Source: Candidatus Iainarchaeum sp.
GTDB taxonomy: Archaea > Iainarchaeota > Iainarchaeia > Iainarchaeales > JAFCCJ01
Direction of reading: 5' to 3'
Length of the DNA: 38,458 nucleotides
Assembly: GCA_043816965.1 (NCBI GenBank)
Contig: JBDRHK010000028.1
Coordinates: 1-38,458, forward strand
Shown: one piece after another, positions 1 to 38,458 of the stretch
Layout: each line of letters begins with the position of its first letter
Position numbering within the stretch: position 1 is the first letter of the stretch
Translations under genes and position numbers: made by a program
The notes under the pieces: model-generated
The model's database searches: none
What the model saw: only the letters and a program-made list of their open reading frames with translations
What the model was told of the DNA's origin: nothing

Positions 1-71
1 CGCAGTTTCAGCTCTTCCTCTAAAAGCTTCTTCCTGAACTCCTCGCTTGGAGGAGGCATAAAATCAAACAT
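1..71 (-). CDS. Hypothetical protein, N-terminal part only (runs off window)
   Basis: GGAGG SD then ATG at 71; reads MFDFMPPPSEEFRKKLLEEELKL, open to the window edge. Confidence 0.6.
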   Translation of the reverse strand, partial: MFDFMPPPSEEFRKKLLEEELKL

Positions 72-389
72 GGGAATCCTCCTAATACTAGTAAATACTA
101 TGGATTCCGGAGTATTTAAACATTCTGTTATGTAGAAGATAATTGTTTAGTCCGCAAATAGTCTATTCTTCGATATTTAATTCCTTCAGCAGCCTGTCAA
201 CGCTTGCCATTGTTTCTCTTTCGTCAGTGTCTCGGTTCTTTCTTTGCTCCTCCCTTCCCTTCCTTATAATTCTCCATAAACTCTTCCACAAACTTGCTTA
301 TCGGGAGCCGACCTCACTGACTTTGGGGGTCTGTTCGCCCCCGTCCCTTTTTGTAGTACCACGAGTCCCTGTCCCCTATCTTCATAAAA

Positions 390-1019
390 TCAACTGTTTA
401 TCTCATCATCTAATTTTTTTTGAAATTCCTGGATTTTCAAGGATGCCGCTTTCCCCCACACTCCTGTGGTTTCAATTGAGCTGAGGTCTTGGCACATTTG
501 ATCGAAAGAAAGCTCCCAATAAATCATTCTTTCTCTGAAATTTTCATAAGTTTCCTCTTTTCCCATTTTTATGTTTGCAACATCCATCCTGACTTTTGCA
601 AGTTCCCTGGCCTGTTCTGCGGGAATGAGGCTCCACTGGACAAAAATACCCTGTCTGCCCCTCTTGGCTAACCCAGGATATATATTGGAAAGTCTAATCT
701 TTTCTTTAATCTCTTCCTGGAATTCATCGATTTTTCTCCAGATTTCATCAGGACCCCTGTTTTTCTCCTCCATTCCCTTCACCTCGTTCAGAAGGCTTTC
801 CGCCGCACGTGGCAGCTCTAAACCATTCTTCATTTTGAACGGAATCTGGCGAGATTCCCTGTACCATTTAGCTACGAATTCGATGTAAATAGAGGCCTCT
901 CTGTTGAACCCGCGAACCTCCACAGTTAACGGCTTGCCCCGCCTTCCCCTTATGTGGTCTATGGCCCTCGGACCCTTTCCTTTCTGGTTGTTCCCACAGA
1001 AACCTTTTCGTGCTCTCAT
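390..1019 (-). CDS. Hypothetical protein (209 aa, basic N-terminus, helical)
   Basis: Long E/K-rich ORF with an AT-rich TATA-like motif ~25 nt upstream; no motif recognised. Confidence 0.65.
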   Translation of the reverse strand: MRARKGFCGNNQKGKGPRAIDHIRGRRGKPLTVEVRGFNREASIYIEFVAKWYRESRQIPFKMKNGLELPRAAESLLNEVKGMEEKNRGPDEIWRKIDEFQEEIKEKIRLSNIYPGLAKRGRQGIFVQWSLIPAEQARELAKVRMDVANIKMGKEETYENFRERMIYWELSFDQMCQDLSSIETTGVWGKAASLKIQEFQKKLDDEINS

Positions 1020-1049
1020 AAATAGAGTATGAAAAGATAGTATTTAACC

Positions 1050-1367
1050 TTATTCCAGATTCTTCAATTTCAAAAAGCACTGCTCGCAGATGTATTTTTC
1101 CTTGAAATCGATTCCGTTCTCATTGTGGTCGTTGCATAGGATGCACATCCTGCCCCCGGAAACAGTTCGGGAGTTGGCCCAGTCATACATGAGGTCCCAT
1201 TTAACCCATTTTGGCAGGACCAGTTCCTGCAGCACCCTCTGGTCATTTTGCTGAATCCTCTTCAATTGGTTTGGGAGAATGGTCCTGTGCAGGTTTTCCA
1301 TCCACTTGACCTTCTCCATATCTCCCCTTCGGAAGAAATTCATCTTAGTTTCCTCAAACACGCCCAT
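1050..1367 (-). CDS. Hypothetical protein with C-terminal zinc ribbon
   Basis: CILC...ICEQC (two CxxC); ATG at 1367 preferred as start. Confidence 0.75.
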   Translation of the reverse strand: MGVFEETKMNFFRRGDMEKVKWMENLHRTILPNQLKRIQQNDQRVLQELVLPKWVKWDLMYDWANSRTVSGGRMCILCNDHNENGIDFKEKYICEQCFLKLKNLE

Positions 1368-1422
1368 TTTAACCAATTCTATAATGTTTCCAAGCCTTAA
1401 TTAATCTTTGTTTTTGGGCAGA

Positions 1423-1680
1423 TTATTCATCAAATATAATCTTCTCAATCTCTGCCTTCATCTTAACATTCAATGAGACATGCAGCCCATAGCCTGTCGG
1501 CTTCTTCACCACAAAACCTTCCCTGATAAGCTGCTCCAGTTCCTTTTTAACATCCTTCCATAGTTCTTTCGGAAAACCCTTTGGAATGTTATCGAAAGCA
1601 GTGTGCTTAGATTTCCACCAGTTATGCCTGGCCATTTTACGCAGAATCCGCCTTCTAATCTCAAAAGGAGAAAGTTTCAT
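1423..1680 (-). CDS. Small wHTH-like protein (HTAFDN...YGLHVSLN family), copy 1
   Basis: Clear paralog of 25406-25684 (HTAFDN, LIxEG, KKPTxYGLHVSLN). Confidence 0.85.
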   Translation of the reverse strand: MKLSPFEIRRRILRKMARHNWWKSKHTAFDNIPKGFPKELWKDVKKELEQLIREGFVVKKPTGYGLHVSLNVKMKAEIEKIIFDE

Positions 1681-1756
1681 TTATTGAAACATTAAGCGTA
1701 AAATATTTAAACTTAATTAAACTATTTATAATATTATTAATCAGGCAGGTTTGTAC

Positions 1757-2092
1757 ATGGTTGAAGATAAATCTCTTTTTGTTGAATTCTTCGGGGACTA
1801 TCCAATAATAAGGGTCCTTGATTTTCTGATAGAGAACGACATTTTTGATTACAGCAAAAAGGACATTTGCAGGAATGCTGATGTTTCATGGAACACTCTT
1901 GAGACTTTCTGGAGCAAGCTTGAGGAAAAGGAAATAGTAAGCTACACCCGAAAGGTAGGCAAGGCAAGCATGTACAAGGTTAACGCCAAAAACCCTATAG
2001 TAGGGCAGATAATCGAACTTGACAATAAACTGATGAAGAAATCAATGGAAAAAGTTGGCTCAAAAAGGAAAAAGCTTAAGGCGCATGCATAA
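1757..2092 (+). CDS. Winged-helix DNA-binding protein, divergent partner, copy 1
   Basis: DYSKKDICRNADVSWNTL HTH plus wing; paralog of 25746-26066. Confidence 0.85.
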   Translation: MVEDKSLFVEFFGDYPIIRVLDFLIENDIFDYSKKDICRNADVSWNTLETFWSKLEEKEIVSYTRKVGKASMYKVNAKNPIVGQIIELDNKLMKKSMEKVGSKRKKLKAHA

Positions 2093-2170
2093 TGCCAAAT
2101 TAACAATCCATTTTCCCAAACCTCATTTTTAAATTAACTTCCCCCCAAAAGTAACAATAAGGTGAAACAA

Positions 2171-2677
2171 ATGAAAAAAGCAGTATTTGTGGTATCTCAA
2201 AATATGTTCCGTGATGAGGAACTCTTTGAGGCCAAGGAAGAGCTGGATAATGCGGGAATTGAAACAAAGGTGGCGAGCCTAACAAAAGAAACCGCGACAG
2301 GTAAACTGGGCGGAACCGTAAAGCCAGACCTTGCAATTAATGAAATTTCCGCAAAGGATTTCGACGCAATTGTTTTTGTCGGGGGAGGGGGCTCAACAGT
2401 TTACTTCGGCAACCAGGCAGCATTGAAATTGGCGAGGGAATTTTTTGAAAAGAAAAAGATTGTTGCCGCAATCTGCATTGCCCCAAGCATCCTTGCAAAC
2501 GCAGGAATTCTCAAGGGAAAGAAAGCAACTGTTTTTGGAACCGAACACAGAAACATTGAGGAAAAGGGGGCAACCTATACAGATGAGCGTGTAACTGTCG
2601 ACGGGAAAATAATAACTGCAAACGGCCCTGCAGCGGCCCACGAATTCGGTCAGAAAATAGTGGAAGCCCTTTCCTAA
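2171..2677 (+). CDS. DJ-1/PfpI family protein
   Basis: FRDEE, FVGGGG, AAICIAP nucleophile Cys, IITANGP; GGTGA SD at 2161. Confidence 0.92.
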   Translation: MKKAVFVVSQNMFRDEELFEAKEELDNAGIETKVASLTKETATGKLGGTVKPDLAINEISAKDFDAIVFVGGGGSTVYFGNQAALKLAREFFEKKKIVAAICIAPSILANAGILKGKKATVFGTEHRNIEEKGATYTDERVTVDGKIITANGPAAAHEFGQKIVEALS

Positions 2678-3096
2678 TCCAGGTTAACGGTTCTCTTCCC
2701 CTGCCTCAGCTTGTTCCTGTTTGAATACTTAATCAAGTAGTGTGCCGTGCTTTTCGGAACCCTTGCAAGTTTTTCAATCTCCCTATAGGACCTTTCATCC
2801 CTGTGCAGTTCAACAATCTCCCGCACTTTGGAAAGCGGCAATTCAACAGCCCTTCCCCTCCTTGGCCTTACTTTCAGTTCTGCCCCTGCTTCCCTGATGG
2901 CTTTCCTCTCGTTTCCGCTCAGCCTCCCCTGGCAGGATTCAGAAATCGTTATCAATTTAGTTCCTGTTTTTTTCAATATTGCCCTCAGCTTTTTTGCAGG
3001 AATCGGCCTCACAAGATGGATGGAGTCAGCATCCTTTGGAATTGCGGAAACAAGGGTATGGGGGTAAATTGAATAGTTCATGAATGATTTAGGCAT
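2674..3096 (-). CDS. DUF1699-like protein with C-terminal HTH
   Basis: IHLVRP N-domain, RRGR linker, SYREIEKLARVPKSTAHYL HTH. Confidence 0.65.
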   Translation of the reverse strand: MPKSFMNYSIYPHTLVSAIPKDADSIHLVRPIPAKKLRAILKKTGTKLITISESCQGRLSGNERKAIREAGAELKVRPRRGRAVELPLSKVREIVELHRDERSYREIEKLARVPKSTAHYLIKYSNRNKLRQGKRTVNLD

Positions 3097-3132
3097 TATT
3101 CCTTTAAATTCATTTGCAGCCCCAATTTTAGA

Positions 3133-3735
3133 ATGCCTGAAAATAATGCGGTTCAGGGGGCGATAAATGCCCTCAAAAATGGGGAAATTATCATTCTCCT
3201 GGATGATGAGAAAAGGGAAAATGAGGGGGATTTTGTAATCGCCGCAGAATTTGCCACCCCTGAAAAGGTGAATTTCATGCTTCGCTATGGAAGGGGGATT
3301 TTATGCGTTTCAATCCCTGAGGAAAAGGCATCCTCTCTTGGTTTAACCCTACTTGAGAAAAAGAATTCCCGTTTTGGAACCCCGTTCACGCAGCCAATAG
3401 ATGCATTGGGAGAAACTTCCACAGGAGTTTCCGCCTCAGACAGGAGCAAAACAATAAAACTCCTTGCGGATGATTCCGCAACTGAAAATGATTTCATGCA
3501 GCCAGGTCATATCTTCCCGCTTGTCGCAAGAAAGGGGGGAATAAAAGAAAGGCCAGGCCATACTGAAGCCTCGCTGGAAATTGTAAAATTAGCAGGGCTA
3601 AAACCAGCAGCGGCAATCATAGAAATCCTGCAGGAAAACGGTGAAATGGCAAGGCTCCCGCAATTGAAAGAAATCGCAGAAAAACACAACCTGAAAATGA
3701 TTTCAGTTAGGGAACTTTTGGAATTTATGAAGTGA
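3133..3735 (+). CDS. ribB: 3,4-dihydroxy-2-butanone 4-phosphate synthase (stand-alone)
   Basis: DDEKRENEGD, TGVSASDR, PGHIFPL, RPGHTEA motifs. Confidence 0.95.
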   Translation: MPENNAVQGAINALKNGEIIILLDDEKRENEGDFVIAAEFATPEKVNFMLRYGRGILCVSIPEEKASSLGLTLLEKKNSRFGTPFTQPIDALGETSTGVSASDRSKTIKLLADDSATENDFMQPGHIFPLVARKGGIKERPGHTEASLEIVKLAGLKPAAAIIEILQENGEMARLPQLKEIAEKHNLKMISVRELLEFMK

Positions 3736-3742
3736 TAATTTT

Positions 3743-4912
3743 ATGTCGAGCCCGATAAAGTTTTTGGATAAAAAGCAAAAAGAAATAGAAAAATTCACAC
3801 AATCCCTTATTCAGGTAAAATCAGTTAATGGAAATGAAACTCCTGTTGCTGAACTGATAAAAGAAAAACTAAACGATTATGGGATTAAATCAAAACTTAT
3901 CGGGAAGAATAGCAAAAGAAAAAACCTTGTTGCCAAAATTAAAGGGGTCAGCGGCAACAAAGCCCTAATGTTTAATGGCCACACCGATGTTGTTCCTGCA
4001 GGCGATATTAAAAAGTGGAAATACCCGCCATTTTCAGGAAAAATTTTAGGGGGGAAAATTTTTGGCAGGGGCGCAAGGGACATGAAAGGCGGAGTTGCAG
4101 CACTAACATATTCTGCAATCGCATTAGTTGAATCATCTTCCGAGCTAAATGGCAAAATTACACTTGTTTTTAACTCAGATGAAGAAAGCGGCAACCATTC
4201 AGGGATAAGGGAAGTTTTGGATTCAGGAATAACTGCGGATGCATGCCTTGTGGGAGAACCCATGAAAGATAAAAAAATTAAGATTGGCTATCGGGGCATA
4301 TATCGATTCAGAATAGTCACAAGAGGCCAAACAAGCCACACAGGGCATGTCGGGGATAAAGGTGTAAATGCGATAACAAAAATGGCAAAAATTCTGCTTG
4401 CATTGGAGAAATCAAAACCAAGATATCTAAAGAATAAACTGCTGCCCCCGCCCGCAATAAACGCAGGGACTGTAATTAGGGGAGGGATAGCAATAAACAT
4501 AGTCCCTGATGAATGTGAGGCATTGGTTGATTGCAGGCTTAGTTTAGGCCAATCAAAGAAATCTATTAAAGAAGACATTTCAGATGTTTTAAGAAATCTC
4601 AAGAAAAAAGACCCGGAGATTAGTTATGGGATTAATAAGTTGGCATATGTTCCGCCTTTTATTACTGACAAGAAGGAGCAAATTGCAAAAATTTCTGTTA
4701 AGAATGCAAGAAAAATTTTGGGCAATAGATCCGGCTTTACTGTATCTGGTGCGGTATCTGATGGTAATCTCCTTTCTGCAAGGGGAATCCCAGTAGTATC
4801 TTTCGGTGCGGACGGGGAAAATACGCATTCAGAAAATGAATTCGCATACACAAAGAGTCTAACAAATGCCGCAAAGATTTATTCATTAACTGCACAAGAT
4901 TTCCTAAAATAA
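3743..4912 (+). CDS. M20 family metallopeptidase/deacylase (ArgE/DapE-like)
   Basis: NGHTDVV, GRGARDMKGG, DEE, GEP, HSENE. Confidence 0.93.
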   Translation: MSSPIKFLDKKQKEIEKFTQSLIQVKSVNGNETPVAELIKEKLNDYGIKSKLIGKNSKRKNLVAKIKGVSGNKALMFNGHTDVVPAGDIKKWKYPPFSGKILGGKIFGRGARDMKGGVAALTYSAIALVESSSELNGKITLVFNSDEESGNHSGIREVLDSGITADACLVGEPMKDKKIKIGYRGIYRFRIVTRGQTSHTGHVGDKGVNAITKMAKILLALEKSKPRYLKNKLLPPPAINAGTVIRGGIAINIVPDECEALVDCRLSLGQSKKSIKEDISDVLRNLKKKDPEISYGINKLAYVPPFITDKKEQIAKISVKNARKILGNRSGFTVSGAVSDGNLLSARGIPVVSFGADGENTHSENEFAYTKSLTNAAKIYSLTAQDFLK

Positions 4913-4913
4913 T

Positions 4914-5861
4914 TCATTCCTTTTTTTCCCTTCTCAGCCTTTTCAATGGATTTTTTTCCCTAATCACTTTTGTGGTTGCATATCTCAGGCCCTGCGCAAT
5001 TTCCATCTTTTTCAGAGGATCCTCAATCTTCTCAAACACCCCTGGCGAGGTTTCCCTGACCAAAGGCCCGCTCCACACAATATTTTCCTTATTTCTCAGG
5101 CTCCTGAGCAGTTCCCCCTCATCAAGTTCCATATCCCTATGCCTGATTTTTATCATGCCTGAGCCAATCCTCTCGGCAGAATGGGCATCACTTCCGGCAA
5201 CAACAAAATCGGCAATATTCCCAAGTTCAATTGCAGAGGCACACCTGTTCACAACCTCAAGGCTTTTCTCATCAATCTTCCCGCCCAGTTTGCTCCCGAT
5301 TTTGCTAAGCCTCATTTTCCTTGACACAATATTCTTCTCAAGAAATGAAAGGAAATTTCTAGGCCTCCTTATCCATGCAGAATCATAGATGAAATTGCTG
5401 AGATGCCCTATCATGCCATTGTAAACCTCGACCCCTAATTTGTTCTTAATTATCATGTCCTCAACATCCTTGGCATCAAAAAAGAAGCCAAGGCTGTCAT
5501 TTGAAAATCCCATTGGGTGGGAAATGCAAATCATGATATTATTCTCCCTTCCAAGCCTTATTACATCCTCAAGGGGAACATCCTTTTTCATGAATTCCTC
5601 AATCTCATAAATTTCCGGGCTGTGTGAGTATGCGAGAATATGGCCTTTGTCTGAATTAATTTCAATTCCCGGAACAAGCAGTTTCCCCTCAGGCTTTTCA
5701 GCCAGCAATTCCTCATAGGCCTCTTTCGGCCTGAAATCGGCATGCTCTGTGATGGCCGTTCCATCCAAACCTATTTCTAGAACCCTTTCCCAGTATGTGC
5801 TGGCCTTAAACTTTTTCTCGTTTAAATGGGTGTGCAGGTCAAAGCTAAATGTATTCCTCAT
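4914..5861 (-). CDS. PHP-domain metal-dependent phosphoesterase
   Basis: DLHTH, ITEH, PGIE, GHILA, SHP, EVYNG, GSDAH. Confidence 0.88.
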   Translation of the reverse strand: MRNTFSFDLHTHLNEKKFKASTYWERVLEIGLDGTAITEHADFRPKEAYEELLAEKPEGKLLVPGIEINSDKGHILAYSHSPEIYEIEEFMKKDVPLEDVIRLGRENNIMICISHPMGFSNDSLGFFFDAKDVEDMIIKNKLGVEVYNGMIGHLSNFIYDSAWIRRPRNFLSFLEKNIVSRKMRLSKIGSKLGGKIDEKSLEVVNRCASAIELGNIADFVVAGSDAHSAERIGSGMIKIRHRDMELDEGELLRSLRNKENIVWSGPLVRETSPGVFEKIEDPLKKMEIAQGLRYATTKVIREKNPLKRLRREKKE

Positions 5862-5980
5862 TCACCTATATAAGCTGCTGATTTATTAAAAATTAACGCA
5901 TTAAGGCCAAAATAGATTAATTCTGGCATGCCAGCCTATTTCAATCAAATTTATATATAACCTCGCTTATTGTACATTTC

Positions 5981-6280
5981 ATGCACAGGATTTCGGTCAT
6001 GACAGAAAAAGTTTTCCTTTCCTCAAAAATAGAGGAGGAAATCCTCGAAATTGTCAGGGAAAACTGGCCAACCTCTGCCCTTGAAATAGCTGAGCATTTA
6101 GGTGAGGGCGTATCAACACGCGAGCTGCAGCGAAAGGCGTCAACCAAATATTCCTACTACTTAAAAAAACTAATCCGAAAAAAGATTTTGGTTTCAAAAA
6201 AGGCTGGCAACACAATGATTGTCTGGCCATTGGAAGTTGAAAAATACCGCACCATCCACTCAATCCTGAAGGGGGACTAA
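5981..6280 (+). CDS. Winged-helix transcriptional regulator
   Basis: ILEIVRENWPTSALEIAEHL...YYLKKL plus wing; TTTATATA ~30 nt upstream. Confidence 0.8.
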   Translation: MHRISVMTEKVFLSSKIEEEILEIVRENWPTSALEIAEHLGEGVSTRELQRKASTKYSYYLKKLIRKKILVSKKAGNTMIVWPLEVEKYRTIHSILKGD

Positions 6281-6282
6281 AA

Positions 6283-6846
6283 ATGCTTAACAGCTTTTTC
6301 GACAAATTTATTTTCACAAATGGATTAAGATACATCCACAATAACTTCTTCCTGATAAACATGCCGTTTGTGATAGTCCCAACAGAGCTCCTTATTGGGA
6401 TTGTTGCGCAGGGGGATTTGGAAATCAACACCAATCTTTATTATTCTGTTAAGGATTCAATGCGAAAAAACCTTTCAAGGCAGTTTAACCTTGATTTTGG
6501 CATGCAGGGAGACAGGGCATTGACCTTTGTGAGGAATTTCTTTTCCGCCTCTGGATGGGGCGGGATTAAGATAATCGATTTTGACCCAGAGAAAAAGCGC
6601 GCAATTATAGTTGTTTCCAGTTCTCCGATAGCAACTGCCCTCCATGGAAAGGCAAAGGAACCTGTGGACCATTTCCTCCGCGGGGTTTTTGCAGGCATTT
6701 TCTCCAATTTACTGAAAACCGACCTTGACTGCCTTGAAACCAAATGCGCGGCAATGAACGACAAGGAATGCGAGTTCATAATAAAAGAGGCCCATGAATT
6801 TGATTTCAACAAAAAAAACGCGAGAAGGCAGCTGAAGGTTGAATGA
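6283..6846 (+). CDS. V4R (4-vinyl reductase) domain small-ligand-binding protein
   Basis: SGWG, PVDHFLRGVFAG, ETKCAAMNDKECEF. Confidence 0.88.
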   Translation: MLNSFFDKFIFTNGLRYIHNNFFLINMPFVIVPTELLIGIVAQGDLEINTNLYYSVKDSMRKNLSRQFNLDFGMQGDRALTFVRNFFSASGWGGIKIIDFDPEKKRAIIVVSSSPIATALHGKAKEPVDHFLRGVFAGIFSNLLKTDLDCLETKCAAMNDKECEFIIKEAHEFDFNKKNARRQLKVE

Positions 6847-6949
6847 TTATTTCAAATAATATATGCTCATTATATTGAACATATGTATTTTTTATTGTTA
6901 TTTTAAAATATAGATACTATTTAAATATACACTTGTCCATTAAGTCAAT

Positions 6950-7498
6950 ATGCTGGACCAATATGTAATTGTTAAAGCAATTGAGGCAATAACCTCGCAA
7001 CCGAACAAAAGTTTTTCGGTGAGGGGCCTCGCATCTGCAATTAGGATAAGCCCCGGTTCTTCCGGAAAGGCACTGGATTTTATGGCGAAAAAAGGGATTG
7101 TAACCCTTAAAATAATAGGCCGAAGCTATCAATACAGGGCAAACCTTGAAAGCTCCTTGTGCAGGCAGTGGAAAATTCTATTTAACCTTGACCTGCTTGC
7201 TGATTCCGGATTTACCAAGGAAATAACCAAGAAAATCCCGGGTCTGCACTCAATTCTCCTATATGGCAGTTTTGCAAAGGGGACAAATGATGGGAAGAGT
7301 GACGTAGATATTCTTGTTATTGCCAGCAAAAAACCGGCAAAACGGCATGGCTTTAGGAGCAAACTGAAAAGGGAAATTAACCTTTCAATCATTAGCCTCA
7401 AAGAATGGAAGGTAAAATCTGAAAAAGAAAAGGTTTTTTATGAAAACGTAATTTATGATTCAATCGTTTTGCATGGAACAAGGCCGGTGGTCCTGTGA
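6950..7498 (+). CDS. HTH-fused minimal nucleotidyltransferase (MNT antitoxin)
   Basis: N-terminal HTH; LYGSFAKG...SDVD (GS-x10-DxD); stop overlaps HEPN start (GTGA). Confidence 0.9.
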   Translation: MLDQYVIVKAIEAITSQPNKSFSVRGLASAIRISPGSSGKALDFMAKKGIVTLKIIGRSYQYRANLESSLCRQWKILFNLDLLADSGFTKEITKKIPGLHSILLYGSFAKGTNDGKSDVDILVIASKKPAKRHGFRSKLKREINLSIISLKEWKVKSEKEKVFYENVIYDSIVLHGTRPVVL

Positions 7499-7917
7499 AT
7501 GTTGAGGATTGCATAAATGATGGTTTGCTGGTTAAAGTAAAAGCGGATGTTGAAAAGGCAAAAATGTCCCTGCAAATGGCAGAACACAAGATAGAATTGG
7601 CAGAAAAGGAATTCGAGCACGAAATCTTTGAAAACGCAATCATCAGTGCTTATACTTCGATGTTCCATTCTGCAAGGGCGCTCTTGTTCAAGGATGGCTT
7701 TAAGGAAAGAAGCCATTTTGCAATTTTTGTTTATGTGGACGAGAAATACTCCTCTAAAATCGAGAGAAAATACATCAATGAATTGCAGGCGCTGAGGATG
7801 CAGAGACATGAGCTTATGTATGGCCTTAGAAAAGGCCCTGAAATTGAGGAATCAGAAGCCGATTCCGCGATTAAGATGGCGAAAGGCTTTCTTGAATCTG
7901 TTGGAAAGATGGTTTAA
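7495..7917 (+). CDS. HEPN domain protein (UPF0332-like toxin)
   Basis: AYTSMFHSARALL, RSH, RHELMY; directly follows MNT. Confidence 0.9.
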   Translation: MNVEDCINDGLLVKVKADVEKAKMSLQMAEHKIELAEKEFEHEIFENAIISAYTSMFHSARALLFKDGFKERSHFAIFVYVDEKYSSKIERKYINELQALRMQRHELMYGLRKGPEIEESEADSAIKMAKGFLESVGKMV

Positions 7918-7931
7918 ATGAAATGCGGCAG

Positions 7932-9578
7932 CTAAAACAGCCCGGTTATTTTCCCCTTTCCATCAACATCCATTTCCATTGCAGCAGGCTTTTTCCCCAA
8001 TCCCGGCATTGGATTCATCTTCCCTGCATAAGCAACCAAAAACCCTGCCCCTGCACTAACCCTCACTTCATCAACCTTAATCCTAAATCCTTTTGGCCTT
8101 CCCAGCTTTTTCCCATCATCACTCAGGCTCAGGGGGGTTTTGCTCATGCAGATTGCCAGCTTCTCAAAACCATTTCTTGTCAGCGCCCTTATATCACTTT
8201 CCGCAGATTTCGTATAATCAACCCCGTCAGCACCATAAATCTCCTTTGCAATTACCCCAATCTTTTCCTTGATTGATTTATTCAGCCCATAAAGGAATCT
8301 AAATTGGGTTTCCCTTTTGCACAACTTCACAACTTCTTTTGCAAGTTCGGTTCCGCCCTTTCCCCCCTGAGTGAAAATTTTAACAGAAATTGCCTTAACT
8401 CCCATTCCCTTGCAATAATTTTTAACCAGCCTTTTCTCCTCAGCAGAATCATCCGCAAACTCATTCAATGCAACAACAACAGGCAAGCCAAATTTCCCAA
8501 TATTTTCAATATGCGCTCCCAGATTTTCCAGCCCTTTTTCAACATATTTCAAATTCTTTTTCTTATAATTTTCCACACCTCCATGCCTTCTCAATGCACG
8601 GATAGTGGCAACCAGCACCACAGCATCAGGCGTCAATTTACCCTGCCTGCACTTAATATCCAGAAACTTCTCAGCACCCAAATCACTTCCAAACCCTGCC
8701 TCTGTAACAGTATAATCTGAAAGCCCGAGAGAAATTTTAGTTGCAATTATCGAACTGCAGCCATGTGCAATATTTGCAAAAGGCCCGCCATGGATTATTG
8801 CCGGGGTGCCCTCAATTGTCTGCACAAGGTTTGGGTTAATGGCATCTTTCAGCAGCATTGCCATTGCCCCGGCAATTCCCAAATTCCTGACTGTAACCGG
8901 TTTCCCCTTTTTATTAAATGCAACAACAACATTCCCCAATCTTTTCTTCAGTTCCATCAAATCCTGGCTTAAGCAAAGAATAGCCATTACTTCTGAAGCA
9001 ACTGTTATCACATAACTTTCATCCCTGCCCCCTATTCCTGCATTAATCCTTATGTCCCTCAATGCCCGGTCATTCATATCCACACATCTTCTCCACAAAA
9101 CCCTATTTGTGTCAATCCCCAGTTTATTCCCCTGAAAGATGTGATTATCAATAACTGCAGAGCACAAATTGTTTGCGGCACCCATTGCATGAATATCTCC
9201 TGTAAAATGCAGGTTGATATCCTCCATTGGAAGAACCTGAGAATAGCCGCCGCCCGCAGCCCCGCCCTTAATCCCGAAAACAGGCCCTAAAGAAGGCTCC
9301 CGCAAACAAACTGTAGTTTGCTTCCTAATTTTGTTCATCGCCTGCGCAAGCCCAATGCTGACAGTTGTTTTCCCTTCCCCTGCTTTTGTGGGTGTAATCG
9401 CAGTCACAAGAATAAGTTTCCCTTTCCTCTTTCCCAATCTCTTAAGCAAGCTTGCATCAATCTTCGCAATATGCTTCCCATAATGCTTCAAATACTTCTC
9501 CCCAACACCCAGCCTTTTAGCAATTGCATCAATTGGCTTTAGTTTAACAGAATCAGCAATCTCAATATCCTTTCTCAA
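7932..9578 (-). CDS. fhs: Formate--tetrahydrofolate ligase
   Basis: TPTKAGEGKTT, GIKGGAAGGGYSQV, HGGPFANIAHG, EAGFGSDLGAEKF; TTG start. Confidence 0.97.
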   Translation of the reverse strand: MRKDIEIADSVKLKPIDAIAKRLGVGEKYLKHYGKHIAKIDASLLKRLGKRKGKLILVTAITPTKAGEGKTTVSIGLAQAMNKIRKQTTVCLREPSLGPVFGIKGGAAGGGYSQVLPMEDINLHFTGDIHAMGAANNLCSAVIDNHIFQGNKLGIDTNRVLWRRCVDMNDRALRDIRINAGIGGRDESYVITVASEVMAILCLSQDLMELKKRLGNVVVAFNKKGKPVTVRNLGIAGAMAMLLKDAINPNLVQTIEGTPAIIHGGPFANIAHGCSSIIATKISLGLSDYTVTEAGFGSDLGAEKFLDIKCRQGKLTPDAVVLVATIRALRRHGGVENYKKKNLKYVEKGLENLGAHIENIGKFGLPVVVALNEFADDSAEEKRLVKNYCKGMGVKAISVKIFTQGGKGGTELAKEVVKLCKRETQFRFLYGLNKSIKEKIGVIAKEIYGADGVDYTKSAESDIRALTRNGFEKLAICMSKTPLSLSDDGKKLGRPKGFRIKVDEVRVSAGAGFLVAYAGKMNPMPGLGKKPAAMEMDVDGKGKITGLF

Positions 9579-9622
9579 TTAATCACTATAATATTCCATT
9601 TGAAATGGTTAAAAATCTTCTT

Positions 9623-9991
9623 TCAGTAATGTGTTCCTCTTTTCACCAAATTAACATCCATTTTCCCAATCCCAAACTTATCCTTAAAATACCCCTTTGC
9701 CCTCTCAACATCAAACTCCTTGCAGGAATAAACATCAACCGAAACAAACCCCTTTTCAGGGACTGTGTGAATCGAGATATGGCTGTCAGTAATCATCACA
9801 AAACCGCTCAACCCGCCAGGGTCATGCCCGCCATTACCCAAATATCTTTCCACAACAGGCCCCCCTAAAATTTTCATTCCCAATTCGCCAGGCAATTCCC
9901 CCAGAATTCCCCTAACCAATCCCTCATCATCCAGATTCGCCCTATCACAATCATAACCATCCAGCATCAAATGCGGTCCAAATTCAACCAT
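9623..9991 (-). CDS. speD: Pyruvoyl-dependent S-adenosylmethionine decarboxylase proenzyme family
   Basis: GPHLMLD, GGLSGFVMITD-SHISIHT, DVYSC; GGTGA SD. Confidence 0.85.
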   Translation of the reverse strand: MVEFGPHLMLDGYDCDRANLDDEGLVRGILGELPGELGMKILGGPVVERYLGNGGHDPGGLSGFVMITDSHISIHTVPEKGFVSVDVYSCKEFDVERAKGYFKDKFGIGKMDVNLVKRGTHY

Positions 9992-10035
9992 TTTCTCACC
10001 TTTTAAATTATCCCCTATATTCTATTTATCCCTTG

Positions 10036-10047
10036 CCCTTAACGGCT
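10036..10047. repeat. 12-bp direct repeat CCCTTAACGGCT, copy A
   Basis: Identical to 11107-11118; the two copies flank the Fic gene. Confidence 0.85.
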
Positions 10048-10092
10048 GTTTTCAAGTCGTCATATCAGTGTAGCAATTCAGGCCAACCACGC

Positions 10093-11034
10093 CTAAATAT
10101 ATTTAATATAAATCTTGAATAAATTTTCAAATGTTTTTTTATATTTTGCGAGAAAAAATCTTTCGAGGTTTTCAGCATAGCCATTGTCGTAATCGCTGAG
10201 GCATTTTAGGTATGCGGTCCTCTGGCTTTTTCTTATTATCAATGGGGCATATCCTTCATTCACCAGACCGACGTTAATTATGAATCTTCCGACCCTCCCA
10301 TTTCCGTCATCAAAAGGGTGTATTTTTTCAAACTTGCCATGGAAATGAGCCGCCTTTTGCAGCGGGTGCATGGTCTTTTCCTGTTTGAACCATTCAATAA
10401 GATTTTTCATCTCCCTTACTACCTCTTCAGGCGGCACTGTTTCAATCCTTCTCCCAAGCAGGAAATTCGGCAGCTTCTTGTAACCTGTTTCGATTTCCAT
10501 GTCCCTAACCAGCATTTTGTGCAGCTTTATGATGTCCTTCTCCTTTACCCTGAATTTATTCTTCAGAATAGCGTCAACCACTTTCCTGCTGTTTCTTGTT
10601 TCATAAATCTCCCTCAGGTCCTTGTCCTTTATCATCCTGTTCTCGAACATGACAATTGCGACGTCCTTAAGTGTAAGGGAGTTTCCCTCAAGCGCGTTGG
10701 ATTCATATGTGAAGTTTACGGTGAACCTGTCGAAGAGGTCCTGCAGTTGTTTCCTTGTCAGTTTTGAAGTGATTTTTTTGTATTCCTGTTTTGTAGTCTC
10801 AATTTTCAGGATTTGTTCTTTTGTGTAAACACTGTTGGTTTTGAACCGTTCAAGGGCATTTTTTCCTTTCAGCTCGTCCTCCTTTGCATTGAAATAAGCC
10901 GCAAGTTCAGGAGTGACCTTTCTTTTTTCCACCCTTTTGCTGAGTTTGGCCAGCTTTCCATTCGGCAGCCTGACCGAATGGACTGCATAGAGGTATTTCT
11001 TCCCCTTAATCTTTTTCTCGGAAAAATAAACCAT
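10093..11034 (-). CDS. Fic-domain protein (class II) with N-terminal KKIKGKxY domain
   Basis: HPFDDGNGRVGR; inhibitory SNALEGN helix; ATG at 11034. Confidence 0.93.
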   Translation of the reverse strand: MVYFSEKKIKGKKYLYAVHSVRLPNGKLAKLSKRVEKRKVTPELAAYFNAKEDELKGKNALERFKTNSVYTKEQILKIETTKQEYKKITSKLTRKQLQDLFDRFTVNFTYESNALEGNSLTLKDVAIVMFENRMIKDKDLREIYETRNSRKVVDAILKNKFRVKEKDIIKLHKMLVRDMEIETGYKKLPNFLLGRRIETVPPEEVVREMKNLIEWFKQEKTMHPLQKAAHFHGKFEKIHPFDDGNGRVGRFIINVGLVNEGYAPLIIRKSQRTAYLKCLSDYDNGYAENLERFFLAKYKKTFENLFKIYIKYI

Positions 11035-11041
11035 AATTATA

Positions 11042-11087
11042 GTTAACCCCACAAATTATTTAAACATATGGGTTTTGTGGTGTTAAC
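11042..11087 (-). promoter_or_regulatory. Inverted-repeat operator (13/14 bp arms) straddling the Fic TATA box
   Basis: GTTAACCCCACAAA-N18(contains TTTAAA)-TTTGTGGTGTTAAC. Confidence 0.75.
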
Positions 11088-11105
11088 AAAAAATTGCCTA
11101 TTTGT

Positions 11106-11195
11106 TCCCTTAACGGCTATCCCTCGCGGAGGACCTAAGGGCCGGGTTTACGGGACCGTCCCCCGTAGGGGACATTGCTCGGTCTTAAGCCTCGC
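11106..11195 (-). ncRNA. Candidate ~90-nt structured non-coding RNA, unclassified
   Basis: GC-rich island in an AT-rich intergenic region; GUCCCC-UACG-GGGGAC and UCC-GCGA-GGG tetraloop hairpins on the minus strand; TATAAAAA ~27 nt upstream. Confidence 0.55.
11107..11118. repeat. 12-bp direct repeat CCCTTAACGGCT, copy B
   Basis: Identical to 10036-10047; forms the 3' end of the RNA candidate. Confidence 0.85.
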
Positions 11196-11251
11196 AAAAT
11201 GCTAAAGAATAAGCTTTTTATACCAGTGAGTGCCTTTATAGTAAGGATACT

Positions 11252-12013
11252 ATGGCGATTGAAAAGGTAAAAACCGGAATCCAGGGTTTGGATAAGGCCC
11301 TTGAGGGAGGAATCCCGAAAAACAACGTTGTCCTTGTTTCAGGAGGGGCAGGTACAGGTAAGAGTACCCTCTGCATGCAGTACCTGATTAACGGCGCCAA
11401 ACTCTTTGGCGAAAAGGGATTGTATATATCCACTGAGCAGAAGAGAAAGGAACTGATTAAGGCAGGCTCCAATTACGGCTGGGATATTGAGGGCCTTGAG
11501 CAGAGAAACCTGCTCAAAATAGAATATTTCGATGTTGTGGCCAGCGACAATGCCCTCGAAAAGATTTACGATTTATACACCTCATTCACCCCCCAAAGAA
11601 TTGTGCTTGATTCCTTAACAACATTCACTGACTCACTTTTGGTTTCCGGTATGCGCGAAGACACCGCTTTCTCAATGGTGCAGGTGGCAGAATCAGTCTC
11701 GCCAATCCCGCGCACGGAAAAAGTGGTTGCGAAATCACTCCTTTACCATTTAATGAATAAAATCAGATTGTTTGATGCGACAGTAATCCTCACATCTGAA
11801 CTCCCCGAAAAGAGCAACTATCTTTCAGCAGATAATATTTCAGAGTTTATTTGTGATGGGGTAATGGTGCTAGAATACCTCTCAGTAGGTGCCTCAGTAT
11901 TCAGGAGCATGCGCATAAGGAAAATGCGCTACACTAACCACGAAAAGGGTTCCCTCCCCTATGAGTTAGGCCCAAAAGGCGTCAACTTCACCGAAAAGGA
12001 TTTGGAAATTTAA
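11252..12013 (+). CDS. Single-domain KaiC/RAD55-like RecA-superfamily ATPase
   Basis: KTGIQGLD, Walker A GGAGTGKS, RIVLDS, IRKMR. Confidence 0.92.
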   Translation: MAIEKVKTGIQGLDKALEGGIPKNNVVLVSGGAGTGKSTLCMQYLINGAKLFGEKGLYISTEQKRKELIKAGSNYGWDIEGLEQRNLLKIEYFDVVASDNALEKIYDLYTSFTPQRIVLDSLTTFTDSLLVSGMREDTAFSMVQVAESVSPIPRTEKVVAKSLLYHLMNKIRLFDATVILTSELPEKSNYLSADNISEFICDGVMVLEYLSVGASVFRSMRIRKMRYTNHEKGSLPYELGPKGVNFTEKDLEI

Positions 12014-12042
12014 TTTAACTCCCATTACAAAAGTTGGTTTAG

Positions 12043-12708
12043 ATGGCCATAGAAGAATTAATTTTCACAGACATTTTCACGCAAGCCGCTTTTTTCATAG
12101 TTTCTTTTGCCCTATTAGGTGCAGGTATAAAGTATGTTGACGATGCATTTGATGAAAGGACCTTTAGCAGAAAGAATGCACTGGTCATAGCAGTCATTAC
12201 TGCAATTCTCTGGGCATGGGTAATGTCCATCCATCCTGCAGCAGCCACAATTTTGGGGGCAGTAGTTATTGCAGTTTTGTTGAAGGGAAAGGTTGACAAC
12301 ATTGCCTTTCAAATTGGTGTTTTGGCGATTCTCGGAATAATGTTTGTTTCAGGATATTTTGAATTCTTCCTTTTCCCAATGGCAATAATTGCAATTGCCG
12401 GAATTGCGGATGAACTGGGAAACGACTATGTGGATAAGCACCCAAAAATAAATATTTGGATTTATTATTTTTTCGAGTACCGTTTTGTAATGAAATTGGC
12501 AGTTGCACTGTTTGCTTTCTTGGAAACTTACTCCTGGATTTTCTTTTTCGCATTTGTTGCGTTTGATATAGCATATGCGGGTGTAACCCACTACAGCCTA
12601 TATTTAAAGAATCTTCGCAAGTTCCATTTTAACGGAAAGGGCAACAATGTTAACGGCAATGGAAAAAGCCCAGTTAACAATAATGGTTTCCATCAGGTGC
12701 TTAAGTGA
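12043..12708 (+). CDS. Multi-pass membrane protein with Asp-rich loops
   Basis: About 6-7 hydrophobic segments; KYVDDAFDE, GKVDN, ADELGND. Confidence 0.8.
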   Translation: MAIEELIFTDIFTQAAFFIVSFALLGAGIKYVDDAFDERTFSRKNALVIAVITAILWAWVMSIHPAAATILGAVVIAVLLKGKVDNIAFQIGVLAILGIMFVSGYFEFFLFPMAIIAIAGIADELGNDYVDKHPKINIWIYYFFEYRFVMKLAVALFAFLETYSWIFFFAFVAFDIAYAGVTHYSLYLKNLRKFHFNGKGNNVNGNGKSPVNNNGFHQVLK

Positions 12709-13088
12709 AGAGAGAGGAAATAGTTAAGGTTTTGGAAGATCTATTGCGAATGGAAGACGTACTTGCCTGCATGGTGACGAAAAAAGGCCTTGAGGGAATT
12801 GTCCCCCCGGGAATGAAAGTCAGGGATATTAACCTCTGGAAAATGCTCCACGATTCAACCGACAAGCTTTTCGACATAATGGCCCAGTTTTACGATTATA
12901 AATTGGAGAGATTATACCTCGAGCTGGGCAAATACACCATAATAATTGCCCCCATTAGCAAGGCATTTGGTCTTATAGTCCTCATCCCCTCACTTGCCAA
13001 TATGGGCCTTTTGGACGTAGAAATCGAGAATTCCAAGAGAAAAATCAAGGAAATCGCCGATAAAAAGGATGTTGCGCAGCAGCAATAG
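12705..13088 (+). CDS. Roadblock/LC7-like domain protein
   Basis: Helix, then DVLACMVTKKGLEGI, then helix and beta-meander ending NMGLL; GTGA coupling to the upstream gene. Confidence 0.72.
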   Translation: MKREEIVKVLEDLLRMEDVLACMVTKKGLEGIVPPGMKVRDINLWKMLHDSTDKLFDIMAQFYDYKLERLYLELGKYTIIIAPISKAFGLIVLIPSLANMGLLDVEIENSKRKIKEIADKKDVAQQQ

Positions 13089-13131
13089 GTTAATTAAGTT
13101 CAAAAAACTAATTTCTTTTTGAGATGGTTGA

Positions 13132-14211
13132 ATGAAGTTGAATTGCGATGTACTAGTGATTGGCGCTGGGCCAGCTGGACTTTCTGCTGCAAGAGCAGCT
13201 GCTTTAAGCGGAGCAAAAGTTATTTGTCTTGAGAAGAAAAAAAAAATTGGCGAACCAGTTAAATGTGCTGAAGCTATTGGAAATTATTTGTTGGATAAAA
13301 ATCCATTCAAAATACCTAGAAAATATCTTCTCTGGAAAATTAATGGCATAATTTTTAGGAATTCAGACCTAACTTATGTTGGTAAAGGGCCATTTTGGGA
13401 AGGATATTCCATTAACAGGATCTTTTTAGAAAGATGGGTATATTCTTTGGCTATTGGTGCCGGGGCTAGAATATTGTTAGATTCTGAATTTATATCTGCA
13501 ACAGAAAAACAGGATGGAGTTTTAGTTTCGTGCAGAATTAGAGGAGTTTCTCGCGATATTTTTTCAAAAAAACTGATTGCCGCAGATGGTGTTGATTCAA
13601 ATGTTCTTAAAAGTTTAAATAAATATAAAAAAAGAAAATTTGGTACAGCAAAAATTTGTTCATTTGAAATAAAATCTAATTTTATCAAGAATCGTCACTT
13701 TGAACAGATATTTTATGATTATTATGCTCCTCAAGGTTATGCCTATATTTTTCCTAAAGGTAAAAATCTCGCCAACATAGGAGTTGGAACTTTTAAAAAA
13801 AATGTAGAGCCATATTTTTCAGAATTCATTGAAGATCCATTAATTAAGCCGCAACTAAAAAAAATGGAAATATTAGCCGATAAATCACACTTAGCTTCCT
13901 TTGAAAATCCAGTAAATAAAATTGCATGGGGGAACATAATCGGGGCTGGGGATTCAGTCAATCAAAATCTCAAACCTTTCATAGAGGGAATTATTCCAGC
14001 TATTATCTGTGGAGATATTGCGGGGAAGTATTCTGTAAAAAGATTGAATGATTCTTTGAATAGAGATGAATATATTGCGGAGATTAATAATGTTTTGGGA
14101 TCCGAATATGACCTATCAAATTCAGTTATGTCGGATATGAAAAAAATATTTGAGAAGCCAGTCAAGAAATGTGCAAATCTTCTTTTTTTGAGAATTAAAA
14201 AAATCAACTAA
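13132..14211 (+). CDS. Geranylgeranyl-reductase-family FAD oxidoreductase
   Basis: IGAGPAG, PVKCAE, AADG, GYAYIFPK, AGD. Confidence 0.88.
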   Translation: MKLNCDVLVIGAGPAGLSAARAAALSGAKVICLEKKKKIGEPVKCAEAIGNYLLDKNPFKIPRKYLLWKINGIIFRNSDLTYVGKGPFWEGYSINRIFLERWVYSLAIGAGARILLDSEFISATEKQDGVLVSCRIRGVSRDIFSKKLIAADGVDSNVLKSLNKYKKRKFGTAKICSFEIKSNFIKNRHFEQIFYDYYAPQGYAYIFPKGKNLANIGVGTFKKNVEPYFSEFIEDPLIKPQLKKMEILADKSHLASFENPVNKIAWGNIIGAGDSVNQNLKPFIEGIIPAIICGDIAGKYSVKRLNDSLNRDEYIAEINNVLGSEYDLSNSVMSDMKKIFEKPVKKCANLLFLRIKKIN

Positions 14212-15466
14212 TTGTAAGTAAATTGTAGGAATGAGTTCTAACATTTAATTTATCCCCTGTCGCAAAATGTTCTCCCCCACAATATACGACTAAGTAGGAA
14301 TCATTGATTATTGATTCGAGTTTTTCTTTTTGTTTGTATATTTTACCACCTAGAGCTTCCATTCCAGTTTCACAAGCAACTATTAAAACAAGTTTATTTT
14401 TTTTCTCGAGAATATTTTTAAAATTTATAGGTGAATTTACGATTCGTTCCCCACTTGCAGATAATAATTTTATGTTTTTCGTTTTCAATTTATGCCCAAT
14501 TGCTAAATTTCCGCCATATATAGCTCCTATTGTTGTTGTGAAAGAATCATCGTCAGATATAGATATGGGGAAATAAAATGTTGTCCTATATAATTGTTCT
14601 AAATTCTTAAAAATTTCTTTGGAAAAACCTAATTTAGTTAACAATGCAATTGTTGCGGGTTCTCCGTTTAGACTTTTTATTACTCTCCCTTCAGTACTTT
14701 GGCCATCTACTTTAAAACAGACGTTTGTCTTGGTCATTTCTGGAAAGCCTCCAACAAAAATTTTGTTATTGGTGTAAATGAACATTCCCGTAACGCCATT
14801 CTTTAAAACTTTATCGTTGCAAAATTGATAATTTGAAATCAGTTTCCCATTGTCAGTTGTTGAACCACCAATGATGGCTGTTTTTTCTCCCTTAATTATC
14901 TCGTCTAAAACTTCCTCCTCTTTACCAACACCAAACTCAAGAAATGAACTTAATCTCAATCCAAAAGTAGACATTAAATCACCAATAAATTTCGAACCTA
15001 CTAAGTTTGTTTTTTTGATAAAAGGAAGACTAGGGATTGAAGGTCCTGAAATAAAATCAATCAAAACACCATCACTATATTTTTCCGGCTGTTTTTTTCT
15101 AAATAAATTTATAAATTCTTTGCCGGCCTTTTTTGGATTTCTTTTTGTATTGTGAGCTAGGCCAGTCACAACATCTAATTCGTCAGAATAGCACGATAAA
15201 ATTGTTAGTCCTCGTGAAAAAACTCCAGATTTATTCATAAATCCGGCAACCGTTCCACCAACGAGAGCCGTTTCTTTAGGAACGTTTTCATAAACTGTTT
15301 TTAGTATTTTATTTAATCCGCCATTTTTTTCATAATGTATCGTACTAAATAATAAAATAAATGTCGGTTTTTGTGATAATTTATTTAAAGATTGAGCCAA
15401 TGCTTCTCGGGCAGCTAATTCTGCCTCCCATTTTTGACTAGTTCCAATACCTACTTCAAAAACCAT
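14204..15466 (-). CDS. Stand-alone FIST (N+C) sensor domain protein
   Basis: GGTVAG, IIGGSTTD, YQF, RVIKSLNGEPA, VACE, YCGGE. Confidence 0.82.
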   Translation of the reverse strand: MVFEVGIGTSQKWEAELAAREALAQSLNKLSQKPTFILLFSTIHYEKNGGLNKILKTVYENVPKETALVGGTVAGFMNKSGVFSRGLTILSCYSDELDVVTGLAHNTKRNPKKAGKEFINLFRKKQPEKYSDGVLIDFISGPSIPSLPFIKKTNLVGSKFIGDLMSTFGLRLSSFLEFGVGKEEEVLDEIIKGEKTAIIGGSTTDNGKLISNYQFCNDKVLKNGVTGMFIYTNNKIFVGGFPEMTKTNVCFKVDGQSTEGRVIKSLNGEPATIALLTKLGFSKEIFKNLEQLYRTTFYFPISISDDDSFTTTIGAIYGGNLAIGHKLKTKNIKLLSASGERIVNSPINFKNILEKKNKLVLIVACETGMEALGGKIYKQKEKLESIINDSYLVVYCGGEHFATGDKLNVRTHSYNLLTIS

Positions 15467-15503
15467 TTTATCTAAAGAATATAAGCGTTTATAATATAAA
15501 TAT

Positions 15504-16346
15504 CTATTTAAAATTTTTTCCCCAAATATCTTCGGCTTCTTGCCTTAATTTGTCGGCTAAATATGGATTTTTAGTTAATATAACATTTATTTCAGTTGGT
15601 TTATTTAATATTTTTTCAAAATACTCCTCAACAGATATGTCCTTTGCATTTTTTATAGAACTATAATAATTATCAACATCAGTTATGAATCCCATTTCAT
15701 AATAAGTCTCCCCTATGTAGTCTCCCTGGATAAATGTGTCCTCTTTGCATGAAAATTTAGTTCCTGTTGTTGACTTCTTCCCTAACTTGGCTAGATAATT
15801 TGCATTCCAATTATCTAAAAAAGTATCTTTAGCATTAATTCCATAATGGTTGCAATAACTGAACATTTTCTTGAAATTATCATGTTCTACATCGCTCGCC
15901 CCTATTGCTCCGAAAGCGTGACGCATAAAGCATACGGCGTTCTTTTTTTCAGGATTAGGAAATTGAATAAAAAAGTCATTTACAAGAAATCTCGCTAGTT
16001 CCATAAATTTATTGAATTTAAGATTTAACGGTCTTGAATTTTCGAAGTTAATTTTACTTTTAGGGTTGGAATAAATTTGTTCCAGTTCATTACCAAACTT
16101 ATTTACACTTTTTATCCACTCCTTGTTTATTTCCAAATCTTTTCCATTTTTCACCATCACCCCTTCATTCTGAAGTTGCACAATAATCTTATGAACTGCC
16201 TGATAGGATATTTCAACTCCATATTCCCTTTGAAGAGCATTATAAATTTCCTTAGTTGTCAATGGCCACTTCCTTGAAAGTATTGAAATTATCTTGTCCT
16301 TATTTGAAGCCGATTTCATTTCTGGTAAAGTTATATTTATCGTCAT
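15504..16346 (-). CDS. wHTH plus putative ligand-binding domain, paralog 3 of tandem triplet
   Basis: ISILSRKWPLTTKEIY...SYQAVHK; QGD; KNPYLADKLR. Confidence 0.85.
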   Translation of the reverse strand: MTINITLPEMKSASNKDKIISILSRKWPLTTKEIYNALQREYGVEISYQAVHKIIVQLQNEGVMVKNGKDLEINKEWIKSVNKFGNELEQIYSNPKSKINFENSRPLNLKFNKFMELARFLVNDFFIQFPNPEKKNAVCFMRHAFGAIGASDVEHDNFKKMFSYCNHYGINAKDTFLDNWNANYLAKLGKKSTTGTKFSCKEDTFIQGDYIGETYYEMGFITDVDNYYSSIKNAKDISVEEYFEKILNKPTEINVILTKNPYLADKLRQEAEDIWGKNFK

Positions 16347-17206
16347 TTTTTAGCCCCCTCAAAATACCTATCAATTATCTGCTTCCTCAGCAATTCAGCC
16401 AGTGCCGGGTTTTTTGTTATTTTAACTGTTGCATGCATTTCGGGTGGCTGTTTTATCAGGCCAAATTTCCTATATAAATCATCCAATCCGTGCAGCTCAC
16501 CATAAGATTCTTTTATTATTTTCAATGACTCATCGGAAAACTTTGTTTCCACAATAGAATCTCCCTGAATGAGCATATCCTCTTTCAAGCCTATTTCAGT
16601 TCCGATAGGAGCAGCTATTCCGCCAACTCTTACATACTGTTTTAATATCCAGCGCCCAAAGGGAGTATCGTTGGTGAGGATTGCATAAGCCTTTGGGTTA
16701 TTTTTCGTCATTGTTGCCAGCAACTCCAAATCTTTGAATTTGAATTTAAATGGCCACCACCCATATTTCATAAGAGTAATAACTGTATTTGGCCCGTTTC
16801 CGACAAGCACCCTGCTTGCCATGATTCTTGCCATTGTTACGCAAAATAAACTGTAATCGTTGAATTCGAATGTAATTGTACCTTCGAAGTTAGGGGCTAT
16901 CTCATATTTTCCAAAGGAATCAGAATACCTTTTGTCAATTTCTGTGAAAAATCCTTTTCCCCTTTTAATCCATTGATTACTCAACTCATAATCTTTTGCG
17001 CGTTTTTCTATAACACAATTTTCTTCCATATCAGTTAATATTTTATGAATCGCTTGGTATGAAATCTCTGCACCAAACTCTCTGATTAAAGTGTTGTAGA
17101 TTTCCATTGCAGAAAGCGGCCATCTTTCACTGAGAATTGATACTATCTTCTCCTGCGTGGAGGCATTATTAGCATTCAACTTCAGCAAACTCAAATTACT
17201 TGTCAT
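16343..17206 (-). CDS. wHTH plus putative ligand-binding domain, paralog 2
   Basis: VSILSERWPLSAMEIY...SYQAIHK; QGD; KNPALAELLR; ATGA overlaps on both sides. Confidence 0.85.
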   Translation of the reverse strand: MTSNLSLLKLNANNASTQEKIVSILSERWPLSAMEIYNTLIREFGAEISYQAIHKILTDMEENCVIEKRAKDYELSNQWIKRGKGFFTEIDKRYSDSFGKYEIAPNFEGTITFEFNDYSLFCVTMARIMASRVLVGNGPNTVITLMKYGWWPFKFKFKDLELLATMTKNNPKAYAILTNDTPFGRWILKQYVRVGGIAAPIGTEIGLKEDMLIQGDSIVETKFSDESLKIIKESYGELHGLDDLYRKFGLIKQPPEMHATVKITKNPALAELLRKQIIDRYFEGAKK

Positions 17207-18024
17207 TTCTTCCCCCCCTTAAAATACCCCAACATCTTCCCCCTCAATTGTTTCGCCAGTTCAGGATTTTGGTTTATTGTAATCGGAATTTTGGTCTTTT
17301 TTTCGAACACATTTTCGAACATTGAGCTCATGTCAAATTCCGAAATATTGTTGCAGGAGGAATAGATTTTGTCAAGTTCCTTTATAATTTCTTTAGGATA
17401 ATAGACCTGAATCACAAAATCCCCGTAAACTATGAAATCAGGAGTATTGAGGTCTATTCCGCATTTCATCCTGACCTTGCTGCTTGTCCAGAATTTCTCG
17501 CACCATTGGTCCAAAACAGTTGAGGATTTGCTTATGCCGTATGAATCGCTTGCTTCAATCATTTCTCTCATCCTCCGGTAGGTTTCCTTCTGGAAAAGGG
17601 GAATCCAGAAATGGCTCCAGTATATGCAAAATGTCTGCCTTTCCGGGGACATTATTTTCTCAGCCAGTTCAACCATGAAACTGTCCAGGTTGTAAATGGA
17701 ATCAAGGTAGAAATTGTTACTGCCTGAACCATTGGAAAAGGAAGCAAAACTTTCCTGCATCATTTTTGCGAAATTCCCGATGCGCTCAACCCATTCAGGA
17801 TTTATTGAATATGCCAACTCATCTACGCATATTATTTTTTCCTTCTCTAATTCCTTCAAAATCTTATGCGCAGCCTGATAAGAAACAGCAAACCCGTTCT
17901 CCCTCTGGAGCTTGTTATAAATCTGCTTCGCGGAAAGAGGCCATTCCTGTGAGAGAATGGAAATTACCGCATCGCGCGTAGTTTTCGGCTGCCCTATTTT
18001 AGGCAGTATTATGGTCCCCACCAT
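17203..18024 (-). CDS. wHTH plus putative ligand-binding domain, paralog 1
   Basis: ISILSQEWPLSAKQIY...SYQAAHK; YGD; QNPELAKQLR; leaderless ATG at 18024. Confidence 0.85.
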   Translation of the reverse strand: MVGTIILPKIGQPKTTRDAVISILSQEWPLSAKQIYNKLQRENGFAVSYQAAHKILKELEKEKIICVDELAYSINPEWVERIGNFAKMMQESFASFSNGSGSNNFYLDSIYNLDSFMVELAEKIMSPERQTFCIYWSHFWIPLFQKETYRRMREMIEASDSYGISKSSTVLDQWCEKFWTSSKVRMKCGIDLNTPDFIVYGDFVIQVYYPKEIIKELDKIYSSCNNISEFDMSSMFENVFEKKTKIPITINQNPELAKQLRGKMLGYFKGGKK

Positions 18025-18054
18025 AGAATATAGGTAATAGCATAGAAATCCTTT

Positions 18055-18080
18055 AAAAATCAACTTTTTGGTTGATTTTT
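18055..18080 (-). promoter_or_regulatory. Perfect palindromic operator AAAAATCAAC-N6-GTTGATTTTT overlapping the TATA of the triplet operon
   Basis: 10-bp perfect arms; TTTAAA at 18052-18057, ~30 nt from ATG 18024. Confidence 0.8.
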
Positions 18081-18105
18081 GCTTAAATTGCAAAAGGGAA
18101 GGGAT

Positions 18106-18516
18106 TTAATGGGGTTTTCCGAGCAATTCGCCTGTTGTGATGACCTTTACCTTTCCCTGCTTTTTGAGTGCCCTGTCGTTAGACCAGAGGGCGCAATTCA
18201 GGTGCAGTGCAAGCGCAATATATGCCGCATCATCAGGGTCGGGGGAAATCCCTGCCGCTTCCTCCATCCGATAGCTAAATTCCTCAAAAGGAATTATTCT
18301 GATTTCAGAAACATCAATCAGTGTTTCAAGCAGACCTGAAATTTCCTTTTCTTTCAGGCCAGTTTTTTTGTTTAAGGTTGGCAGATGCTTCCTGAATTCA
18401 TGGATGGTTTTCTCCGGAACGTAAAATTCGCTGCCTGAGAAAAGCAAAATGCTTCGGGTATCTCTGGCCTTGATGAGCGCGGAAAAGATTATGTTCGCGT
18501 CCACCACAAGAATCAA
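18106..18516 (-). CDS. PIN-domain (VapC-like) toxin
   Basis: VVDANIIFSAL, DPDD, LWSND; TTG start. Confidence 0.92.
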   Translation of the reverse strand: MILVVDANIIFSALIKARDTRSILLFSGSEFYVPEKTIHEFRKHLPTLNKKTGLKEKEISGLLETLIDVSEIRIIPFEEFSYRMEEAAGISPDPDDAAYIALALHLNCALWSNDRALKKQGKVKVITTGELLGKPH

Positions 18517-18521
18517 GGCAA

Positions 18522-18746
18522 TCAGCTCTTCATAAACTTTTTGGAAACCTCATGCTTTAGCTTTTTGCCCAAAGCAAGGGTGTCCTCCTCAGATAGCCTG
18601 CTTTTTGAAAGCTGCTCATCCATTTTTTCCATAATCCTTATCCTTTCCACTATTGCCTTTCTTGCAACTGCCGACCAGTTCATTTCAGGGAACATCGCCA
18701 TTTTTTGTTTCAGCTCATCCGGGACGGATATTGTTACCGTAGACAT
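18522..18746 (-). CDS. RHH/CopG-like antitoxin
   Basis: STVTISVPDELK...NWSAVARKAI; GAGGTGA SD; ACTGTG-N4-CACAGT operator at 18767-18782. Confidence 0.88.
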   Translation of the reverse strand: MSTVTISVPDELKQKMAMFPEMNWSAVARKAIVERIRIMEKMDEQLSKSRLSEEDTLALGKKLKHEVSKKFMKS

Positions 18747-18874
18747 AGAAACATCACCTCATATAAACTGTGTTAGCACAGTATTTAATTATATCGCCCT
18801 GCTTTCCCGAATCCAATATTGCCGGCCGATTTGCCTGAATTTTCCTGCCCATCACCCATAGTAAGGAATGAGTT

Positions 18875-18925
18875 CCCGGGAGTTAAATATCTTCGGTTGA
18901 TTGGAAATCAATTGAATGGTTGATT
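18875..18925 (-). promoter_or_regulatory. Promoter with three ATCAAC-type half-sites plus TATA (leftward)
   Basis: 38/51 ungapped identity to 23776-23826 on the opposite strand. Confidence 0.7.
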
Positions 18926-19035
18926 CCAAATTTACCTCTCCAGAACCCCTACTTTCCTCACATGGAAACCATTCCCAGTTATAACCAAAACTGCAATAAT
19001 ATCCATTTTTAATGATTTCTGGTGTTAACTATTTC

Positions 19036-20013
19036 ATGTTTATTTCGAAAAGGAAGATTAAGGGAAAGGATTACTTTTACCTAGAGGACAGAATAAGCGG
19101 GAAAAGGCTCAGCTTTTTTCTGGGGAGCCAGGAACAGGCCAGGGAAAAGATGGAGGAATCTTTTGATGGCCTGATTAGGGAGAAGGCATTGGAAAGCGCA
19201 AAAAATGCCCAAAAAAAATTCAGGCTGAAAAGCCTGGCATTCAGTGATTTGCTGCTGCTGGAAAGGCTGAAAATTGATTTTGAAATACTCGGGGATTTTT
19301 TCCCTGAGGGATTCAGGTCATTCCGCGAGGATGAGTTTGTCAGGTATGCCCAGGGAAGCGCCTCTGTGGAGGGGAACTCCCTGAGCCTGCAGGAGGCGAA
19401 CATTGTTCTTACAAAAGGCGCGGCAATAGCCGGCAAAAAGATTGATGAGATAAGGGAAATTGAGAACATGAAGAAAGCGGCGGAAGTATCGGAAAAGGCA
19501 AGAGAAATAAATGAGCTAAACATAAAAAAAATACATTCGGCAATAATGAAAGGGTTTGATGAAAAGAAGCCGGGCGAATACAGGGAGGAACCAATATTTA
19601 TCCAGGGCTCAAAAGTCAAGACAGCCAATGCTGGAAAGGTCGGGGGCGAGATGAAAAAGCTTGTTGGATGGTACAAAACAGGCGTGGGAAAGGCGCACAT
19701 GGTTGAACTGGCTTCAGAATTCCACGCAAGGTTCGAGCAAATACACCCATTTTTAGACGGTAACGGAAGGTCAGGGAGAGAAATACTTAATGTAATGCTG
19801 CAAAATGAGGGTTTCCCAAGGGCAATAATAAATCTTGAGAATAGGCAGAGCTATGTTTCGCTGCTGGAAAGGGTACAGCTCTCGAAAGAGCATTATAAAT
19901 TCACCAGATTCATATTCGGGTGTCTCGAGGAAAGGGCAAAAGAGATAGAAGCGATTATAAATGAGAACAAAAAACTGATTCTTGGCAAAATAATGGGGAA
20001 AGCCCTGAAGTAA
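19036..20013 (+). CDS. Fic-domain protein (class II) with N-terminal RKIKGKxY domain
   Basis: HPFLDGNGRSGR; SASVEGN; ATG at 19036. Confidence 0.93.
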   Translation: MFISKRKIKGKDYFYLEDRISGKRLSFFLGSQEQAREKMEESFDGLIREKALESAKNAQKKFRLKSLAFSDLLLLERLKIDFEILGDFFPEGFRSFREDEFVRYAQGSASVEGNSLSLQEANIVLTKGAAIAGKKIDEIREIENMKKAAEVSEKAREINELNIKKIHSAIMKGFDEKKPGEYREEPIFIQGSKVKTANAGKVGGEMKKLVGWYKTGVGKAHMVELASEFHARFEQIHPFLDGNGRSGREILNVMLQNEGFPRAIINLENRQSYVSLLERVQLSKEHYKFTRFIFGCLEERAKEIEAIINENKKLILGKIMGKALK

Positions 20014-20080
20014 AATCAACCAGATACCAATTCTGTAATCTACAGAATAGTCACACAACGGAGAAGGCGGAATTTTATCT

Positions 20081-20154
20081 TTCCCGCCGGAAACCCCCCT
20101 TAAGTAAAATCGCACCGGAAACCCGCTCTCCCCAGAAATGATTTTAAACCACTT
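20081..20154 (+). repeat. 74-bp direct repeat, copy 1 (promoter-containing)
   Basis: 68/74 identical to 22401-22474. Confidence 0.92.
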
Positions 20155-20213
20155 TTGGGGATTATTAAAATGGCCGGTGCCTGAAAATCCGGGGAGAAAG
20201 CCTTATAAATAAC

Positions 20214-20234
20214 ACTATACATTTAATGTATAGT
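20214..20234 (+). promoter_or_regulatory. Perfect palindromic operator ACTATACATT-T-AATGTATAGT
   Basis: 10-bp arms between TTATAAAT and the toxin start codon. Confidence 0.8.
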
Positions 20235-20241
20235 AACCTGT

Positions 20242-20580
20242 GTGGTTACTGTGGCGAAATGGAAGAAATTTTCAATACCATTAACAACAACGGATTTGCT
20301 TGATGTTAAATTGGAGGTTGAGAATGGCAAAGTGACGGGATTTGCATTGAATTACCGGACAAAGATTGGGGGAAATTACCATGAAGTGTATCGGGTGGAT
20401 ACGGCTCACGGGCAGCTGCATGAACAGAAATACTGGATTTCACCCTACCCAATCCCGCTAAAAGCCCTCGTAGGCGATATCAACTATAATGCCACGTTTT
20501 ATGTTTTGGAAATAAAGAAAAATTTTGAAAGATACAAAAAATACTTTCTGGGGAAAAGAGGAGAAACGCATGAAGTATAA
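20242..20580 (+). CDS. Putative toxin, RxDxAHG family (TumE/DUF6516-like)
   Basis: YRVDTAHGQLH motif; precedes and overlaps an HTH gene. Confidence 0.7.
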   Translation: MVTVAKWKKFSIPLTTTDLLDVKLEVENGKVTGFALNYRTKIGGNYHEVYRVDTAHGQLHEQKYWISPYPIPLKALVGDINYNATFYVLEIKKNFERYKKYFLGKRGETHEV

Positions 20581-20956
20581 AATGACTGATGAGAAGTGGG
20601 ACACTGTGATGGCGTTCCTGAATAAGGTACTGGAACACCCGGATAGATATCCGGATAAAGGGTTTTTATTGAGCCTGTCTGATGATGAGATGACACAGGT
20701 TTTTACAAAGAAAAGGCTGGAATTGATAAGGCTAATTCAGGGGAAGAAGCCAAAAAATGCCACAAAACTGAGTGAATTAACCGGCAGGCGGCTTAGCGCT
20801 GTAATGCGGGACCTGGGCCTGTTGCAAAAATTTCACATAGTGGAACTGGAAAAGAGGGGCAAGAACATTGTTCCGAGGGTGACAAAGGAGATTCTGATAC
20901 TGCCGCTAGTGGAATTAAAGCCGAAAAGGCTGGCCGAAATAGAGGCGAGCGCATAG
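20570..20956 (+). CDS. HTH antitoxin (HVO_A0114/MarR-like)
   Basis: FTKKRLELIRLI...LSELTGR...VMRDL; AGGAG SD, ATG at 20570. Confidence 0.8.
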   Translation: MKYKMTDEKWDTVMAFLNKVLEHPDRYPDKGFLLSLSDDEMTQVFTKKRLELIRLIQGKKPKNATKLSELTGRRLSAVMRDLGLLQKFHIVELEKRGKNIVPRVTKEILILPLVELKPKRLAEIEASA

Positions 20957-21043
20957 GGCGGAATTTAGTGGGTAAAATAATGCGGATGACTATGCTCAGC
21001 TTTGCACCAAAAACAATTTATTGGTAAAGTGGCGAATAATTAT

Positions 21044-21727
21044 ATGGCTTTCTGGTTTACTCATGCGTTGGTTGCGTTTGGCGCATTGCAGAAATTGGAA
21101 AAGAAGGACGAATTCTCCTCTTTCGAGCAAATCGACGATTATCTGTTTGGCGCTGTTGCGCCCGACATAAGATATCTTGGGGACAGGGGCCGGAATGCAA
21201 CCCACGAGCCATTTGGGGGGAAATCGGCATTTGAAGCGTTTCATGGCAAAAATTGCTCAGCAGCATTTCTATCTGGCTATGAAAGCCACCTGGTCTGCGA
21301 CAAGATTTGGGGCGGAGAATCTGAGGAACTCAAAGAAAGCGTTTATGATTTTTTCAATCTAAATCCAAGCAACCTGGCTGAAAAGTTTTCCCTGTATTTC
21401 TTTGTTGACGATTATTTTCAGGGACAGGGCAATTGGTTTTATCCATTGCTCTTTGCAGGCAATGTTTTCAGGGCAAATGAAACCACCGCTTTGCGCCTGC
21501 TAGATTTCAATGATAATGAGATAAATTCCTTCAAACTTGCAGCATCCCTTTTTCTGAAGGAGCCTGGAATGAATTTCTTTCAGGCCCTAAATCTCGCAAG
21601 AATTCCCTTGGAAGAAAAAGCCATGTCCGAAATAGTAAAATCCTTTACCTCCGCAGACGAATATTTGAACCGCTTTCTTGAGATTTCAATAGGCGAGTCT
21701 GCCAAGGCAATTAATGGGCAATTGTGA
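21044..21727 (+). CDS. Zinc-dependent phospholipase C/P1-nuclease-like metal hydrolase
   Basis: N-terminal WFTH, GAVAPD, TH, GYESHLVCD metal-ligand pattern. Confidence 0.65.
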   Translation: MAFWFTHALVAFGALQKLEKKDEFSSFEQIDDYLFGAVAPDIRYLGDRGRNATHEPFGGKSAFEAFHGKNCSAAFLSGYESHLVCDKIWGGESEELKESVYDFFNLNPSNLAEKFSLYFFVDDYFQGQGNWFYPLLFAGNVFRANETTALRLLDFNDNEINSFKLAASLFLKEPGMNFFQALNLARIPLEEKAMSEIVKSFTSADEYLNRFLEISIGESAKAINGQL

Positions 21728-22346
21728 TGCAATGCTTCGGGTTCTTTCGTTTTTCTTATTATGTTTCGTGTTTTCCTTTGCAGCCATATTTATTTTTTCT
21801 GCCCCATTGATGATTCTTGCCACTCCAACTTCAACCCAAATGAAAGTTATTGATGTTGACAATCCAAAAAATCTGCAAGTAGAATTCTCTGATTCCCTGC
21901 GCTCGGACGATGATTTCGTTTTCTATGAGTTCAGGCTGAATGCTCAGGAGCCTGTCACATTAAAGAAATTAACCCTCTCAGAAGAGGGCGAACAAGAAAC
22001 CAAAGAGCTTGATGCTTCCTTGGGCAAATATGGCTCCGCCATTATTTCACCTGCAGATAACAAACCAAAACAAAACCAAGGTGCTTTGATTTCAGGCCCC
22101 CAAATGATAACGGCCCGCGAGACATTCCGGCACGAGTACGATCTAGAGGAAACATTTCTTATCGCAGAATTAACTGACGAATATATGCTAAACGCAGACT
22201 ACGAATTCGAAGAGGGAACAGTCAATGTCAAATACCTTTTCACGGACAAAGAGATTCATGCTTTCTGGTTTTTCTTCCGGGCAATCCCAATTTTTGTTTC
22301 AATCATTTTAACTGCCCTGTTTGCCATTATTTTGTTCCGAAAATGA
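21714..22346 (+). CDS. Membrane protein (N- and C-terminal TM, acidic external domain)
   Basis: Two terminal hydrophobic segments; overlaps the upstream gene. Confidence 0.7.
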   Translation: MGNCDAMLRVLSFFLLCFVFSFAAIFIFSAPLMILATPTSTQMKVIDVDNPKNLQVEFSDSLRSDDDFVFYEFRLNAQEPVTLKKLTLSEEGEQETKELDASLGKYGSAIISPADNKPKQNQGALISGPQMITARETFRHEYDLEETFLIAELTDEYMLNADYEFEEGTVNVKYLFTDKEIHAFWFFFRAIPIFVSIILTALFAIILFRK

Positions 22347-22400
22347 TTCTTATGATTCTCAAAAATCATTAGGGCTGGGCACAGATGCAGGCATCTGTAT

Positions 22401-22474
22401 TTCCCACAGGAAACCCCCCTTAAGTAAAACCGCACCGGAAACCCACCCTCCCCAGAAATGATTTTAAATCACTT
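22401..22474 (+). repeat. 74-bp direct repeat, copy 2
   Basis: 68/74 identical to 20081-20154; TTTTAAA ~30 nt before ATG 22492. Confidence 0.92.
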
Positions 22475-22491
22475 CTCGAGCTTTTAGAATA

Positions 22492-22878
22492 ATGAAGAAA
22501 CAATTTTCAGTGGAAGTTCTGGAGCCGAGAAATTCCCTGCTTACCTTGCCCCTGCCTGATGAAATAATGAAAAAATACAAATTGAAACATTTTATGGCGG
22601 CAAACTGGGGGATAGGGAAGAACGGGATGAAGATTAGCTTCTCCAAAACCGTAAAAATCAAAGTAGGCCTTGACAGGAAAACCCTGAATATGCTAAAGCA
22701 AATAATGGCTGAAGAAGGCTGGGGTTCAATAGATGAAGTGGTTAACAATGCAGTTCTAAAATTCGGTCGCGAGCTCGGATTCAAGGGGAAAACAGACATA
22801 ATAACTTTCATTTACCCGATGGATTATTTCAAGAAAAGGTACTGGACGATAGGGGATTATGAAAAAAGGAAGGTTTAA
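22492..22878 (+). CDS. Hypothetical protein, possible AbrB-like plus RHH-like segments
   Basis: SLLTLPLPDEIMKKY and IKVGLDRKTLNML...SIDEVVN. Confidence 0.6.
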   Translation: MKKQFSVEVLEPRNSLLTLPLPDEIMKKYKLKHFMAANWGIGKNGMKISFSKTVKIKVGLDRKTLNMLKQIMAEEGWGSIDEVVNNAVLKFGRELGFKGKTDIITFIYPMDYFKKRYWTIGDYEKRKV

Positions 22879-22934
22879 ATATGATGGGTAATAAATATAT
22901 TATAGATAATAACTTTATATCTGGTGGTTTGATT

Positions 22935-23204
22935 ATGGCTGAAAAAACAGCGCAAGTGCTGCATTACCCAACCCTTAAAACTGTTTTGATGGTCGAGGAA
23001 ATACTAAAAGAATCAAAGGAGCCCCTCACAAGATATGAGATAATGAAAAGGGCCAAGAACAAAATAATGCGCCAGACCCTTAACACAATAATTGAATATC
23101 TTGAGAATAGGGGGATGGTCTTAGACAGTGAAAAGGGCGTTATCTGGACCTATACTCCCCCGGAAAAGATGAAAAAATGGCTGAAAGATAGTGTAGAAGT
23201 ATGA
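22935..23204 (+). CDS. wHTH putative antitoxin
   Basis: HYPTLKTVLMVE...QTLNTIIEYLE; ATGA overlap with the next gene. Confidence 0.82.
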   Translation: MAEKTAQVLHYPTLKTVLMVEEILKESKEPLTRYEIMKRAKNKIMRQTLNTIIEYLENRGMVLDSEKGVIWTYTPPEKMKKWLKDSVEV

Positions 23205-23551
23205 AAGCAAGAGTCAGGATCAGGGGGCAGGCTCTTGAGGAATACGACAGGTTAAAGGAAACAGTCAAAAAAGAGCATGAAAAGGGCACTGAAAAATCAG
23301 AAAATATCACCTTGCTTCGTTCTATAAACCAGAAGATAGATTGGCTTAAGGAAAATCCTCTGCGCGGGGAGGTAGTCAGTAAGAAAGATATTCCAAAAGA
23401 ACTGGCTGTGGACAACCTCTTCAAACTGAGGCTTGCAAAATTCTGGAGAATGCTTTACACAATTCGCAGAAACGAGATAGAAATATTCTGCTTTATATTA
23501 GTGATAGAATCACACGAGGATTATGATAAAAGATTCAAGAAGAAAAAATAA
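23201..23551 (+). CDS. RelE/HigB-like putative toxin
   Basis: NPLRGE, NLFKLRL..FWRMLYTI, HEDYDK. Confidence 0.75.
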   Translation: MKARVRIRGQALEEYDRLKETVKKEHEKGTEKSENITLLRSINQKIDWLKENPLRGEVVSKKDIPKELAVDNLFKLRLAKFWRMLYTIRRNEIEIFCFILVIESHEDYDKRFKKKK

Positions 23552-23576
23552 AACCAAAGATGGGGTGGTTATAGGG

Positions 23577-23675
23577 GTGAAAAAAGTTAGGCTGATAAAG
23601 GATCTTTTTGGAACAGCGAAATTCAAGAAAAGCGCGCAGGAAATCAAGGATGAAATGAGGGCCGGGTGGGACTAG
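23577..23675 (+). pseudogene. C-terminal remnant of an AbrB/VapB-type antitoxin (or a 32-aa mini-protein)
   Basis: KKVRLIKDLFGTAKFKKSAQEIKDEMRAGWD*. Confidence 0.5.
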
Positions 23676-23775
23676 TTGCAGGGTACTGCAACGACCTCTA
23701 CAATGTAATGAATAACTTTGAATTTGTAAAATAAGCCAGAGCACGCAAGCCAGGATTAAAACGGCTTTTCCTAAA

Positions 23776-23826
23776 AATCAACCATTTGGTTTATTTCTTA
23801 TCAACCGCAGCTATATTAATACCCGG
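23776..23826 (+). promoter_or_regulatory. Promoter with three ATCAAC-type half-sites plus TATA (rightward)
   Basis: Mirror homolog of 18875-18925; AAAAATCAAC-N6-GTTTATTT matches the 18055 operator. Confidence 0.7.
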
Positions 23827-23839
23827 AACAGGATACTAT

Positions 23840-23908
23840 CAGGCGGAACATCTAGACCATTTGGCCAGGTGGTGAGCCTGCCCAGTACCCCCCTGCAAAG
23901 GGGGGTAC
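23840..23908 (+). ncRNA. Candidate structured 5' leader or small RNA
   Basis: CAGGC/GCCUG plus CAUCU/AGGUG stem; 10-bp stem with GCAA tetraloop at 23885-23908. Confidence 0.45.
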
Positions 23909-23937
23909 GTCCATTTAATTTTGAGGGGGGAAAGTTC

Positions 23938-24264
23938 ATGAGTGAATTCGGGTTAAACATCGTTAGCGCCGCGCTTTTCAAACTCGCGGAAGAGGGGGAA
24001 ATTTCAATTGAGGAGGCGAAAATCCTGAAATGCTTAACTGAAAGTGGGAAGATGAAATTATTTTCAATTGCGCAACGCATCGGCTTAAATTCCGGGGAAA
24101 TTTACCGCCCGCTCGCCAACCTCCTGGAACGCAAGATTGTGGCTGAGGAAAACGATTCCTATTTTGTGGAAGGTGTATGGGAAGTTATGGGGAAATTGCT
24201 CCTGCTCACTGAAGAAAAACAAAAAACAGAAGCAATTATTTTGGAGGCAACTGCCCGAGAATAG
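23938..24264 (+). CDS. TrmB-like wHTH protein
   Basis: EAKILKCL...IAQRIGL...IYRPLANLLERKIV; G-rich SD. Confidence 0.75.
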   Translation: MSEFGLNIVSAALFKLAEEGEISIEEAKILKCLTESGKMKLFSIAQRIGLNSGEIYRPLANLLERKIVAEENDSYFVEGVWEVMGKLLLLTEEKQKTEAIILEATARE

Positions 24265-24284
24265 TAAAGTTTATATATGTGCAC

Positions 24285-24303
24285 TCACATAATAATTATG
24301 TGA
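24285..24303 (+). promoter_or_regulatory. Palindromic operator TCACATAAT-A-ATTATGTGA
   Basis: Perfect 9-bp arms between TTTATATA and the antitoxin ATG. Confidence 0.8.
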
Positions 24304-24308
24304 TATAA

Positions 24309-24551
24309 ATGCCGAATGTAACATTATCCGTAAATGAAGAAACGAGGAAAAAAATGAAACAGCATCCTGAAATCAGATGGTCAAATGCAATCAGGGTAAT
24401 GATTGACAAAAAACTGGATGATTTCAAAGAAGCGGAGAGATTAGCACAGAAAAGCACCTTGACCGAGAAAGATGTGGAAATTCTTACCGAAAAGGTTAAC
24501 AGGGACGCCGCAAAGCACGCCAAGAGGCTTATGAATGAGAGTAACAGTTGA
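24309..24551 (+). CDS. RHH/CopG-like antitoxin
   Basis: PNVTLSV...HPEIRWSNAIR; homolog of 18522-18746. Confidence 0.88.
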   Translation: MPNVTLSVNEETRKKMKQHPEIRWSNAIRVMIDKKLDDFKEAERLAQKSTLTEKDVEILTEKVNRDAAKHAKRLMNESNS

Positions 24552-24945
24552 TGCCAACATTCTTTTTTCCGCATTATTGAGAAAAGGGATAACCAGAAAA
24601 ATCTGGTTTGGCCTTGAAATGGAGCTATTTGCCCCAAGATTTCTCTTGGAGGAATTCCAAAAATACAAGGGGTATCTGCAGAATAAATTCAAGGGGACAA
24701 GGGAAGAATTTTTGGACCTATCTCAAAAACTGCTTTCTCAGGTTAAATTAGTTTCTGACGGGGATTTGAAGCCATTTCTGCCAGCATCTGCATCATTAAC
24801 TAACGACCCAAAAGACTGGATTTACCTTGCATGTGCCCTGAAAGAAGACACACTAATTTGGAGTGATGACAAGGAATTCAAAAGTCAAAAACGAATAAGA
24901 ATTCTTTCGACTCCAGAAATGAAAGAAGAATTCGGCCTGCTTTGA
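24535..24945 (+). CDS. PIN-domain (VapC-like) toxin
   Basis: VDANILFSAL, DPKD, IWSDD; homolog of 18106-18516. Confidence 0.92.
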   Translation: MRVTVDANILFSALLRKGITRKIWFGLEMELFAPRFLLEEFQKYKGYLQNKFKGTREEFLDLSQKLLSQVKLVSDGDLKPFLPASASLTNDPKDWIYLACALKEDTLIWSDDKEFKSQKRIRILSTPEMKEEFGLL

Positions 24946-24956
24946 AGAATTCCCAT

Positions 24957-25208
24957 TCAAGAAATCCCCTTCCCATTAGCAACAATTCTCTCCATCCCAT
25001 ATTCATCCTTCACGATTTTTATCTTCCCTGACTGCAAATCGCGCGCAATTGCCTCATCCACCCTGCTGCTGTACTTACTTATCCTCTGAATCATAAACCT
25101 TCCATAATCTGTAAAGTCCACAAAATCATATTTTTTTGGGCCATTTCCCTTCTTTGGCCTAACTTTCCTTCCTATAACATTCTTTATCTGCTTCAACTGC
25201 TGCATCAT
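24957..25208 (-). CDS. Hypothetical basic protein
   Basis: GAGGTGG SD before ATG 25208. Confidence 0.65.
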   Translation of the reverse strand: MMQQLKQIKNVIGRKVRPKKGNGPKKYDFVDFTDYGRFMIQRISKYSSRVDEAIARDLQSGKIKIVKDEYGMERIVANGKGIS

Positions 25209-25405
25209 TACAACCACCTCCGAATTCTGCAAATTCCAGCCTGACGGCTGGATGTTAAAAGCGCGGCGGGAGAAATCAATGAAAAAAAGATTGGGGAATC
25301 CAAATTTTCCGAATTTCCAACCGCGGAATTAATGTAACAATATTCTGTTTAAAAATCTTTCCTGCGGAAATTGAAAAATTCGCCGCAGGATTTTTTGGAA
25401 TCACG

Positions 25406-25684
25406 TCATTCAACAAACTGCCCCAAGAATTCCCTGATTGTATTTTTTATTTCCTGCGCCTTATGATGGTTGAGAGAAACATGCAGACCATACTTTGTTG
25501 GCTTTTTCAATAAATAACCCTCCTTTATCAAATCTTCAGAAATTTTCTTTACATCGTTCTGCTCATGGGGCTTAAAGCCTTTCTTAAGATTGTCAAAAGC
25601 AGTGTGGGAGTTGTGCCATTTTCTCATGCGCGCGAGTTTGAATAGGATTTTGGCCTTTAAAACGTCTTTTGGGGATAGGTCCAT
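25406..25684 (-). CDS. Small wHTH-like protein (HTAFDN...YGLHVSLN family), copy 2
   Basis: Paralog of 1423-1680; ATG at 25684. Confidence 0.85.
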   Translation of the reverse strand: MDLSPKDVLKAKILFKLARMRKWHNSHTAFDNLKKGFKPHEQNDVKKISEDLIKEGYLLKKPTKYGLHVSLNHHKAQEIKNTIREFLGQFVE

Positions 25685-25745
25685 AAGAATATACTTTAAT
25701 AGTATATATTTATAAACATCGCCAGCACCAATATTATTGGTTAGT

Positions 25746-26066
25746 ATGGAAGAGGAATCAAACCTTGTTAAATTCTTCGGGGGCAGCCCGTTCATCAGAA
25801 TTCTGGACGCTTTTATTGATAACATCGGTTCAGATTACTCAAAAAAGGAAATTGAGCAACTGGCAGGAATAAGTAAAGGGGCCTTGTTTAAGCACTGGAA
25901 GAAACTGGAGGATTTAAATCTCATAAAAGTAAAAAGGCAGTTTGGGAATACAAATCTTTACGTCCTGAACACTGAGAGTGAAATAATAAAGAACCTGCTC
26001 AATCTTGAGATGGACATGATTGAGGAAACCTCCCCCAAAGCAAAATTAAAGGCAGTTGCCAAGTAA
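25746..26066 (+). CDS. Winged-helix DNA-binding protein, divergent partner, copy 2
   Basis: FFGGSPFIRILD...DYSKKEI; paralog of 1757-2092. Confidence 0.85.
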   Translation: MEEESNLVKFFGGSPFIRILDAFIDNIGSDYSKKEIEQLAGISKGALFKHWKKLEDLNLIKVKRQFGNTNLYVLNTESEIIKNLLNLEMDMIEETSPKAKLKAVAK

Positions 26067-26138
26067 TTTGGGCAAGGGCCAGCTTTTTATACTACTTTAA
26101 TATATAAACTTTCTGGAATTGAATTATTTGGTGAGTCA

Positions 26139-27401
26139 ATGGTAAAAGTTAAATTTTTGGGTGCTGCAAGGGAAGTGGGAAGAAGCTGCTTTCTTGTGGA
26201 TTCAGGGGACAAGATAATGCTGGACAATGGGGTTAAATTAACCCCAGGTAACCCTGAATACCCCCTCCCAGTGGATACCAACCTGAATGCCGCAATTGTT
26301 TCCCATGCCCATTTGGACCATTCCGGAAACATCCCACATTTATTCGCAACAGCAAACTGCCTTACATATATGACCCCCCCTACTCTGGATTTGGCGAAAA
26401 TGCTCTGGTTTGATACCTTAAAAATTGCGGGTTTGGAGGGGATAGAGCCTAATTTCACTGAGGAGGAAATCAAAAAGACAGAGAAGCACACTTTTGGAAT
26501 TAATTACAGGAAGAACATAGACATTACTGAAAATTCCTCAATGGAATTCTTTGATGCAGGGCATATTCTTGGGTCGGCAATCACAAAACTGAATTTAAAG
26601 GGCAAAACACTGGTTTACACCGGGGATTTTAAGGCCGAAGAGACAAGGCTGCACGAGGGTGCTGATTTGAAACTGGGGAAGGTGGATTATCTGATGATTG
26701 AGTCAACTTATGGCGACAGAAACCACCCTGACAGGAAGGAATCTGAGAAGATTTTCGCAGAGCATGTGCAGGATACCATTGATGGAGGGGGGCATGCGCT
26801 AATTCCTGCTTTTGCCGTGGGGAGGAGCCAGGAAATTATCGACATTCTGCATGAGTACAACATCAGCGCCAATATTTACTTTGATGGAATGGGGCAAAAG
26901 GCAGCCCGCACTTATCTCAAATACCCGAAATTCCAGAAGGATCCAGCTTTCCTGAAAAAGGCCCTTGACAAAGTGATATGGGTGAAAAATATGAGTGTAA
27001 GGAAGAAGGCACTGAAAGAGCCAAGTGTTATTGTCACAACCGCCGGAATGTTGCAGGGCGGGCCTGTCTATGCCTATCTCCCTGAACTCTACAAGGACAA
27101 GAATTCAAAGATTATGCTCACAGGCTACCAGGTGAAGGAGACCCCTGGAAGGATTCTTCTTGAAACCGGGAAAATTGCACTTAAGGGAAATTTGGTCACC
27201 CCAAAAATGGAACTTGAGAAATATGATTTCTCGGCGCATGCAGATTTGGACGAACTGCTGGACACAATTAAAAAACTCTCCCCTGAAAAGGTGTTATGTG
27301 TCCACGGGGATGAGGAAGTTTCGCAGATTTTCGTGAAAGAGATTGAGGAACTGGGCTTTGACGCGACCGCACCAAAATTAGGCGAGGAAATAGAACTATG
27401 A
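26139..27401 (+). CDS. Beta-CASP metallo-beta-lactamase ribonuclease (aCPSF-like, no KH domains)
   Basis: GAAREVGRSC, SHAHLDH, AGHILGS, ESTYG, FAVGRSQE, SAHAD, VHG. Confidence 0.93.
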   Translation: MVKVKFLGAAREVGRSCFLVDSGDKIMLDNGVKLTPGNPEYPLPVDTNLNAAIVSHAHLDHSGNIPHLFATANCLTYMTPPTLDLAKMLWFDTLKIAGLEGIEPNFTEEEIKKTEKHTFGINYRKNIDITENSSMEFFDAGHILGSAITKLNLKGKTLVYTGDFKAEETRLHEGADLKLGKVDYLMIESTYGDRNHPDRKESEKIFAEHVQDTIDGGGHALIPAFAVGRSQEIIDILHEYNISANIYFDGMGQKAARTYLKYPKFQKDPAFLKKALDKVIWVKNMSVRKKALKEPSVIVTTAGMLQGGPVYAYLPELYKDKNSKIMLTGYQVKETPGRILLETGKIALKGNLVTPKMELEKYDFSAHADLDELLDTIKKLSPEKVLCVHGDEEVSQIFVKEIEELGFDATAPKLGEEIEL

Positions 27402-28225
27402 GCAGATTCATAACCGTTCTGGCAGAATCATTCAAACTCCTCATCAAAAAACCGAAACTTTTTCTGCCGAAGATTCTGGTTTCTTTTTTGAATATGCCAT
27501 TATTCCTTTTTGCACCCTATTACTTAATCGAACTTGAAAAAGTTTTGGTAAATCAAAACCTAGTTTTGGGGGATTTTTTGATTCAAGTTGCATTGCCATT
27601 GTTTGCACTACTGTTTTATACACTATTTATTGATTTAATAGATTTCGTTGTTGTAAATCCGATGTATTCTTTTTTAGTTGATGATTTTTTCAAGGGTAAA
27701 CCAATAAGGCTTTTAGGATCTTTGAAGAATTCAGTTGGCAAAATTATTCTAACATCACTTTCTTTGCTTGCAATTATCATAATATCGATCATTGTCTGGC
27801 TGCCTTTTTTAATTGCATTCATGTTCGCAAGTGCTGCTGGTGACTATCTTCTAATGGGAATATCAGGCATTATTATGGTAATTGAATCTTTTTTGGTTAC
27901 TCTGATTTTTTATTCTGTTTATCCTGTAATTACTCTTGAGAATTTAGGCCTCTTTAAATCTCTCAAATCAATAGTTGGGTTCTCCATGAATTATAAGGCA
28001 GATGTTACCAAAGCAACCGGCATAATGGCCCTTTTCATTTTGCTCAGCATGGTCTTTGGATTTATTATAGAACTATTGGGGACCCCTGAATTTTTAGTGT
28101 CGCAAATAATAGTAATTGTTCTTTTTGTATTTTTCAGGTTTATTCTGGCCTTGGTAATGACTTACAATTATGTCCTCAATCCCGTAGTTTACCTCGAGTA
28201 TGAGAAAAAGATGGTGGTGAAATGA
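27398..28225 (+). CDS. Multi-pass membrane protein
   Basis: About 6 TM segments; translationally coupled on both sides. Confidence 0.8.
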   Translation: MSRFITVLAESFKLLIKKPKLFLPKILVSFLNMPLFLFAPYYLIELEKVLVNQNLVLGDFLIQVALPLFALLFYTLFIDLIDFVVVNPMYSFLVDDFFKGKPIRLLGSLKNSVGKIILTSLSLLAIIIISIIVWLPFLIAFMFASAAGDYLLMGISGIIMVIESFLVTLIFYSVYPVITLENLGLFKSLKSIVGFSMNYKADVTKATGIMALFILLSMVFGFIIELLGTPEFLVSQIIVIVLFVFFRFILALVMTYNYVLNPVVYLEYEKKMVVK

Positions 28226-28926
28226 ACACCAGATTCTGCCCCAAATGCGGCTCTGAAAAGGGGCCTTTTGTAAAGGGTTTTTGCACGGAATGCTTCCTAA
28301 AGGACAATGACCTGGTTAAGATAGATACGGAAATGGAAGTGGAAAGATGCGTGAAATGCGCAAAAATCAACCTGAAAGGGGTTTGGAAAGAGGATTCCGC
28401 GGAAAATATTGAGCAATGGCTGGCGGGAAAGGTGAAACTAAAGGAAATTACCGATGAAAAAATAACCGTAATCCTTGACCCTGAGGAAGGTTATACAAAT
28501 GCAAAAGTAATTATTTCAGGTGAACTAAGGGGGGAAGCCATCAGGCTTGAGAAAGAAATCAAACTGAAATTCAAGGACACCCAGTGCCTGAACTGCTCCA
28601 AACTGAGCGGTGATTATTATGAGGCAATAATCCAGATGAGATTTGATGGGAAGATGGCTGAGGGGAAGGCCGGAGAATTTGAGTCAATGCTTGCGAAAAT
28701 TCTTGGGGAGAGAAGTAAAACCGATGGCCTTGCGACAGTGGTTAATGTAACCCATCTAAAAACAGGGGCAGATTTCCTGATTGGTAGCAAGAAGGCGGCA
28801 AAAAACGCGGCCGAAAAAATCGCTAAAAAATTCAACACAAAAGTGATTAGCTCCTACACCCTTATCGGCGTGGACAAGACAGGAAAAGAAAAGATAAGGC
28901 ACACCCATTGTGTCAGGGTTAAATAG
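28222..28926 (+). CDS. nmd3: NMD3-family ribosome biogenesis protein (short form)
   Basis: FCPKCG...CTEC...CVKC...CLNCSK, YYEAIIQMR. Confidence 0.88.
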   Translation: MNTRFCPKCGSEKGPFVKGFCTECFLKDNDLVKIDTEMEVERCVKCAKINLKGVWKEDSAENIEQWLAGKVKLKEITDEKITVILDPEEGYTNAKVIISGELRGEAIRLEKEIKLKFKDTQCLNCSKLSGDYYEAIIQMRFDGKMAEGKAGEFESMLAKILGERSKTDGLATVVNVTHLKTGADFLIGSKKAAKNAAEKIAKKFNTKVISSYTLIGVDKTGKEKIRHTHCVRVK

Positions 28927-28929
28927 GTT

Positions 28930-29631
28930 TCAGGCTTCAAACTTCTTAAAAATATCAATTATCTCATCAATTGCAGTATTAGTTAACAGCAAAGGAATCT
29001 TCTCGCTTTCCGCAATTTTAACGGCAATAGGGTCAACATTGTCCAAACCATGCAATACAACAATTGAAGGCTTCATATCTGTGGAGAATCTCCCAACCTT
29101 AACTGCAATCATCGGGCTTCTCCCTGTTTCAACCTGCTTGAAAATCAAGGCCCTCTCAGGGGTTTTCCCATACATCTGCATATACTCGTGCACAGGGACA
29201 TCAAGAATAACTTTCAATGAATCAATTATTGAATAGCCGAAAATATTCGCATCCTTTAACTTCCCGGGATTTGCGACGCATTTTGCACTAATCTTCTCGG
29301 CGAAGATTTTACCATTCATAGATTTCCCAAACTCATGGATATCAAAAACATCCTCTTTAGGCTTGAAATCCTTTTCCAGCTGCTTCCTTACCTTCCCGCT
29401 CCTTTTCTTGTCAAGCTCAAGGAGTGCCTCAACCAATCTTCTCACAACACCAATCCCCGGGCTTTTTCTCCTTCCGCCCTCATAATCTGAAATGGTCGAA
29501 CTGCTTACTTTCAGGTATTCTGCAAGCTCTGTCTGGTTAACCCCAAAAATCTCGCGCCATTTCTTCATGCTCCCGCCAGGGTCTTTGGAAAGGGCAATCT
29601 CCCCGGCAATAGTAGTCTCCAATTGATCCAA
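28930..29631 (-). CDS. Conserved archaeal XRE-HTH regulator (COG1709-like)
   Basis: IAGEI, KKWREIF, ISDYEGGRRKSPG, TGRSPMIAVKV; TTG start with GGTGA SD. Confidence 0.88.
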   Translation of the reverse strand: MDQLETTIAGEIALSKDPGGSMKKWREIFGVNQTELAEYLKVSSSTISDYEGGRRKSPGIGVVRRLVEALLELDKKRSGKVRKQLEKDFKPKEDVFDIHEFGKSMNGKIFAEKISAKCVANPGKLKDANIFGYSIIDSLKVILDVPVHEYMQMYGKTPERALIFKQVETGRSPMIAVKVGRFSTDMKPSIVVLHGLDNVDPIAVKIAESEKIPLLLTNTAIDEIIDIFKKFEA

Positions 29632-29771
29632 TTTTTCACCTACAATAAAATGGATTCTTCTCCTTAAAAAGGTTTCGTTGATTGTACGAGGAAGAAATCG
29701 CTGTTTGTGGTTGATCTTCTCGGCACCTAAATATAGAATACTTTATATTGGCATTATTTGTATTTTTAAGT

Positions 29772-30713
29772 ATGGGGGAAGATAAGGGAGCAGAAATTAA
29801 AATCAGGCCAAATAATGCGGGCCCTTTCCATGTTTTTGATGAAAAAACCGGAGAATTTATCGGCAAGGAAGTAAAATATGGGGATGCAACAGAATTACAG
29901 AAAAAATTATTTGAATTGGGAGTTCGGCAGAAGAAAATCCCTGTCAGGGTCACTCTTCGCGGATGTGCGACCGGTCATTCCAATGTGCTGTATGGCCAAT
30001 ACCTCCGCCTGGTTAAGGACTATTTTTTGGACCAATTGCCATTAAATAAATGGATGTCTTATGAGGAAATGTTAAGCAATTTCAAAAACCAATTGGATCG
30101 GGAAATAATAAGGCGAAGTGTCGGCGAGAGACACCACACTATCGGGGTTTTTGTTGATAGGAAGTACGACCTTAAGAAGAAGGTAATTGAATACAGGCTT
30201 ACAGAGTTGACTAAAATAAGAAACAGGATTGAGGAAAACAACCTAAGCCAGGATTATGTTCTGGAAAACTCTCAGGATTTAAAGGAAAAGGAATCGGATA
30301 AAGGCAAATACCTGGACATTACAAACTTAACTGATAAGCTGTTTAAGGCAATTCCTCCTGAACCAGTTTCATATCAAGAAATATTCGGGCATTTAAATGA
30401 CGAGGAAAAGGAATCTGTTCTTGAAACATTGCCATTAAATCCATCATTGCTTGTTTATAGCAGGATAATCTCAAATTTTTCCTTTTCTAAATTCGGAGTC
30501 TTTTTGGATTACTGGTATGATAAAAAACACAAGACATATTACTTCAAGAAGAATTTCACTATCAAATGCCCGGACTGCAGGCAGTCCCTGAACAATTATA
30601 CTTTAGAAGGGACTGATGAAGTCGAAGGAAAGGTTAATTTCATCTGTGAGAACTGCAAAAAACGGCTGATTAAACACATCAATGAAATTGTGGATTCGGA
30701 TGCTAGCAAGTGA
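29772..30713 (+). CDS. Hypothetical protein with C-terminal zinc ribbon
   Basis: CPDC...CENC; long ORF. Confidence 0.7.
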   Translation: MGEDKGAEIKIRPNNAGPFHVFDEKTGEFIGKEVKYGDATELQKKLFELGVRQKKIPVRVTLRGCATGHSNVLYGQYLRLVKDYFLDQLPLNKWMSYEEMLSNFKNQLDREIIRRSVGERHHTIGVFVDRKYDLKKKVIEYRLTELTKIRNRIEENNLSQDYVLENSQDLKEKESDKGKYLDITNLTDKLFKAIPPEPVSYQEIFGHLNDEEKESVLETLPLNPSLLVYSRIISNFSFSKFGVFLDYWYDKKHKTYYFKKNFTIKCPDCRQSLNNYTLEGTDEVEGKVNFICENCKKRLIKHINEIVDSDASK

Positions 30714-30742
30714 ATTTTTGACGGATTTGTTTTTGCCTGCAA

Positions 30743-31414
30743 TTATTTTTTTCGTGCAAAAACAAAAAAAGAATGGTGGTTGTGCCTTTCTTTCCTGTGA
30801 TAACCCGGACCATGGTCTGGGTCTGTGTAACCGTAAGAATCGATTGAAATTATCTTGAATTTCCGCATCAATTTTTCAACATCCGCGCGCATGTAAAACC
30901 TGAGATAAGCGCCGTCCTGCAGGAACTCATTCTCCCCAATCCTTTCTCCCTGCCCGCAGTGCGGGTCATCAGTTGAGGTGAATTCAATCAGTAAAAAACC
31001 GCCTTTTTTCAAAACCCTGTAAAAATTTTCAATTACCTTCCCAGGATTCTCCAGGTGCGCGGTCACAAAATCGCAGGCAACAACATCAAATTCTCCTTCC
31101 TTTAAATCCAACTTTTCAAGGCTCATTTTTTTAAGTCGAACATCTGGGAAGTCACTGCAGTTCTTTTCGCATTTCCGCAGCGCCGAATCAGAAACATCAA
31201 CCCCCGTTACATCAAAGCCCGCCTCCGCAAGCTCAATCAGATTCCTCCCGTCTCCGCAGCCGGCATCCAGCATCTTTATCCTGCCCTGCCTTTTCAGGAA
31301 TTCAAACTTTTCAGTAATGAAAGGGCTGGCGGTTTCCCTCCACACAGAAAGCCGCCCTCCGCGGAAATCATCGTAGACCTTGTCCCACTGGTTCGCAACT
31401 TTTTCCTTATCCAT
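30743..31414 (-). CDS. Class I SAM-dependent methyltransferase
   Basis: LDAGCGDGRN, GVDVS, RVLKKGG; His-rich C-terminus. Confidence 0.9.
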   Translation of the reverse strand: MDKEKVANQWDKVYDDFRGGRLSVWRETASPFITEKFEFLKRQGRIKMLDAGCGDGRNLIELAEAGFDVTGVDVSDSALRKCEKNCSDFPDVRLKKMSLEKLDLKEGEFDVVACDFVTAHLENPGKVIENFYRVLKKGGFLLIEFTSTDDPHCGQGERIGENEFLQDGAYLRFYMRADVEKLMRKFKIISIDSYGYTDPDHGPGYHRKERHNHHSFFVFARKK

Positions 31415-31421
31415 TATGCAT

Positions 31422-32165
31422 TCACTTCCGGTAAACGAATACATAGACTCCACCAATATCATCCCGGTCAGCTGGCCCCATTTTTTTCCTGAATATTTCC
31501 TTCAATCCGGCGTGCCGCATCTCCTCCTCGAACATTTCCATATGCCTTTTCCAGTCCCCGGTTTCATCTACCGCCGATTTAAGGCTGGCAAGTTCAAGCC
31601 CGGCCACTTCCTCATGCCCGTCCTGTATTGCCTGCCATACAATATATCCCTGAAATGTTCTGAGCGCTCTTCGTCGTTCCTCCATATTTGAGAATTTCGG
31701 GATGATTTCCTGCCCGACCACATATATGCCGCCGGGAGCCAAATTTTTCGCGAGGGTTTTCGAAAAATCCAGCCTGGTTCCGAATGACGAGGTGTGGTCA
31801 TGGGCGAAACAGGAGGCGATAATGTCATAATGCCCCTCCTTGCTGTGAAATACTGCGTCGCCCTGAATCAGATTTATCTTTTGTTCACCAAATTTATGGC
31901 CCAAATAGGAGTAACACTCCCCATCAATTTCTAACGCATCTATTATGAGATTTGGGAGTTTCAGGAGTTCTCTCGTGAACAGACCTGTTCCGGCCCCTAA
32001 TTCAAGCAATTTTGACCTTTTGCCGGCACTTGTTTTCCTTATCTGCCCTATCATTTCAGAAACCATTTCCCCGTAGAACGGGTGCGTGGCTTCAGCTTCG
32101 TCGTATGTGCTTATGTCTATGTATTTGGACATTTCCTTGATTTCTTCAGATTTTTTATTGGTCAT
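31422..32165 (-). CDS. Class I SAM-dependent methyltransferase
   Basis: LELGAGTG, ALEID, QGDA, LAPGG. Confidence 0.9.
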   Translation of the reverse strand: MTNKKSEEIKEMSKYIDISTYDEAEATHPFYGEMVSEMIGQIRKTSAGKRSKLLELGAGTGLFTRELLKLPNLIIDALEIDGECYSYLGHKFGEQKINLIQGDAVFHSKEGHYDIIASCFAHDHTSSFGTRLDFSKTLAKNLAPGGIYVVGQEIIPKFSNMEERRRALRTFQGYIVWQAIQDGHEEVAGLELASLKSAVDETGDWKRHMEMFEEEMRHAGLKEIFRKKMGPADRDDIGGVYVFVYRK

Positions 32166-33186
32166 TTTGCTTCCTCCTTGTCAGTGGTTGCATTGTCATA
32201 GTTACCTGATTTTCATATGTGCCTTCCCTGAACGCCTTAATTACCTGCCTGGCAACAGCGGCAGAAATATTTCTCTGTGCCCGTGAGCTATAACCTGCTA
32301 TGTGTGGAGTCACAACCACATTCTCAATCTCCAGAATCCTGCTGCCGAAAGGTGGCTCTTCCAAAAAAACATCCAGCGCCGCCCCGGCAACTTTTCCTTT
32401 TTTCAGGGCTGCATAAAGGGCATTTTCATCAATAATTCCGCCTCTTGCGGTGTTAACCAGCAAGGTTCCGGCCTTCATTTTATTGATTTCCCTCTCCCCA
32501 ATCATTCCTTTTGTTTCCTCGGTAAGGGGCGTATGCAGGGTTATTATGTCTGCCCTCCTGAGAAGTTCATCCAACCCCTCAAGAAGTTCCACGCCGGCAT
32601 TTTTTGTCTTTTCTTCCGGTATGTAGGGGTCATAAGTTACAATCACCATCCCAAATGCTTTTGCCCTTTCTGCAACCTTTGACCCGATTCTGCCGAAGCC
32701 GATTATTCCCAGGGTTTTTCCGTAAAGCTCCTCGCCGATGAATTTCTTCCTGCCCCAGTTTTTCCCCCTGAGTGAATTGTTGGCTGACGGGATTTTCCTG
32801 ATTGCCGCGAGAATAATCCCTATTGCATGCTCGGCAACAGCAATCGTGCTTTCAGCGGGAACGTTCATTACCACAATTCCTTTTTCAGTTGCAGCACCGA
32901 CATCTATATTGTCAAACCCCACCCCAGCCCTTGCAACTAGCTTAAGCCTGTTTCCGGATTCAAGTATTTTTCGCGTAACTGGGGTGGTGTTGCGCGTTAT
33001 AATGGCATTGAAGCCTTTTACCTCTTCCGAAATCTCGGCTTCTGAAAGGTTTTTCCTTTCTACAACATCAAACCCCTCTTTTCTCAGGAGTTCGATGTCC
33101 TTTTTTTCCATGCTGTCAGTTAACAGAATCCTTTGCAATGTCATGCCTATTCTGCCGAATCCACTGATGCCCATCTTTGTCGTCAT
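32155..33186 (-). CDS. serA: D-3-phosphoglycerate dehydrogenase-like D-2-hydroxyacid dehydrogenase (no ACT domain)
   Basis: ARAGVGFDNID, GIIGFGRIG, NTARGG, LDVFLEEP, TPHIAG; GAGGTG SD before ATG 33186. Confidence 0.8.
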   Translation of the reverse strand: MTTKMGISGFGRIGMTLQRILLTDSMEKKDIELLRKEGFDVVERKNLSEAEISEEVKGFNAIITRNTTPVTRKILESGNRLKLVARAGVGFDNIDVGAATEKGIVVMNVPAESTIAVAEHAIGIILAAIRKIPSANNSLRGKNWGRKKFIGEELYGKTLGIIGFGRIGSKVAERAKAFGMVIVTYDPYIPEEKTKNAGVELLEGLDELLRRADIITLHTPLTEETKGMIGEREINKMKAGTLLVNTARGGIIDENALYAALKKGKVAGAALDVFLEEPPFGSRILEIENVVVTPHIAGYSSRAQRNISAAVARQVIKAFREGTYENQVTMTMQPLTRRKQNDQ

Positions 33187-33300
33187 TGCCCCACCTCGGC
33201 GTGCCCATATAAATACCCTGTTTTGCAAATATTTAATACTTTAAATCATATTTTTTTACAAAACGCAATATTTATATAAAATAGTGCACATAGTTAAAAT

Positions 33301-34275
33301 ATGGCTGAAAAACTTAAACTTACGGATAAGAAGATAATTTACGCCCTTGATTTCGATGCCAGGATGCCGGTTTCCAAGCTTGCCAAGGAAGTGGGCATTT
33401 CAAAGCAGGTCGCAAAATACCGGATTGAAAATCTTGTGAAAAGAAAAGTAATCACTGGTTTTTACACAGACATAAATGCTTCAAAAATCGGCCTTGGAAT
33501 CTACATGGTTTACTTTAAGTTCCACCATATGTCTCCGGAAATCGAGAAGAAATTCATAAAGCACATGTGTTCGCAGGAAGGGGTGGGAGTGAACATTTCA
33601 GTGAATGGTAAATGGGATTACACAATTGACCTTTGGGCACCCAGCATTATGCATTTCAAGAGAAATTATCAGGCGATAATGAAAGATTATGAGAGATATG
33701 TGAAAAGCAAGCAAGTTGTAATTGAGACCGATTTCTATTACACAAAACCAACACCAATTTTGGATAAGAAATCAGAAAGAAGAATAGTAATGACAGGGGA
33801 TATTGAGAGGGTTGAACTGGATTCTGCAGATAAGCAAATTCTGAAACATCTTTCAAAGAACTGCAGGATTTCGCTGGCGGAACTCGGCAATCAAATAGGC
33901 CTCACCCCAAATGCGGTTAAAAGCAGGGTAAAGAGGTTGGAGAGAGAGAATATAATCCTCGGCTACAGGGTTTTTATTAACTACCAACTTCTAGGATTTC
34001 TGCACTACCGAGTTTTCCTTCACCTGGAAAATTTGACTGAGGAAGTGGAAAAGAAGATAATTGATTTCCTCCTGGCCAGAAAGCAGGTAGTTTCCATCAC
34101 CAAAACAATTGGTTACTGCGAACTGGAATGCAGGGCGATTGTTGAGAATACGGATGAATTCTACGAACTTATGAATTCCCTGAGAAACGAATTCCCAAAT
34201 TCCATAAAGGAGTATGAGCCAATAATATATCACAAAATGCACGGCGCATGGAATTACTATCCGTTTTCTGAATAA
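33301..34275 (+). CDS. Tandem (double) Lrp/AsnC transcriptional regulator
   Basis: Two HTH units: DKKII..DARMPVSKLAK and DKQIL..NCRISLAELG. Confidence 0.92.
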   Translation: MAEKLKLTDKKIIYALDFDARMPVSKLAKEVGISKQVAKYRIENLVKRKVITGFYTDINASKIGLGIYMVYFKFHHMSPEIEKKFIKHMCSQEGVGVNISVNGKWDYTIDLWAPSIMHFKRNYQAIMKDYERYVKSKQVVIETDFYYTKPTPILDKKSERRIVMTGDIERVELDSADKQILKHLSKNCRISLAELGNQIGLTPNAVKSRVKRLERENIILGYRVFINYQLLGFLHYRVFLHLENLTEEVEKKIIDFLLARKQVVSITKTIGYCELECRAIVENTDEFYELMNSLRNEFPNSIKEYEPIIYHKMHGAWNYYPFSE

Positions 34276-34285
34276 AGTTCGCGGC

Positions 34286-34792
34286 TTAAAGCACTTTCCT
34301 GTACATCGGTATGCCCATGCATTTTCCCTGATTGAACATGGTGCAGCTTTCACATGTGCCGACCTTTTCAAAACCCCTCTTTTCCCATAGGCCCGGCTGT
34401 TTTTTTCCCTCGGCCGCGACATACAAAATTTTCCTCCCCTCCCTTCTCGCCCTTTCAATGACCGCTGCAAAAAGCCTTGAATTCACCTTTTTGTTTCGGT
34501 GACCGGGAACGGTGAAGGCGCTTGAAAGGAAGGTCGCCATTACTCTCTTCTTATTGCCGCCTGCATCAACATAGATTATTTCTGCCTCAGGCACCATGCG
34601 GTGTATCCCAACAACATTTCCCTTTCTGACCGCAACCATGAACTGGCCGTGGTTTTCCTTTGCATGCCTTATGTGGTCCTCGGGGGCTGGCTCTTTGTAA
34701 AGTTCGGCATGCGACATATTGAGAAGGCGGGTTAATTGAGGAGCATCCTTTTCCTTTGCCGGTCTGATCTTGATTTCTGGGAGTTTTTTCAT
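34286..34792 (-). CDS. GNAT acetyltransferase
   Basis: IRPAKEKD, TVPGHRNKKV, LWEKRGF. Confidence 0.85.
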   Translation of the reverse strand: MKKLPEIKIRPAKEKDAPQLTRLLNMSHAELYKEPAPEDHIRHAKENHGQFMVAVRKGNVVGIHRMVPEAEIIYVDAGGNKKRVMATFLSSAFTVPGHRNKKVNSRLFAAVIERARREGRKILYVAAEGKKQPGLWEKRGFEKVGTCESCTMFNQGKCMGIPMYRKVL

Positions 34793-34851
34793 ATAGCCAA
34801 TTATGCTGGCTGGTTAATTTATACTTTTGGGTTCGGTAAAAAAAGAGAAAG

Positions 34852-34991
34852 CGGACGAGGGCGGATTTGAACCGCCGACCTACTGCTGTCGACCCCTTCT
34901 CATAAATCTGCGAAAAGGGTTAGGAGGCTTGCAAGAAGCATAGAATGAACTACTGCCTCTAGTTGCCCTATCCAGACTAGGCTACCCGTCC
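34852..34991 (-). tRNA. tRNA-Arg(CCT) with two introns (29/30 and 37/38)
   Basis: Acceptor GGACGGG/CTCGTCC; T-arm GGCGG-TTCAAAT-CCGCC; anticodon arm ACTGC-CTCCTAA-GCAGT after removing 34929-34960 and 34888-34920. Confidence 0.9.
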
Positions 34992-35019
34992 ATTAAGAAA
35001 TAATTACCCTAAATGAAGT

Positions 35020-35580
35020 TTATAAAAGAATTGTTAGCACAATTGCGGCAACAATTGGAATACTCACATTATCGTCAATAGGGAGCATTTCTGATGCCAT
35101 CCCGAAGATTGCCGCCCAAAGCGCGGGAACCAAATCAAAGATTCCTGCCAGCAAAAGAAAGGAAACAATCATTCCGCCAATAGTTCCCTCCAAAGTAAGG
35201 CCGCCGATTGTCTTTATTTTTCCAATCGCCTTCCCGATAAGGGTTGAGGCGCCGTCACCATAAACCGCAACAACCAAAGCGCCTATTATAACATTCAAAT
35301 CCTGGAAAAATGCCATGGTTAAAATAATCCCTGAGAAGAACATAAGGGCGCCAATCGCGGGAAAGCTCTTCTCCTTTTCCCTTCCGGCAACCTTAACCAA
35401 ATCAGAGGCGATTGGAATCTTATAGCCCCACTTCAGCAGGATTGAAATTATCAGGCCAATTAGGAAAATAAGCGATGCCAAAAGCAATGCATTGGTTCTC
35501 CCCAAAAAAAGCACAAACCAAATTACCGCGCTCCCTGCGATAACATGAATCAGCTGCCTTCTCAGTTCTGTCCCCTCCAA
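35020..35580 (-). CDS. Dolichol/phytol kinase (SEC59/DGK1/VTE5) family membrane protein
   Basis: ELRRQLIH, GDGASTLIG, TLEG, IDDNVSIP. Confidence 0.85.
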   Translation of the reverse strand: MEGTELRRQLIHVIAGSAVIWFVLFLGRTNALLLASLIFLIGLIISILLKWGYKIPIASDLVKVAGREKEKSFPAIGALMFFSGIILTMAFFQDLNVIIGALVVAVYGDGASTLIGKAIGKIKTIGGLTLEGTIGGMIVSFLLLAGIFDLVPALWAAIFGMASEMLPIDDNVSIPIVAAIVLTILL

Positions 35581-36312
35581 TCAAATCCCCTTCCTAATCA
35601 AATTCACGCATTGCTTAAGGTTTCTATTATTGTTAAAGCCCTTAATAATCCTTCTCAATTCAGGATTTTTCTTTTTTTTCAATTTCCTAATTTCTTTTGT
35701 GAGCAAAGAGACAGCCCTTGTACAATTATCCACAATTGAAATATTCGCCTTTTTCGCCGTCCTGCTCAAGGGATTCAAATCAATGGCAACAACTTTCTTC
35801 CCGTTCCTGCGCAATGCCTCAGTCCTGTCCCCGTCCTCCAGCATAACAAGAACAGCATCTGATTTCCAAATCCCTTTTGAATCAACCATCGCCCTCTTTG
35901 ATTCCAGCCCTTTTAATTTCTTCCGCGCATCCACACCTAAAATCTTAACCCCCAATTTCCGGAATTCCTTCTCAATTAGTTTTTCCCTTTTCCGCGAGCG
36001 GTAGAATAAATTCACTTCAATAGGGCAAGATAATGCTTTAGAAAGTGCAACAATTTCCTTACCGCACAAAACAGTTGTATTTCCGTTAACAGAAATAACC
36101 GGAAAATCAGAAAGCAGAAATAATGCTGCAGCGGCACTTATCGCTCCCCGTGCGGGAGCAACAGTCCTCTCCCCCAAAAGATAATCAAAGGCCTCGCCTC
36201 TCCCCTGGGCAACCATTCCTGTAGGGGTCACAATCCCCATCTTCATCCCCTCTTCAATTTTATGCCTTTCAATAAGTGATTTTGAGCGGGGATGTTTTTT
36301 TGGAATTTTCAT
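35581..36312 (-). CDS. Archaeal phosphopantothenate synthetase
   Basis: HPR..SL, GRGEAFDYLLGE, ISVNGN, LEDGDR, IDLNPLSRT. Confidence 0.93.
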   Translation of the reverse strand: MKIPKKHPRSKSLIERHKIEEGMKMGIVTPTGMVAQGRGEAFDYLLGERTVAPARGAISAAAALFLLSDFPVISVNGNTTVLCGKEIVALSKALSCPIEVNLFYRSRKREKLIEKEFRKLGVKILGVDARKKLKGLESKRAMVDSKGIWKSDAVLVMLEDGDRTEALRRNGKKVVAIDLNPLSRTAKKANISIVDNCTRAVSLLTKEIRKLKKKKNPELRRIIKGFNNNRNLKQCVNLIRKGI

Positions 36313-37151
36313 ATGAGATGGGCTCCCTTTTCAGCAAGCTCACAAACCCTGACCCTGGAGGTATATCTTGAGAATTCCCTCTTGGTTGTCCTGGGTTCGT
36401 CGGTAATGGTGAAAACAGTCTGCCCTAACATTGCCTGCGCGGTGTTTGGCATGATATCCAGCATTTCCCTGACCCTCTTGTTTGCCAAACCAACCTGATT
36501 TGTGAAATACCTGCTCAGGTGCATGAAATTGGCGGCGGTTTTATTCTCCAAAAATTCCTCCATGCATTTCCCCCCAACTTCATTAATCTTCTTTTTCCAG
36601 GAAGGGCTCCTGATAATTTCGGCAGTTTCAATCTCATCAAAAAATCCTAGGACAACATATTTTTCCTTTATCGGAATTTCCATCGCATGCTGGGAAGGGT
36701 AAGGTTTCTTTCCAACCATCAAGCCGGCATACTGCTGTGCAACAACATCCCCCAAGCCTGTTCCTGCCTTAATCTCAGCCTCCTGCGCAATCATCCTGCA
36801 GACTCTGGGGGTCAAATCCATCTCAAGCACCTCATTCAGGGCCAAGGAAAGTGAATATGCGGCGGCACCGCTCAAACCCAGCCCATAGCCGAATGGAAGT
36901 GGGCTTGTGTGCCTTACGCTGATTTTAACATTTTCCGGAAGGTGTTTCTTGAACCTTTTCACAACATTGAGGGAGGCAGGGGCTTCAACAACTTTCCCGT
37001 TAATGAAAATATTTGTCCATCTCCCGTCCCTGACAGTAACTCTGGTTGTTACCCCCTCATCTAAATTTACCCCTGCGCCTGTTGAGCCATCGGAATAAAT
37101 TTTAAAAAAACCTGTAAGGTGTGCGGGCGCAAAGGCCTTAGCATTCGCCAT
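36309..37151 (-). CDS. Archaeal pantoate kinase (GHMP)
   Basis: PAHLTGFF, GSTGAG, PFGYGLGLSGA, GTGLGDV, QAMLG. Confidence 0.92.
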   Translation of the reverse strand: MANAKAFAPAHLTGFFKIYSDGSTGAGVNLDEGVTTRVTVRDGRWTNIFINGKVVEAPASLNVVKRFKKHLPENVKISVRHTSPLPFGYGLGLSGAAAYSLSLALNEVLEMDLTPRVCRMIAQEAEIKAGTGLGDVVAQQYAGLMVGKKPYPSQHAMEIPIKEKYVVLGFFDEIETAEIIRSPSWKKKINEVGGKCMEEFLENKTAANFMHLSRYFTNQVGLANKRVREMLDIMPNTAQAMLGQTVFTITDEPRTTKREFSRYTSRVRVCELAEKGAHLI

Positions 37152-37152
37152 A

Positions 37153-37824
37153 TCATTTCCTCCTTCCAACGGCCATTGCATGTTCCTTCTCAAAAGGCTC
37201 CAATGAAATTACCTCTTTCAAATCAAACTCGGCCTCTAATTGTTTGGTTTCCCCGGCATATAAATCTTTCGCACTGCCCTTGGCACTAATGGAACGCGCC
37301 TTTACAGTCAGCATCCCCCAGCCATCCATTTTCAAATGCATCCTGCTGTTTTTCAAAAAAATCTGGGCCTGGTTTTTCTGCGAAACATCCTGGAAAATAA
37401 CATCAGGCCTGTAGCCGCCCATCTCTTCCTTGTAAGTGTGGGGCAAATTCCCATCGGCAAGAATTGGGACAATATTCTTCCTGTCCTCGCAAAGGTAAAT
37501 GAATTTCTGCATGGCCCTTGCACTGATATCCACGCCAAAAACAACCCCCCTTTCCCCAACAATATCCGAAACATGTGAGATTGTGGTTCCCTCAGCAGCA
37601 CCCAAATAAAGGACAACACTTCCTTCCTTAATCGGCATTTCCTTCAGGCCCTTCTTTATTGCGGCACCTAACTTGCTCCTGAAAGGGTCCCAAACCCTGT
37701 ACTCAATGCCCTCGTGATTGATGTGCTCCTCACCATAAACCTTTTTTCCAGGCACCATGTTTTTTGTGAGAATGAACTTTCCGAATTCGTAAACTCCTGG
37801 AAAAATTTCTTTAATCTGCACCAT
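37153..37824 (-). CDS. flpA: Fibrillarin-like rRNA/tRNA 2'-O-methyltransferase
   Basis: VYGE, YRVWDPFRSKL, LYLGAAEGTTISHVSD, KARSI; ATG at 37824. Confidence 0.96.
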   Translation of the reverse strand: MVQIKEIFPGVYEFGKFILTKNMVPGKKVYGEEHINHEGIEYRVWDPFRSKLGAAIKKGLKEMPIKEGSVVLYLGAAEGTTISHVSDIVGERGVVFGVDISARAMQKFIYLCEDRKNIVPILADGNLPHTYKEEMGGYRPDVIFQDVSQKNQAQIFLKNSRMHLKMDGWGMLTVKARSISAKGSAKDLYAGETKQLEAEFDLKEVISLEPFEKEHAMAVGRRK

Positions 37825-37825
37825 T

Positions 37826-38458
37826 TTATCTCTTCTTCGGATTTCTTTTGTTAAAGGGCCTTCCTGTGTTAAATGACTTTCCTGTTTTTGCCCCGCCCCT
37901 TTCAGGTTTTTTAGGGGCAGATTTTTCAATTTCTTTTATCCTCTTTTCCAAATCCTTTTTCAGGCTCTCGGCAATATTCTTCTTCCCAAAATAATCCTCT
38001 TTCACGGCGATGGAAAGTTTTGCCGCCAAACTTCTCGCAACCTTTCCCCCAAACCATGGCTTTACCCCCCTAACCATTGGGTGGGCGTAAAGGAATCCAT
38101 ACTTCGGCCCCTTTGAGCCCTTTTTCAAATGCTGGAACAGTGCCTTCTCCGCCCCCAAAACCTGGATTGTTGAGCCAGGCATAAATGCAAGTTTTTTCGC
38201 GGAGCCCGCCTTTGCGAGAAGCCTTGCGCCGATAATATGCCCTGCAAGTTCTGTGAAATTCGGAAGCATTTTGGCCATCCCTTTCTCAAGGTATTTTCCA
38301 AGAAATGCCCTTTCCTCCTTCAGGTTCAGCGCATTCAGGGCGAGGAGTTTAATTTCCCCCAAATCAGAATCATCAACCGCGGCGCCATTGGAATTCCTGG
38401 ACGCGTCAAAAATCCTTTTCACATCTTCCTTTCCTTTCACCCATTCCCCGATATTTTT
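37826..38458 (-). CDS. nop5: Nop5 (Nop56/58) C/D sRNP protein, C-terminal part
   Basis: STIQVLGAEKALF, PKYG, GKVARSLAAK; frame open to the window end. Confidence 0.95.
   Translation of the reverse strand, partial: KNIGEWVKGKEDVKRIFDASRNSNGAAVDDSDLGEIKLLALNALNLKEERAFLGKYLEKGMAKMLPNFTELAGHIIGARLLAKAGSAKKLAFMPGSTIQVLGAEKALFQHLKKGSKGPKYGFLYAHPMVRGVKPWFGGKVARSLAAKLSIAVKEDYFGKKNIAESLKKDLEKRIKEIEKSAPKKPERGGAKTGKSFNTGRPFNKRNPKKR

Follow-up and report, generated by a model that had tools for sequence, protein, structure and literature searches.

Between kaiC (11252-12013, plus strand) and a Fic-domain gene in this Candidatus Iainarchaeum contig lies a short element rich in hairpins, with speD and fhs located beyond Fic. 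An initial annotation described it as an unclassified structured RNA of about 90 nt and proposed that it was the original leader of speD-fhs, perhaps a riboswitch for SAM, polyamines or C1 units, or otherwise a ribozyme or small RNA. Given that riboswitches are rare in archaea, a riboswitch claim here would attract attention, and the locus raises the question of what the element is and whether it belongs to speD-fhs at all. We analysed the whole 38,458-nt stretch of DNA (hereafter the window) together with its host genome (G000; a 1.34-Mb assembly, 86% complete, from an Iainarchaeum-like DPANN archaeon) and its relatives. The reading that we favor, with a probability of roughly 0.6, is that the element belongs to a family of modular intergenic repeats, each built of three hairpins, that extends across the lineage as an archaeal counterpart of bacterial REP/BIME elements, and that the copy seen here is chimeric and has partly decayed.

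The window copy and its locus

The letters of the minus strand at 11195..11106 match those quoted in the initial annotation. The parts of the element and of the surrounding locus are as follows.

11215..11222, minus strand: TATAAAAA box, at -27 to -20 relative to the first G of the element
11177..11195, minus strand: P1 hairpin, GCGAG-stem/loop-CGAGC with symmetric tandem G.A/A.G, placed by covariance-model alignment
11158..11173, minus strand: P2, a perfect 6-bp hairpin with UACG loop, the variable module of the family, placed by sequence and model
11150..11157, minus strand: J2/3 linker GGUCCCGU, following the family pattern G-GU-NNN-GU
11142..11149, minus strand: 5' strand of P3 (AAACCC) and loop bases 1-2 (GG); the partner GGGUUU is missing here
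11121..11141, minus strand: type-1 insert within the P3 loop, two mini-hairpins, the second with a GCGA cap
11107..11120, minus strand: remaining P3 loop (AUAG) and a foreign P3 3' strand of the CCGUUA type
11088..11093, minus strand: T6 run, 13 nt past the element
10093..11052, minus strand: Fic-domain gene, with a TATA-like box of its own at about 11056-11065
10036..10047, minus strand: copy 2 of an exact 12-nt direct repeat, 46 nt past the Fic stop codon

Several local features of the initial annotation were borne out. GUCCCC-UACG-GGGGAC (11173-11158, minus strand) forms a hairpin without mismatch, UCC-GCGA-GGG in the window copy forms a small hairpin capped by GCGA as the reported GNRA loop, and the proposed TATA box, TATAAAAA at 11222-11215 (minus strand), stands at promoter distance from the element and faces kaiC on the opposite strand, in line with the suggested back-to-back sharing. 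The sister species, which lacks the element here, has kept this box. Judged from its sequence, the T6 run is a possible archaeal terminator of a short transcript, and the window copy may give rise to an orphan transcript of this kind, reaching from the TATA box to the T6 run. The copy is a GC island (0.60, against 0.27-0.45 in the surrounding AT-rich spacer). The inner stem of its P1 contains one C.A mismatch, and its P3 cannot form because AAACCC is joined via the insert and AUAG to a CCGUUA-type 3' strand, a type of P3 that is present in other copies of the family. The window copy is partly decayed and chimeric, with a broken P3 and an extra hairpin in the loop. Its whole 90-91 nt fold no better than dinucleotide shuffles (z -0.28 and z -0.35), and the opposite strand behaves alike (z -0.13).

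The larger architecture that had been drawn did not hold. The long-range helices GGCU/AGCC and GACC/GGUC are not conserved by the family, in which GGCU..GACC is the local P1 hairpin. The CCCUUA/UAAGGG pseudoknot is unique to the window copy, with no UAAGGG after the insert in the other type-1 copies seen, and its 3' arm is part of the 12-nt direct repeat bracketing Fic. The suggested resemblance to twister found no support, an Rfam search at E <= 10 returning unrelated noise only. Rfam 15 gave no match at gathering score in the window, and its search of 10900-11400 gave only unrelated matches (15-22 bits, E 0.6-7). Run without introns, ARAGORN predicted no tRNA anywhere in the window; run with introns, it predicted a tRNA-Cys(GCA) with a 44-nt intron at 34851-34991 (minus strand). 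The designation as an unclassified structured element is right in that its hairpins are conserved and co-vary in relatives (see below) and that Rfam 15 does not contain it.

Comparison with the sister species (G001) separated the element from speD-fhs. The element, Fic, speD, and fhs are all oriented alike, and Fic is separated from the element by the T6 run and a second TATA box. In the sister species, the kaiC-speD spacer is 110 nt long, carries the same TATAAAAAGCT, and contains neither the element nor Fic. Identity with the sister runs through TATAAAAAGCT, ends at window position 11211 and resumes at 10010, and the intervening segment of 1.2 kb (10011-11210; unit and Fic) is absent from the sister species between kaiC and speD. 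With filters off, the best match of the covariance model in the sister kaiC-speD region had an E-value of 1.9 and lay inside kaiC. The claim that Fic is an insert was thus confirmed by the sister spacer, and the same spacer lacks any homolog of the element. Since the window copy sits in the segment missing from the sister, it is not the speD-fhs leader; copy number, unrelated neighbours (see below), and synteny exclude a riboswitch or leader of speD-fhs and rule out the proposed original-leader role. Nothing links the window copy specifically to speD or fhs. On the plus strand, CCCTTAACGGCT occurs at 10036-10047 and 11107-11118 and brackets Fic, not the unit; the chance expectation of such a 12-nt repeat within 1.3 kb is about 0.05. 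The window copy would have arrived with or beside a toxin-type cassette carrying Fic, whose insertion point is immediately downstream of the TATA box of kaiC/speD.

Gene content differs elsewhere in this neighbourhood as well. In the sister species, a 228-aa gene of the 2-phosphosulpholactate phosphatase family (PF04029, E 2e-42; L112:2602-3288) lies between speD and fhs, which are only about 40 nt apart in the window, and the neighbourhood therefore gains or loses genes on both sides of speD. A pair of nucleotidyltransferase (MNT-type) and HEPN genes adjoins fhs at 6950-7917 (plus strand) and is a further toxin-antitoxin-type module in the Fic neighbourhood.

A lineage-wide family of three-hairpin units

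A BLAST search of the element against its own assembly found it in 4 places, nhmmer with an HMM built from eight copies gave more than 20 matches, and a covariance model (R1) gave 26 matches, 25 of them distinct, as two are one sequence at two contig ends. A regular expression for the whole unit was too loose (about half of its 28 matches were true), and nhmmer and the covariance model were used instead. The sister species has 26-29 model matches. The initial annotation had named a match to the end of a known mobile element among the findings that would speak against its reading; the searches found a repeat with 25 distinct copies in the genome, which in spirit is such a finding.

The unit is 65-90 nt long and consists of three hairpins in the order P1-P2-P3. 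P1 comprises (U/A)GCGAG, a stem of 2-4 bp with a tri- or tetraloop, and CGAGC, and closes with the symmetric tandem G.A/A.G. A linker of two bases leads to P2, which in the family is a perfect hairpin of 8-9 bp whose sequence is free, and the linker G-GU-NNN-GU leads on to P3, whose stem has 6-7 bp and whose loop reads RRAUAG. A 111-nt BLAST search over 40 relatives found the element in the same genus only; the covariance models revealed the wider family. R1 detected the unit in 16 of the 151 genomes of the order, and R2, a covariance model rebuilt from 95 matches, in 30 of 151 related genomes (phylum sample) from 10 of 29 families, with no match in any of the 11 genomes of families f33-f37. 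Carrier genomes have 1 to 29 copies. When 20 loci with good copies were searched against Rfam, only tRNAs were matched. The exact type-1 insert pattern occurred in one record among public genome contigs (a Candidatus Iainarchaeum MAG, L118), a count from which the own genome may be excluded, and in none among public metagenome contigs. Public sequencing runs searched for the window stretch yielded no RNA run and 4 DNA runs, the best with 0.22 of the words. No published description of the hairpin family was found in the literature searched.

The stems are well supported by covariation. As MAFFT misaligned short P1 variants, model-fitted alignments were used. Across 60 distinct members, 88.4% of cells were paired, compared with 61.7% in shuffles and 24-43% in slid-partner controls, in an alignment that was fitted to the model and is thus biased toward the structure. 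In the same members, 22 of the 23 pairs change on both sides, and the covariation score was 0.582 against 0.154. Covariation in relatives, which the initial annotation had left to be checked, is therefore strong in this model-fitted alignment. On the strand given by that annotation, G.U/U.G pairs outnumber A.C/C.A by 53 to 13 in the 60 members and by 73 to 26 in 94 members, and the excess appears in every context (tRNA-convergent 16:6, co-directional 7:1, other 50:19). Of the 60 distinct members, 51 retain the G.A tandem and 3 have A-U/C-G in its place. Furthermore, the three-hairpin shape is the minimum-energy structure in 8 of 10 canonical copies (z -3.4 to -6.9). Perfect hairpins drawn from a recombining pool, or hairpin-templated quasi-palindrome repair, can nevertheless mimic compensatory change without RNA selection.

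Units beside tRNA genes and other neighbours

Run with introns, ARAGORN predicted 33 tRNAs in the own genome, and 13 of them have a unit at a distance of 0-2 nt, which always faces the tRNA with its P3 end. Ten of these flush units are convergent, P3 meeting the 3' end of the tRNA, and three are co-directional, P3 meeting the 5' end (two Ser, one Cys). The Rfam tRNA model confirmed nine flush tRNAs in the 20 loci searched. The 94 distinct matches divide into 20 tRNA-convergent, 12 co-directional, and 62 other units, where the tRNA-linked counts are an undercount because inner array members and missed tRNAs fall under the last class. Stable-RNA genes are approached in other ways too: only 2 nt separate a unit in G017 from the 3' end of the gene for RNase P RNA, and an antisense unit makes up the predicted 89-nt intron of tRNA-Ala in the sister species and the predicted 82-nt intron of tRNA-Arg in G010. 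Units also form head-to-tail tandems with no spacer between them as well as inverted clusters, and one G026 locus has the order TATA box, two units, tRNA. A search with the archaeal RNase P RNA model gave matches in 4 of 4 relatives tested and none in the 86%-complete own assembly, whose RNase P RNA gene is probably unassembled rather than absent. The idea of a lineage without RNase P was rejected, as RNase P RNA was found in 4 of the 5 genomes tested.

The other neighbours of units are unrelated to one another (Fic, PIN, MazE-PIN, and unnamed genes). A co-directional upstream gene ends 3-70 nt before the unit at about 14 of about 21 loci (arrays collapsed by hand, crude ORF calls), a proportion not clearly different from the general gene order of the genome. 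The AT-rich tract at -12 to -1 often contains the stop codon of the upstream gene, and no positioned TATA/AT peak was seen at -26 in 37 copies. On contigs C26 and C31, the 5' end of the unit is 10-14 nt away from the start of a gene that lies on the other strand and in line with the tRNA. Given this distance, only the opposite strand is plausibly transcribed, and the arrangement fits a strand-specific RNA role poorly. At these loci (C26:17688-17867, L027; C31:25668-25897, L040) and at L053 of the sister genome, tRNA, antisense unit, Shine-Dalgarno sequence, and start codon stand on one strand, an order that is conserved in the sister species. This order suggests tRNA-mRNA co-transcripts in which the unit would become the mRNA 5' end after cleavage by RNase Z.

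Two further recurrent modules were observed near units. One is a 25-nt GC-rich motif, CGCACCGGAAAC...CCCGAAA, followed by a TATA box; units sit directly before it, and it is often fused to the 3' end of a unit and also stands alone upstream of many genes. About 27 of the 58 regular-expression matches to the motif in the genome carry TATA. Two of these lie in the window, at about 20101-20150 and 22421-22470 (both on the plus strand), with a variant ending ...CCCCAGAAA. The motif probably serves many genes alike as a promoter or as an upstream regulatory module. The other module, …CCACCCGCAUAC…GCAGCUGCUGGGGG…, was seen immediately ahead of hairpin units or the promoter motif, in the own genome at C38:30696-30740, at three places on C57, and at C96:4073-4100 (L003, L035, L031).

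Taken together with the favored reading, these placements suggest how the units could be maintained. They would persist in parts of transcripts that are trimmed off, or beyond stop codons, where the stable hairpins would act as end buffers, flush with the cuts of RNase P, RNase Z, or the splicing machinery or just past stop codons. A flush hairpin might shield the neighbouring RNA end from exonucleases, and hairpins might limit read-through between tightly packed transcription units. In these very small DPANN genomes, where non-coding DNA is scarce, the family occupies much of it, and its units are tied to the leaders, trailers, and introns of tRNAs. Should they serve to protect or punctuate the ends of transcripts, they would have a part in how compact genomes express tRNA-mRNA co-transcripts.

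Turnover, competing readings and known systems

The units are mosaic and turn over between species. In 24 of the 26 copies of the own genome, the best partners for P1, P2, and P3 are not one single copy. For the 12 positions that are orthologous in the sister species, identity between modules lies anywhere between 0.12 and 1.0, against a mean of 0.38-0.56 for random pairs, with flanking genes that are 85-92% identical, and unit copy number differs between the two species. Two unrelated types of insert were found at one position of the P3 loop, after the second loop base: type 1 in 5 copies of the own genome and in 1 among the sister-genome loci examined, and type 2 in 1 copy here (two contig ends) and 2 in the sister. 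Several copies have nested hairpins in their P2 loops, and many are cut down, nested, or chimeric, the window copy among them. The window copy, C22:18786, and the C38 copy share a near-identical left part that is joined at the loop to three different P3 3' strands. All three have the type-1 insert and a broken P3, and they lie upstream of Fic, PIN, and MazE-PIN. The sister species also lacks a second segment, 1.6 kb long, that contains a unit and a PIN gene; the PIN-cassette junctions examined revealed no clean repeat. We infer that units spread and reshuffle by recombination or by insertion of hairpins into loops.

No enzyme was found to account for this turnover in general. The Y1 transposase (RAYT/IS200; PF01797) and TnpB were both present in G026 and G049, and had no match in the own genome (86% complete), the sister genome (89% complete), or G017 (complete, one contig). 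IS200/IS605 elements (RAYT, TnpB) were therefore rejected as the general driver, being absent from 3 of the 5 carrier genomes tested. Tyrosine-recombinase matches numbered one to three per genome, and none adjoins a unit; G017 and G049 have only one each, which we take to be the chromosomal Xer-type enzyme. A dedicated integrase was rejected as the general driver too, since no recombinase tracks the units.

Several other readings of the units were considered against this background. That they are a new kind of non-autonomous mobile hairpin element in archaea is possible but less likely than not: they would insert as hairpins into loops and at the boundaries of stable-RNA genes, seed tRNA introns, and travel with promoter modules or toxin-antitoxin cassettes, moved by host enzymes via single-stranded DNA or RNA-processing intermediates with no transposase of a known family. 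Were the units mobile in this way, they would offer a concrete handle on the origin of archaeal tRNA introns and on the gain of toxin-antitoxin cassettes. It is quite unlikely that the units are instead recombination sites or insertion hot spots at the DNA level, with single-stranded hairpins somewhat like attC or IS200/IS605 ends, through which cassettes are gained and lost. The three type-1-insert copies with broken P3 directly upstream of toxin-type genes, two of whose segments are absent from the sister species, would suit such sites, as would the joining of one left part to three P3 3' strands, the two insert types at one loop position, and the exact 12-nt repeat that brackets Fic and includes the foreign P3 3' strand. 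Unit stems are also often closed by C-GNA-G triloops, which are very stable DNA mini-hairpins. However, no recombinase or transposase tracks the units, a 12-nt repeat within 1.3 kb has a chance expectation of roughly 5%, the PIN-cassette junctions have no clean repeat, and the ancestral target cannot be reconstructed because the sister has no unit at the Fic site.

Small stable non-coding RNA genes, expressed from their own promoter or released by RNase P from tRNA precursors and acting in trans, for example by binding a protein through the G.A hairpin, are unlikely. The strand-specific structure with its conserved G.A tandem, the order-wide conservation of the architecture, and the window copy, flanked by TATAAAAA at -27 to -20 and by T6 13 nt beyond, are consistent with such genes, and co-directional units before tRNAs (G026; the Ser and Cys tRNAs here) must be co-transcribed. 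On the other hand, no TATA peak stands out at -26 among 37 copies, P1, P2, and P3 are swapped freely with no conserved sequence in P2, the copies in introns and on C26 and C31 are transcribable only in antisense, and many copies, including that in the window, are cut down, nested, or chimeric. A riboswitch-like leader (SAM, polyamine, C1) or self-cleaving ribozyme of speD-fhs or Fic is very improbable. It would agree with the orientation of Fic, speD, and fhs, the promoter-like box upstream, and the GNRA and UNCG loops, but the sister kaiC-speD spacer lacks the element, 25 copies stand beside unrelated neighbours, T6 and a separate TATA box precede Fic, the window copy folds no better than shuffles, and Rfam at E <= 10 gave no riboswitch or ribozyme match. 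The finding of a repeat family thus does away with a false riboswitch lead and provides instead a defined model with which structured repeats of this family can be searched for.

The modular intergenic repeat that we favor shares individual features with several known systems. Like riboswitches and twister, it folds compactly, in an RNA-like manner, into several hairpins with GNRA and UNCG loops; unlike them, it has no Rfam match, is tied to no single gene class, is a multi-copy mosaic, and lacks a conserved single-stranded core beyond short linkers. The features of MITEs, terminal inverted repeats and target duplications of fixed length, were not found: the units have no terminal inverted repeats, with 5' (U/A)GCGAG and a variable P3 at the 3' end, and the 12-nt repeat brackets Fic, not the unit. 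Integron attC sites are single imperfect hairpins with R''/L''-L'/R' cores and IntI nearby; the architecture seen here is one of three hairpins. As with the transposed bulge-helix-bulge tRNA introns of Thermoproteales, one family occurs inside and outside tRNA introns, but most copies here are outside tRNAs, and both intron copies examined run antisense to the structured strand. Mitochondrial double-hairpin elements, GC clusters, and Rickettsia palindromic elements are likewise small GC-rich hairpin modules of AT-rich compact genomes, nested in one another and found next to tRNA genes as well as within introns and variable loops. Those elements belong to other hosts, have other sequences, and are usually present as near-identical copies, whereas the modules of this family are highly diverged yet still pair.

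The closest likeness is to bacterial REP/BIME, the repetitive extragenic palindromes and their mosaics, with REPINs. Both are GC-rich hairpin repeats in short intergenic spaces, tens per genome and often just past stop codons, and both form mosaic clusters of strand-specific hairpins that tolerate G.T/G.U. The unit differs in having three hairpins over 65-90 nt, where REP is one palindrome of 20-40 nt, and in its 5' end, (U/A)GCGAG in place of a GTAG/CGTC tag. Its arrays are mostly head-to-tail, the RAYT-type Y1 transposase is missing from 3 of the 5 carrier genomes tested, and the family is strongly tied to the ends of tRNA and RNase P RNA genes and found in tRNA introns as well. Roles in transcript-end protection and termination are among those proposed for REP/BIME (PMC3733652, PMC2817692, PMC12306157). 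With 25 distinct copies, tandem and inverted clusters, and shuffled modules, the family shows the high-copy intergenic hairpin mosaics that characterize REP/BIME.

Follow-up and report, generated by a model that had tools for sequence, protein, structure and literature searches.

Putative TrmB-like one-component regulators of a divergent branch in DPANN archaea, with a common predicted operator and a neighbouring FIST protein

The window, a 38,458-nt stretch of a Candidatus Iainarchaeum sp. contig (JBDRHK010000028.1), carries on its minus strand three tandem genes, P1 (17203..18024, 273 aa), P2 (16343..17206, 287 aa) and P3 (15504..16346, 280 aa), which overlap by ATGA at both junctions and are followed by a gene for a stand-alone FIST protein (14204..15466, 420 aa). 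Because an alternative TTG start of P1 in the ORF list, at 18093, precedes the palindrome described below and the family HMM aligns from residue 24 only, translation probably begins at the in-frame ATG at 18024. Upstream of the array lies a perfect palindrome, AAAAATCAAC-N6-GTTGATTTTT (O1, 18055..18080; 10-N6-10), with arms that are 100% complementary and the core AATCAAC-N6-GTTGATT at 18058-18077. Its promoter-proximal arm overlaps the TATA-like TTTTTAAA (18052..18059, minus strand), a putative promoter element located ~30 nt before the ATG of P1. This layout of three translationally coupled paralogs of about 280 aa, a FIST gene on the same strand and a perfect palindrome on the operon TATA had been described in an earlier, sequence-only reading of the locus, and it holds with its coordinates.

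An operon on the plus strand (11252..14211) converges on the FIST gene and encodes a KaiC-like ATPase (11252-12013), a membrane protein (12043-12708), a Roadblock/LC7-like protein (12705-13088) and a geranylgeranyl-reductase-like flavoprotein (13132-14211), whose stop overlaps the FIST stop. Such a KaiC-like ATPase operon is the most constant neighbour of the arrays (22 of 36 loci, plus the window). The sequence-only reading was correct in that no histidine kinase or cyclase adjoins the FIST gene, but it overlooked this operon. On the other side of the array, an insertion of ~5.7 kb (18094..23775), absent from the closest related locus, L001, splits an ancestral O2-17 nt-O1 region. It contains PIN, an RHH-like gene, Fic (SoFic-like), DUF7718, HVO_A0114, a PLC-like gene and small ORFs. 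Beyond it lies a plus-strand gene for a small TrmB/IclR-type wHTH protein of 131 aa (23869..24264).

Neither Pfam nor NCBIfam has a family that matches P1-P3, and the sole relative named by any source is called "hypothetical", in line with the earlier description of wHTH regulators of an unnamed family. The family comprises 2113 representatives at 50% identity, nearly all of them from DPANN archaea, which bears out the DPANN origin suggested for the window. Its genes form tandem arrays of 2-8 members in 20 of 35 loci, with 4-nt overlaps at 28 of 51 array junctions, and fall into three deep clades that are usually mixed within arrays; here P2 represents clade A, P1 clade B and P3 clade C. P1 and P2 are 88% and 91% identical to genes 1 and 2 of the four-gene array in L001, and P3 is only 55% identical to gene 4. 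Identity between the paralogs is 40-50% in the N-terminal 80 alignment columns versus 19-25% in the C-terminal part; the motifs SILSxxWPL, SYQAxHK, GD and NPxLAxxLR are invariant across all three. The combination of a conserved wHTH and a divergent C-terminal domain, first noticed in P1-P3, is a feature of the whole family, in which 16 positions in the DNA-binding part versus 6 in the C-domain are conserved in all three clades. At the threshold used, no clade-specific C-domain position was found and no ligand pocket was identified. Eight of the 150 best representatives combine one wHTH with two (7) or three (1) C-domains.

The structure of P3 was modelled with AF2 from an alignment of 146 sequences, and the model was compared with the PDB by using Foldseek. 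The model (pLDDT 92.2) consists of a winged helix (helices 15-60, wing 64-73), a long helix (75-93) and a non-catalytic PLD-like domain of alpha/beta type (107-279). TrmBL2 chains (5bpd, 5bpi, 5box, 5bqt) occupied ranks 1-8 with E-values of 8.6e-9 to 7.5e-6, TrmB (3qph) followed at rank 9 (9-10 across both fold searches), and the top matches to the two proteins had probabilities of 0.99-1.00. PLD-fold proteins ranked after TrmB (Nuc 1byr, TM 0.61 by target). A model from a shallow alignment gave the same fold picture with TrmBL2 again as the best match, and the structural neighbours in the Atlas include TrmB and Regulator_TrmB clusters (TM 0.41-0.46). Over the full length, the P3 model and TrmBL2 differ in domain orientation, which keeps their TM-scores low (0.33-0.38). 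The earlier guess of a TrmB/PLD-like C-terminal fold was right, with TrmBL2 and then TrmB as best matches in both models. By profile, PF01978 (the TrmB N-terminal wHTH) matched none of the three window paralogs at E<=0.1 and 2 of 146 family members at E<=0.01; PF11495 (Regulator_TrmB), which we take to be placed in Pfam's PLD clan, matched none of the 146, and the family profile found no TrmB chain among the PDB sequences. The sugar-binding subdomain is absent, as the PLD-like domain is the last part of P1-P3, whose lengths are 273-287 aa.

The matches to Nuc, NucT and Zucchini and the PIN, Fic and HEPN/NT genes nearby would agree with PLD-like domains that are active nucleases or phospholipases, in which case the cluster would be a defence or toxin system within a TA-rich island. 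We give this next to no credence: the catalytic HxK(x)4D motif occurs in 0 of 146 family members, P1-P3 and FIST have no PADLOC match, and the TA-like genes are insertions absent from the syntenic locus L001.

According to a review of TrmB, the key DNA contact of TrmB, TrmBL1 and TrmBL2 is a Tyr at position 49-51 (PMC4158304). In the 146 family sequences, the putative recognition helix is conserved at Y48 (98%), Q49 (99%), H52 (92%) and K53 (97%), and Y48, which may correspond to the TrmB Tyr, starts helix 48-60 of the P3 model.

With up to one mismatch, the 14 specified bases of the operator core occur three times in the window versus 0.01 expected, and 0 of 100 shuffles reached three. Besides O1, these sites are O2 (23776..23795, one mismatch), located upstream of the small wHTH gene, and the operator-like O3 (18906..18925, one mismatch), located inside the inserted island between the RHH/PIN pair and the Fic gene. 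An extra GTTGATT half-site is present just upstream of O3. The O1 20-mer is identical in L001, where it lies at the same distance before the orthologous array (43 nt, centre to start codon), and O2 exactly matches the second operator in the divergent promoter of that locus. The core was found in 13 of 36 related loci, and all 36 together contain 11 perfect sites, or 17 if up to one mismatch is allowed, versus 0 and 0.1 expected (20 shuffles). At all 20 sites, window included, the spacer is 6 nt; spacers of 3-5 and 7-9 nt gave 0 sites.

The sites are located mostly at array promoters, adjoining the TATA box, and the juxtaposition of operator and TTTAAA also occurs in L007, L012, L017, L020, L024, L033 and L035. 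In Aenigmatarchaeota (L012, L020) and in unassigned archaeal MAGs (L017, L024, L033), a relaxed form of the core, AACC-N4-GGTT, lies directly beside TTTAAA at 33-36 nt from the family gene that follows. Sites with up to two mismatches were found within 220 nt at 10 of 47 family promoters versus 15 of 420 other genes; 37 of the 47 family promoters have no such site, and operator copies also sit before unrelated genes. In other genomes, too, family arrays have the palindrome at their promoters as a conserved cis-element, in support of the operator proposed in the sequence-only reading, and its recurrence is a strong phylogenetic footprint for a putative autoregulatory operator. At the sequence level, O1 has the placement of a TrmB-type operator, a palindrome at or near the BRE/TATA of its own promoter, and this placement is kept in other loci.

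O1 lies 26 nt past the stop of the upstream PIN gene on the same strand and could form a 9-bp hairpin, with a U-rich 3′ stem arm, in a structure of -10.8 kcal/mol, as would suit an RNA hairpin terminator of that gene. However, this fold is only marginally above shuffles (z -2.0; 9 of 200 shuffles as good), it is the sequence, beyond mere pairing, that is conserved at 20 sites, and the site in L001 lies in a divergent promoter region with nothing to terminate, the PIN gene being a later insertion. A terminator is therefore highly improbable.

The palindrome might also be the operator of another factor that regulates the paralogs, for example the small wHTH protein (23869-24264), which has a wHTH of a different type from that of the family. 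Small wHTH repressors often regulate their own genes, O2 sits just before the TATA-like region of this gene, and in L001 the gene is divergent from the array, with a two-operator intergenic region common to both. Yet, within the fetched flanks, the gene was found in only three of 36 loci (L001, L003, L032) and the window, 11 of the 13 palindrome loci lack it there (it may lie elsewhere in those genomes), and the family recognition helix is conserved as strongly as the operator. We consider control by such a factor improbable.

The similarity to TrmBL2 raises a different question. TrmBL2 is described as a chromatin protein that occupies coding and intergenic DNA without sequence preference (PMC4158304). 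P1-P3 might likewise be abundant DNA-coating proteins with low specificity that form homo- or hetero-oligomeric filaments, in which case the arrays would supply subunit variants, not sensors. Both fold searches put TrmBL2 first; P1-P3 are of its size and share with it the absence of the sugar-binding subdomain; the conservation analysis of the C-domain identified no ligand site; and the concatenated C-domains suggest oligomerisation. Nevertheless, a specific 20-bp palindrome of fixed spacing that is kept at family promoters across phyla is expected of a site-specific factor and not of a coating protein, and we see only a slim chance that P1-P3 act as chromatin proteins of this kind. The two roles are nevertheless compatible, given that TK0471/TrmBL2 also represses when promoter-bound (PMC4158304).

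By its fold and its palindrome, the family is an undescribed branch of putative one-component regulators that is TrmB-like but divergent and has a common predicted operator. The sequence-only reading had proposed an undescribed one-component system; the branch is indeed unnamed and undescribed, but it does not amount to a new type of system, as it has the TrmB/TrmBL2 architecture. The modelled architecture of P1-P3 fits one-component signalling, with DNA-binding output and sensor in one polypeptide, and a response to a ligand is predicted.

The FIST protein matched FIST N (PF08495) at residues 35-269 with 67.4 bits versus a Pfam cut-off of 23.2; FIST_C (PF10442) was not detected in it at E<=0.1. 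The earlier designation as a FIST N+C protein stands for FIST N, and the remainder is better described as a divergent FIST_C-like region: over its whole length the protein can be aligned with one of L032 that carries FIST N and FIST_C, residues 279-415 falling on the FIST_C region. PF10442 was present in 9 of 120 FIST homologs among the matches listed. The protein belongs to a family of stand-alone FIST proteins of 415-450 aa, and its score for the NosP equivalog NF041558 (37.3 bits) is far below the cut-off of 450. The gene had also been placed under the operator. It does follow the array directly on the same strand, but because the AT-rich 37-nt spacer after P3 (15467..15503, minus strand) holds a TATA-like stretch, ATATTTATATTATAAA, FIST may be transcribed from a promoter of its own and may not be controlled by O1.

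In 7 of 36 loci a FIST gene was found in the retrieved flanking sequence (up to 8 kb), or in 8 of 36 when a fusion is included; FIST is absent from 28 of 36 and from L001. In L008, L027, L029 and the window, FIST immediately adjoins a family gene, in three different orientations. Four proteins fuse a family-type wHTH to FIST N+C, with FIST in place of the PLD-like domain, and one of them, in L013, is the first gene of a family array; in these fusions a recognised sensor domain accompanies the family wHTH. FIST-related literature searches turned up no report of a fusion between a wHTH and FIST, nor of FIST signalling in archaea. The proposed link between FIST and the regulators has gained support from recurrent adjacency and the four fusions, but the adjacency is a minority feature of the loci.

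Alternatively, FIST may have no direct link to the regulators and belong with the KaiC-like ATPase, membrane protein, Roadblock and reductase module, its adjacency to the array being incidental. FIST occurs only in KaiC-membrane-Roadblock loci (L008, L018, L019, L027, L029 and the window have the Roadblock-like gene), and L001 has an alternative UbiA-V4R cassette and no FIST. A low G+C content (31-34% versus about 42% around) is common to FIST, P3 and the reductase gene, and the TATA-like stretch before FIST points in the same direction. Against this stand the four fusions, including the one that heads an array, and the immediate adjacency of FIST to family genes in three orientations, and we regard an incidental adjacency as possible but rather doubtful.

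Overall, we consider it fairly probable that P1-P3 are sequence-specific regulators of TrmBL2/TrmB-like type, predicted to bind the conserved palindrome, with FIST as an alternative sensor. The predicted recognition helix of the winged helix opens with the near-invariant S-Y-Q-A-V-H-K, the long helix probably forms the dimer, and the non-catalytic PLD-like domain would serve as an effector or oligomerisation module. Dimers of P1-P3 would bind the 20-bp palindrome AATCAAC-N6-GTTGATT. Because O1 overlaps the TATA/BRE of the array promoter, a dimer bound there should keep TBP/TFB off and thereby repress the operon, by analogy with TrmB at malE. Further copies of the site may put other promoters under the same control, namely that of the small wHTH gene at 23869 and the site in the inserted island. 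Because the paralogs have the same DNA-reading residues and very different C-terminal domains, all of them should converge on shared operators, either as homodimers that compete or as mixed oligomers, and several inputs could then act on one site. FIST would provide this system with an alternative sensor module, encoded here as a separate protein directly after the array.

Among known systems, TrmBL2 (TK0471 / PF0496) resembles P1-P3 in length class (264 versus 273-287 aa) and in the order of wHTH, long helix and PLD-like domain without a sugar-binding barrel, but there is no detectable sequence similarity. TrmBL2 lacks the sugar-binding subdomain, about 70 residues, and is a single conserved gene (PMC4158304), whereas the family forms DPANN arrays of up to 8 genes with a conserved specific palindrome. 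The review also describes TrmB-type operators as palindromes at the BRE/TATA, with TATCAC-N5-GTGATA as the TGM (PMC4158304), and this motif resembles the family core ATCAAC-N6-GTTGAT. TrmB and TrmBL1 (Tgr), sugar-sensing one-component regulators of archaea, resemble P1-P3 in the palindrome at or near the BRE/TATA; their Tyr-led recognition helix and their autoregulation have predicted counterparts here. They differ in that the sugar-binding subdomain is theirs only, PF01978 and PF11495 are unmatched in P1-P3, and the neighbours of P1-P3 are not sugar-transport genes. Unlike NosP and other FIST sensors, the FIST protein of the window has no adjoining histidine kinase or cyclase, and its link is to the wHTH family, through gene adjacency and fusion. 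Makarova, Galperin and Koonin reportedly described archaeal signalling neighbourhoods of KaiC-like ATPases in 2017 (mBio), and the family loci resemble such neighbourhoods in that 22 of 36, as well as the window, have a single-domain KaiC-like ATPase encoded next to the array together with Roadblock/LC7-like, V4R, membrane and wHTH genes.

The three tandem winged helix-turn-helix (wHTH) paralogs P1 (18024..17203, 273 aa), P2 (17206..16343, 287 aa) and P3 (16346..15504, 280 aa) are encoded on the minus strand, and their junctions P1/P2 and P2/P3 both read ATGA, in agreement with the translational coupling that had been read from the sequence alone. The mechanical ORF of P1 begins at a TTG at 18093. 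Because this codon lies upstream of the palindrome at the P1 promoter and the family HMM alignment begins only at residue 24, the in-frame ATG at 18024 is the likely start. Overall identity among the three proteins is 25-32%, and the proposed split into a conserved wHTH and a divergent C-terminal domain was borne out, with pairwise identities of 40-50% in the first 80 alignment columns versus 19-25% in the C-terminal part and the same imbalance family-wide. The FIST gene (15466..14204, minus strand, 420 aa) follows P3 after a 37-nt spacer that has its own AT-rich TATA-like stretch. Its stop region shares 8 nt (14204-14211) with that of the plus-strand reductase gene; therefore, these two genes converge without a spacer for terminators.

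No Pfam or NCBIfam cut-off was reached by P1-P3 or by 146 members of their family, which gave only weak generic winged-helix matches. A word-index homology search with P3 returned only three relatives, and an exhaustive profile search recovered 2113 cluster representatives at E ≤ 1e-3, 451 of them at E ≤ 1e-30. Among the best 150 representatives, 142 are single proteins of 198-302 aa, and eight (369-644 aa) carry one winged helix followed by two (seven proteins) or three (one protein) copies of the C-terminal domain. An AlphaFold2 model based on 146 sequences (pLDDT 92.2) places a winged helix at residues 15-73, a long helix at 75-93 and an alpha/beta domain at 107-279. When this model was compared with the PDB by Foldseek, ranks 1-8 were TrmBL2 chains (E 8.6e-9 to 7.5e-6) and rank 9 was TrmB, followed by the PLD-fold proteins Nuc, Zucchini, NucT, MITD1 and FAM83; a model from a shallow alignment gave the same list. 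Full-length TM-scores were low (0.33-0.38), and the PLD-like domain alone reached 0.61 against Nuc, normalized by target. The earlier guess of a TrmB/PLD-like C-terminal fold thus agrees with the predicted structure. As modelled, the architecture of the paralogs is that of TrmBL2, described in passages of a TrmB family review as TrmB minus the sugar-binding subdomain (PMC4158304). The family profile gave only chance-level matches to PDB sequences. In the ESM Atlas, the nearest clusters are unnamed and mostly from Nanobdellota, structural neighbours are TrmB or Regulator_TrmB clusters (TM 0.41-0.46), and FilR1_middle appeared as a feature-level match whose score of 0.85 is below the tool's threshold for more than a lead. 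Two other readings were rejected: the PLD-like domains as an active enzyme, given that 146/146 members lack the catalytic HxK(x)4D motif, and a defence system, given that PADLOC had no match for P1-P3 or the FIST protein.

The perfect palindrome that had been placed on the TATA box of the operon, AAAAATCAAC-N6-GTTGATTTTT, is present at 18055-18080, and its proximal arm runs on into TTTTTAAA approximately 30 nt upstream of the P1 ATG. With at most one mismatch, the core AATCAAC-N6-GTTGATT occurs three times in the window (0.01 expected), the other two sites being located at 18906-18925 and 23776-23795. The same search across 36 related loci, which were collected in one scan of genome contigs with a 6-sequence alignment, yielded 17 sites in 13 loci, 11 of them perfect (block shuffles: 0.1 and 0). 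The spacer measures 6 nt at all 20 sites, and no site was found for spacers of 3-5 or 7-9 nt. By a crude gene call, 19 sites are intergenic; the upstream TTG start is the sole reason why the site at the P1 promoter was flagged as intragenic. Nine sites immediately precede family genes, and a site with at most two mismatches was found within 220 nt of 10/47 family promoters compared with 15/420 other genes. A relaxed core, AACC-N4-GGTT, was counted 23 times versus 5.0 in shuffles; it is positioned 33-36 nt before family genes, abutting TTTAAA, in L012, L017, L020, L024 and L033, and L013 has a near variant. A terminator hairpin was tried as an explanation for the palindrome and rejected.

On the protein side, the recognition helix is nearly invariant (Y48 98%, Q49 99%, A50 90%, H52 92%, K53 97%). 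According to passages of the TrmB family review, DNA is contacted mainly through a tyrosine at position 49-51, operators are palindromic and located at BRE/TATA, repression works via blocked recruitment, and the TGM is TATCAC-N5-GTGATA (PMC4158304). We consider it fairly probable that the family of P1-P3 comprises site-specific, autoregulatory TrmB-like factors that bind this palindrome. The TrmBL2-like fold would also be compatible with a TrmBL2-like role in chromatin, which is doubtful because a specific site is conserved and such a role is hard to square with it. The palindrome could instead be bound by the small divergent wHTH protein (131 aa) encoded downstream of the site at 23776-23795 (23869-24264, plus strand), but its gene occurs in only 3/36 loci compared with 13 for the palindrome within the fetched flanks, outside of which further copies could lie. 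Perfect or near-perfect operator copies also precede a lysine/ornithine-type decarboxylase gene (L035, 3169-4617), a thymidylate-synthase/methyltransferase fusion (L015, 11405-12661), a radical-SAM-like gene (L006, 12630-13634) and a NUDIX gene (L026, 11132-11686), a hint of a possible wider regulon. In the window, sites precede a Fic gene and the small wHTH gene.

By record title, the 36 loci belong to Iainarchaeum or "ainarchaeum" (14), Micrarchaeota (3), Aenigmatarchaeota (2), "archaeon" or "uncultured archaeon" (16) and Falkowbacteria (one 2.2-kb contig). The family HMM found members in 35/36 loci, with arrays of at least two genes in 20 of these 35, a maximum of eight genes (L006) and 4-nt overlaps at 28/51 intra-array junctions. 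A tree of 83 full-length members places P1, P2 and P3 in three separate deep clades, termed B (17 rows, SH-aLRT 93), A (27, 99) and C (27, 99), respectively, each of which covers several DPANN groups. Arrays usually mix clades (BACC, BCCAA, CBAAC, CCCCACAB; BAC in the window), with the CCC array of L008 as an exception. Positions conserved in all three clades number 16 in the DNA-binding part versus only 6 in the twice-longer C-terminal part, where no clade-specific fixed residues were found at the threshold used. Beside or near arrays, there are also winged-helix-only family genes encoding 94-161 aa (L002 2794-3162; L003 6739-7053; L006 12223-12549; L013 1853-2137; L027 9105-9590; L030 3424-3774; L036 361-744), some with their own operator, the products of which could be operator competitors or DNA-binding partners of separate sensors such as stand-alone FIST. 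Of the records with family genes, the Falkowbacteria contig (L031) alone is labelled as bacterial. The first gene on it clusters with one from Iainarchaeum (L014, SH-aLRT 100), and L031 is likely a mis-binned archaeal contig rather than a case of transfer.

The window is archaeal, as it encodes fibrillarin, Nop5, NMD3, an archaeal phosphopantothenate synthetase and a KaiC-like ATPase; Rfam and tRNA scans of it gave no matches. Iainarchaeota are placed within the DPANN kingdom Nanobdellati, and the window is syntenic with L001, a contig titled Candidatus Iainarchaeum archaeon, with flanking proteins 84-95% identical. In L001, a small TrmB/IclR-type wHTH gene diverges from the array, and the common intergenic region holds two operators 17 nt apart. 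The comparison shows that the ancestral promoter had two operators: approximately 5.7 kb (18094-23775) that are absent from L001 sit inside this 17-nt spacer in the window, and the insertion split the pair, leaving one operator upstream of P1 and its former partner upstream of the small wHTH gene (23869). The island carries a PIN and RHH-like pair, a Fic gene that matches the PADLOC SoFic and PDC-S04 models, DUF7718 with HVO_A0114, a PLC-like gene, several small ORFs and the operator-like site at 18906-18925. In comparison with the four-gene L001 array, P1 shares 88% identity with gene 1 and P2 91% with gene 2, and P3 shares only 55% with gene 4. The stretch from the KaiC-like gene to P2 differs between the two genomes. 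In the window (12043-16346), it contains genes for a membrane protein, a Roadblock-like protein, the reductase, FIST and P3; in L001 (7153-12022), which has no FIST gene, it contains UbiA, V4R, reductase, membrane protein and two family genes. The G+C content of the window cassette is 31-34% versus approximately 42%. A cassette was thus swapped between the KaiC-like gene and the array, and both cassette types recur in other DPANN loci.

Other parts of the window were also compared with L001. The V4R and FTHFS genes are separated by an inserted nucleotidyltransferase/HEPN pair (6950-7917), and another insertion, consisting of a second Fic gene (10093-11052), lies between the AdoMet decarboxylase and KaiC-like genes; TA-like genes seem to gather at intergenic joints of an otherwise conserved region. 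At 5981-6846, a small wHTH gene of Penicillinase_R type (99 aa) stands immediately before a gene with a V4R domain; the two are 88-90% identical to the counterpart pair in L001 and possibly represent another split regulator/sensor pair. The gene at 27398-28225 (275 aa) has no match in Pfam and shares just 38% identity with the gene at the same position in L001, next to beta-CASP nuclease and NMD3 genes at 84-95%, and is fast-evolving or replaced.

FIST sensor domains are mostly partnered with kinases and cyclases. The sequence-only reading had assigned both FIST domains to the protein in the window. The N-terminal one stands, with FIST N well above the Pfam cut-off; FIST_C was not detected by Pfam, though the protein aligns end to end with an L032 protein that carries both. 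It scores far below the NosP equivalog cut-off, and its relatives, among the 120 of 250 matches listed, are stand-alone proteins of 415-450 aa from DPANN phyla and Thermoplasmatota. Phmmer detected a relative in 7/36 loci; Pfam confirmed FIST N in six, and the remaining relative, located at the end of its contig (L019), is a C-terminal fragment. FIST immediately adjoins a family gene, in differing orientations, in L008, L027, L029 and the window; in L004, L018, L019 and L032, it is found at a distance of one to five genes. The first gene of the L013 array encodes a 512-aa fusion of the family winged helix (HMM E 8e-29) with FIST N and FIST_C. When the first 130 residues of this protein served as the query, four such proteins were recovered from Micrarchaeota and Aenigmarchaeota records, all with Pfam FIST and a family-type winged helix.

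The most frequent neighbour of the family is a KaiC-like ATPase (22 of 36 loci), followed by a V4R protein (18), a geranylgeranyl-reductase-like flavoprotein (10), UbiA prenyltransferase (7), a membrane protein (5) and a Roadblock/LC7-like protein (5); all except UbiA are present in the window. The Roadblock/LC7-like assignment derives from Atlas structure comparison only (TM 0.89), and the corresponding profile had no match among PDB sequences. KaiC-like hubs were reportedly described by Makarova in 2017. FIST occurs in loci with the KaiC/membrane/Roadblock cassette variant and could belong functionally to that module, which is the most serious doubt about the FIST idea of the sequence-only reading, but the wHTH-FIST fusions argue for a link to the winged-helix family.

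From the TrmBL2-like fold, the near-invariant helix, the fixed-spacer palindrome, the variable or concatenated C-terminal domains and the replacement of these by FIST, we infer the following mechanism. Dimers would bind the palindrome, which adjoins the TATA box at array promoters, and repress as TrmB does, by blocking access of TBP/TFB. Because DNA specificity is common to the paralogs, they may compete or co-assemble on common sites and combine several inputs. FIST would be one input module, fused in some lineages and a separate protein in the window, and the KaiC-like operon may feed into the same circuit. Heteromer formation and direct contact with FIST are given less weight than binding and autoregulation. 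A broader and rather unlikely proposal is that arrayed paralogs do not act as regulators on their own but are interchangeable subunits of one multi-subunit regulator, which assembles via its PLD-like domains on one common operator. Modules for sensing (PLD-like variants, FIST) and for DNA binding would exist in fused, split (wHTH-only genes, FIST as a separate protein) or concatenated form (two or three C-terminal domains behind a single wHTH). The family would then serve as the principal combinatorial switch of transcription in DPANN archaea with reduced genomes. It would be connected to a KaiC-like ATPase hub and also to the lipid genes for geranylgeranyl reductase and UbiA prenyltransferase, which these symbionts need for handling membrane lipids, whether derived from a host or made by themselves.

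Recognisable regulators are few in the small genomes of DPANN archaea, and to our knowledge, no DPANN transcription factor has been studied experimentally. If the site-specific, TrmB-like reading is true, a family of more than 2000 clusters can be assigned a fold, together with a promoter logic and a probable site on DNA, and a block of hypothetical proteins becomes a testable regulon predictor for uncultured archaea. It would also provide a natural example of many paralogs with one operator in common and give FIST a direct transcription-factor output. Our literature search found no paper on the family, the wHTH-FIST fusions or the palindrome. An undescribed one-component signalling system had been proposed, and its components are indeed new to the domain and defence libraries and literature searched: the family, its size and near-restriction to DPANN, the operator sequence, the wHTH-FIST fusions and the arrays of up to eight paralogs with one common operator were found in none. 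The kind of system is not new. The family has the predicted architecture of TrmBL2, yet TrmB-family sequence models fail to recognise it, and what it represents is a known kind: one-component regulators of archaea that are built like TrmB/TrmBL2 and whose own promoters carry a palindromic operator. With this family, the TrmB/TrmBL2 architecture would reach well beyond Euryarchaeota.
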